This document shows, one piece after another, positions 1 through 64,000 of a DNA stretch of 64,000 nucleotides. Location: NCBI GenBank assembly GCA_051362555.1, contig CM120640.1:39906788-39970787 (forward strand), given 5' to 3'. The first letter of the stretch is position 1, and each line of letters begins with the position of its first letter. This stretch comes from Lingula anatina. Its lineage: Eukaryota; Animalia; Brachiopoda. The position numbers were made by a program, and so were the translations under genes. The notes beneath the pieces were generated by a model, which ran no database searches, was not told the origin of the DNA, and was given only the letters and a program-made list of their open reading frames with translations.

Positions 1-248
1 TAAGGTTATAAGTAATTATCAGACAACGGTAAACGTTTGCATAGAATTTACAGAAATTATAAAAAGTGATGTGTTTTTTTTACAGTTGTCAGCGTTGCGA
101 AGAGCAAAGATCTGACGATCTTCTAAAGAATTCTGACCATAAAACTTTGTAGGGGTTAGACGCTTTTTGAAGTGAGGTTCCAAAAAAGTTCCTCTTTAAA
201 TATTTATTTAGCACTTCTACTTGTCATATTTGTTGTGATATTTTACAG

Positions 249-1813
249 TCAACAACGGCGAGTCCAACGCCAACTGGCAGCTTTACCACACCTGAAGGCA
301 TAAATATAACTTTGGTCGAAGGAAATATCGAACAAGAAACGGTAAGAGAACTTCAGACGTGGCAAGTCTGACGAACTAATCCTACTTTTTAACTTATGTA
401 TCGAATATCTTGCATCACCCAATGAGTGAGCGACAAATATTTGAATGAGATATATTAAATCAGAAAACTGTAGAAAATGATAAATTCTTAGAAAGTGTAT
501 TATTTTCCATGTCAAGGAAGATTTATATTTCTGGTCTCTTTATGCTGTTTCTCTATATGCTGTTTCTCTTTAGGCCGATGTTATAGTGAACAGCATCAAG
601 TTCGACATGGATCTTAGTGCCGGGAATGTTTCTGCTGCCATTGCTCAGGTTGCTGGCCCCCAGTTACAGCAGGTAGGTTACGTTATGAAACAGGATTTGT
701 GAAAATACTTTTGTTTCATTTGAACTATTTACTTGCTTTAGTTGTAAAGTCGCATAAGTTCTGACTTCCTTTATTTAGCCAATAGTTACTGTTTGTATCT
801 CGTGATGCCACCAATGTTAAGTGACGTAGGCCTCAATTAGAAAGCTTGGGCAATTTTAATTTTTATATGTATTATATATATTATTCTGATGAATCACAAT
901 GATTTTCATAAGTAATAATAATCATCTTCAATACCCTGCAAGGAATGCACAAAGATAGGGAAAATGTCAGCTGGAGAAATGAAGAAGACGGGTGGCTTCA
1001 ATCTCAAGTGCAAGGAAATCTACCATGTCGTCTGTCCGGATTGGGAACCAGGAAAAGAACAGGTTTGCCTGGTCTTATTTCCCTCATTATTTCTAGTATT
1101 TTTGGTCACTGGTTTATCAAAAACTGTATATAATCGTACATAATTTAACTGGCTTCTTCTTTTATGCCCATGTCTGTAACTTTGGCACACTTCTGTGAAA
1201 TCTTAGAACTTAAGATAAAACTGCCTCGATACGACATATATGCAAGTCTTTTCAAGGTTTTTTGAAATCGTAGTTTTTTCTTGTTGAAATTGGAACTGTT
1301 AAAACTCCCTTTCATCTTTTGCCATTTGCAGTATTTTATTTAATTCCAGACGCTATCCAGTCTTATGTCCCAGTGTTTAGCACAAGCACACCAGGATGGA
1401 GTGTCATCCATAGCATTTCCAACTATTGGAACTGGAAACCTGAAGTTTCCGAAAGAAGTTGTCGCTGACGTTATGTTTAAGGAGACCGTGCAATTTAGTG
1501 CAAACAACTCGCAGACCAAAGTCAAGGCAAGCGAAAAGCATTTATCTCTCAATCAGTGAATTTAACTATTATTTCATTTCATTTTAGCAGCGCAGTATGC
1601 ACTTTATATGGCAAATAAAGAGAGACAAATATTTGAAGCCATTTATGTTATGAAAGGTCGTTTTAATCTTATTGAATGCGTTTTATTTCGTTTTTGCCTC
1701 ATAGGATATTCGATTTGTTCTCTATCCCCAAGATGCGCAAAGTATCACTTCTTTTAAGATGAAATTGTTAGAAGTACAGGGGCGGCCAAAAACCGTGCGT
1801 ATGCGTCGAAGAG
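249..1813 (+). other. Macro domain A of the PARP gene (resembles PARP14 macro2)
   Basis: TPEGINITLVEGNIEQET-ADVIVNSIKFDMDLSAGNVSAAIAQVAGPQLQQ-EC...IYHVVCPDW...SIAFPTIGTGNLKFP...DIRFVLYP. Confidence 0.88.
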
Positions 1814-4800
1814 GTAGGTATATTTTAAGTTTCTTTCTTTAAATTATGTTTCACGTTTTCTTTTCAAATGCAGTTTATCGGTACCTGTCATTACTTAATA
1901 TCAATAATCTGAAAATATTACCAAGAGCGCATTGTGTTTTTAGGAAACATGCGCATCAGGTTATAGCATGGTTCCGGAAGTTGTACAAATAAATAAATGC
2001 CAGTGTTGTAAAGATGCATTTTACAAATGTAGTTTTAAATAACTTTCAGTTGCAAAACCAAATACACCTGGGCTTACTTTAAAGTCAATATCAGCGACAT
2101 GCACTGAGACCGATTATCATGGCGTTACCATTCAAGTCCAACAGGGTGACCTCACAAAAGATAAAGTTGATGTCATAGTAAATACGTCAGATGACAAATT
2201 GAGTTAGTTAACTATTATTATTATTATTTGTTATTGTTGTTGTATGAAAATGGTGATTATAAATCCATTTTAATTTAGTTACTATGTATTTGCAAAATTG
2301 TAAATGGTGATTAAGCTTGATATCTTTATTATATGGCTATAGATAAGCAGATGTTTATTAGCATATTACTGTTTCGTCTACTGCACGTGCTATTTAGTTC
2401 TCTGTTTTTGTTCATTAAGACTTTGGAAAGCTGGGTGACCACATTGTGCAGGAAGGTGGTCAGAGCATAAAGGACGAATGTGACCAACATGCCGGCAATG
2501 TACAGAAAGGACAGATAATTGTAACAGGTAAGATTTGTTTTTCGTTTTTATCAAACAAAAATGTGCACATGCTGTTGTTATGTTTAAGCATTCAGAAGAT
2601 TTCCATTGATATAGTTCACAGCAAAGTGAGCCATCAATCTGTTCTATCTAGGATTGCTTTGACTGCAACGAAAGAAATTCGCCTTTAAAGATGATACATT
2701 TTATGAACATTTTATAATGAATGGTACCGTTGTTTTATAGGTGCTGGAAAATTGCCGTTCAAAAAGGTATACCACATGATTTTGACACACAAAAATTTGA
2801 TTCACCAATCCGTGGAAAAGTGCTGCGAACTGGCGGAGAAATTCCGATGTTCTTCCATAAGCTTCCCTGCCATTGGGACAGGTGTGTGACAGTTTTAAAA
2901 AGTCTACTTTCCCCCCCCCCCCCCACCCCAAAAAATTGATAATTATAAGAAAGAAAAATTAAAGATAAGTAATAATAGAATAAACATGTCCTTATGTACA
3001 TATATTTACAACACCAAATAATTATTAACTACATCAATTCTAAACAATCACATATCCTTTGAAGGAAATGCGAACGTGCCTGTGGCCGAGTCAGCCAAAG
3101 AGACGATTGACGGCATTCTTGGCTTTGTTGAAAAGACAAAACCGCATCATCTTCGGCGCATACGTCTCACTATATTTGACCAAAGACAGGTGGGACAGTT
3201 CCACAGTGAACTCAGGTGTAGGGGAACGGCGCCGGTGACTGGGGCGGCCGCAGGTATAATGGGTTTTAGCGATTATGTATATTATGTATATTATAACAAA
3301 TAAATTATCAATGAAAGAAGTGGATTTCATATTATCTAAGTGATAGGCCTATTCATGTATGGATGTAATGCTTTGCATAGTGTAAAAGTCACAGATATAT
3401 TGGTGGTAAAGGATCAGTGGTGTGTTTTTTCTGTTTATATCAATTATTTCTTTTATAATTAGGTATGTAAAAGACACAAAACAATTTCAGCTTAGTGGCT
3501 ATGTCAAGATAATTCTTTTCATAAAATTTGGGTATTTCCCCGATGTGATCTCTTGAATTCTATCTAATTGTAGGCATTTCAATTAAGTCGGAGAAGCCTA
3601 ACTTTATGGAGCTGTCTTGTAATGCAGTTACTGTTCAAGTCAAGCAGGGCAATGTTATGGACGACACTGTTGATATTATTGTGAATACTGTTGACTCCCA
3701 ACTTAGTAAGTAACACTCGTTTTCCAGAGTTCTCAGTAAAGACAACATGACATTTAAGCCACACAATGAGCAATTGACCTTTTTATAGAACATTTTGAAT
3801 TTTCAGTTTCTTTATTTTCCTGGAAATTTCAACCGTTATGCTATACCATAAAACCAATAACGTTCACGGAATTACGCTTCATAAACGAGGGTCTGACGTA
3901 GTTTTATCATGGAGCCATTACCATTGGCTATTGCAATGATTTAGTTATATTGTCATAACTTTATGAGTTTTATAATTTTCTTTGCATTCAGACATGGGAG
4001 TACTTGGCGCTCATTTGGTAAAAGCCGGAGGTGACGATATCAATAAAGAACTACAAACTAAAAAGAGACATGCACAGAAGGGCGCAGTTTTAGATACAAG
4101 TAAACTGATTTTCTATTTTTAATGCCCACATGATCTCGATTCTATAGCACTTTATACTTTTAATTTATCTTTAAAACAATAGCGGATGGGTAATTTCCAC
4201 CACCTACTGCTACTTTTTCTTTCCAAACTATTGAAGTGAAAAACGAAATTTTGCCTTTAATTTCAGCACCTGGCACACTTCCTTTCAAGAGAATTTACCA
4301 CGTGGTTATTCCACCAGCCAATCAGATCCATCGAAGCATTCAACAGTGCTTAACTTTGGCTGAGAAATTCAAATGTTCTTCAATTGCTTTTCCTGCCATA
4401 GGAACAGGTATGTTCAAACACGTTGCCTGTTTTTAAAGATTTTCTCATGATCAAATTATAGACATACACCAAGTGAATAAATAAATCTTATCACCACAAT
4501 CATTTAAAAGTAGCATATATACATGCATTAGTACATGTATATACTACCGAGTTATGATTTAAAAAAACATTTAAGATCGCTTTTAATGAGCGATCTATGG
4601 TATGTCTTCCAGGTAAAGCTCACGTGGATCCAGCAGAGTGTGCCAAGGAGATGTTGGGCGGTATCTTTCAGACACTCCAAGAAAACCGTATGCAAAATTT
4701 GAAGGCGATTTGTGTCACGGTTTTCGACCGAGGTCAAATCCCGATGTTTATAGACGAAGCAAGAGCGCAGAGTAGTGATACTGGTGTAGTTACAAGGGGA

Positions 4801-7800
4801 ACTCGGATAGGTATGTTTTCTTTGGGGTCTGAAAATACCATACTGTGATTTGGTTCAGTTGATTGGTAGATCCGGTGACTCAAAATCCCAGTAAGACCTG
4901 TGGCTCAAACCGGTGCTTTTACTTGATTACCAAACGTTTAAACATGTATGTATATTGTCAGCTTTCCATTCACAGTAGGGATTCAACAGTTCTTTCTCGT
5001 CTATAAAATCAGGTAGGACATATAGATGATCTGAACAGTAAATGGTTTTTCGGAAGCTTCATTTATGAACACGTTATTATATGTGTTATGTGTGTAAATG
5101 ATTGTCATTTTTCCACTGTTTAATAGTTGGCATTATTAAAACTTGACACACTAAAACTGCATCTGTTTTTGTCTTCCATTGATCAATTTTAGGTCGTCGC
5201 CAAACCATGCGCCAACGCCAAAACCTTACAGCTTTACAAAGAGTGATACTTGATATATATGGAGCCAGCGAAAAAGTTGCCAAAACGGACAAGGACATTG
5301 CAGTTTTTATCCAACAGAACACCCAAAAGGTATGCAGGTTTTAGTATTTTGTGTGACTTTGGTTTCAGAATTGTATTCACTCGGGGTTCTTCCAGAACAG
5401 TGTACTTGTTATAGTCACTGAATGATATGCCGCGTCATGAAAATTGGTCTTATAATATCAAGAAGATATAGATGTACGATTGTTTATTGTAATTCAGGAA
5501 ACTATCCAGTTGAAGGGACAGAAATTAACACAAGCTGACATTTCTGAAATTCGAGACCTTGAGGTGGAACGAGGAGTAACAATTACCATAGGTAATCTGG
5601 TTGTTTATTCCAAGTCTCACGAGTCTTTTTAAACAGTATTTAAAAAGATTCTCATTAAAATGTGCTCGAGTGTGGTAATTATGAGGCTACATTATTTATT
5701 CGTTCATGTATACACTATAGAATACGGTACATGTAGTAATTTAAGACCCGAGAGCAAAACATTGTTACACAACCTAAGCAAATATCTTAACCAAATGTTA
5801 ATTCTTAAATAATTTTAAACGCTAGATACAAATGCCTCAACCATAGTGATTGTGGGTTGTTCAATGGATGTTTCTCCGACTGTCAACACTATCTACAAAA
5901 TAATTCATAAGAAGATAGAGGACAGAGCAGAGGAAGAAAAAGCTACAACACTCCAGCGGAACGTTCAGTGGTAAGCCTTTCCATGTTTTCTACTTTTAGC
6001 ACTCTGAGCTTTTCGGGCATGATCCCTCATTGGCTGTTTCACAAAAAAAGGCTTTATTTCGGGATCAATTTTTTCTCTTCAAGATAAATATGCTACAGTC
6101 CATTGAATAAAACATCAATTGGTTTTAGACAGTAACTGTTTCATTCTTGTTACAAAGCAGGCGCAATATTCCACTTGATTGGACGACCTGCTGATTTGTC
6201 TTGGACCAAAGTGAAGTAGAATAACCATCTGAAGTTCTGTTGTTAAACATGCTACAAAAAAACAAAATTCACGTCTGGTTTTCTAGTTAAGTTGCAACTT
6301 TTGAGAGAGATGAACAGAGGCGTAAACAACAACTGACAACGTGAAACGCGATTGTATTTATTTGATTTTTGTAGGTGTTGGATAGCTGCTGAAGATCAGA
6401 GTAGAGAGCCTTTTGATAAAATGACGAACTATCGTGTGGAAATGGCTCACAGAGGGAAGAAAGGGTCAGTGGTATACGAGATAGAGGGCAGTAAATGTAG
6501 ATTGGATTTCAACACCATGACGGAGACAGATTGCAGTGATGGTGTAATTACCCAGGTTATACGAGAGGTCAAAGGTAGGGTCTCTATATTAACGAATTCT
6601 GTTTAGGATTAATAACACCATAAGGAATTTTTTCCTATGGCTTTTCTTCGTTTTCACTGTTTTGATATGTTAGTAGTACATGTGAAAAAGTAAAATTCCA
6701 TGTTTGTGTTTTCGTTTTTCGCAGTACATATGGCAAATTATGCATGCTTTCCCCTTTTTGCAGACCATTCCGTACCTGCTCATTGGTCACCTCAACCACG
6801 TGACAATAATATCCCACGTGTTGTACATCTAGTTTATATAAAAGCTGGGGACCAGGAGTTCGACAAAGTTGCCGGGCAGTTCAACGCCGCCTTTGACGCT
6901 GATACCGTGCCACGAAAGAAAATCATTCAACTGATAAGAATCCAGAATCCAGATTTATACAAACAGTATAAGACGTACAGTGATAAACTGAAGCGTGAGA
7001 ACCAGGGGGTGTAAGTGCACATTGAATCCATCTTAAATCTTAATATTGGAGTCATTTTTAGATTTATTCCAATACATATTCACATTATATACAGAAATCA
7101 ACTGATTGCGAAAAATTTTGCATCATTGTTATCTAAGAAGGTAATTCTTTATCACCGTTTGTCAGATCTATGGCTGTAGACTGTGGTCATGGTTTATGAA
7201 ATCTCAATGAACCTCAGTTAGCAATTCACATAAACTTTGTGTTTTGTAGGAATAATGAGATGTCACTTTTTCACGGAACGTCAGAAGATAAGTGCGATTA
7301 CATAAACCACCAAGGGTTCAACAGAAGCTTTAGTGGCCTAAACGTTGGTAAGCCAATTCATTTAGTCCATTGTTCAACTCATTTAATCAAGTGCTTGTTT
7401 AGTTATTTTTAAAATATAGCTTGAAGCAACTTTTAACATGTTGGTTTTAAAAAAGGGAAATCGTTGACAACACAATTATTTTACTCAAAGGCGCCATCAG
7501 CCATCGAGAACATCTGTTGCATTGGTGTTTCCATAATCGCTTATCTCTTGAAAATGTAATGCACAGTTATTCTTAAACGTGCTAGAGAACATTTTATGGT
7601 AACACTCTTGTTTCGCGTTTCCAGGCGCTATCTATGGAAAAGGAGTATACTTTGCCAAAAACGCCACCTATTCTGCCGATCCCAAGTACTGCACTCCTAA
7701 TACAGCTGGGGAGCAGTTTATGTTCGTGGCCAAGGTACTTGTTGGATCTTACACAAAGGGAGACCCCAAGATGCTGACCCCTCCCCCGAAAGATCCCCAG

Positions 7801-7914
7801 AGACCACTGGTGACTTACAACTCTGTGGTAGACAATGACCAGACTCCGACCATTTTTGTGATATTTTTTGACGCGCAGGCTTATCCTGAGTATCTTATTA
7901 AGTTCCAGTCATAG
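249..7914 (+). CDS. PARP14/PARP15-like macro-domain mono-ADP-ribosyltransferase, 5'-truncated by the window edge (20 exons)
   Basis: Hand-spliced exons with consistent phases: 249-341, 574-672, 943-1062, 1350-1526, 1705-1813, 2050-2202, 2420-2527, 2741-2881, 3065-3253, 3574-3705, 3992-4099, 4267-4407, 4613-4810, 5193-5329, 5498-5591, 5826-5970, 6375-6574, 6764-7010, 7250-7347, 7625-7914 (TAG). Encodes 3 macro domains (DVIVNS/T...FP[TA]IGTG), a KH-like segment, WWE (VQWCW...PFDKMTNYRVEMAH) and an ART domain (LFHGT...GFNRSFSG...YGKGVYFA...FVIFFDAQAYPEYLIKF). Confidence 0.93.
2050..3253 (+). other. Macro domain B of the PARP gene (resembles PARP14 macro3)
   Basis: VTIQVQQGDLTKDKVDVIVNTS...GKLGDHIVQEGG...GAGKLPFKKVYHM...SSISFPAIGTGNANVP...LRRIRLTIFD. 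Confidence 0.88.
3574..4810 (+). other. Macro domain C of the PARP gene (duplicate of macro B)
   Basis: VTVQVKQGNVMDDTVDIIVNTV...GVLGAHLVKAGG...PGTLPFKRIYHV...SSIAFPAIGTGKAHVD...LKAICVTVFD. Same four-exon layout as macro B, with identical 108- and 141-nt internal exons. Confidence 0.88.
4846..4916 (+). mobile_element. Degenerate tRNA-derived SINE head in a PARP intron
   Basis: TGGTTCAGTTGATTGGTAGA (A-box-like), GACTCAAAATC (anticodon-arm-like) and GTGGCTCAAACC (B-box-like). No intact cloverleaf. Confidence 0.3.
6764..7914 (+). other. PARP catalytic (ART) domain with H-Y-I triad, predicted mono-ART
   Basis: FHGT (H), GVYFA (Y) and PTIFVIF, where I sits at the position of PARP1 E988 / PARP14 L. 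Ends AYPEYLIKFQS*. Confidence 0.88.
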
Positions 7915-10900
7915 AAGTGGTATATACGACTCAGGTGTAACTACAGCACAAGCGCAATCTCTGAATGTAACATTTCCCGAAAATGATATATTAACGGATT
8001 TTTCTGTACAGCTAAACTTCCTTAAATGGATTTTTCTGTGCAGCTATATATATTCACACATAGTTCTAGGTGAGAGTGAAGATTATGCAATGCGCGCACA
8101 GTACTACATTTAGCGGACCTTTAATTTTTAACTGGAGGGTCTCATTAATAGGCCAATTTACGACCAAAAATTTGAAGAAGTTGCACTTTTTAAGTTATTT
8201 TTGGCTGAACGAGAGATTAATTTGGTTTATGACTTGGCATGTCGACTATGTTTTAGTCGTATTCAAATTTAGTAGTGCTTTTAAGCTTAAAGTATGCAGT
8301 ACTGGAAACCCACGCTCGCTTTATATGTACAGTATCTTTAAATGTTTCTGGAAGAGAAACAGTCCGTGACGAATTCTAAAGAAGTATATCGTTAAATTTA
8401 CTGCCGCGCTTTTCGGGTTACTAGATATGTGATTTATTGGATGTTCTGTGTCAATGAAAGATAAATTTAAAAAAAAAACAGAATGCTTGTTTTAGTCGTT
8501 TCAAAATAAGTGTTCGTGCTTTCGTCGGTGCATAGCTTGGGTTGTTAGGACTGGCATTCACTATGGGTTCGAACCATTCTGGCAATCCTGAAGGAAAAGC
8601 CTAATGGTGACAGATATGGTGCCATATGCTAGTGCCAATTTAGGCCATAACTAGAAGTTCCACATGGTAATGCTGGTCAATGCCCCATCTCAACGCCTCC
8701 GCACAACACAGCATTTCTTCAAAATTCTGCAAAAGGTTGAGCAACTGGAGTGATGTGCTAATTTTTCCTGGTTTATCTTAGCCACAGTTATATGCACTTC
8801 AACAAACTGAATATATTTCATCCCAGCCTTTAAATTCAAATCACAATCACGGAAGAGAAGCCAATATAAGAAACAATAGTCTCTTCAAAGTAATAAATTG
8901 AAATAATGAATGTCCACAGCTTTTGAGATGACAGAAAAGGGAGACCCAGTGATAATTCTAAAATTGTAGAAATACTTTGACCTCATTATTTTCATTTGGC
9001 TCTTTTGATCTCTTCCAACAAAACGGTCACCACACCTGAGATAATTTAGTTTTGCCTGTCCCAGGTCCAAGCGTTTTGAAACCTTCCCACCCGGAGACCC
9101 GGCAACCTTAACAAGTGACGTAGTCCTTGTAGTTAGTTTTGTTGAACTTTCTTTTAAGTTGGAAAGATACATGTACACTGCAAGCTTACTAATAGATAAA
9201 GGGCACGCAGGAAACGTACAGTACGATTCTTTGTAAAAACTGGGCTTCTCAGGTAGAAAGAGAGACCCCGGGAGATCGTGACGAGTAGCCCGTATATGAG
9301 GAATAAAGAGTACTAGAAACTCCATACTGGCTGCTGTTTTTAATCAAGACACCGTTCTCTTCAAAACTTGGTAACCAACCACGCTTACAATAACAATAAC
9401 TTTTGATGATCTTGGCATTTTGCATCAGTTCACTCTTCCATGGACAGGGTATTTACACTCATCGAGAATTGGTCGTTTTCCAGTTGTACAATTGACCGCC
9501 AGAAGAATCCCGCACGGGAAGAAAAATTTCCGACATATAGTGCCATTTGATGTTAGAATATGCAATTATAAGAAAAATAATAATAAACCGGTTGAATAGT
9601 GCATGTTGTTCTATAAATAAGCAAGAGTACATCACACGGTCGTCATGAAAGCTATTCTCTGGCAGACAAAATAGCAATATTTATGAAATTTTGTTAAATT
9701 CTTTTTTGAAATATAAAAATAAAACTTATGTGCATTTTTTCTGTGCACCATATGTGTTTGTATTCGAAATACAAGAAAAATCAACGTATACTCCTATATG
9801 AACGAGTGTGTGTGTGTGTTTCAAATTAAAATCAACTTGGGTAACAAGGTAGACAAGGCAAATTACGACTATGTTAAGTTATATCTTTCAATCTATATAA
9901 AGCACGTTGATGACGTTTTCTTGAAGCATACAATTAATGATAAAGACACTGAGAAATAATTGCGTTAGTTGCGAGAGATAATTGGCGACATGTTCAACAT
10001 AGGACGACTTATGGGTAGAATGCGTTTGATGTACTTTATTTTAAATGCGATGACTGAACTCCGATTCCGCCTCTTCCCTGGCGCTTTTGAGAATTGCTCG
10101 AACTGATCGAAGCCATTCGGATCGTAAGCCGGGTCATACCTAGAGATTGCAAGTGGGAGAGCTGTTTCAGATTTTCTACTGATATTCAATTTATTAATAT
10201 AACATAATATTTTAATATTATATACCTAAGAATGTAAGGTCTAGGTATAGGAGATTGTCCAGTTGGAGCAGATACAAGTTAAAAATAAAATGAGACAAAA
10301 AGCTCGGCCAAAGGCTTGCGCCAAGGTATTGACCGGCTGCTTAACAGCTCGGTCTAGACAAACTGAGTCTCAAATACACATTGTGTGCGTGCATGTGCGT
10401 TTGTGCGTGCGTGGGTGCATGTAGTTTTTTTCTGACAAAAAAGAAATATTTCTCCCGCCTTAGCCCGATATAAAGACATGTCGTGACGTTTTAAAATAAT
10501 ACAGAAAACATTCTCCCACGTGACATTTATAAGCGTGGGGTTTAAAATCATAAATACAGCGGACTAGGCAGAAGGCAGAGTACGGACTGCTGTATCAGAC
10601 ACTGATTTCACAACATTTTTTTAGATAGTATTACAGCGTCTTATTTCGTCTTCTACCTTGAAATTACAACGACGAACAAAATTGAAGTAACACATTTGAA
10701 CGGAAATATAGGTACATGTAAGTTGTGAGGGAAATTCCTTCACGAATGAACAACACCTTGAATTATCTACTAGACAAGCACTTCTTCAGAAGGTGCTCTG
10801 ATTGCTCTTGGCAGTAAGCGAGTAACCTGAGCAATAGAGCCGCCGCAACATTGCTATATTTGGTGGAGGTAACACTAATGTTATTTACCCCCGCTTTCAC

Positions 10901-11419
10901 ATTAATGTCGTCTGAATCGTTTAAATCATACATTCACATGTCATGTCTGAATTAATGTGGTACATATTACAAAGTGACTATCAGCATAAGGTTGTTAACT
11001 TTTTAAGCGCCTGTGCTTTTATCGTATTCCAGCTTCAATTTTTTTCATTATGCTCATACTTCCTCTCAAAATAATGCCTGTCGACAGCAAACAGCTAATT
11101 TTAAGAGAGCCATAGAGAAACATCGTGATTTACCACGCACAACGGCTTTGGAGAAAACGACGCATAGATGACTAATACAACTAAACGTTTCCCACCCCCA
11201 CCCCATTTCATTCATTCATCCCAACTTCATAACACCCTAACCCAGTGCGTACAAAAATCAAAGCCTCCCCGACTAATTGGTAATTGCATATCAAAGATTC
11301 CCCACAATTTAGACCCTACTGACTGTAGCTGAGTTTCATTCATCACGGTCTGAGAAATAATTTTAAGAGGATATAGATTATACATGTACCAAGAACGTAA
11401 TACATTCTTGATTATACTC

Positions 11420-11560
11420 TGGCTAACCTAGGCCAGGTGTTAAAATGCATGCCTCCCACAGTCTCCAGGTGATGAGTGCGTGGTTTTAAATCAGTGTTTA
11501 ATGTCCTTAGATACGCCAGTTATACTCTTCAATGTAAGAACCGGCACCTGGTCAATTAAA
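11420..11560 (+). mobile_element. Possible decayed SINE
   Basis: GGCCAGGTGTTAAA...GCCTCCC...GTGGTTTTAAATC...GTCCTTAGATAC...ACCGGCACCTGG loosely resembles a tRNA head plus SINE core. Very degenerate. Confidence 0.2.
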
Positions 11561-13192
11561 TCAAACGAGAAAGTAATATACACTTCAATATAATGTTTGT
11601 AAAACATTGTTAACAATTATATTTTTTAAAAAAATTGTACTCCAATAAAAGCTACAAAAGTCTAGACAAACAGTAAGTTTACTGTTTCCATGTCATTCAT
11701 ATAAACGATATGAGAACATTTATAGTGTTTTGATTGATCACCACTTTTTCCGCCGACGAACACTAAAATCAGATACAAGGCATCCAGGCAAAGCGCACCA
11801 GCAGTCTCAGCTGTAATTTGCATTACTATAATATCGATCTGCAAGCTGTGCAGATAGACTGGTCTTCTTTGGCGCAAAAATCGAGATGCCAAAAACTGAT
11901 TAATTTAACCAACACGAGTTCCATGGAAAAAATTAACTACACCAGCTCGATATGCATGGAGTTTGTACTGAAATCAAAACACCATGCGGTGGTTTTTGAT
12001 GGCTCTCTTTGATAAATTACTGGCCAGGTGCGCTAAAATGGAGACCTATAGTCTTGGTGTTAAGTTTTCCATCGACATCAAAGCTGATAAACACTGATAT
12101 AAATCTGTTTCCTTACACGGTTACACTATAGCACGGTTCAATTGCCCAATGTCAAATCAAACGGCACCGAATAAACTGAACGGCGTTTAACGAAATCTAT
12201 AGTTTCTACCGCAGATGTACCAAGATATCACTGCACCGTTAGGTTACTCAAGCTACATATCTTCGACATCAATAATACTACTTCTCTGGTATCTGTTATT
12301 TTCAATGAAAACTTTGAAGTAAACGGCAAAATGTCGTTTATGATATAATGAAAATAAACAAGAAAATACTATCAATCTAAAGTGGCGAAATTCTCTCTTC
12401 GATGCGCCAGTCAAGTTTAGCTTGGAAGTGAAGGTGGGAGAGTACGCATGCCACAGAAATTTCACACTATAACCTTTAAAATGTCAGCATCTAGGGGCCG
12501 CGTCTGGGTAGAGAATTGGTGATTTTTCCCCCTTTAACATGATGTATATTACACCACACAACTTAGTTTCCTCCGGCAGTCGTAGTCTACGTGGGCAGGA
12601 GGAAAAGCGCAACCGATTTGTCTATTTTTGGTAGCTTCGAAAGGTAGTAATGCTACCCATCTGGTACCCTGAGTTTCAGAACGTTGATTCGATCATTCTG
12701 AATGCATTATGTCCATTCCATTTACTTAAAAGAGGCTCTGACATCTGGGGTACCTGCTTGGTTGCATAACGGTAGAATAATTATTTCACGTGTTTACTCG
12801 AAGCATTTTTCCAAAAACAACGAAGCACAGCAGCACATAAAACAGCTATGCCTGCAGTTATATTTTCCCTAAAGAATCATGATTATCTTTGAATAGAACT
12901 TTGTCATTTTTTTCGTCTTTTTTTTTCAAGTCACGGCGTCGTCTGTTTGATCAATAATTCCTCGACTAAGAAATATCGTCTGCTTCTGTTATATAATCAA
13001 GCCATGAGTACTTGGCGCGTAAAAATCCTTTTTGGTGTTTCTAGGGTATACATTGAATCTTGAGAAATTCCTTTTTGATTTTATATGAAAGTTGTGTCCA
13101 CCATGAAAATATATTTACCACGTATTTAAAACAAATTAAGGTCATTCCAATTTAAATTCTGCTTCTTTATCGCCAGCAGTTAGAGGGTCCGT

Positions 13193-14143
13193 TTACTGTC
13201 CGGAATGGGTGACATTGAGAATGTATTTAGGCGTAGAAGCATACGTAATGGGGGTGTCTCTCTTTGGGGCTTTCAGCGGCGCCTCGATGGTGAGATTACC
13301 ATCCTCTGTCATGTATGCACTAACGGTTAACGGGTCCACATTCTGGGGCAACTCGTACTCCTTATTAAATTCTCTATGGACTGATCGACCGGCGGTCTTC
13401 TCGTCGTGTAGGGCATGTATAATTAGTTTCCTATCGTGAGTTTTTACAACAACTTCGTCGGGTTTATAGTCGCCCACCGGGAACTGGAGGTGCAGCTTTC
13501 GGCTACCGTCGGCGGCGGTGATGATTGGTCCTCTCTGGCTTCCCGACGTGGTCTGGACGGCGCTCGATTCGAGAGGACGTGAGTGAGAGGCCTGAAGGGC
13601 TCCCTGGGACTGTGATGTGATGGCCTGGTAAGAGGGAGCGCTGACTTGAGCCTCGATGATCAGAACTCCGTCTGAGGTGATGGTACCTTTGAGATCGTGT
13701 GGGTCCACATTTGGCGGAACTTCGATCTCCTTGCTGAATTCTTTCGTGACGGTAGAATTTCCACGTTTTTCGACGTGTTTTGCTTGGACGATTACCTTCT
13801 GCTCTTTCGTGATCACTTTAATTTCCTCAGCAGCGAAGTCTTTAACGTCAAACTCCACTTTAAAGAGCGGAGCGCCCGACGGACTAGGTACGACGTGGCG
13901 TTCCTCCTCATATTTCACAGGACCAAGCATTTTATCCATGGGCGCCAGCGTGAAAAAATTGCGACGCATCCGCTCGATGTCTTGCTCCCATTCTGATCTA
14001 CGATGAGACATTCTCTCTTCCATTTGCTCCCAAATGCTTTTCTGACGGTCGGCAAATGTTACTGTGTCTTTCTTAATTGGGATGTAGATCTCAGACCTAT
14101 ACGTTCTCTGGGCCGACTGCTGATTCTGCTGTGGTTGGGCCAT
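13193..14143 (-). CDS. Small heat-shock protein with two alpha-crystallin domains (p40/major egg antigen-like), 316 aa, single coding exon (sHSP-1)
   Basis: ACD1 FKVEFDVKDFAAEEIKV...FSKEIEVPPNVDPHDLKGTITSDGVLIIEA; ACD2 LHLQFPVGDYKPDEVVVK...FNKEYELPQNVDPLTVSAYMTEDGNLTIEAP. Start context ACCATGG. Acceptor tttcag at 14190-14195 gives an exon start at 14189. Confidence 0.93.
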   Translation of the reverse strand: MAQPQQNQQSAQRTYRSEIYIPIKKDTVTFADRQKSIWEQMEERMSHRRSEWEQDIERMRRNFFTLAPMDKMLGPVKYEEERHVVPSPSGAPLFKVEFDVKDFAAEEIKVITKEQKVIVQAKHVEKRGNSTVTKEFSKEIEVPPNVDPHDLKGTITSDGVLIIEAQVSAPSYQAITSQSQGALQASHSRPLESSAVQTTSGSQRGPIITAADGSRKLHLQFPVGDYKPDEVVVKTHDRKLIIHALHDEKTAGRSVHREFNKEYELPQNVDPLTVSAYMTEDGNLTIEAPLKAPKRDTPITYASTPKYILNVTHSGQ

Positions 14144-15296
14144 GGTTGAGTATACAGTCTGCTGTTGGACAGTAGGTTCACCAGAATTTCTGAAATTATG
14201 GAAATTGATTTAGGAATCGTTAAACGCTCTTGTGATTACAGTGATTGTCGGTGTCTGTAGGCGCCAAGAGAGCCCATCTGTTCATGTTTCAGGGGAACTG
14301 AGAATGGATAATGTGGTCAAGAATCCAATGAAACCCTCATCTTATTGCCCACTATTCAACAAAAATTGCAATTTTGATGGACAGTATTTATTCTATCTAA
14401 TTGCCGTCATTGCCAAATATATATTTCTTTATGTACATTCCTTCACAGCGTCTAATATTGAAACAAGCATTAGTCATTTAATGACAAAAAAATCAAATCA
14501 ATCCCCAAGACTTCCACAGAATTCGATTATATGTTCCATTAAGATTATGCAGAAAATTAGTTTTTGCATTTAATCGTTATCGTTCACTGAGTGAAACCTA
14601 ATAGGGGCAAAGCTGAATCGTGCATCGTGCATCATGCATCATGCATAATACTAGTCATCATGCCTAATACCGTATTTGACCAGGACTGCAAGCACATGTA
14701 AAGGAAATATTAGGATCTGACCTTTAAATACAAAGATCAAACCCGCCCATATTGGCTTATGGAATAAAAAAGGCCAGTTACGGTGTTTCTTTTTAGTCCC
14801 TCAAAGGAATGTTAGAAGGTCAAACAGGTAGGTAATAAAAAACGGAATGAAATTGTAATGATTCAAAGAAGTGCGTAAAAAGCTATAAGATAAAACATCA
14901 ACCCCTAATGCGATGTATTGTCTGGAAGTAAACACATAAATCTAGTAGAGATCGTGAGTCACTGGATCAATAACATCGGCCTTTCTCTTCAACACCATAC
15001 TTCACCTTCTGCTTATGAAGCGAATCCGTATCGGCATCGCGGGACTTCGCCACAACCAACTTTAACGCCGCTACACCAGAGAGTGATCAAGCAACCAACT
15101 TTTCTCATTGTGCCAAAATTAATCTATTAATAGCTCATTAACAAGTGGCCGATATTTCGTAGCACAACAGCAAAAATGATGATGATGCCAAGACGAGAAC
15201 GACTATATAAATCCGCATGTTATGATACTCTTATTGCATATTTTTGCAAGAATAGCACAGGGCCTTAACTTCAGTAATGCCTCGACCGGCTCTTAC

Positions 15297-15393
15297 CTTT
15301 TCACCCTGGATGCCTGGGGAATGCTAGCTTTTGGTTCGGGTTCAGCTAGGAAATCGCTGCGGCTGTTTGCCGAATCTCTTTTGAGACTGCAAT
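15297..15393 (-). other. Non-coding first exon of sHSP-1 (intron 14190-15296)
   Basis: Ends in a strong AAAAG|GTAAGA donor, contains no ATG, and starts about 32 nt downstream of a TATAAATA box. The TSS is approximate. Confidence 0.7.
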
Positions 15394-15417
15394 GCACTTT
15401 GAGCTGGAGCCGAGCAA

Positions 15418-15482
15418 TATTTATACGGCTGCCAAGTGTTCTGATATTTCCAGAATCCGATGATGTAGCGGGCTAAAAATAG
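15418..15482 (-). promoter_or_regulatory. sHSP-1 core promoter: TATA box, heat-shock element and MEF2 site
   Basis: TATAAATA on minus at 15425-15418; tGATatTTCcaGAAt (3-unit HSE, one mismatch) at 15442-15456; perfect MEF2 consensus CTAAAAATAG at 15473-15482. A shortened CTAAAATAG lies at 15673-15681. Confidence 0.65.
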
Positions 15483-18400
15483 ATCGCAGCCCGAGTCCAC
15501 ACGAATTCATGGTAATATGTTGATTTATCATGCAGGTATTTTTCGGGTGGAATTTTTGTAGGTACGTCACTTCCGCTACCAAAAGAAGATATGTTAAATA
15601 TGCATTTTACAACGGAGTAAAAATTTTTACTTTTTGTTTTCTCTCTTTCTAGACCACCAAATAAATACAGGGCTAAAATAGTTATGATTATTCAAAAATC
15701 ACCTTTGACGTTGAGAAATCATCTTTAATACCGACACGGTTAGGAATAGTTGATTTTAACTCAAAAAAGCTGTTCAGGAATATATCACAGATTGATAAAT
15801 TAATATTCTTAATTTATGTGCCCTCATGTTAATATAGCGGATGGGTAACATTGTGGTCGGGAATATTCTATTTTACATTTAGGTGAGCTGGTTTCTGGGT
15901 GCTAATAGATTAAATCTGAACATCTTCCATTATTTGGCCTATTGTATTCCTTTTCAGTAGTTTGATGGATTTTTCGGGTGCGTTTTGTGAGCTTTTTCCT
16001 AAATGATAAACGTCACATGTACCATTCATTCATTGAAAACACTGTATCCAAGCAAGATTTTTCAAATCATTTTAACGAATTTCTTTCCAGATAAAAATCC
16101 CAATTGTGCCTTTAGAAAATGTTTATAATTCTAAAATTTCATAACTAATACTAATTCAAAATTTCCATTTAAGGTTTCCTGATGAATCTCATTCATACTT
16201 GTCATAAAATTGCGCAGTTCATTTTTTATTGTGTGAAGGCGTTGTTTGCACATGTATGAGCAATATGTACATTCATGAAGTGCCTGGCCCCACCCACACT
16301 AAGTGGGTAAACAGGTGAATAACTTCTTGTTTACCGCTACGGCTTCTATAAAACAGTGTAAAAGGGTCATCAGCTCAGGTCAAATTCTTTCAAGGCATAG
16401 ATTGCGACTGATTGTCTTCTCTACCGCACTCGGTGCAAAAACTCCTACTATAAGTTCAGATTAGTTATATTTCTCAACAGACTTATTAGTAAGTGTCCCC
16501 TAAATATGACGTGTCAATAAAAATAAACCTTACAGCCATTGTATATCTGGACTAAAATCACCAAATCAAATAAAAGTGAAAAAAATTTACATACCCTACA
16601 TCTGCCAAGCAAACGGCATATTCACTGGGAAGGTCTGATGTGTAGGCCTACAATGTACTTAGTGAGGATTTGCGCCAAATGTACCATTCTAAATATATAA
16701 CTGAATGTTTGTAGTGTGCCACATACATACATCGTTATTATATTTGATTTATTGCTGACTTAAAAACTATTAATTTGTCCTTTCTGTAGGATCAAGAATT
16801 TTGAGCCCTTCTACAGACACTATGAATAGTTTTTGAAATCAGTTTTCTCAGTATTTTTTATTATTTATGTACATGTAGTTCCAACTTATGTCCCAAATTA
16901 CATTGCCCAAAAGGGATACTGATAACATAATTAATATGTAACGCATAATGAAATTTTACACAAAATGTTTGCGTTACTGGCGTGAGCAAAATGTTCACTT
17001 TTTGTCAAATGGACCTTTTAAAAAATAACATAACAGACATTAAATATCTATATTTATTTTGCAACTTAAGTTGATAACAATTTCGAATAATATTGTATGT
17101 ACAGTAATTTTAATTAAAACAACAAAGGGAAGTGATGAAAACGTGTACACATTCACTTCAATTCATTTTGATCAAATCAGCATGGAAGGTAAGAATACGG
17201 AAATGCTTTACCATACATGTAGTTACTCAGTAATTGTCAGTGCAAGGGTTAAACATTTGATTCGCTGTATGTGATTACAGGGTGTAGTGCGTCCACCGTC
17301 TTTATGCAAAAAACACCCAAAAGCCCGAGGCACAAATATATAGAGAGAGGGAAGACCAAGTCTTACTGCTGTATATTGTGGAAATATCTGATTCGTTTTG
17401 AATATCTGGCTACATCCATAACACTGGATGTTAATGTTCTCCGCAATGCATAATGCAGGCCATAAAACATCCAAGCTTACCTGATATTTGCGTTAGTTGA
17501 CACTTATTGCTTGTTTATGGAACATATGAAAAATAACGGCTATATTCATAATAAGTATACATGTAGCAAGGCGGGAATATTTGAACAGTGAGAAATGAGG
17601 CAAATGACGATTAATTAAATAAAATAACCGTATTTTTTTTCACAAAGCCAAGTAAATAGGTCAAATAAAGTTTGATTTTACAGTGAACATGGATTGTCCC
17701 CTTCCAGTTTATCCGCGGTGAATACATTCAAACTAAAATTTACCTTAAATTATTTCAATATATAGTTGTGTTGGGCTAGAGTCAATTAAAGTAGTCTTGA
17801 AATTTCTTCGTTTTCAAATTGACTCCTCCTTTCTACCTGTGACTCATGATGATTCCAGAAAGCACGAAGATTTCCGGTGCTCATCTTTTCTCTAAAAAGG
17901 CTACGTATAACATAAAGTGAAATTAGGTTGCGTTCACACAGACCTACTTTTGACCGAACATCAGCCAAACTGGCGTCATCAGATGAATGTGTTCAGACTG
18001 CACAAAATATATATCTCAAAGAGCCCACGCATCTTTACCTTTCTTTTCTCTACGTCAAAATGATATATAAACCTTGCAATGCTACTAGACCCCCGCCTGA
18101 GAGGTTTTGCAGTGTCATTACTTCCTCACATGTATATTTGCGTGAACATAGCAGTTTTGTCAATGTATGTCCTTGCATCAGTATGCGTTTTGCACAGCAC
18201 ATGGCGTCTCACCATTACTCATAACTTATGAAACTGGTTTAAGCCGGTTGTCCTAAAAGAATATCTTACATTGACAAACAGACAGGATCTCAATAATTTA
18301 AATAACATTAAGAAACCGCAAAAGACACTTATCTGAATAGTAGAAACAGAAAGACTTTGCTTCATTCATTTAACTGTAGAGATCCTATTAAGGCATACAG

Positions 18401-18802
18401 CATAATCACTCTTCCCAATATAGTTATCGCTTGCGCTTCTTTAGTAGTGCATGTATCTATACAATATATAACCCTATTTAACATAAACACACAGAACTGT
18501 GTTTGGGTATACAATAGAACGATTACCAATACGGAAGAACTTAAACCCAGTCACATGTACGCAGTATTACCCTTAAAATTACAATGATTTTGATTCCCTA
18601 GTCGATTGATGACATTTAAATGCCAGTGGTACGATTACGAACACTGTCCGCCTGTATTTAAGTGCTTATTACAGCAAGAACGCGGAAATAGCAACCTTGC
18701 TAATTACAAAAACCCGTTATCATATATTATCAAGGCTTTTTATGTACACTCTGGGATACGTACAAGTTAATACTTATGGTGAATCATGACCTTAGGTTTT
18801 TA

Positions 18803-19927
18803 TTAATTCGACAACTTTAGGGGCGCCTCAATGATCAGTTTGCCGTCTTTGGTGACATGTGCATTGACACTAAAGGGATCGACATTCTCTGGCAACTCAA
18901 ACTCCTTATTGAAGACCCTCTTTTCTGTGCCACCGCTAATATTCTCCTCTCGCTCTGCATTCACGACGACTTTACGATTAATTGTTTTCACTTTTATGTT
19001 TTCCGGAGGGTAGTCTGGGAGGTAAAGTTCTTGACGTATTTTACGAACATGGGAATCGGGATCGCTGACGATGGGCCAGTTGCTTGTGAAAGAAGCTTCA
19101 CGGTGGTGGTTGTAGTCTGGGGGTGTTGCTGGAGCCTCCAGAACGAGCGTCCCGTCTGGCCCGAGAGACGCCTCAACCTTTTGCGCCTGTACGGAATCTG
19201 GTAACACCACGCTCCGGCTGTACTTTCTGGTAACTGTAGAATTTCCTTCTTGGATATTTTGCTTCACCTCAACGGTTACATTTTGACCATTGGTGGAGAG
19301 ATAAAGTTCTTCCGGTTTGATGTTGGATCCCATGAACATTTTAACTGTATATTTTGGGTTGCCATCTTTATCGGCCACGAACGCCACTTTGACATCGTCT
19401 TTAGGGGAATTGGACTCCATGTTCCTGAAATAATCTCCGTGAATATCTGCGGCATGCCTCGTCGGAGGCATATTGATGGTACGCTCTACTACTCTGTCCG
19501 GTCCCGGCGGACTGTGCATGTGATTGAAATCTCTGTCTCTGTCTCTGAAAAACTCACGTTGCATGCGCTCCATTTCTCGCTCCCAATCTGACGCCATTGG
19601 GTTTGGTGAGGCGCGGCGATGAAAGTCGTCAAATATTCGTCCCGATTTGTGAGGAAAATCGAAGAAAGGATCGGCTGGGACTTGAAATCCAGGCTCTGTC
19701 ATCATACGGTGGGCCAAGCGAGGTGAATGTCTTGGGCTAATTCCCTCACGGTGAATGTTTATGGGGCGACCTCTCGTTGGTTCATCATATCCTGAATCTG
19801 TATCAGTTTGGATAGTGACGCGTTTCTTACCCGGAGAAGTTGGATCATCAATAGTTGCCGATTTCCTAAGACGTTCCAAAGTTGGAGTGCCTCGATAATC
19901 TTGTTCCACGTTAATTCTTGTTGACAT
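18803..19927 (-). CDS. Second double-alpha-crystallin-domain small heat-shock protein, 374 aa, single coding exon (sHSP-2)
   Basis: ACD1 YTVKMFMGSNIKPEELYLS...YSRSVVLPDSVQAQKVEASLGPDGTLVLEAP; ACD2 LYLPDYPPENIKVK...FNKEFELPENVDPFSVNAHVTKDGKLIIEAPLK. Long N-terminus rich in SP and R. Acceptor ttgcag gives an exon start at 19991. Confidence 0.93.
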   Translation of the reverse strand: MSTRINVEQDYRGTPTLERLRKSATIDDPTSPGKKRVTIQTDTDSGYDEPTRGRPINIHREGISPRHSPRLAHRMMTEPGFQVPADPFFDFPHKSGRIFDDFHRRASPNPMASDWEREMERMQREFFRDRDRDFNHMHSPPGPDRVVERTINMPPTRHAADIHGDYFRNMESNSPKDDVKVAFVADKDGNPKYTVKMFMGSNIKPEELYLSTNGQNVTVEVKQNIQEGNSTVTRKYSRSVVLPDSVQAQKVEASLGPDGTLVLEAPATPPDYNHHREASFTSNWPIVSDPDSHVRKIRQELYLPDYPPENIKVKTINRKVVVNAEREENISGGTEKRVFNKEFELPENVDPFSVNAHVTKDGKLIIEAPLKLSN

Positions 19928-21132
19928 GGCAACGGCTGTTAGCTAGTGCTTTCCCTTTCCAGGAAATCTGTTTCTTGTTGAACGTAGTCACCTGCAATGC
20001 AAGAGAAAACACGTCATTCTTTTATTAAAATATCTTAAATATATCTGTGCGACTTTATATACCAAAGAATGTATATTGTGAGTCGCCGGCAAAATCCCCC
20101 CAAAGCTGATGGTTAAGAAAAAACATTAATTCGTATCCAGACCTAACGCTGTGTTCTTTTTTTTTTCTGTGAGTAAGATAAAAACCATCAGCAAGACTTG
20201 CACGTACTAACCATCATGCTGAATTGCCTATTCATCAAACGCGTTTATGGGGTGCAATCCAACTAGTCAAAATGCGAGTCTAGATAGAGCTACGCCCGTT
20301 TAAATAGTGACAGTCAGAAATAAATGCACCAATCAAATTTTAAAACGGAACATTGTTAACTGAACACTCATGGCCTGAATGCGTGATGAAATAAAATTAA
20401 GTTCTGTGATATTTTTCAGGTGAATCCCATTAATTTTCTTTTCTCCCGTGTATCTGGTTTGCCTCATGCATGCGGAGAATGTAATCCGTCTAACAAATCA
20501 ACCTTGAAGCTACGGGAATTCTCTCTCTAGGATTTCAGCTGTTTCTTTAAGGTGGCAGGAGATAGCGAGGGTGGGGATGGGGAGGGTGGAGACTCCAAGA
20601 CTGTCCATAAACTCAGGGTGACTTGAAGGGTTGTTTATCTCTTCCACGGAAATGAAACCAAATCAGGTTTATAAAAAACACGCCAGCACGTTTTGTATAG
20701 GTTTGGTAATGGTAAAAACTTTCACGTAAGGATTGGCTTAGGATGTGCCTAAGACACTTAATTTACTTTGGTATGTAGCCTCAACATTAAATAACCTCTT
20801 AAGCGTTAAAACATGTTTCTGAACTAGGTATCTATGCAGAGCATCTGCCAGAAGGTGAAAGACTGTCTAATCAGCAACGTTTCGTTTTACGTATTCTGGA
20901 TGCTTTTTTCGCCTGGATGTTTCTTAAAACTTATAGGCTGACTGCACAGCTGTTATCTGAGGGATATATCAATTAGCTGCTTGACAACCATATTATTTAA
21001 TATTGCACGTATGGTGCGCTCCGCATGTATGCGTGACTGCATGTGTGCTGGTGTGTGTGTGTGCGTGCGTGCGCTCGCGCGTGCGCGTGCCTGTTTTCGT
21101 TAGAGCTTGCCTGTGTATGTTTATATATGCCG

Positions 21133-21133
<1 letters not shown>

Positions 21134-21168
<35 letters not shown>

Positions 21169-21206
21169 GAGAGAGAAAGAGAAGAAAGAAAGAGAGAGAG
21201 ACAGAG
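21134..21206. repeat. (TG)n microsatellite followed by a GA-rich tract
   Basis: About 15 TG units at 21134-21164, then GAGAGAAAGA-type sequence. A TG/CG-mixed tract lies just upstream at 21043-21090. Confidence 0.9.
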
Positions 21207-24200
21207 AATCAAAGCTCACCTTTACAAGTGCAGAGGAGGAAGCAGTATGAGCTATTGTACGTGATGCACAATCTTATTTCAACACTCCTAATTCTTCACA
21301 GCACACACACAGCATCGTACCTGTTCAAATGTACATTAGTGGGAACAGTGCCCAAATTACGCTGTAAATGGGCCAAAAACGCACTAAATTAACAGCCTTT
21401 TACCGCATCAAGTGTCACAGGGGTGGACAAGACAGCAAACCTTATTTAGATTCGCTGAAGTTAACCATCAAAGTAAAGCACTTTTAGTTCCCGTCATAAA
21501 TAATCCAATTCCTAATTAAAATTGAAAACTGGGTGTTCAAATGGACTATTTATCTTACAGTAAGCATTATGGAGTCAAGGCGTGCTGGAATGCAATTAAC
21601 CCATTTTCATAATTATGATTTGTATTTCTTCCTTCGTCTTATAACTAGAATGGAAATTTATGTTTATTTCGAAATCATGGCCAGGACATAAAAGGTAATA
21701 GGCCTTTTGAACAGGCATCTCTTTTATGTGCCCCTGAATCACGACGTGAGACGAATTAAGGCTAAACATCCGAAAATACGTTCGCCGGTAATATGGCTTT
21801 AAAAAGGGTCTAAGGATGTTGCAGTGATTAAATCTAATATACGAGCGTGACCGATTCTACAAAAAAATAAATAAAGATGGTTTAAAAAGCAAGTAATTTA
21901 AATATCGCAATTCTTGAAAAGCAAGAAGATTTTCATTTATCCACCCATTGTGTAAATACATTCATGATCTAATGGTTTGGGAAATAAACGATAAAAGGGC
22001 GTCCATAAGCAACTAGCCCGTCCTTTATCTGTTTCTTGTGGTGGGTAGACAACCTTTATCATCTTAAGTCTTAATCTTGAAAATGAATTGCTTTGAACTA
22101 CCATTCATCAAATAAGCTAAAGATTCCTGTAAAGAAAAACTATTACTACTCATACACTTTGCTCCTTTTTCACTTTCACTTCAAAACCAAACTACTTATT
22201 AATTAAAAAAAGACGCCATCTGAACGTCTTGGCTGTCAACACTCCAGGCCATGGGCGTTCTCTGGTTCCAAAAGTCCAAGATTGAGCCCTTTTTTTCTGT
22301 CCGCGTCTTTTGATACGCCCCTACTTAAAATTAATGCCCATGGGCACTAACATAGAACACCGTTTACTGGCACGTTTGATGTCAACGGTATGAGGAAGCT
22401 GTCCTAAGATATACTTGTACATAATGTACATTGAGGCATGCTTGTAAATATGGACATCTGAAAGCTTGAAAAATGCATAATGTTATAATTGTTTAAAAAT
22501 AGCCGTAAAAGTTATAAATTCTTCATGACATTTTTCTATTATTGCCTAGGGGGACTTATGATATGATTTCGTGCGCAGTTGCATTTTTTTCTTTGGATTA
22601 TTTGGGTAAACCACTGAAACATCAGTGTGATATATCGTCTTCACTGTGATCATTATGGGGTTCATCTATCTTTTATTTAGTCAAATTCTTGTCGTCTGTC
22701 AAAAAAAACCCTTTCGGCTGTCACACGAGCGGTAGATTGATCCATATTCCACAAGCGCTTTCTAAGAAGAAGGTTGACAAAAGGGGTTTTCTCTAAGGAA
22801 ATGCCTCGATTGGCGCAAATTCCACGTACACCGAATGATAACATTTATTTTTCTTAGAAACCATATTTTCCAGGCATGTTTCTTTCGCTGATAACAAAAA
22901 GCAGTCGTATTTTCCGACTGAGAATCTCTATATTGATCTTACCAGCTTTATAACAAAACGATTTTGCTGTGAAAAAAGAATGAAAGAATGGACAGAAACA
23001 TTTTGTTATACGTTTTCGAACCTCAACTGGAGTGCCATGGCCACTACTACTTTGCAATTTCCTTGGTTTACTGCCAACAATTAAATTCCTGTACACCACC
23101 GAAGGTATGGCCGATGTCATGCCATTTCAACCAATTATTAAAAAAAGTTTTAAACATCCTCAGGGGAAATTGGCAAGGCAATTCACAAGCACTCAAGCTC
23201 CAGCCTGCCCTCCCCTTAGTGAAGGATAAAAACGGCCCCAGTTCTCAAGGGTGGTTCTACTCCTCCGTAGTGACTAGGTTATTGGCAAAATAGAAATCTA
23301 TGGTGCCTGTTGAGAATGACCCATTGACCTTTACCTCAGGTACAACATGGACAGTTAATAATCTTGACTTCACTGACCGTGCACTGAATATGGATCCCGT
23401 CCACTGGCTGCGTGACAAAAATGTGCGGTACCACGAGGAAATAAGACATTTTGGTCAACGAATTAGGCCTATGTTATGTCTTCCTAAAATTTGATTTATT
23501 TTAATCTAAAAACGCACAAAAACACACAATGTGATTAAAATAAGTCTAGTACAACACTATGGTAATACTTGAGTAATCTGTAAACGGTATGGTGCCAGGC
23601 ATGATATACTATATATATACTACTAGTAATATATAAGATTTGGGGAATATTGCACAGCGTGTATAGTAATGCACTACGAACACATGCAGCAAAGTTAAAG
23701 CTAACAAATTAGTTTAGTTACTCAATCGTGCGCCGGAGCTATATTACCTTCCTGTAGTTAGACAGGTAATGCGTGCTTCTTACTTGCCACGGTTGGAACT
23801 GCACGGGGCGTACATTTTGTTCTTGATATTTTTTAGTGTAAATAGAAAACGTGGTGCAGCATTGTAAAGCTTAAGCAAAAGCTCTGGAAACACAGTCTAT
23901 TTTTAATAAATCTTAATCTTAATGTATTTTTAATTTCTTCAGCGTGCCAAATGTTTTATTTCATCTTAACACTTTCAATTAACAAATTTATTTGTCTCAT
24001 TCTCATTTAGTGAATGTAACATTTTATATCATTGCACAACTTAGTTGCAAATAAACATTGTTGTTATTATCTTCAGAACTACTGGTCTGGGAAATGCCGG
24101 GGAAAGACCTGACCTAACAGACTAAGGATGAAGAAACTTACATGTATGTTGAAATTACAGGGCTTTCATTTCACAACGGAGTTGAGCGATGTAAATGTGC

Positions 24201-27200
24201 ATGTGTAGTTTTACATGAAAAATTCACCTGTATAATCTACCCAAATGGTCTTTTCAAGCACCCTTGTCATCATGTTTCAAGATAAAATGTGTATTTAAAG
24301 TTGCTCACGTAAATTTAGATTTCATGTCATTGTAATAGCTATATGAATGCTTTCACGGAATATAAAAATGTTTGAGGGTTTTTGTTTGTTATGTGGGGCT
24401 CGTTAGAACACCTGTTTTACAAGTGAGATAAGAGAAATCTCTACTTAGTGTGACCTAAATACATTCTATACAGAAAACCATTATTTTGGGATGGTCACAG
24501 AATGCAAGTATTCCTAACATTAATCGTCATATAAAAAGCAAGGTCGAATGCCGCGTTCACACTGTGCTCAGATCGGCCGATCTGAATGCCGCAGTTCAAG
24601 TAATCAAGACGGTGACCCTTATTTTTTCGAATACTTTCAGTACATTATTACGGGGTCAAGGGGGGTCAAGGGGCGTTTTATATTATCGAATATTGGTTTT
24701 TTTATTATAATTTTCAATCTGGAGCATATGTAAACCAGTTCCATTGCTTTAACATTGGTGGGAATGCGCCCAGTTATGATATATTTATTTTCCCACTTTT
24801 TCTGCCTACTGGTATCAGACTTTCTTCAGATAAACATCAGGCGGGGACATGTGAACACCTTTTTGGTGTAATTTATCTCAGGGGTTGATCATGTTGACAA
24901 TCGCCTTGTTATGTTATTGTAAAGTTAAATTCCTGCGTTGAATTAAGAAGACGAGTATCACTTGACATTGGCATTGAGTATTTCTCAGGTATATTGCACG
25001 TATATATACATTTACAGTATATTTATTCTAGTGGGAAAAAACTAGGAACAGTTATTTTATTGAACGTCTCGACATCAGCAGTATCCGGGAAAGTGGAAGA
25101 GGTGCTTCTGTTTTGTAACACATGAATGACATTTTATTGTTGAGATACATCACAAATGTATTACAGTTGTTACTAAATGATCCGTATATACGCTCGGGGC
25201 CTTAACTCTCAAACAAAAAAGATCACAACTTTAAAGAAAAAAATCCGAGAAAATGATCATGTCAAATGCGTCATAAAAGAAGACAACTATTGTGACGTAA
25301 ACCCGTTTTTAGAAACACGCCTTTTCTCTTTTTGGCAAGTAAATGACCCAAATCATAGCAGCTCGTTAAGGCAGCATTTACTCGTTAGAGTGTTCGGTTT
25401 TCCCACGATGTGTGCACCTTTAATTTTTATTAGTTGATTTTTTGCACATATCCTCAATGCACGAATCGCAACGCTCCACCTTTTTGATAGAGAAAATTAT
25501 CTATAAATGTTAGAATTTTCTATCTGCCCTACCGTTCATGACCGGACATTCTTCAAACCTGGCTGCATTAATACTATAAGGAACAACGTGAGGTTGAACA
25601 TCTATTGTAATAAAGGTCTGGGACCACTGTCGCAATGCAGAGACTGTTCTCTTCATTTCTCTCTGCCTGCTATACTGCATTTCATAATGGAGCCCCGTGA
25701 GTGCATTTTTCTCCGGGGTCAGGATAGGGATTGTTTGGGGGGGGGGGGGGGGGTACCAAGAACAGTTGGAACAAACTAGCACAGTATTATTCATATAATT
25801 ATTGGAATGTGGACAAATACAGGTACGGCGAATGACAGTGACGGTAACCACCCCACCCCCACCCCCTTGGACTTTATTATCTCTGGGCTTTAATGAAAAA
25901 AAAGTTATGTGAGTAGAGGACTAATGTTGATGCAACATTCTTGTGGTTCTTCATTTAAAATTAAGATATTTACTGGGTAGCCGCAAAAATAGTCTTTTGC
26001 CCACACAGCATTTGACTTGGGTTACTTCTCTCCGCCCCAGCAGAAAGTATATCATTCCCCACGCACAATCTGAGGTCGTATCATTCAATAGGGGTTTTGT
26101 CGTCTCAAAAAATACCATTACAGAGGATTTACTGTCAGTGAAGTAATGGTTAACTGTGAAACAAAAGAAAGGTAAAAAGAAAATGAAGAAAAAAATGCTC
26201 CACGTGAAACGAACGCTAGAAATGCCAGTACCTTAACAAACACTATAACTTAGTAGGTGATGCAAGCAATTACCGGTATCAAATGTAAATCGAAAGCAAT
26301 GCCAAATAATTACCTCCTGTGGAATATGCTTAAGAAATGTCGACAGACTTTAAAGGTCAATTTTCAATATTTGGACTCGTATGTGGGGTATATCGCTACG
26401 ATGGTATATAAATACACGGAGGTTTCGGAACTCCGTCTGTATTCTGTTCTACACGCAGACACATTCAGTGCCTTGGTGTAGGAAAACTTATATCAATCAG
26501 GTTTTATCAAGAACACGCGTATTAACAAGGGCCCATGTCTGAAATCTTCATCAAAACTAATGTACTTCAGACCACTAAGCTATCTACTATGTACCATTGG
26601 CTGGTCATTTAATTAAAATACATATAGATGTGCCTCTAGGTCCTTTAGCATGTCTTTTTTATGCGATGTCATCGGTGAGGATTGGCAATTTTATTGTCAT
26701 TCAAACCTTTAAACCCAAGTGTTTTATTTAATAGAGAGTTTTATTAGAATAAGCTGATGTCAATGTGTACCATTATCCTGAAGTTGTTGACAAACCACTT
26801 TCGATTTTCAAAACAAATGGATTTTGTTTGCAATAGAAGCTGCCAGTTATTTGTTAACGTTTTCTTTTGAATTGAGTCTGTTGAGTTAATGGATAGAGTA
26901 GTTCATTTAGTAAATTTTGTCGAAATAAAAATGTCAGGTTAAACCGAAATCGATCTTTTTAGTTTGCAAAAGTTATATATCGTAGTCCGTTTCAAACAAT
27001 GAATTTCAGTAAAGCGACACAGTTTGAACAAACAGCTCGGGGTATTCTATTTTCGTGAAACATCTGATAAAAGTTTTTAAAAAATAACTTCTTCCACCAG
27101 GCCAAGATTTAATAACCAAGGTCTGAATAAGTCGGCGATTGGTGTAATATAACATTGATGCACCACTGAATTAGTGTAAAGAGATCTATACTATCTACAT

Positions 27201-27280
27201 GAAGTACAGACAGGCAGTAATTAAATAGCACTTGTTTCAAGCAATAAAAGATATGGGGCAAGCTATGGCATATAAAACAG

Positions 27281-27284
<4 letters not shown>

Positions 27285-27314
<30 letters not shown>
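27285..27314. repeat. (CT)n microsatellite
   Basis: About 15 CT units. Confidence 0.9.
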
Positions 27315-27319
<5 letters not shown>

Positions 27320-27876
27320 ACACACGCGCGCGTGCACGCAACCACCAACACAACATTCTCTTTCTCACACAACTGCTGCACCACTTAATCAACCAAGTAA
27401 TTAGCCCATGTTATTGCTTAACCTTTTGTCTTTTTTGCAACATTCTCACAACGCACCATCATAAGTACCTTCAAAAATAATTCGGTATGACACCTGCTTT
27501 CTCCTCACCTTAGAGAAACTATCGTGCTACGAGCTAGTTTGCCAATTTACACTATAATCATGGATGCAATTTACCGGTTTTCATAAGGCAATGAAAACTA
27601 TGCTAGTGAGACTTTGGTATTCACCAAATAGCTTTCACCTAAAGCCTGTATTCATAATAAGTGGTACGATAACAGATGATATATGTAGTAATAGCTAAAT
27701 GATCTAGAATTAACCCTCCATATCCTGTTTCCATGGACGAAAAGTTACAGCTAAAAGATGCATGCTCTAATTCGACGCGTGGCAAAGTTTAAAGACTGAG
27801 AAATATTACCTTTCAAATATCTTTCAAAAAGTTTCATGCGTTTAACACCACCTTAGACGCGTTCTCGGGCGCTTAC

Positions 27877-27995
27877 CTTTTTACGTGATAAATCCAAAAA
27901 GCTGTGTGTTACAATAAGAAACACTTCTTTTCTATATTCAGCCTGGCTAGTTTTTCACCGAATCCGTCTGTAAAAGTGCCTTTGACGTTAAAGAA
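27877..27995 (-). other. Candidate non-coding first exon of sHSP-2 (implies a ~7.9-kb 5'UTR intron, 19992-27876)
   Basis: Ends in AAAAAG|GTAAGC, the same donor context as sHSP-1 exon 1, and lies just downstream of an HSE/MEF2/E-box cluster. The 5' boundary is approximate. Confidence 0.5.
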
Positions 27996-27996
27996 T

Positions 27997-28107
27997 CAGC
28001 TGGCTAAATTCGCCTCAGCTAAAAATACACTCCGGTCTGGTATGCACTTCACCAGCTGTGATGGTTAAATACCCGATTTGTGCTCCAAGAACGGAAAGTT
28101 CTAGACC
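27997..28107 (-). promoter_or_regulatory. Candidate sHSP-2 promoter: two CAGCTG E-boxes, a MEF2-like site and an HSE
   Basis: CAGCTG at 27997-28002 and 28053-28058; CTAAAAATAC at 28019-28028 (one mismatch to MEF2); gGAAagTTCtaGAcc at 28093-28107 (3-unit HSE, one mismatch). Confidence 0.5.
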
Positions 28108-28146
28108 TCGGTTTAGTTCTCTCACCTCCCAGTGTAGGTGCTGTGA

Positions 28147-28806
28147 TTAATGATTTATATTTGTCTCTTGTGTTAATTCAGCTAGCAAGTCGACAGGTAG
28201 GGGCTCTCGCTGTGACCCTCGCGCTGCGGTTGCGACCTGACATGCACGATGAATCACGCGACTGAAATAGAACATGTATTGGGCACCGGAAGGGAGAAAC
28301 GCGTTCAACTCCAGTTCGCCGCTTTATCTTTGGTGAGAAAATACAATGAAACTTGCCGAAATACTTTCGGTGGTAAATTTTACGTCACAGGTGGAGTTTT
28401 CCGCAAAAGGCAAACGCTGTTCATTACGTATTCGCCTTTGGAAAATATTAACTATAACAAAGGTTTTAATTGGCCATGCATCGTAAAATGTAAACACGAA
28501 CAAAGGTTTTAACAGTTCGTGTAGCAAGACAATTTGTTTGGCGAGTGAGGTAGGGTACAAACTGCAGCTACATAAACAAAATTGCACCGATGAAATAAAT
28601 GCCAGCTTCTTTTTATATCACACGGGGTTACTAACTTACATGTAACTCAGACCCTTGTTGACGCGCGTCAGTTCAAGGGGCTGATCCATCCCGTCTACAT
28701 GCAGGATACCTTGCATACCTTTGTAGGTACGTCGTTCTTTTCGCGACGCTTCAAATATTTTGGCCATATCGGGAAGAGTGTAAACATCGGGCGTATTAAA
28801 AGACAT
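28147..28806 (-). CDS. Possible small two-exon orphan gene (93 aa) or alternative upstream coding exon
   Basis: ATCATG start at 28806, open frame to a strong donor AT|GTAAGT at 28640/28639. A phase-compatible acceptor tatttcag at 28262 continues the frame to TAA at 28149-28147. No recognisable domain. Confidence 0.3.
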
Positions 28807-31800
28807 GATGTAACTGATGAAAATGTTTTTGAAATGTATGCCCGTTGTCCTCAGATAGAAGGGATTGACAGTCGGAAACGTTTGTTTTGAACACACACCC
28901 ACGAGCTTCGAAAGAAACTGGTGTCCGGATTTGCAGTGTAATTAGCTATGGAACTTCCGACCTCCCACACCATCGTATATGTATACAATATATGCGTCAC
29001 CAGTTATTAAAAAGATATCTGTTGAGTTTGACAGGCGAGGTATGGGACAAATAGTCAACGAAAAATAGAAAATAAAAATAAAAATTATACTCAAAATAAA
29101 AAGTCAGAATAGCCTAAAATGTACAAAATTGTATTCTTCTTATTCAAAAGTGTACATTTTGTAATCGTGAGGCTGAAACACATACCCAAACATTATAACA
29201 GCTATAACCACTAAGCTATGGTTTGCTTAACAAATACAAACATGTAACTTCAAAGCTTGTTGTAAAATAACATAAAACGCAGACACAAAAATTAAAATTT
29301 CAACCTTTTGCTGTGACCTATAGTGTGTTATCAGCACTTTTTTTCTATGTAAAAAGCGATGGGAATTCAAACGACAGAGCTGCACGATAAGTGGGCATTG
29401 AACTGACTAGATTAGCTTTGAGATTCAATAGGTCTGAGAAAAGTTGACCTTTTTTGTTCAAAATATTACATAATAGTACACGGTGCCATGAAGGCAGTGC
29501 ACACTCGGTCGTCTGTGACGTATTATCGTCACGTTACAAAACTGGTACTGAAAATACTCTGAAAAGAATTCACAATGTCAGAAAAACGTCAGTGTATTAC
29601 ATTTAAGCACGTTCGTTCAAAACAATGTTCACCACTACTAGCAATACGTATAGATCTTAATTCAACATGATTACTTGGGCTCAATACCGACATACAGGCA
29701 AAAATTATGGTATGTTTATATAAATGGCATTTTGAAGAAGGAAGCTCAAACAACATTACACAAGAACAAAAGTGCCCTATCCTGCATAGTAGTAATACCA
29801 CCAGATGAACTCATCTAGGTGTGGGAGAAGCTCCTCTAGTGTCTGACAAGACAGTGCATGAAAATCGCTCAGAGGCATTCAGAAAACTTGGAAGAAAGAA
29901 TCACAAACGGAACGAAACGGCAACACACCTGGTCAATCATGGATGCGGAATGTGTGATCGGTGAGGTGCGACCAGGTGTGATTAACAAAAGATCTGGAAA
30001 TTAGTAAAGTGGTTTGGCTTGCTGCCCAGACAAGTTTTTTTATTCTTTGCCATTGTGCCCAGTCTGCTCATCCCAGTCTCAGCACTTCCCTATACAAACT
30101 GTCACCACCGGCAACAAAATATACAGCGTACAAAATAGGCCCCGAAGCACAGGGTACGGGAGGGCCCTGAACTAACGGTATGAGATAGGTCCCGAATCTC
30201 AGGGTAATTTTACCTCTTTCTGCCGTATTACTAACCTGCCCAAATACTGTGATGACATTACGCACAAAAGACTCATTTTTGAAACAACCAATAAGTATTC
30301 CAATGGGACAACAATGTTTGTAACAGGAAATTAAGCTCAAACCTTTTTCTATTGAATGCTTTGATATATATATAAATTAATCTACCTCAAGAGATCACCC
30401 CAGCATCATTAAGTGGTTTTCTAGAAAATGGAGAAACGACAAAATATTTTACTGAAGGCCCATTACTGCAAGCTCTAAATAAATGAAGCGGTCTCATGGG
30501 AGAAAGCTATTGTAACCAGCAAAATTTGCTTCACGAAGTAGTAAAGCTGGACAAGTTCTTTGTTAGACAAATAATTCTTCAAAAGAAACTAAATCTGAAA
30601 GATTTAACTTAAGGAGCAACAGTTGCCTCCACTCCCTCAAATATAGAACTCACACATTCATTTTTTTTAAAAATATGGTGACAGCCAATTTTCATCTTTC
30701 ATACAAGTTCTGTGCAACAAGCCTCAGGTGAACAAGACAATCCCGTCGCCTTCCAGTGTAGGTCATTAGACACCAGACTTACTGCAAACACTGACATTTA
30801 AGACCCCCTCCAGGGACAGGACAGTTTACAAGGCAACTCGAGGTTATATCTGTGAGTTACTTTTCCTAATTGTGACCTATAGGCCTGAGACAAAATCGCC
30901 AAAACGACTGGAAGGCTGTATATCAAAAGATGTCGTTGCCCTTGATCCAGACACAGCCATGACTGTCAAAAAACCCTGCCCTAGGACACTTCTTGGATTA
31001 ACATGACAGATGACGGACATTAAAATTCAAAATCAGCCATCCAGTTGTACTAAGTACTTCCTATTTTCCTATAAGCCTTCTATACCAGTCTCAATTGATG
31101 GGTCAAGAATTGGCCAGCTGAGAAATGATCCATTTGAATGCCTTTAGCACTTCGTAATTTGCACCTGATGTTGAGGTAAATTAACTAGCATATATCAATC
31201 TATGGACAGAATTTTAGCACTATATGTGTTAAAAATAAAAAAAAACAGTTATAACATTTCATATTATTTTACACTGCTTTGTCTAAAATTAAACTGTTCT
31301 TACAGTGTATCTAAATTCATCAACCAGTGAAACATCTTTCAAATGCAAACACAAACATGTCCGCTCCTAGATCGTACCAGAGTTGCCCAATTGTCCCAGT
31401 GTAAACATGACATATGCATAATTCCAGGATTCCAGCAAGGTAGGCAGCATGTTTAGTATACCATTTCCTGGAATACCAACCATACCACGTCAACATACAT
31501 CACTTATAACATGAATGGATCAAACATGATCAAATACAGCATCACTCCTTACATATAGCAGCTAATGCATATAAACTCATCTTCAAACAAATGTCAGCCT
31601 TAAAGTGGCTCTGAGAAGCTAATCTTTGCCATTTCACCCCGAGTCAGATTTTCCAAGAATAAACTCATGTTAAATCTGATTTATGAAGGACATTTTTGTA
31701 AGAAGTTTTCTTAAAGCTCTTCTCAGAATAAGTTGTATGTATTCATCATACTTTCAAACTTTACAGCTTTTGCATGCTGTAAGTATTCAGAAACTATTTT

Positions 31801-32291
31801 CCACACATAGGTTTATGTATTAATATGCATTTTTTCTTAAAAATACAATAAACATATTTATGAATTCAGCAGAGTATAATGAAGTACATAAAGTAAACTC
31901 TACCTACTGAATGCAGTTTGATTACTTATCCTTAAAAAACATACTTTTACTTGTCTAGCAAATTTTGATTGTCTTGAAACCTCACCTGAAATCTTTGAAT
32001 GATGATAATTTGGCACTTAAAATATACCTATGACTATGATAAAAACTTTTTGTACTGAAACAAAATTAATAAAGCAGGAAAAATCTTCAGAATTTATCAA
32101 CATACACGTCAGGTATACCATAATTGGTTAAAATGTACTATGGCTATATATCATCTTAATTGATATACAATATGGAAAAGACAGCTTGACCAGCAAGTTT
32201 TTTTTCTCTTCATAAAAAAATTAGCGCATGAATAAATCCATATATTTGAATTTATAAGTCTCTTAAGGCCACTTTTAGGGACAAAGAAGGA

Positions 32292-35200
32292 CTAACACTG
32301 TGAATTCCCCTCATGTCTGGAGTTATTGAATGCAACTTGCGGATCAGAATCCAGACGTCTTTTCCTCCTTGTTGAACTGTCAGTATACGTCAGTCCTTCC
32401 TCACTACAATATGGCGGAGGAGGGCAATCAGTCTCTGTTTTAGCTAAGTTCGGCAGGCTGTGTTTATGCTGCCCTTGCGTTGAAGATGGTGCAGAGGCAC
32501 TTGGCTCTTTGTTGGGGGACTCCCCCAGTGGCACATACTTTAAGTTAGGAGTGGAACGCTTAAAGGATTCAGATTCTCCACTCCCTGTTAAGTCTCTGTC
32601 CATGAGGTCATTGAGTGACCTCGGGGCATCACTCAGACTCTTCCCCAGGAGTTTCTTTGGTTGTGGACGTGGGGAGCTTTGTGAATTATTATTATTGTTA
32701 ATAATTAAGTGTCTCCCTTGTGCCTCTTCCTCATTAGGAATCAAGGGTTTGCCCTCATATTCACTGAAAGGTCTTTCCTCTCTTAATCTGTGTTTGAGAT
32801 CTTCATCATCACTTGAGTCCGAGTCCGGATAGTCACCTTTGTCTGTTGAAGCATTAGAAAGCCTGTCTTGATCTACTCTGTGACCATTTGGATCCACTTG
32901 GCTACGCTCCTGACACCTAGGGTAATGTAGACACGTGGGCTGCATGTATGGGTTCTCTGTATAATGGCCATTTCTATCTTCTCTCATGTGATTGTGACAA
33001 TAATCTGTGACCTGTTCAGAGTCCACCACTGATGCATCAACCATGGAGAGATCTCCATTAATTCCTCCATAGCTGTCCTCTATGAGCACCTCAGGAATAG
33101 GCGTGATGCCATTCACAATGTGGAGTTGTCCCACGAGATCTGAAATAAGCATATAAGTTACATATTAATATATCAAAATAAAGACTCATTTACACTCTTT
33201 TTAAAACATTTTCAAATAATAAAGGTCCCTTGTTAAAGAGGATTTATATTTATCTTTTTGGTACAAGTGTTTCAATAATGATAGTTCTAAAAAATATTAT
33301 TAAAAAAAAATTAACATGTACACACACAAAAAAATGCAACACAGCACAATCCACGGTTAGTGGTAGAGCAGCCAAGAGATACCAAAAGATGAAAACTTAT
33401 TCACTTTTACAAATTTCTCCTAGCCTTTTGTATATGTGAGCAATACAGGGAGAGGGGAACATGGGATATCTGTCTGAACAACCTACATACACTATTTTAC
33501 CCTACTAAGACTTACTCTTATTAGTGTTAGACTTCCCTGTGGCAGAGGAACCACTGGAGCGACGTCTTTTCTTGCCTGGCCACAGCTTCTGCCAGTACTG
33601 CAAATACACAGTCAATGATATATTCATTAGCAGAGGACAGTGGAAAAAACAAAATATATTATGATTATTTTACACAAAGTTCAAATATCTCACCTACACC
33701 AATATTTTTTCTTCAAGTTTTGGCAATTTTAGTTTCTCTAAAAGATATGCACATTTTCTTATATATAGCTTACTGTTCTGAACTTAACAATCGTCTTTTT
33801 CTGATTGTTTTGGGAAATATATTCAAACAATTTTCTTTCAAATTTTGACAGTAATTATCACCTGTCTGACTCAAAAATGTTTAAAAACTTTTTTATTATA
33901 TGCTGCAGGACAGCAAGTGTGATACTTGGAAATAAATTTACCAAGAACAGCATTATTTTGTATCTATAACTGACCTTCTCAATACACTTTTTAATGCAAG
34001 AGATTTTTTAAAAATTCGACTTACATTTCCAGGCCCAGTGGAAGAGCTGGATGGTGAAGGAGAAGTGGAGATATTGTAAAGTTTCTGCTGTCCACCATAT
34101 CCCACCCTTACACAGTTTGGTAGCCATCTTGTACGTCGTGCACACTTCTTGTATTCCTTTTGAACCTGACATTAATAAAATTGAGCAATTCAAAATGTAG
34201 TAGTTTCTGTTGAGATATTGATACAATTTTCATCAATTGTAACAACCACAGTGTTACCAGTCTCAACAACCACAATCTACTTTTTCACAGCTCCAAGTGC
34301 AGACCTGTCTTCACCAACCACACATAAATATCACTGTAAGTTAGTCAGTTGTTCTGTAAGTGTTTCTAACCATTACAAAATGGATTGTATCAATGAATTA
34401 ATGCAATACAATGACAAATTTTTACCAGATTTCACAGACTGCTGCAGATCTGGACAATTCTAGATCTGCTCTCAAAGCGCATTTTCAAATCTATATATTG
34501 GTCATAAAAATCATGGTGAATGTTTTTTGAAGCAGGTATTAGATTTTAAATCCATTTTCAAAACTTTTTAAAACGAATTTGATGCCAAAGTAGTGTTTAT
34601 TTAAAGGCACATGGAGATATTTATGGTATCTGTCATAGAAGATACTATTATCAATATTATTATAATTAACAATATCATTTTAATACAATTTACCTTCTCG
34701 TTCATCAAGCAGTGGAAGATGAAGATGAAGAGTCCCTGCAGACTGTTGAGGATGGTGAACACATAAGCCATGACCACAGACTCCTCATTGATGTACAGCA
34801 TCCCAAAGGCCCAGGTCAGCCCTAACAGCACAACAAGGACTATGGAGCCTTTTATCCAATCCCTAGTAAGTAAAACATTGAATTGGCTGTACTTGGGGAG
34901 AAAATGACATCATTATGTCATTTTTTTTTTCCATTGTGATCTTTTACATTCCATGCTGGTGTAACATTTATTCTCATTAAAATCAAATCTCCCCCCAATG
35001 TGTACGCCAAATTTTAGAAATGCAGTGCTTGAATATTTGGCAATTTTTTTCTTTAAAAAAATTGGCTTGATGAACCTCAAGATGGCTAGACCACAAAGCC
35101 CTTGGTTACTAGAAAGACCATTCTGACTGTTAGGTTTCTCTTGAGCTACTATACCCATCCTTCTATTTGTGTTCTCTAATTACCTGATATTCTCCATCCT

Positions 35201-38200
35201 GGTCTTCTCCTTGTGTTTGATGGAGGTGGCTGTAGTAGCATGGCGACACATCATGTACACTGCTATACTCAGCATTACTATATTCACCTAAAAAATAAAC
35301 AGTATCTAATGATAATAACTCAATGAAAAGTTAATCCCACGCAATTAAGCATCAGGATTTAGAAAGAACAAGGCAGCAAAGCTGTCAAATGTACAGACAA
35401 AAAGCAGGAAATAACTATGCACAAAATAGGCTACTGTCAATTCTGATGCAAAAGTACATTATGTTAAACTGCAAATTCAACATCAAATTTTAATTATGCT
35501 CAACAGGTAATACCAATGTAAGTAAAACGTGTAAAAAGCATAAGGCTTCAGGCCCATGGGAGTTCAAGATCACACTTTGAAAATGTATAACTTCCGGAAA
35601 AAGAAGCCAATTAGACTACTTTTCCAACCCAGGCTGCATTTTAGTCCTGCATTTCTTTTTTGAACATTTGGCAATCATAAGTAACATGGTTTTCCCATAA
35701 TGGTCATCATGGCAGCAGCACCCATAATTGTTTTCTTCTATTCTGATGCAATATTACATATTGGTTAACAGCATAATGACCGTCAATTTTTAATAATAAA
35801 ATATACGTATCATGGATTTTCAGAAAATGTGACTAGCATGGGTCTTCAAGCATGTAGAACTTCAAAGTCACACCTTGAAAATGCCAATATGTGAAATATG
35901 CTGAAAAGTGAAAAAAAAGCATAACTTCTACAATAATGGCCCGATCATGCTGATTTTCGAACTTGACCTGCATTTTAAGAATATTCATCAGCTCTGTAAA
36001 TATAAAGCCCAAAAGTAAAACTGCCTTCCACTTATCGTGTTTACAATGAAAGTGCAAGTGCCGGTGACGGCGGTGACGGCGCTGACGGCGAAGACAGATG
36101 CAGGTGATGGCAATATGTACAGACACATTTTTGACACATCTGTACATATTTACTGTACTGTTTGAGAACAGTAAGTGACATGGTTTTTCTTAAATGGTCA
36201 CATGGGAGCAGTACCCAAAGTAGGTTTTTTCAAATTTTGATGCAATATTACATAATGTTTAACAGCATAATGACCATCAATTTTTAATAATAAAATATTA
36301 GTATCATGGATATTCAGAAAATGTGACTAGCAAAGGTCTTCAGGCCCATTGAACTTCAAAGTCACAACTTGAAAATGCCAAAATGTAAACAAGACAGCAC
36401 TGTTCTGAAATGTTTTTTTTCCCATTTTTAACAATTTTTAACATAAAACAAAATTAACAGCTTACTGCCATTTTTATATGATCAACTAAGAAAATTGATG
36501 AGATGGGAAAAATATCAATAAAGCAGTGTTAAATGTCCAATTTCTTCTATTCTGAGATTCTGAACATAGTGAATGATTGAATCTGACAAACTGCAATGAA
36601 ATGAGTTTATTTCCACTTTTGAAACTTTATTACACAATACACGATAACAAATTAACCATCATTTTTACATAATCAACTAACAATGTTATAAAGATGCAGG
36701 AAATGTCAAACAAACACTTTTAATATCTTATTAATTAAATAATGAAACTGTTAACATGCCTAAGAATTGAATCTGAGGAAATGTGTAAAAACAACATAAC
36801 TTCTAAAATAATGGCCCGATTATGCTGATTTTTTAACTCAACCTGCGTTTTAGCAGGATTGACCACTCCTGTGAGTTTAATGACAATTGGCCTATCTATT
36901 TTTCGTATATTGTGTTTACAGTGTTGCATATATGCTGAAAAGTGAAAAAAAAAGCATAACTTCTACAATAATGGCCCGATCATGCTGATTTTCGAACTTG
37001 ACCTGCGTTTTATGAATATTCATCAGCTCTGTAAATATAAAGCCAAAAAGTAAAACTGCCTTCGACTTATCGTGTTTACAATGAAAGTGCACGGCGCCGG
37101 CCCCGGCGATGACGGCGACGACAGACGCAGGTGATGGCAATATGTACAGACACATCTATATATATATATTCACTGTACTGTTTGAGAACAGTAAGTGACA
37201 TGGTTTTTCTTAAATGGTCATCATGGGAGCAGTGCCCAAAACAGGTTTTTTTTTTAATTTTGATGCAATATTACATAATGTTTAACAGCATAATGACCAT
37301 CAATTTTTAATAATAAAATATTAGTATCATGGATATTCAGAAAATGTGACTAGCAAAGGTCTTCAGGCCCATGGAACTTCAAAGTCACAACTTGAAAATG
37401 CCAAAATGTAAATAAGACAGCACTGTTCTGAAATGTTTTTTTTCCCATTTTTAACAATTTTTAACATAAAACAAAATTAACAGCTTACTGCCATTTTTAT
37501 ATGATCAACTAAGAAAATTGATGAGATGGGAAAAATATCAATAAAGCAGTGTTAAATGTCCAATTTCTTCCATTCTGAGATTCTGAACATAGTGAATGAT
37601 TGAATCTGACAAACTGCAATGATATGAGTTTATTTCCATTTTTGAAACTTTATTACACAATACACAATAACAAGTTTACCATCATTTTTACAAAATCAAC
37701 TAACAATGTTGTAAAGATGCAGGAAATGTCAAACAAAAACTTTTACGTATCTTATTAGTTTAATAATGAGACTGTTAACATGCCTAAGAATTGAATCTGA
37801 GGAAATGTGAAAAATATGCTGAAAAGTGAAAAAACAGCATAACTTCTACAATAATGGCCCGATCATGCTGATTTTCGAACTTGACCTGGGTTTTATGAAT
37901 ATTCACCAGCTCTGTAAATATAAAGCCAAAAAGTAAAACGGCCCTCCACTTATCGTGTTTACAAGGAAAGTGCACGGCATCGGCATCGGCATCGGCATCG
38001 GCATCGCCATCGGCGACGACAGACGCAGGTGATGGCAATATGTACAGACACATCTGTGTCTGTACATAAAAAGATGTCCAAAAATGCCCCTATCTTGCAC
38101 TATACAATTCCAATAATGCCAACAACTAAGATTTATGTAAGAAATGAAAATAAATAAATATTTCATTTGTTAATAATGTTTCAAGCTCAAACTGTCCTGT

Positions 38201-41200
38201 ATCATAAATGATCTAGTTTCAGAATTGAAAGTAAAAACATTACCCTTATCAAGCAACGAGCAATCCCAAACTCACCTACCAAATGTCAGAAATAACAATA
38301 AAAATAAATTAATATGTTGGAGCAATACTTACAGTGATAACTAAACACACTGGAGCCACAAAACTCCAAACAAAGTAGTTGTCTGCTCTAAGCCAGCAGC
38401 TGAAATAATATAAATATAGCTGAACAATTAAAAAAAAAAAAAAAAACCAAGATACATTTTCACATTCAGCAGTATACTTTACTAGTCTTTTAAAGTTTAC
38501 CAGCACAGGCTGGATATGTTAAGTTTACCACTTGATTTTACTGTCTTAAACCCATTCTCATAGACACCATCAGTCCATGTAGATTGATCCAACTCTGCAG
38601 GGACTCTCACTGAATGCCATCAATTTAAAAGATTAACATGTATTCTTCTGGTACATTAAACATTTCATACTACTTCAACTACTACTAATATTATTAATCG
38701 TAAAAATTTGTTCAGTTCTACTCACTAGTAATCTGTGCCGTAGCCTTTGTAGTCAACAGCAGCTGAGATGCCTACTATAACTGCAGGAATACCTAAAAAT
38801 ATTTTTTAAATATTTGATCAAATAACAGGCAATTGAATTGTCCAGTTAAATTCTTAGAATATGTAATTAAATCAATATCTTAAAGCTGAATCTCATAACC
38901 AAGTTTTATAACATTAATAGTTTAGCTTTAAAAAATTTGAAAATATTATCATGAGAATACACTATCATGGAATAAACCGGAAATATGCTGTTTCATAAAT
39001 AATGAATAATCTCAAAATTTAACATAAATAAAAAATCAAAAATATTTTCACTTTTAACTGCATTTCTTCAATAATATCCCTACAAAGATTTAACCCAACT
39101 AAGAATCAATGCCTGCAGTGAAACTCAAAAACCACTCACCATATCCTGCCAGATAAAACCAGACCAGTCTTGACTTCTTGCCTTCAAACACTTGAATGAG
39201 CATAGAGTAGAGCTGGATTCCTTCCAGACACATCCAACCAAATGCTGCCAGGAAGAAGAAATGGAGGAAGCCTGCTATAACCGAACACACAACCTGGAAG
39301 GCAGTTAATTAAAATGAGAACCGTTTTTCACCTTTAAGGCATAGAGGGTGAATACCTGGTGCAGAAATTCCACTGAAAAGTTCTGACTGGGTGTTTGAAT
39401 ACTTTTTCTGTTAATGAATGATAAGACCTTCATTTTTCAGGTTGCAAGGAGAGAGCACCGTTGAAAAGAGTTCCAGAATCTATCAAATGACAGTGTGTCC
39501 AAGAGATTGAGAATTTGGTTATTAAGAATGTACAATTATAATGACCAGCATCAGCCACATCAGTAACACTATTTTATTAGCTGATATTTTTATCACTTCT
39601 TCCTATCTAATCAAATATGGTTCACTTACTGGATGATCAGTCTGTTGTATTCCGCAAAGAAAAATGATTTCAGCAAAGAACAATGAAAACACCAAGTTCT
39701 TGTGGATGGATGTGCGTTCACTCTTAAGATTTCTGAAAATATAAAAGATCAAACAACAATAAACCTAGTATTCTTTAATCATGTAATGAACGATTTTTCT
39801 TCACTGCCTGTATGCTATTACAAAATCACATTAGTTAATATATGTGGAAATATCCAAGAATCAGACAAATTCCATTGCCACATCTTATATACAAGTATCA
39901 AACACGACAAAATATTTTTGCCTCACCCACTTGACCAACACCAAAACAAAGATCAAATCACATTCATTACTTATTATTTCTGATAATGTTATAAAAATAC
40001 CTTGCTGGTGAGTAGGGCAGACCAACACAAGAACTAATACTGAAAACTATAGATCCAGATTTGGTGTAGCTCACATGCATGCATGATGTACATGTATACT
40101 AGACACAACACATCTGGATATTTCATTCTGCTGTGGTATAAGTAAGTTTGGCATTTCTTACCTGAAGACCATGAAGGTCAACCACGTTAGAAACAGGCAG
40201 ACGATGGAAATGATGCACCCAAAATATGTGATAACTTGTAATGCCACTTCATGGTGTTCTGGAAGCTGAAAATTAGACCCGAGAATAACAATAAATACAA
40301 CTTTTCATGTAGATGTGAAATGAAGGGAGGTGAAATTATCAATGTTTAGAATCTTTTTACTTTTTCAAAAATAGTAATTAAGATGTAATAATTGAACAAT
40401 GTTGATTTCTTTTCAAAATCTATTTTGATCAAACTTTCTTTTTATTGTTAAATTGCTTTTCCTATTCACTACAAAAATCTTAACTTGCACATTTCATTTT
40501 CTTGTTTTTGCCTTTTTTTTTTTTGTTAAATTCATGTTTACTCCTATACATTACACAAAAATTTGTGTTCAACAATTATTCTTTGGATTAAATTTCTCCA
40601 TAATATCAAACAACATATCTACCTCTGTCCCTACAACATCCATGAGTACAGCAAAGTTGGTGAGGTGGTTACACTCACACTGTGTATGTGTATCATTGGA
40701 AGTCACCACACTACATCCCCTGCCAGACCAGGCACCATTCTCATCACTGAAAAATGGACAGATGAGATTTTCTTAAAGACACACACCGAGCATTTAACTT
40801 TTATATTAATTTTTCTGGTAACATCAGCACTTTCCCTTTATCCCCACTCACAAATTTACAATGCATAAACACTTTTTTGGATTTTAAGTTTTTTAGTATT
40901 TGAGTCATTTTCATGATGGAGATGGAGACTCAATTATCAAAATAAAATAGTTTTAATTGTACCTTGAAAAGTTCCAGAAGGAGCATTTTGGTTTTTCCAC
41001 ATTAGTCACCTAAAATGAAGGAGTGTCTTTAAATAGTAACCACCGAGGAAGAAGTAATTGGTTGAAATAATTTCAATGTAGGGTCATATGTCTCAACATG
41101 AACACCATGCTTCATGTTGACTGTCCTTGTTGATAACATGCTTCTCTTGAAATTAGTATCATACTCATACCATGCTCTTTCTCTTTATATCTTTTAAATT

Positions 41201-44200
41201 TTGTTTAAATCTTAAATTTACTTCTGAATAAAAAAAAAATTACATATATCTTTTAATCTGCCGAACAGATGGAAAATGAGTTAAAATGTACTATCTGATC
41301 ATAATTTCATAAATCTTATGTAAAATTTTGCTGAACTAGAATCTACTTTTTGGACAAGAAATTATCATTTTAAAAGCCTATTGACTCACATTCACATGGC
41401 GGAAGCTCATGTGTATGGGCTGTGCCAGCTGAATGTCCCCATCCTTGTTGTTCAAGGACAGTGACAAGATCTTGCTGTTCACTATGCTCACGTCTGTCTT
41501 ATTCTTGGCGCTGTCTGGCTTCAGCCACTGGTTTAGGTTGCTATATGAGATGAATACAATTTTCACAACACCTGGAAATTAAATGATTTGATATCATGAG
41601 GATAAAATACAAATTCAAACAGTTATTTAGAGACAAGTGCAATTTTCTATTTGCAAAAGCAGATATTAGCAGCAGTGGGTAGTTTTACCTGCCTGTTCCC
41701 ATGTACTTATTAAAGAACTATTAATTAATGCATGAAACAAAAAAAAAAATATTTCAAAACCCTCAAGATAATTTAAGTCCCAAAAAATTAAATCAGAAAA
41801 AGAAAGTGGTCTTACTGATTCTTAAGATTATTAAAATCAGTTACATAATTAAAAGTCTTACCATCTTTATCAGCATTATCCACAATGGCTGACTCCGGCA
41901 GAGTAATGGAATCGCTGGAATTAAGCATAGCTTGTTGTTCAGGAGTGGGGTAAACCCGCTGAAGTCTCTGGTCTGAGAAAGGATTAACCACTTCTATTTC
42001 TATGGCTAAACAGAGAACAGAAGTTAAACAGTTAATCTAAAAGATGAAAGCTCTGATTGAGATTAATGCTCAACTAATAAGGCAACTTTTTATGTACATG
42101 CCAATTACTGTCTTGACATAAAAAATCTACATTTTTAAATGCCCATTCAGCCTTATATCCCCTATAATACATTGCACTTGGTAAAAACTAGGGTCTGTTC
42201 CATTTTGAAAAAAAGACTTGCCTTTTAACTTCAACCATTATCAAGTGTAATAGATGGAAAACAACACTCACCAACATTTTCATCAGTACTCCTAACTGCT
42301 GGAGTTTCTACATTCAGGGTTTCTGCCACCTCAAATGCTGACCTCTCCAACAGCTTCAACAGTGTAGTGGCAGTCTCTACCTGCCTTTCTCTCTTCAAAT
42401 CCTTCCAGCCATTTCTCTGCTTGGGGGACAGCAAGTTACTGCTTGACCTCACAAAATTCTGAAAAATAAAATAGAAAAAAAAATGAAATCACAAACAGGA
42501 AATCCGAATATGCACTGGTCAAGTCATGGAGGATTGCGCTACCTGCTGATTTTTGACAGAAAAATCATAATATTTAAAAACAACTTGAAAGATGTCATCA
42601 ACATAACACACCAGAGTGACCAAGGCAAAAAAAAAAAAAAAAAGCCAAAAACTTTTGTACCAAGCTTTCACAATTTGCAGCCATGAGTATCAATTTGAAT
42701 ACTCAGAAATATAAAACAACATGACTTGATTTACCTTAGTAACATTGGTCGCCTTCATCACCCTGTTCTTTTCCTTGGTGTTTTTCAGCTCAGTCTTGAG
42801 TCCTTCTGCCATCTGCATCATGACTAAGGCAGAGCTGATGACGTCCCCACCATACAGGTCCTGACTGGCTGTGGCTGTGGCCAGGTCACTGGAAATATCT
42901 TCTATGGAAGCCTGGCCTGATTCAACCTGGATGGAACAGGAAAAATGTTTACTGCTGTGACAAAATCCTTACAGTGTTATTTCAGTCAGTTTACTGCATA
43001 AAAATTTACAGACAGTGAAAGAAATTTTTCTGACATTTTCTTATTCCTTATGTTGAAATGTCTGAAACTGAATTCAATACTAATTTTTGATTCAACAACT
43101 TTATACCAAATGATATAATTCATTAAAAAATGTACATTTGTTCTTTAAAACTTATTCTTAATCTTTTTTTCGTCATTCTTACTTTTCACTTTTTCAATTT
43201 AGAGTACTGACAGAAGCAGAACTTACGTCATTCTTAATCCTCGTCAAAGCATCAGATATACAGTCACTGAGGTCAGGGAGATCTATCCACTCCCCCATCT
43301 CACTGCATTTCCAAAAGGCCTGACCTAAAATGATGAATGACTCCATTAATATTAAATTTTGATCACCCTTCAGAGTTTTTCCTTTTGCGAAATGCCTACC
43401 TCATTTTTTCTATCCATTCATATCACTATATTTAAATATATTTTCTAGATCAATTATGAATTCCCTTTGAGCCAAATGAAATTCAATGCCATCCCCTCGT
43501 AACCTTATTGCATACACATTGCTAACACTTGATGACTGATAAATTGAAAAAAAAAAAAGATAAATAGAGGCTCAAAATATAATTATCTGTTTTAAAGATA
43601 AACTGCTGCTAATGTGATTGATCATGCCATAAAAAAGTCATAGGATTGGAAGGATAACTTTTTACTATCATTCATACACCGAGTTGGACATTCTGCTACA
43701 TCAATCAAATTCATAAGAGATATTTTAAATTTACTCCCAAGCACCATTTGAAAGTTATATTTTCAAACAAACTGAAAATATTTTTTTTTTCAATTTTTGT
43801 CCTTTTATTAATCAAAACTATATACTATAGTGATAAAACACATTTACCTTTCATCTTGTGAGGGCAATCTCTGTTTACGACCACATTGGGCTCTGTTCTT
43901 GGCCAAGTAATATTCCTCCGGAACTCCCTTCTGCAGAAGGGGCGAGGCCTGCCAGACTCTGTGACACTCGGGGTGATCTCAGTGGAAGACAGGGTGTCCC
44001 TCCCCGGGGGACTGGCTGGGGGAGTGTGCCTCCTTGACGGGGGGACAGTGGTACTGGTTGTTGTCACTGATGTTGCTGCTGTTGAAGATGATGATGATGT
44101 AACTGTTGTTGGCTCGGTCCTTGCTCTCGTTGGAGAAGGTTGCCTGGGTGTTGTTATCCTGGTTGTTGTTGTTGTAGTTGTTGTAGAAGAAGTTGTAGTT

Positions 44201-47200
44201 GCTGAAATCAAATGTAATGAACTGGTTGTCTGTAACCATTCAGAAGACAAGGAAATAAGAACAATGAATGCATTTCATACTGCAATATAAACACAATAAG
44301 TCACTGTCTAAACAGTTTTTAATTGAAAAATTAATATCCAGTATCTTTAGTATTATTAATGTGGCAGTCGTCGAATTGTTCTATGCAGTTAGGCAATCCA
44401 TTAAATTAATTTCCGTTTTTCAAATCATCATGCTCTTTGAGGGTTTAGCAGGTTAACACTTTATGACTCAATGAATCAATTACTTTATCAACAATTGCTT
44501 ATTGCATGCTTAATAAGCATATATTATGTCATCCAAGGCAGTTAGTACTTCTGAAATAAAGTAATCATCTCTGAGTGCAGTTAGTCAAGTTAGCGCAATC
44601 ACATAGCAACGTGCCATTAAAGTATGATATTTGTTATTCACTTAATGGAAGCTATGTCAGCTATGTTCCACTGTGGACAAATGGTCTGGAAACAAAACTG
44701 AATGCATTGGCTTATTAGTCATTATTATTTTTTAATGGTTATCAAAGCAGTGTAGTCACCCATCAGGGACGTGTTAAGATCTGGACTAAGCAGGACCAGA
44801 AATAGTCCAAATGACATCACTTGACAACCAGATTACTTCACTTGGGACCAAAAGAGGCATGATGTAATTTGGTCATTCGGTGAGGTCAGCTGGATTATTA
44901 CTGGTCTTGGTTTAATTCTGTGAACACCATCAGTGAAAGCAGCACTGCATTACAACACTGCAATCCATGCAGAAATAGCAAGCATTAAATGTGCGCAGTT
45001 AAAAGTGGTCATTGTATAAAAAAAGAGGACAGAAAATGTTTAAATTTTCATATCAAAAGGTCCACATGTTACAGTTAGATGAGATAATGTTTTGAAACCA
45101 AAATTGTTATAAAAAGGAGCACAATTGTATTATTCCACAAGTTTAGTTTAAATTTTCATATCGAAAGGTCCACATGTTACAGTTAGATGAGATAATGCTT
45201 TGAAACCAAAATTGTTATAAAGAAGGAGCACAACTGTATTATTCCACAAGTTTAATGTTAGGTATGCTTTTTAACAAATCAGATACACATTAAATTTGAC
45301 CTAAAATGTTTGAAAAGAAACCTCAAATCTTAAGGATAGGAAGTTACTGTTCTGTCTGCGGTGAGTAAAAGAATCAGGAATGAAACACTGTGTATAAATG
45401 AAATACAGGCAGTAAGTGGAGAAACTGCCAATTTTTGGTCCATAAACTTCAGAAAGACATGTCAAAAGACAAAACACAAGTTAAAGGCATGACTTAGATG
45501 TCCATCTTTTATCTTCAGCTAGTAAATTCAAGAGAAAACCGTGGTGCAAAGAAGAAAATAAAAAAATGTTCTATATTTAGCTTGAGCTGCATACAAGATA
45601 AAGGGCACACATAGATAATCAAGCCACAAACATGCTCAGGCACAGGCGCACTAATGAAAAAAAAAAAGGTGAAATGTCTAGGTCGCTACTGTAGCCATGC
45701 TGCATCTCCAAGGGCACTGCATCCTCAAATCCTCAACATCACGCCCTCCTACTTACTATGAAATAAAGCGGGCTGGGTAGTAGTGCTTAAATGAAACAAA
45801 GTTTCAACTGGGGCCTCAGAAGGAAGGTAGCCCTCTGAAACAACGAATTGGAATGGACGTCATGCAAGACTTCTGCAGCCAATTGAGAAACAGAAGCAGC
45901 AAAAATATCGGAAGGAAAAACTGAAATACAACACTGATTCAAAGCTGGACTGACTCTAACATTGGGTTATGTTCAACTATGTGCTACTGGATTGACTTTT
46001 TAAAAACTTTTGTCAGCCCTGATTAATTGCACTCAATTTAAGTTTCTCTGCTCTTTACAAGGCATGTAACAACCAAAATGAGGCATTTTTAGATGGATAC
46101 ATGTTAGAGTGAGTCTTATATGCAAATGAAGCAAAAAATTGCATTTCGAAAATAAACTAGCAGCTGCTGCAAAAAATATTGGACAACCATAAAACAAGGC
46201 CCTTTTTAGGTTTTTTTGTCAGCTTTATAGATATGTGCCATAACTTTTCAATTCACTTTCACTGGGAAACACCTTATTCACATTAAAAGGGTTAAAACAA
46301 GTGTGTTAGAATAACATCTGAGTCTGGGAAAAACATTCTCCCCTTTATCTTGTAGTGTAACTGGTGCCAAAAGCAAACATCTAGGCAAGACATATCTTTT
46401 TCATCTAGTAAATCTGTCTGTGCCTCCCAGCCCAAGTTTGAAATGTCACCATTGCCAAAATAAATAAAGCACTGGTTTATAAAAATTATCTTTGACATTG
46501 ATAGAATTACTCCAACAATACTAACTTTTCTTTTCAAAACAAGCTGGGCCAACGCTTGTCTTGTTCCAAATGTTGCATCAATTTTGTGTAAACTTTCGTG
46601 TGGGGGATCTCTAAGCTTACTTCAAACATAAACACAGTTTCTCTCCCAGCTCAGATGTATGTCTAGCAGTAGCTTATATCAAATAAAAAATTAACAAAAA
46701 AAAAATAAGACATTTATCATCATCCTAAAAATTGTATTATTTGACCACAATAAATTTATAATATTAAGTATGTACAAATTATAAAAATATATAAATACAA
46801 AAACCCAAGGAAAACAAAAACTGCAAACATAAGTGATATCGAATTCAAGCCTCGGGGACAATCTCAACATGCCAAAAATAACAATCAAAGTAATGATCCA
46901 TGAACTATAATCAACACAAAGCATGTTTTAAACCTGGTTCTGTGCTATATACTCACAATAAGTTTGAGAAAAGAAAACTGCAATACAATGCAGTATAATT
47001 AATACTGCTTATAGATATCTATCAAAATAAAGAATATTTATATATGTATCACTATTATGTTTCCAACTAAGGACTGGTGACAGTGACATAATTTGATGAA
47101 TTTTCAATGCTTGACGAACAAATAGTATTTTCGTTGAATTTGGCATTCAGAGAATACATGAACCAGGTTTCTCACAGTTACTGTGCCTCTCATTGTTCAT

Positions 47201-50200
47201 AAATAAATCAACATGCAGAATCAAGATAGCAAATCTACAAATTAATTCAGCCTTGAACATAACAGAAATCAAACTATGGTAATTACACACAAATTTCAAA
47301 CACCTTACATATTCCACTTTCCCAATGATTACAACTCATCATTTTTAACTTAAATATTATTCAAAATTTTTTTTCACAAGAACTTCTCTTACAAAACACT
47401 GCATTGGGAAATATGTGTTTAAAATTAGAGAGCAATTACCACATCAACATCTAGCCTACCTGGAACACATCTGTACTGTATTTCAATGTACTTGTACACC
47501 TTTCGACAGGGGTCTCCAAAATATCCGTTATTTATAGGCAAAGAGCATGCAAATTGGCCTTGGCACCTGTGATAATATGGGAAAAGGACATGCATGGATT
47601 ACTACTGATTATCTATTTGTAATTAGTAAAGTGGTGCCAATATCTGCAATATTAACTCATTTGTATACATTGTTAGTAGGACTACTGGTTTGATTTTTTT
47701 CTCTTCTTTTTTATAAGAAGGGCCAAATGGCACTGTTACAAAATCTGTAAGTGATTCAACTTTTTTTTTGTTCCTTTTGCTTTTTAAAATGCAAATCAAG
47801 CAATTTGGGCAAAAAATCATGTCAACGTGTTTTATCAGAATTAAATGAAAGCTTAAATCCTGTTTCTTAATGGTTGAAAATTTCCAAATGCAAAACAATA
47901 TGGATCTAAAAATAATTATCTTTTCTGTATGTGTTTGACCACTTTCCAATATAATTTTCATGCCAAGTTGTTTTGCTGTAGCTCTAGATCTGTAAACAAG
48001 ACATCAAAATACTGTGATAGCAGAATACAAAAAAGTCCTTGTAAAACATAGGTTTATTGAATCGCCTACAATGTTTGTGACAATGTCAATACTTCATTAT
48101 TTTCAGGGCAATTAGTACTATGTATAACGATACATCATCATGCATATTGATTGTTATGATAGATATACTTCCTGCAAACAAAAAAAACCCATACAAACAA
48201 ACAATCAACAACAAACCATCCTAGATGGTAGTCACGAGGCATTTTTATTTTTGTGTAGGCTATGACGATTCTAAGAACTGGTGGGCAGAGGTTATCACCG
48301 TGTGTGTGCGTGCATGCGCATATGTATGAGTGTGTGTGTAAAGTAAGAGTGTTCTTGACATATCTAGGTTAATTGAAAACCACATTGTTGAGTCAAAGCT
48401 GTTCTAACTAAGAAAAATTCAGAACAGTATCATTATGATAATCATAAGCCTCAGGTGGATATTCCCTCAGGTTATCATTGCATATTGATCTGTGACAGAA
48501 GTCCCCATGTTGAAAACACACAAGTTGATCCAAAAGGCAAACAATGTGTGGGTGATCACTAACACTCAGGTGAAACACCGGAAATATTATTTTCTATACA
48601 GAGTATATGGGGTGAGTCATGCACAGTTATGCAGACACATTTTGTAATAGAAGATAAGCAATAATTCCTGGTGCGGCTGTTCGTTTGACAGATATATCCT
48701 ACCCTCTTTAGCAGACTGCCATTTCTTGCTGTTTCTTTTTTTTTTTTTAAGTCTGAATGATGATGCTACATTGTAAAACAACTTCATACACTTATCTCAT
48801 TGGGTAAGCTTACATTTTTAATGTGAAATATCAATTCTATTGTTTGTAACAATCAAAGGAAACAGGACTGAAGCTCCTCCCCCCCCCCATCCCCCAAACA
48901 CACACACACACGAACTTAAATAATTAATCTACTTGGACACTTAACTTGGCAAAGTCTAACCAACCCTTCAAACCAGCACTGAGTTCGAGTCTGCTAATTG
49001 TTACTCGTCTAATAATTATTGCATCGAAAAATTTGACACCAAATATACAGCCAGACAGACAGACACAGAGCTCCCCCAGTATATAATAGGAACCTTAATG
49101 TTGTATCATTTCCACCATAATTTACCCTCACAGCATAACATCCTGTAAGTGAGAAATAATATCCCCACACAAACACTTTCAGCTGACCCACCTCATATGG
49201 AGTACATTTATTTTGTCTCTGATTTATTCCTTCTAAGATAACAGCAACCTGCCAATGCCTGTGGCTTGTGATTATTATTATTCGTAGAAGTCTGGCTGGG
49301 TGAAGTTAAGTAGTGCAAAAGGTGCTGCAAACCAATATTGGTCAAAACATACTAAACTGTTATATTATCGGAGGGCATTGTGTACATATTCCCTTCCATT
49401 ACGTTTGTTTTGAGCACAGGGCAATCAAAATCAGACCACCTGAGACTAAAATGGCCTTTATTACAGGTGGTCAGTGTGTGGTCAGCTAGTTAAGAAAAAC
49501 CAACTGACCATTAGGTTTTGAATTCTGACCTGACAGCCAGTGTTGTAAGCACCAGCCATAAAGGTAGCATTAAATACAGGTGGTCATCCCCATCAGAATC
49601 TGGCACTGTACTGACCAATGGGACTTATGTAAATGACCACTAGAGTAAGTCAGTTGGTCAAAGGGATCATTTGGTTCACAATATTGACAGGCAGTCCACA
49701 GACTGCCACTTGAGAAAGATTTACACTCACTCTGACGTGACAGACACAACACTATCAATGGCTACTCTAACAGACTGGTCTTGCGGTGCTTTTTTGACCA
49801 TTGGTGGCCACTGACCATGCCCGTGACTGGTCTGTGGGACAACGGGATGACATTTTTTTTTTCTGTGACCACCAGACCACCATGGCTCCACAACAACTTG
49901 GCAGCATTCCCATGTCTAGTGTGACATATGGTGTCACTAGTGCCACAGAATTAATAATGTAAAACTTTCCACTCATTTCTCCCACACACAGTTTCCACTC
50001 GTTTTTACTTCCCCATAGAGAGTATCATATAATAAGCATATCTATGGATATACGTTTTCATGTCAAACTTATTGACAATTTCCTTTAGCAATGTGTTTCT
50101 CAATTCTGGCATGAATATACTTGTGCTACAGTTGTGAAAAAAAATGGGATTTGTGTCTAGATGACATTTTTGATTGATGTAAAATATGTAAGTCTGACTC

Positions 50201-53200
50201 AACAATGGCAAAGATTGGCTCAAATTTACAGTATGGAACTGATTAAATGTGTCAAGAAAAAAGGATACAAAGTTAGGAAATCTGTCTCCAAAGTTTGTGA
50301 TTTTGCATCCCATTAGAAGCCACTACAGTGCTGCAAGAAACAGGATATTTCCTGCTGCAATTGTAAAGTAAGAGACTGTTTCTCATTATCTTCAACACAC
50401 TTGAAATTAGTAGGAAAAAAAACAGTGATGTATCAGACGAACCAGCTGTCACTGACATCAGTGTTGTTCCAAACTGGTAAAAACCAGGCATATATCAGCC
50501 TAGTAGACTGTTTTGGTTCCTGATACCGTGATGGCATCACCTCCAGTACAAGTGATGCATGAATTACTTTCAAAGTCTAATAATGACCAAATTCTTTTCT
50601 TTGACAAATTTGTTTAAACACACTTCTCAGAACACCAACAATCGCCCACAGAATACTACATCTGGGCCACAGTTAAAACTTATTTCTTGTGTTTTGTTTC
50701 TCTTATTAAAGAAAAAAGTTCAAAAGAAACATCATTCCCTGTGATCAACCTTGCATATTATCTTTCTGTTTAACCATAACCAGGTTTCCCAGCCAGCCTA
50801 ACAGCCAGGAAAACACTGCCTTTCTTTAGAGTCATATATCTAATGTGAAAATTTCTTTTTGTCATGTCTTTTTTGAGGTTTTGTATCACATCATTCCCAG
50901 AGAATCACAATCACCTCAAGTTCAGTCATGCCATTTATCTTTTCCATGCACCATGCTCTGATATACCAGTCTGCCCATAACACCCTGAGTGTTTGAGACC
51001 CAAACTGAAATTTCCCACCATATTCTGACAGGGGCAGTCATCTTTAGCTCTCAAATACTCAGGGTGTTCCAAAGCCGCATTCATACAAGGTCCATTTCAG
51101 GCTGGGTATAGGTCTAAATTGTGTTGTAAAACAATGGATTTAATTGACAGCGGGTTCTACTTGTGCAAAGGCAGTCTTTCAACACAAATTGGGCCAGTTC
51201 TTAGCCAGAAATTATCCTTTCTGAACAGGCCTTGATGTCTCTAGGCCTGCTGCTACTCCCCACACCAAATGTCAAACTCAGCAGACCTGCACAAACTCAT
51301 GTCTTTTGACTCTCAATTTGTTGGACTTGCACTTTGATTTTTCATGGCATAGGAATTCCTGACACGACCATTTCTGTCAAACAGGAGGAAATTAATTACC
51401 GTTTTCTTGTGATCTTTTCAATTTTTCTGTGCAAGTCAATGCTGAGCATGTAAGGGAACTTTTTCACAACAAACTGGGATATATAATTAGGTACAAAAGG
51501 CATTTTTTAGTCTATTAACAAAAAGTCAAATTTAATGGAAAATAATTCAAATTTCTGAGCAGCTTTTTTTTTCCTTTTTAAGAAATACGAATAGATTCTT
51601 TACCATAGACTAACAAAGAGAAAAAAGTTTTTTAATTTTTGTGTTTAATTTGCCCTGATAAGAGTTGGCAGCAGATACCGTGACATAGCAGGCTATTTGT
51701 ATCATTTGGAGTCTTTTTCACAACAGTGCTATAGCCTGAAAACTTTTTGTCCATTTTGACACAAAATAAAAAAGCAGTCCAATTAAATGAAATGGTGTTT
51801 TATAACAGGGGAGGCATGGTTAATTTACGTGACCTACTATGGATTTTCCTTGTTCTGAAGTAGAGCTCAGTTTTGGTCTTAAAAATTAAGACCAATTTAG
51901 GGGCTATAGCACTTTTGTGAAACTGGCCTCCACAGGCAGGATGGGCAAAAAACAGTATAATATACCTAATCTAGTCGATGCATATACATATGTACACATA
52001 TATGTATATATATATGCTCCATGCACAGGTGCCCCGTAAGTTGTTATACATATGATATTCACCTCCACCTTACCTAAGATACACTGGTATTCAACCTCCA
52101 AATATTTAAGTGTATCAGAACAAGGGTCACTAAAAATGACATTAGAAGCTGGAACACTGCAATTGTTCCGGTTACACCTAGGTATATAAAGTTTAAAAAT
52201 GGCACTAGGAAAAAAGCAAGTAATCAACAGCAGCAGCACCACCACCAACATACAATTCATTAAAAGTTCTGAAAGGCATAGGAGTGAAATATTGGTGCCA
52301 AATGCTACTTGAATTGATTTCAGTCACCTTTCAATGTCTCATTCTTGGAAAATACTGGAAGATATTACAGATAATTTTCCCCCTTGATCCCCACTGAAAT
52401 TCACCATCTCTTTGCTGTTTGTGTTCTTGAATTTCTTTTCCAATACATAAAAAACTGAATGTTTTAAGCATGAAAAACTTCAGTCTTGTATTGGCTATCA
52501 GTAATGGGTCTCACTTTCCTCACTCCTATGCCGTTAAATAAAATGCTACCACCACCAAAATTAATGCACAGTATATATATAAGTCAAGTTATCATTTCTT
52601 GATAATGTTTACAAATAAAGTACATGAAAAACAGAAAAAGAAATTTTGATAACAGATTTTAGCAGTTTTAATATCAACACAATGGAACTTAAGTTTCAGG
52701 AAAAAATTAAGAAAATCTATTCAATATAAGCTATTATAAAAGAACATTATAACAGAATTATAGCTCTAAGAATTAAAAAGACAGTTAAAAATTTCAAAAC
52801 AAAAACTGGAGTTACAGAAACCCAAGTGGTATGTATAATACACCTATCTAACTTGCTCATTCCAGAGAAACAGGCCATAAAATTCACACTGCAGCCCCCA
52901 GTTTCTATTTTATCAGAAACGGTTTTAGGTGACAATATATATTACAGTGTCATTCAGCAATAAAGTACTGTGTGAAGTCAAACATCTTTAAGCCAATTAC
53001 TCAGAGGAAGTGAAGTAGGATCATTTTGAATGAGCATAGGAAGTCATTTAGGCTCCGGTTGAAAAAAAAATGGCAAATTGCCATCTTTGTTGACTGGCTT
53101 TATGCCATTAGCCCTGCCATCATGTATTTAGTCTCCTGGTTCACTTTCAATGCCTTTTCAACATGGAGAAACCATTAGACTGATATATGGTTATAACTTT

Positions 53201-56200
53201 TTTGTTCCCCTTGTTAAATGTTCTATTTCAAACCTGTTTTCAATCTCAGCCAATTTAATGGTAAATGTAATACTTCATTTAAAGCTGTTACATTATTTGG
53301 GTTTACTGTCTTTCTTTATAATGAGAAGTAAAAGAAAATGATGCATCAAGCAGCTGTCAGAAAAATGAACATCTTCTACAAGAGAATTATACCACTTACA
53401 GTACTATCTGTGCTTTTTTTTTTTGGCTTGCTATTTGAGTTTTTTGCATGACGCAAAAGCCATTAAAGACAGTGAAATGCTTATATCAAGACCATGCAAC
53501 CTTTAAGGGATATGTTGGAAATAGTGATAAATGTCTTTACTTCTAGGGGAAAAGGTTTCTAACATGTATAAGAGTGAACTGAATGGCTATTTTATAACTA
53601 CAGCTTATTCTTTATGTATTTTTGGGTGTTTATTTTTAATTTATACTAACTATGAAGAGAATAGGTTTAAATTGCTTTACAACTGTTTTTTCTCTTTTTT
53701 ATCCTTTTTTTTTTACCTATACGAATGATGAAATGGTGAACAGCCAAATTCTGTAGAATATGATAATGTTTGAACTTCACACAAACCTTAATAATCATAA
53801 GCAAAGTACTTGGTAGGCATGGTAAAAAAAGGAAGTGTAACAATTCTGCTTTAAGAAGTTCTTCCAAAAAAATATCATGTACCTTTGCCGCACTATTCTC
53901 ACTGCTCTTGGAGACAAACAGTCAGTACTGTAGGCCTTGCCTTCCTCGTTACACACTGAGTTGGACAAGCGGCCATAGTTGGCCCGTATAATGTGCAGCA
54001 CCAGGGTCTCATTCGAACACTTCAGGTCCAAGTAGGAACCCTCGCAGGCGTGGGCTGTGATGTAGGGCATTTCACTGAAATTGGAAAATTATACATCATT
54101 AACAGCAAAAAAAAAAGTTATATCAATGTTTATTTAACATGAGGGAAAAATTAGTCTCGTCTTTGCAATTGAGGGAAAAAAGTCTGGTCTTTGTGATTGT
54201 CAGAGGTATAAGTGCATTAACATATTTACTATTCATTAGTATTCATAGTCATTCACATATGTCGTAGAAACACCACAACTGAAAATAAGATAAAATTAAA
54301 GAAAACATTTTCATGCTCTTGCTTGAAGTGGGAGCCATCATATGATTAGTTTTCACAGGGATAAAAACAACTACTAGTTAAGTAAACTGCTTTTCCAAAG
54401 TCCAAGCTGAGATCAAAAATAAGGGAAGAAGATGAAGAACAGATATATTTTGTAATGTTAAACAAATTACAGATGCATACAAAACCGCAACTGACATGAC
54501 TACTGAACTGAACCCACAGGTAAAGAATCACAATATTGGACCACACGCATTTGTCAAACTTTCTTTCACAGGGTCCTTACTAGCCCAAGGCTGTCCCTGT
54601 TCTGCACTGGGAATATCAAAATGGCAGTGTGATGTTAAGGGCAGAAGGTTGGGTTCTAGCACAATGAAATAAAATTCAAACTGAGCAAGCAGTTTCCATT
54701 TTCTTCAGACTGTCCCAATTTAAATGATTTTTAGATGATGGTCAGTGTAGTGATAACCAACACAAGTGTGAACACACTACATGATGGGTGTTATATGGGA
54801 CCAGCACAAGTGTGAACACACCACATGATGGGTGTAGTATGGGACCAGCACAAGTGTGAACACACCACATGATGGGTGTAGTATGGGACCAGCACAAGTG
54901 TGAACACACCACATGAAGGGTGTAGTATGGGACCAGCACAAGTGTGAACACACCACATGGACACAAACCATAAGGTAGACAAGAGCTTGTAGTTTACATC
55001 TATATGTATGTGTGTACTGTAGCTTCTTAGGTTATTAGGGCAAGTGTTTAGCCAAGATGAATGACCCATGAAACACCACACCTGAAACTTGAATAAATAC
55101 ACCCCAGCACAACATGTGCCCATCACAAATAGATTTCCTGTCCGATAAAAAAATGCTCTGCTTCTACTTCATTGTTTTTTTAACAAATTATTTTTCTTTT
55201 TTTACAACATCCAAGAGGATGATTTAAATCGGCCACTGTGAAATGCGAAAATGACCACAAAGAGCAACAGTGATTGAATAACTCAATCAAAAATAGAAAC
55301 CTAGTTGTAGATCACAGCAATGAAATTTAATTTGAAATTTACGTGTATACATAATGGCTCATAAAATAGAGTAAAAATGAACAAAAAATTATATTAAAGA
55401 CTGCCTTTCTTTATAATCACATGCAATGATTTTTTAGAGGAAAAAAAAACATGTCACAGATGTCACCATTTTGCTAAAATAGTCTTAGAGAAAATAAAAC
55501 CAGGAGCTGATAACTGGGTTTGGGGGTTAACAGAATGACGGAGTTTAGACAGATACAGACTGGCTAGCTTGCAGACATCTGCACTTATGGTTGGTGCTCA
55601 AAGATAAAAGTGCCTTTTAGACAAGTAAAGGACAACAGGGCCAAAGCATGTACATATAAAGAGACCTGGACACTGTCCTTTTAATACAGGATAGCCACAT
55701 CATGAATCTACTATGTTACTTTTTTCTAACCTACCCATTAGATGAGAGTCACATACAACATTAAAATAAACGGTTGAGTTACAGCAGTATAGTCTGAGGA
55801 ATTTATTTAAACCAATGACTGATTCAAACATATGATTCTGGTAAGTTTCAATTCATTTTTTCCTGCAAATACTACAGATTTATCATTTATCATTGTGTGC
55901 TTCTATCTCTAATTTCAAATATTGGAACCACTTTTATCACTGTAAAACTTGGGTGTGCCTCAATATATTCTGCCTGGATTTCATAAAAAGTAGTCTGATA
56001 TTCAAGATAACATGTGAAGTAACATCAACAGCAGGATACATAATCTAAGTTTTTTTGACAAAGGAAATATATGGAATAGTTGAAGATACAAGTGGTTCTA
56101 AAACCACACCATCAACTATAACATCTGCAACTTGACATGTTGCTGCATGACTAAAGTGAAATCTCTAAAGATGCAGTAGCATTCTTCTTTCAGTTGTGTG

Positions 56201-57245
56201 AAATGCTTCAAAATGGGTGGCAGAGTGTCAGAAATAATGGGTAAATACCATGAAAGATGTGTAGATCCAACATAAAACATCCATCAGCTGGTTTTTACTT
56301 AGCAACAGCAAATGTGCAAATACATGAAGGAATGCTGTACAAAGTCTTTCTGTTGGATAATATGATTTACTAGTATATAATTCTTGCAAAGATAAAATTG
56401 ATGAAGAAAAATTTTAAGCTGTTATTATCCTAGTTCTGAAACATTTTAATGTTGTTAAAACAGTGGCATTAAACAACTAAGTTTATACCCCGCTTACTTT
56501 GCCATGGGCACATAAGTAAGAACATAAACCAGTTACCTTTTTGGAAGACTCGAAAAAGATTTTAAAACATGCATCAAAACTGCAGTTCTCAAGTCTGCAG
56601 AAGAGGCAAGGCTGATCTTGGATGTTTGGTATTTCATACCCATTAATCATGCCAGCTTGTTTGACTTTCAAGTTCTAATTCTGCTTCTGAACACTTGAAA
56701 TTTTCAAGTAAATTTGCCTTGTTGGGGCCACAGTCATGCTGATGCTGGAGTTTTGAGTAGAAGAAAAAAAACTGGAGTGGGAGATGTCTATTTGACAGGA
56801 AGGACCGAGCTGGATTCCTAGGAATCTGCCCATTAAGACATAAGAGAAAAACATACTCTGGAAACATTCTGGTCAGTAAAATACATAAATTTTGTTAAGC
56901 TACCCCATTTAATATGGAAATGAAAAGGGCTAGCTACATACACTCTTTCTGTTTCCAAATCAAATGTTTTCGAATTTTAATTTATCAAACCATAACCAGT
57001 CTCGCTTTCCTCCCCCCCCCCCCCCCCAACAAGTACAGCATAAAATCTTAGCATCCTGCTCAAACGCGAAAAAAAAAAATTGAACCAATTAGTAGCCTGT
57101 CAAGTTGCTTATTCTTCAATGTCTGAAATGAGTTCACCATAGAATGAATTCAGCATACATCCCCCATCACTTACCTCCTCCCACCTTTAATGAGCAGGCT
57201 CTGGAGAATGAGGAAGATGACTCCTGCCTGCGCCAACCTCTCCAT
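32292..57245 (-). CDS. Cirl: Latrophilin/Cirl-like adhesion GPCR (ADGRL family): signal peptide, RBL/SUEL lectin, S/T/P stalk, HRM, GAIN/GPS, 7TM and long cytoplasmic tail
   Basis: Hand-spliced GT-AG exons in frame: 57245-57175, 54074-53883, [52177-52074 or 47566-47460], 44201-43848, 43324-43227, 42926-42735, 42458-42272, 42005-41862, 41571-41390, 41009-40963, 40746-40623, 40265-40162, 39732-39630, 39293-39140, 38792-38726, 38399-38333, 35287-35184, 34862-34694, 34165-34025, 33597-33516, 33139-32292. Motifs: ACEG...ANYGR, DPC..KY, CSFWNF...W...GC...[56 protein letters not shown]. No olfactomedin domain (invertebrate type). Confidence 0.93.
35367..38072 (+). mobile_element. Non-autonomous Helentron/HINE (DINE-1-like) element with internal tandem duplication, inside a latrophilin intron
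   Basis: 5' ATGTACAGACA at 35389-35399 pairs with the 3' end, where a 14-bp hairpin TATGTACAGACACA-TC-TGTGTCTGTACATA (38039-38068) is followed by an A-run. The core GCATAACTTCTACAATAATGGCCCGATCATGCTGATTTTCGAACTTGACCTG recurs at ~35919, ~36954 and ~37837, each copy followed by a variable GACGGC/CGGCAT microsatellite. Repeat period about 1020 bp (36151 vs 37171). Confidence 0.65.
40623..40746 (-). other. GPS autoproteolysis exon with tethered agonist (Stachel)
   Basis: Encodes [28 protein letters not shown]|[13 protein letters not shown], a canonical H-L-T cleavage site. Confidence 0.92.
43848..44201 (-). other. Mucin-like Ser/Thr/Pro stalk exon plus start of the HRM domain
   Basis: [22 protein letters not shown]...[27 protein letters not shown]. 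Phase-1 acceptor tttcag and donor G|GTAAAT. Confidence 0.88.
45040..45255. repeat. Tandem duplication, two copies of about 108 bp
   Basis: TAAATTTTCATATC[A/G]AAAGGTCCACATGTTACAGTTAGATGAGATAATG...TATTCCACAAGTTTA occurs twice with few differences. Confidence 0.9.
47460..47566 (-). CDS. Latrophilin lectin C-half, alternative exon B (107 nt)
   Basis: tcacag|G TGC CAA GGC...TGT GTT CCA G|gtagg encodes (R)[35 protein letters not shown]. Phase 2 in, phase 1 out. Confidence 0.85.
51708..51928. mobile_element. MITE (~220 bp) with TTTCACAAAA-type terminal inverted repeats
   Basis: Left TTTCACAACAGTGCTATAGCC; right GGCTATAGCACTTTTGTGAAA (reverse complement TTTCACAAAAGTGCTATAGCC, 20/21 match). Confidence 0.65.
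52074..52177 (-). CDS. Latrophilin lectin C-half, alternative exon A (104 nt)
   Basis: acctag|G TGT AAC CGG...TGT ATC TTA G|gtaag encodes (R)[34 protein letters not shown]. Phase 2 in, phase 1 out. Confidence 0.87.
53883..54074 (-). CDS. Latrophilin lectin N-half exon (single copy)
   Basis: [63 protein letters not shown]. Phase 2 in, phase 2 out. Confidence 0.92.
54761..54958. repeat. 44-bp minisatellite, about 4.5 copies
   Basis: Unit CACAAGTGTGAACACACCACATGATGGGTGTAGTATGGGACCAG starting at 54761, 54805, 54849, 54893 and 54937. Confidence 0.92.
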
Positions 57246-57357
57246 CTTCTCTCTTTCTCTCTCACCCTGATGATATAATAGTATAATGCTCCTGGTATGT
57301 GGCTTTTTATTTATTCTTTTTGCTCTGCTACCTCATGCAGCTGCATTCCATGTCTCC
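57175..57357 (-). CDS. First coding exon of latrophilin (5'UTR part plus signal peptide [23 protein letters not shown])
   Basis: Acceptor tttttgcag at 57358, AAGATGG start at 57245, hydrophobic core, and donor AG|GTAAGT in phase 2 matching the lectin exon. Confidence 0.8.
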
Positions 57358-58058
57358 CTGCAAAAACACAATAAAATGTTTATTACATAGTTGTGTGTGT
57401 ATAATGTGCACTTAAATAACCGCTGCATCAAAATAATTTTTATGAACAGTAGTTTGTAAAAAAGAAAAATAAGATGAAGGCATAAATAAAATCTGCACTT
57501 GTAAAACAGCTTTTCTTTAGCATCATTCATGGAAAAATATTTGAAGCACAGACATAAAAGGATGGACAAGAAAAATAAATACACATAATAAGAACAAAAA
57601 ATTGATAATTGATGATTCTCCTTTAAAAAAACCTTTAAAAATTATCAAATCAACTTCATAATGCAAATAAAATTAAACAAAAAACAATCTGTCAAAATCT
57701 CTGGTACAATATTGCATGCTTCCTTCACCCCTTACAAAATCAAGTCATCAAAACAGTCCTGCTGTCCCAGTAACTGTGCCATATCTATCAATCATAGAGT
57801 ACAATATTGTCACTGTCTTGGAGAGGACTCAACCATGCAATAAGAAAATTAAGAATTTCCAACAACCTATATCATATTTTAAGTCTGCTTTTTAACCAAA
57901 CAATAAGGGAAACAGGGCTACTTAAATCCTGGGGTTTCTAACACTGCAGATTCACAATCTTTTACTCTCTGAAGATTTGTTTCCCTGACATGCACTGAAA
58001 AAGTTGAGGGTGGGTTGGGGGGGGGGGGGGGGGGGGGGAGTACACAACAGATGCAAAC

Positions 58059-58304
58059 GGGGGAGTTTCACAAAAAATCTGAGGCCTGAAAATTGGTCTG
58101 AACTTTTAGCTTAAAAATTTAGTCTAACTCAGTTCAAGATAAATTCATAGCATGAATCATTAGGAATGTCTTTCTGGTCACAAAACAGACACAATACATC
58201 ATCTAATTGGACTACTAGTAAATTATCTTAGGTAAAAATGGACCATAACTGTGGTCTTAATGTTCAGACAAAATTTTGGGCTTAAGTTCTTTTGTGAAAT
58301 AGCC
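58059..58304. mobile_element. MITE (~245 bp) with the same TIR type as 51708-51928
   Basis: Left GGGGGAGTTTCACAAAAAATCTGAGGCCTGAAAATTGGTCTGAAC; right end reverse complement GGCTATTTCACAAAAGAACTTAAGCCCAAAATTTTGTCTGAAC (imperfect ~40-bp TIR). Confidence 0.65.
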
Positions 58305-61300
58305 TAGAGAACACCAGACTAACGCATGCTACAATAACCTCATCCAATGTACTTCATAACTTGCCTCCTCCTCTTATCAAACTGTGAATCACCAAGTTAA
58401 TACAAATACACTATTATTGATTTCCCGATGGTGGAAATCTATTACATGTCACAACACACACATCTATTACCCTGGGTCTACTGTATAGCTAACTGATAAT
58501 GTGCGGTTTTACTGACAAATGGGCATTTCATACTACATGATCATTTCGCATCATTATATGCACTCTGATATACTAGTTATCTGAAATGACTCTGTATGTT
58601 CAATGAACTACTTAGTTATAAAACCTAATTGAAACAAACACGTCATTCCCTGGGCCACTAACTTTGCAGTGTTGCTATGATTCATTGTGGAGATATGTCC
58701 CTTTAAAAAAATTGAAACAAATAGCAAAAATGCAGATATATTGTCTGGTTATATCAAATGTCCCATTAGTCCAAATGTTTATGACAGCTTGGCATACAAT
58801 CCACACTGTGCACTATTTTCACTCCACGCTTTATCAGGAACGCTGGTCAATTTAGACTTCTGACAGGCAGCAAGCCAGCTTAGCATGACACTACAAATAG
58901 GATTTGACCAGATCACAATTTCACATGGGCAACAGATACAATTTCCAGGAAATTTGCATTTTACTTCAAACTCCTAAAATATGACTGTCATTATCTTCAT
59001 GTGAGATTATTTTAACCTTGGCCTACTAGCATCAAATTTGTATTTCCATGCACATTAAAGAGCAGCTCTTCTGTTTAAAGTCTTTGTAGTCCTTTATCAG
59101 TGCCATTTGATGATGCAGTGAGTCATTTCCCTGCTGTACTCTGCGGATTTTACAACTGTATAAAATATATATATCATTCATGGCCATATTCAGTCCTGGC
59201 CAATTTTAAATCTATTCTGAACTAGTGAAGAGCAGGTATAATGATGCGTTGCTTATTAATATACTAGTACCAGACTGTGGGGGTTGTTTTCACAAGAGCT
59301 CGATTATGTCAAAAAATTGTTTTATAATTTAAGACCCAAAAATATGGTGTTTCAGTTTAAGATAAATACACATGTTCGCAGCAATAGAGGGGACAACACT
59401 GAACAGTGGGACTGGATTGCCTCCTTGTGGTTAGAAATTAAACTGTCTGCTGAGATGGTATCTGGTACCAGGTTAACCTGTAACAAGTGGACTACAAATG
59501 CAACGTCCAAAGGTCTGAATATGGCTAACTATTTAAAATACATACAAGAGGAAAACTCTTATAGTAACTTAAAGTAACTTTCCCATTTCAAAAAAATTCA
59601 GATATCTTTTTATTTAAAACTGCATACAGTGGAAAAGTAATAAGAATTGTTAACAAAAGATAGACAAGAGGGACCAAAATTCACCCCATCTGTCTCCCTC
59701 AATACACAGTTATTGAAATCATACTCCTTTTTTCCCTGACGCTGCCAGCAAACTTTCCATCTCAACTTCATATTTGTACTCCACACTGTCAACACCACTT
59801 AGCTGTTGTTGTTATGGAAACTAAGGATAAGAGCTCTTGGCAGCATATATAGCATGGACATAAATCTATTAGGTGGTCAGTATGGATGAGGTTCAGGTGA
59901 CATATAATGGGATGGTGTAGAGCTGGAGTCTTTTAAGGGTCAAAGTCTTGAAATATGCGTTTTCCAAAAAATTCACATTTGCCATTTTCATTTCTTTCCT
60001 TTTGTCATTAGTTCCTCAGCAAAATATTTCCATTTCTGATAATTCAGGACACACTTGCCTCTATTACCTTTTTTTTTTTTGCCTGGTAGAATAAAAGAAT
60101 GCTGCTGATATGTTTTCTCATTTTGTGTATCACAATACCATAGCAAAAAATGAAAAAAACACTTTTAACAATTAGCCATTTTCTTATGGACAAATGACCC
60201 AAGATGATCTAGGTTAAAAAAACTGCCTTTGGTTTTTGCATGAGATTCAATTGCCAAAACACACTAGACTTTAATTAGTTGTTTTTCTTCTGACAAAAAA
60301 ATTCAAAAATTGCACGGAAAGCCGTAAGTGAATTCCTGGCAAGCTGGGTGGTGAAAAACAATCCCTATGTCACCCAGATGAGCCAATTAGGGTTGGGCAT
60401 AATGCTTAGAGAAAATCTACATTGGTCATTCACACCTTCCAAAACAATCAAGCTTAATCCCAAGAGATTAACCTGGATAATATGCTTAATCAAATAATGA
60501 GGTAAGAGTTACTAACTGCATTGAATTAAGGGGAGTTGCCACGGCTTGTGATTTGCTGGCATGGACTCCCTGGAGGACAATCCTAAGACTACTAGTAAGA
60601 GTAATGTCCACCCTGTTCATTCTTGAAACCACCAGTGGGCATTCCACTTGTTCACTGTTGATATCTGTTTCACAATTTTGAATGAACTTCCATCAAGTAG
60701 GAATGCAGAAGCAATGCTTTTAGTGTTTTCTTTGGAACACCTAACCTGAGATTAAAAAAGCCAAGTCCAAAATATGAATGAGTAAAGAAAAGGATTTGCC
60801 AATATATTCATTGGGAATAATTTTGCATCTACCATATAACAACATGTTGACTAATTTGTTCTTTTCTAAAGCCCACATTAAAAGTCTGTTATCACTTATC
60901 CTTCAGCTTTTTTGACAAAAATACCAGATTAAAAAGGTTTATCTTATCACCAATTTTTCCCCCTTTTATGACAAAGAGAAAAATATACCAGCTCTGCATA
61001 CTAATCAAAGTGGCCAAACAACTTGAACTTAGAGGCCCATGTGACATCCATCATTACTGCTAAACATACTGTGACTGGGCACAGTATGGTGTCCACAAAG
61101 AACCGTAAGATCACCATTTCACAATCTTTGTGCTCCTGTCTAGTCCACAGATCTGCCAGCAGACTCCAGTCTCTTCATAAAATTACTTTTTTGTTACAGA
61201 CCATGAAATTTGAGCTGGGAATCGTGTATATCCCTATTCTCAGTTGTTCACTGAAGTGGTATTCAATATGCTTTACAAGAGTCCAATTTTCTTGTGCCAG

Positions 61301-62420
61301 CTTTTTTTTTTTTTAATCAGCATGGCAAATTTGATTCATATGATAAGAAAATATTTATAAAAAATACATAAAAATAACAATGTAATTCTAAATGCTTTGT
61401 TAAAATTATCAGAAAAGTCTTTATGTGTTCTGGCAGTCATATTGCATGGGATATTCTTAAACTGTCAAACTGTCAACTATATTTGATCTCTGTGCAAAAG
61501 ACTGAATACCGTTTTACACAGACACAGATCTAACGACTACTGCATACACACTATTTATATTTACAAACAAATTTACATGACCTCACATACTGCTGTATTT
61601 GATGGAGACAGTACCTACTGACTGATCAAGTTTCACATATAAAAGATTGCTGACAGTCGAAATCAGTGCAAGAAAACACCTACACAAATATTATCCCTAC
61701 AACACAATAGTCAACCTATACTGGGAAGTACTTACACAAGCCAAACTTGATGCACCTATTCACAAGGCTCTCTTTGCAAAGCAAACTACTGAATTGCCAG
61801 GTCTTCTGTTTTTATTTTCTCTCAATTATATATCCTCTGTGTTTCTTCTTTAAAAGCACATGACAGACAATTGCATGTCAGCAGCACGTGGTACAAGTTT
61901 TTACACCAATTTCAAGATCCAACTTCGCTACTTAAAAGCCACTGCATCATTTACTGACAAAGACATATTATGGGATACTGTTTCTTACTCGAACTCTGCT
62001 CTTGGACTTCAAACGTGCACATAATTTCAACTTTCATCTGTCCTGTTACAGTGGGGTCCGTAGGCAGTGGGGTGGGGGTGGAGTTTGGGGTTTGAACAAA
62101 ATGCCCTTTTCGACAAGAATAGTCCCACTGTTGATCAAAATTTGATCTGGGTTCAATGTTATGAACAAATTTCATGGCAAAAGGATCCACTTTTTCAGAA
62201 AATGCATCTCCCTTTGTAATTACTGGCCATGAGCCTGTGATTTATATCTGACACGAATATGATCCTCCATTTTCAGAGAGAAAATGTTTCACAAGACTGA
62301 ATGTTACAATATCAGGATTGTAGCATTCTCCCAGGTTAAGAAACCCCCTGTCACCCTATATCTATCCAGCATTCCTAGCACAAGTGCCATCATCTACAAT
62401 TTCAATTCTCTTCAACTTAC

Positions 62421-62631
62421 CTAAGATCCCAAATGCAAAGTTCAGTTTGATGATACACCTTCTTGAAACCTGAATGGGATTTCAACTGTGGAGTAATAGA
62501 CCTATCCGTCCTGCGGAGTATTGTGGAGTGGCGTAAGAGTTCCTTGCCTCTGACTGTTCCAGCCTACTATTGCGCGAATAATATCAACTGACCTGACCTC
62601 TGCTGGAGTAGGCAAGTTGGGGCTACTCTCT
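62421..62631 (-). other. Probable 5'UTR exon of latrophilin
   Basis: Acceptor cccttctcccctcag and donor TTAG|GTAAGT. GC-richer than its flanks and no ATG seen. Confidence 0.45.
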
Positions 62632-64000
62632 CTGAGGGGAGAAGGGTGTGAGACGAAAACCTACCTTATGTTACATAATTCCAGTGCTAATAAAATTTCA
62701 GCAATAGAATACATTGAAATATTGATTTGTTTTTGCGTAGAATTATTCTAGACTCCAGATTTTTTTCTGCAGTTCTTGGTAGTTTATGTCACATATTGGG
62801 AAGTAAACTGATACAGTTATGAAAAGTGGCTTATATTCCAGAAAACTGACTGAGATGCACCCAGTGAAATCACTTATTTCTTATTTGCTACCATAAGTGA
62901 TATAACACTCTTTTTTTGCCCAATTAACAAATGCTAGGGTCTAAGTTTCATTTTCAAAAACCAGATTGAAAAAAAAACTTCTTGACAAGCTGATCACCTC
63001 TTCTTGAATTGACTCATGCCAACGGAAATCAAGAGTTTCTTCCTGAATTGCCTTGCATTGGGACTGAAGAACTGTTTTTTTACAAACAGACACTCCCAGC
63101 AAAGCTCTTTCTGGTTAAGTGCATCAAAACAGATTAGTGTTTATCTGCATGGTCTCAATGGTCACATTAGTTCATAATAAAATAATGTTCAATCTGTCCT
63201 CGTTTGATTTCATTGCTCATAAACAATTACTAGCTTTCTGATAATTTGTTTAGATTTTCATACTCATTTTCATATTGTCCAGTGAAAGCCAACTAACAAT
63301 AAATCTAATTAAAAAACTGAATAATTTCTCATTTAAATGAATTGAGGAATAAATACATAAATTAATAAATTTATTAAACAATTAATTAACACATCATCTG
63401 CTTTGAAGGAGGAGAAATTTCTTAAAATCTCTAAATACATCAACTGGACAAAAATAAATATTAGAAAATTGTATACAAAGAAAATGAAGTTTATCATATA
63501 TCAAAGTACTACTATGAACTTACAAAAATAGAACTACTCACAAAGAAATAGATGACAGCCTGAAGATCAAGAAGAGATGACAAAAACTGCTGGCAGTAAA
63601 TCAAACAAATTGAGGTCTCTTGGTGGAAAATCTGCATGCAAAATAGAGTTTAAAAAAACAGTAGGAGTACCTAGTCTCATTCCTCATTTCTGAAGTGGAG
63701 AAGGGCCAGAGATAAGAGGGTCGAAAGTGAGTGTATGAAAGTGTCTGCATGTATAATGTTCAGATAGAAAAGTGGATGTAACTTAAGACAGTGTGTGTGG
63801 TAGATGGACATCCAGATTACTCTGATTGGCATCCGTCCATCAGCAAACCTCAAAAAGTTTACTGGTAAAACACACAAAATAATGGATAATTCATGGCAAG
63901 CAGGATGAAATATGCAAAATCACACTAAGAACACTTATGTAGAATACTTCCTACTTGTACATTGGTGAGTTTAAGCTTTTCTTTTAAAAAATAAAAATTA

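What the first reader, a model, noticed from the sequence alone, without database searches (positions are those of the whole stretch)
47460..54074. Mutually exclusive exons swap the ligand-binding half of the latrophilin lectin domain
Seen in sequence: one exon encodes the lectin N-half (53883-54074, ends in phase 2). Two intact paralogous exons encode the C-half: A 52074-52177 ([34 protein letters not shown]) and B 47460-47566 ([35 protein letters not shown]). Both enter in phase 2 and exit in phase 1, keep all four Cys and the DPC..KY motif, and have GT-AG sites. Using both or neither shifts the frame into the phase-1 stalk exon, so exactly one must be chosen. I found no second N-half, so this is not a tandem-lectin design. 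Established: the DPC/KY region forms the rhamnose pocket of SUEL/RBL domains, and the latrophilin lectin domain binds teneurin. The vertebrate splice event I know here is a mini-exon after the lectin, not a swap within it. Inference: the gene makes two receptors with different lectin surfaces (acidic SDPCSDT..EVE versus basic GDPCRKV..QYR), a small Dscam-like switch of adhesion specificity. I know of no description of this for latrophilins but cannot search the literature here.
Basis: partly seen in the sequence, partly recalled or inferred. Interest (0 to 1): 0.9.

Follow-up and report, generated by a model that had tools for sequence, protein, structure and literature searches.

The report
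Swappable lectin-half exons in brachiopod latrophilin
A brachiopod cell-adhesion receptor gene splices in one of two duplicate exons, so the receptor is made with either of two versions of the loop predicted to form its sugar pocket; the same choice is already proven in the nematode gene and appears in arthropod, bivalve and amphioxus gene models, but what it does to binding is untested.

Summary
The finding is real and expressed, but it is not a new kind of thing. The gene is the Lingula anatina latrophilin, and RefSeq already lists both forms. RNA-seq from 8 runs shows all four predicted junctions. Exon A use ranges from 0 to 0.71 between samples. Exclusivity is leaky: one run has 12 A>B reads, which give a premature stop. 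The same swap at the same boundary is C. elegans lat-1 exons 3a/3b, validated by RT-PCR, UNC-75-regulated and partly NMD-dependent (PMC3627589, PMC4165533). It also appears in scorpion, beetle, bivalve and amphioxus isoforms, and this scan noted it before in three arthropod windows. The swapped piece carries the sugar-pocket loop. The published teneurin and TOL-1 hot-spot residues I read all lie in the constant exon, so a Dscam-like partner switch is not the best reading. Ten searches found no paper linking these exons to the lectin or to their recurrence across bilaterians.

The parts
57175..57359 (-). First coding exon (ATG at 57245, signal peptide); 5' boundary near 57359
   Evidence: tblastn of RefSeq isoforms; joint 54074-57175 in all 8 runs and loose ends at 57359
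53883..54074 (-). Constant exon: lectin N-terminal part, holding the positions of the published teneurin and TOL-1 hot spots and of pocket residues Glu42 and Tyr63
52074..52177 (-). Alternative exon A (104 nt): lectin C-terminal part with sugar-pocket loop; adds one N-glycan sequon
   Evidence: 35 N>A and 58 A>stalk reads; RefSeq X3, X5, X7
52020..52025 (-). TGCATG (RBFOX-type motif, recalled) 49 nt downstream of A
47589..47594 (-). TGCATG 28 nt upstream of B; another copy lies inside B at 47551, where coding could explain it
47460..47566 (-). Alternative exon B (107 nt): paralogous lectin C-terminal part, the major form in most runs
   Evidence: 107 N>B, 225 B>stalk and 17 B>M reads; RefSeq X1, X2, X4, X6
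45757..45834 (-).
43848..44201 (-). Constant Ser/Thr-rich stalk exon, entered in phase 1
32295..43324 (-). Rest of the gene: HRM, GAIN/GPS, 7TM and cytoplasmic tail exons

Best explanation
The Lingula latrophilin gene splices one of two duplicated exons (A or B) onto a shared lectin N-half in proportions that differ between samples, likely under an RBFOX-type splicing factor and with decay likely clearing the out-of-frame double-inclusion form, so that the two receptors keep the same mapped protein-docking positions but differ in the loop predicted to form the sugar pocket, which likely tunes binding to glycosylated partners. Shown: exon anatomy, use of both exons, variation between samples, the A+B stop codon, and the same swap in other phyla. 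Inferred: RBFOX bound downstream of A and upstream of or inside B would favour A (positional rule recalled); NMD would remove A+B transcripts, as reported in part for C. elegans lat-1; the functional effect on affinity.
For: Junction reads: the A share of donor junctions is 0/23, 0/20, 0/21, 13/22, 36/191, 0/7, 5/7 and 4/9 in runs X1-X8; chi-square p 1e-9; X4 against X5, from the same study, p 1e-4. A+B stops after 133 aa, 72 nt before the next junction. TGCATG lies within about 60 nt of 3 of 6 alternative-exon flanks against 0 of 38 constitutive flanks, Fisher p 0.0015, post hoc. Pocket positions 116-119 differ between A and B while Glu42, Tyr63 and Lys120 are kept. A teneurin N-glycan inserts into this pocket in the LPHN3-TEN2 map (PMC7195488). 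C. elegans LAT-1 a and b swap 37-aa and 35-aa pieces that match exons 3b (113 nt) and 3a (107 nt).
Against: No binding data exist for either isoform. Both AlphaFold jobs gave an unusable lectin (pLDDT under 50). Mouse Lphn1 binds rhamnose only weakly (Kd 1.8 mM) and its authors favour non-carbohydrate ligands; C. elegans LAT-1 lacks the key Glu and still has the swap (PMC2430599), so sugar cannot be the whole reason. The runs come from unknown tissues and polymorphic individuals, so part of the variation could be genetic. The exact UNC-75 consensus is not near A or B. Four motif patterns were tried. Exon spans for the constitutive control were approximate, and the first coding exon, which holds one TGCATG in its 5' untranslated part, was left out of that control. 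NMD was not tested here.
Confidence: 0.55

Rival explanations
1. Dscam-like specificity switch: A and B receptors bind different protein partners (teneurin, a Toll-like receptor or a DSL ligand) through a surface formed by the swapped exon.
For: The two exons are only 40% identical and differ in net charge (-2 against +2). An A-type exon is highly conserved across insects. The Lingula pair matches the insect A and B profiles in parallel. The full interface residue lists were not seen, so contacts from the swapped part are possible.
Against: All hot-spot residues named in the passages I read for teneurin and TOL-1 lie in the constant exon. There are only two alternatives and no evidence of homophilic binding.
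Confidence: 0.22
2. The pair is a tolerated duplication with little functional difference between A and B; the regulated outcome is receptor dose, through unproductive A+B splicing or a short secreted lectin of 133 aa.
For: A+B makes up 25% of A-donor junctions in X5. Only one C-half is seen in 8 of 13 multi-member ortholog clusters, including all 15 listed Anopheles entries. The amphioxus and nematode pairs look lineage-specific, which fits an exon that duplicates easily.
Against: Both exons are intact and spliced in frame after deep divergence. A+B was listed in 1 of 8 runs. Arthropod A and B types persist from scorpion to beetles.
Confidence: 0.13
3. The swap changes glycosylation, folding or surface delivery of the receptor, not ligand choice.
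For: Exon A adds an N-glycan sequon that B lacks, and most insect A-type exons carry the same sequon.
Against: Some insect B-type exons also carry it. The differences cluster in the pocket loop as well.
Confidence: 0.1

Closest known systems
C. elegans lat-1 exons 3a/3b (LAT-1 isoforms b and a; PMC3627589 Table 1, PMC4165533 Table 1)
   Same: Same gene family and same switch point, just before the fifth lectin Cys. Two homologous 3n+2 exons (107/113 nt against 104/107 nt here). Mutually exclusive, with frameshift on double inclusion.
   Different: The intervening intron is 112 nt there and 4507 nt here. The regulator shown there is UNC-75 (CELF); here only RBFOX-type motifs are seen. The nematode pair groups together in the tree (96/82, long branches), so it may be a separate duplication.
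Annotated Cirl/ADGRL isoform pairs of Centruroides, Tribolium, Zophobas, Agrilus, Mytilus, Ruditapes and Branchiostoma
   Same: Shared lectin N-half with two different C-halves switching at the same Arg|Cys boundary.
   Different: Seen here only as protein isoforms; their genomic DNA could not be read. The amphioxus pair forms its own clade (97/91), and mollusc plus Owenia exons group together (94/92).
Vertebrate latrophilin splice site A (4-5 aa insert after the lectin; PMC6629964, PMC7195488)
   Same: Alternative splicing next to the lectin tunes teneurin affinity. Cassette M sits at a comparable place, right after the lectin.
   Different: An insert outside the domain, not a swap inside it. 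M is 26 aa and no homology was tested.
Dscam1 exon clusters (general properties recalled)
   Same: Duplicated, mutually exclusive exons that encode half of an extracellular domain of a cell-surface receptor.
   Different: Two alternatives, not dozens. No convincing docking/selector pairing was found. No evidence of homophilic or isoform-specific binding.

Membership tests
Latrophilin / ADGRL | SUEL/RBL lectin, stalk, HRM, GAIN/GPS and secretin-type 7TM in one chain | tested here: met
   Pfam hits above cut-off for both isoforms; best PDB hits are ADGRL3, L2 and L1
Homologous mutually exclusive exon pair | Adjacent paralogous exons of similar length and the same phases | tested here: met
   104 and 107 nt, both 3n+2, 14 of 35 aa identical
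Homologous mutually exclusive exon pair | Both single-inclusion forms are expressed | tested here: met
   N>A 35, A>stalk 58, N>B 107, B>stalk 225 reads over 8 runs
Homologous mutually exclusive exon pair | Double inclusion and double skipping are absent or unproductive | tested here: met
   Skipping not listed in 8 of 8 runs; double inclusion listed in 1 of 8 runs (12 reads) and carries a premature stop
Homologous mutually exclusive exon pair | NMD enforces fidelity | not testable with these tools
   Stop lies 72 nt before the next junction; no NMD-inhibited library at hand
lat-1 3a/3b-type lectin swap | Same boundary in the lectin | tested here: met
   Alignment A1
lat-1 3a/3b-type lectin swap | Descent from the same duplication (exon orthology) | tested here: inconclusive
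   33-column tree; one all-bilaterian A clade p-AU 0.033; Lingula pair as a clade p-AU 0.25; Lingula A with arthropod A p-AU 0.44
lat-1 3a/3b-type lectin swap | CELF/UNC-75 elements flank the exons | tested here: inconclusive
   Exact consensus only at 51472, 49896 and 49752, over 600 nt from either exon; loose UG-rich matches 73 nt before A and 11 nt after B
Dscam-type specificity cluster | Docking/selector RNA pairing | tested here: inconclusive
   221 weak inverted repeats; none of the 25 shown has a docking/selector layout; no cross-species introns available
Dscam-type specificity cluster | Isoform-specific protein recognition | not testable with these tools
   No binding data; the hot spots I read map to the constant exon
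Sugar-binding RBL domain | Glu at first Cys+1, Tyr63 and Lys120 present (PMC2430599) | tested here: met
   Present in both isoforms; Gly117 is replaced by Asp in A and Lys in B, Tyr119 by Leu in A; binding itself untested

The most novel reading that the evidence does not exclude
The same latrophilin lectin half-exon was duplicated into a mutually exclusive pair several times independently in bilaterians (arthropods, possibly shared with the brachiopod; bivalves; nematodes; amphioxus) and is put under tissue-specific RBFOX or CELF control. It would be an overlooked, convergent switch that rebuilds the glycan pocket and so changes which glycosylated partner the receptor engages in neurons versus other tissues. 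Structural and genetic work on one isoform (LAT-1a) would then describe only one of two receptors.
Probability: 0.3. Interest if true: 0.72.

Novelty: new member of a known kind. Interest (0 to 1): 0.45.

Why it matters
The lectin domain is the partner-binding module of latrophilins (teneurin, TOL-1, LAG-2). The TOL-1 crystal structure used C. elegans isoform a, and the passages of the 2026 adhesion-GPCR review I read list no lectin swap. If the second exon changes binding, invertebrate and amphioxus latrophilins have a hidden specificity layer that can be tested at once in worms, where both exons and a regulator are known. The Lingula locus adds a phylum, RNA evidence for regulation and leaky exclusivity, and candidate cis-elements. 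By itself it is an already annotated isoform pair.

Tried and rejected
No whole genome was held, so relatives' introns, exon order and dN/dS could not be examined. A PDB sequence search with exon B alone was not carried out, so residue mapping rests on an alignment to a vertebrate row anchored at Glu42 and checked at 11 published positions. AlphaFold on P0001 alone (mean pLDDT 37.7) and on alignment A1 (lectin region about 30-50) gave no usable lectin model, so no fold search was run. No complex was folded, because no partner sequence was in hand. Tandem-lectin design: rejected, no second N-half. Pseudo-exon: rejected for both exons. Steric exclusion or U12 incompatibility: rejected, the intron is 4507 nt and all sites are GT-AG. 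Docking/selector pairing: nothing convincing. One ancient duplication covering all lineages: disfavoured at p-AU 0.033, but on 33 columns, without the mixture model, with an unsettled bootstrap, with A/B assignments for molluscs, nematode and amphioxus taken from weak profile scores, and tested after the tree was seen. A regex for read-through models with two C-halves found none and missed the C. nigoni case seen by eye. Zophobas A was dropped from the tree as identical to Tribolium A; P0027 failed extraction. Insect A/B sets were grouped by eye from the best 120 of 361 hits.
Full report
Observation. Joined by coordinates, N-A-stalk and N-B-stalk stay open. N-A-B stops after 133 aa, 72 nt before the next junction, and skipping both stops after 161 aa. 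A and B are paralogous (14 of 35 aa) and the window holds no other lectin half.

Identity. The N-half matches Lingula anatina ADGRL proteins at 98-100%. Of the 7 RefSeq isoforms in the cluster, 4 use B and 3 use A, and 3 also carry a 26-aa insert. That insert is a 78-nt cassette exon at 45757-45834. Both isoforms have the full latrophilin architecture.

Expression. I laid 8 of 9 listed RNA runs, reading 6-26% of each. Summed reads: N>A 35, N>B 107, A>stalk 58, B>stalk 225, B>M 17, M>stalk 24, A>B 12 (run X5 only). Skipping of both and A>M were not listed; a joint is listed only from 3 reads. The A share of donor junctions is 0 in four runs and 0.19-0.71 in the other four (chi-square p 1e-9). 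Tissues are unknown and the animals are polymorphic, so tissue regulation is likely but not shown. Of four read variants listed inside B, two are synonymous and two together change one residue in run X8 (only the top 40 variant rows were shown).

How the choice is likely made. The A-B intron is 4507 nt and all sites are GT-AG, so neither steric nor spliceosome incompatibility applies. No docking/selector layout stood out. TGCATG, which I recall as the RBFOX element, lies 49 nt after A, 28 nt before B, inside B and 32 nt before M. It lies near none of 38 constitutive flanks (3 of 6 against 0 of 38, p 0.0015; post hoc, four patterns tried). By the recalled positional rule this would promote A and repress B and M, which fits M being seen joined only to B. 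Leaky A+B transcripts would be NMD targets or would encode a short secreted lectin.

The event is known in C. elegans. PMC3627589 (passages and section 11 read) lists lat-1 exons 3A (107 nt) and 3B (113 nt) as RT-PCR-validated mutually exclusive exons regulated by neuronal UNC-75. From the sign for ret-1 exon 5 I infer that UNC-75 favours 3A. PMC4165533 (passages with the Table 1 row) classes them as homologous, 45.9% aa identical and partially NMD-dependent. PMC2265522 (one table row) lists lat-1 as changing between L1 and adult, without naming the exon in that row. LAT-1 isoforms b and a differ by 35-aa and 37-aa lectin C-halves, exactly those exon sizes, and a C. nigoni model reads both in tandem. 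The switch point aligns with the Lingula one.

Breadth. Among 20 ortholog clusters looked up, 7 were singletons. Of the 13 others, 5 show two C-halves behind one N-half (Centruroides, Mytilus, C. elegans, Ruditapes, Branchiostoma) and 8 show one (Haliotis, Tubulanus, Mizuhopecten, Lycorma, Sitophilus, Anopheles, Lucilia, Sepia). Absence from gene models is not absence from the genome. Among the best 120 of 361 insect hits, Tribolium castaneum, Zophobas and Agrilus have both types. Three earlier notes of this scan describe the swap in arthropods.

One origin or several. Against insect profiles, Lingula A scores +8.4 bits (A minus B) and Lingula B -13.1. That contrast was reached by 1 of 276 pairs among 24 non-arthropod C-halves, which hints at orthology with the arthropod pair. 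A 36-row, 33-column tree groups the amphioxus pair (97/91), the C. elegans pair (96/82) and the mollusc plus Owenia exons (94/92). It disfavours one all-bilaterian A clade (p-AU 0.033) but rejects neither a Lingula-specific duplication (0.25) nor Lingula A with arthropod A (0.44). Several origins, or gene conversion, are likely; this is weakly resolved.

What is swapped. In mouse Lphn1 numbering the swap starts at Cys96. The rhamnose pocket uses Glu42, Tyr63 and Gln77 from the constant part and Gly117, Thr118, Tyr119 and Lys120 from the swapped loop (PMC2430599, passages). Lingula keeps Glu42, Tyr63 and Lys120 in both forms and differs at 116-119. Teneurin hot spots 39, 51, 54, 67 and 72 (PMC6978801, passages) and the LPHN3 salt-bridge residues 44, 49 and 67 (PMC7195488, passages; that paper's own numbering) fall before the swap. 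So do LAT-1 F69 and D79 for TOL-1 (bioRxiv 2023.05.04.539414, passages and section 10). The three acidic teneurin positions are Leu, Ser and Asn in Lingula. PMC7195488 reports a teneurin N-glycan inserted in the sugar pocket, which gives a route for the swap to tune affinity. Against a sugar role, PMC2430599 finds weak binding and favours protein ligands. [quoted passage not shown] Supplementary interface tables were not read and could change this mapping.

Print status. Ten full-text searches found the C. elegans splicing tables but no paper that ties the exons to the lectin domain, tests the isoforms or notes the recurrence. Passages of two reviews (PMC13197933; PMC6629964) and of the Cirl isoform preprint (10.1101/2023.01.11.521585) describe other splice events only. 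Subscription papers are outside the library.

Verdict. This is a real, regulated exon pair (about 0.97) and a new member of a kind already validated in C. elegans and present in gene catalogues. The open and testable part is the function and the repeated origin. Interest 0.45.

Noticed in passing
window 45757-45834 (-): 78-nt cassette exon after the lectin; its upstream joint was listed only to B (17 reads), although RefSeq X3 joins it to A. In run X6 all 7 B-donor reads go to it.
   Followed up: partly
window 52177 and 47566 (-): Both alternative exons begin with GT and exon A ends in AG, so the N|A, N|B and A|B joints regenerate splice-site-like sequences; re-splicing could rescue double inclusion. 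Coding constraint alone could explain it; untested.
   Followed up: no
window 57359 (-): Two different loose-end sequences attach at the 5' edge of the first coding exon in different runs, which suggests alternative 5' exons or promoters beyond 60900.
   Followed up: no
window 13196-14209 and 18806-19942 (-): Two long open frames, each with two Hsp20/alpha-crystallin domains: tandem double-domain small heat-shock genes.
   Followed up: partly
window about 1300-7911 (+): Multi-exon gene ending in a PARP catalytic domain; upstream frames look like macro domains by eye (recalled, PARP14-like), not tested.
   Followed up: partly
window 54750-54960: Tandem repeat of about 44 nt in the intron; a RefSeq fragment model on another scaffold (P0001) reads it as a spurious N-terminus.
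   Followed up: no
window 35800-38200: Several diverged copies of a repeated element inside the long intron of the 7TM region.
   Followed up: no
P0009: A 1930-aa database entry repeats the stalk-to-7TM region twice, probably a fusion of two haplotype copies in an assembly.
   Followed up: no
P0309 and P0136 clusters: All 15 listed Anopheles entries and the 3 Lucilia entries with a lectin C-half show only the A-type; loss of B in flies could explain why Cirl work has not met the swap. Genomes not checked.
   Followed up: partly
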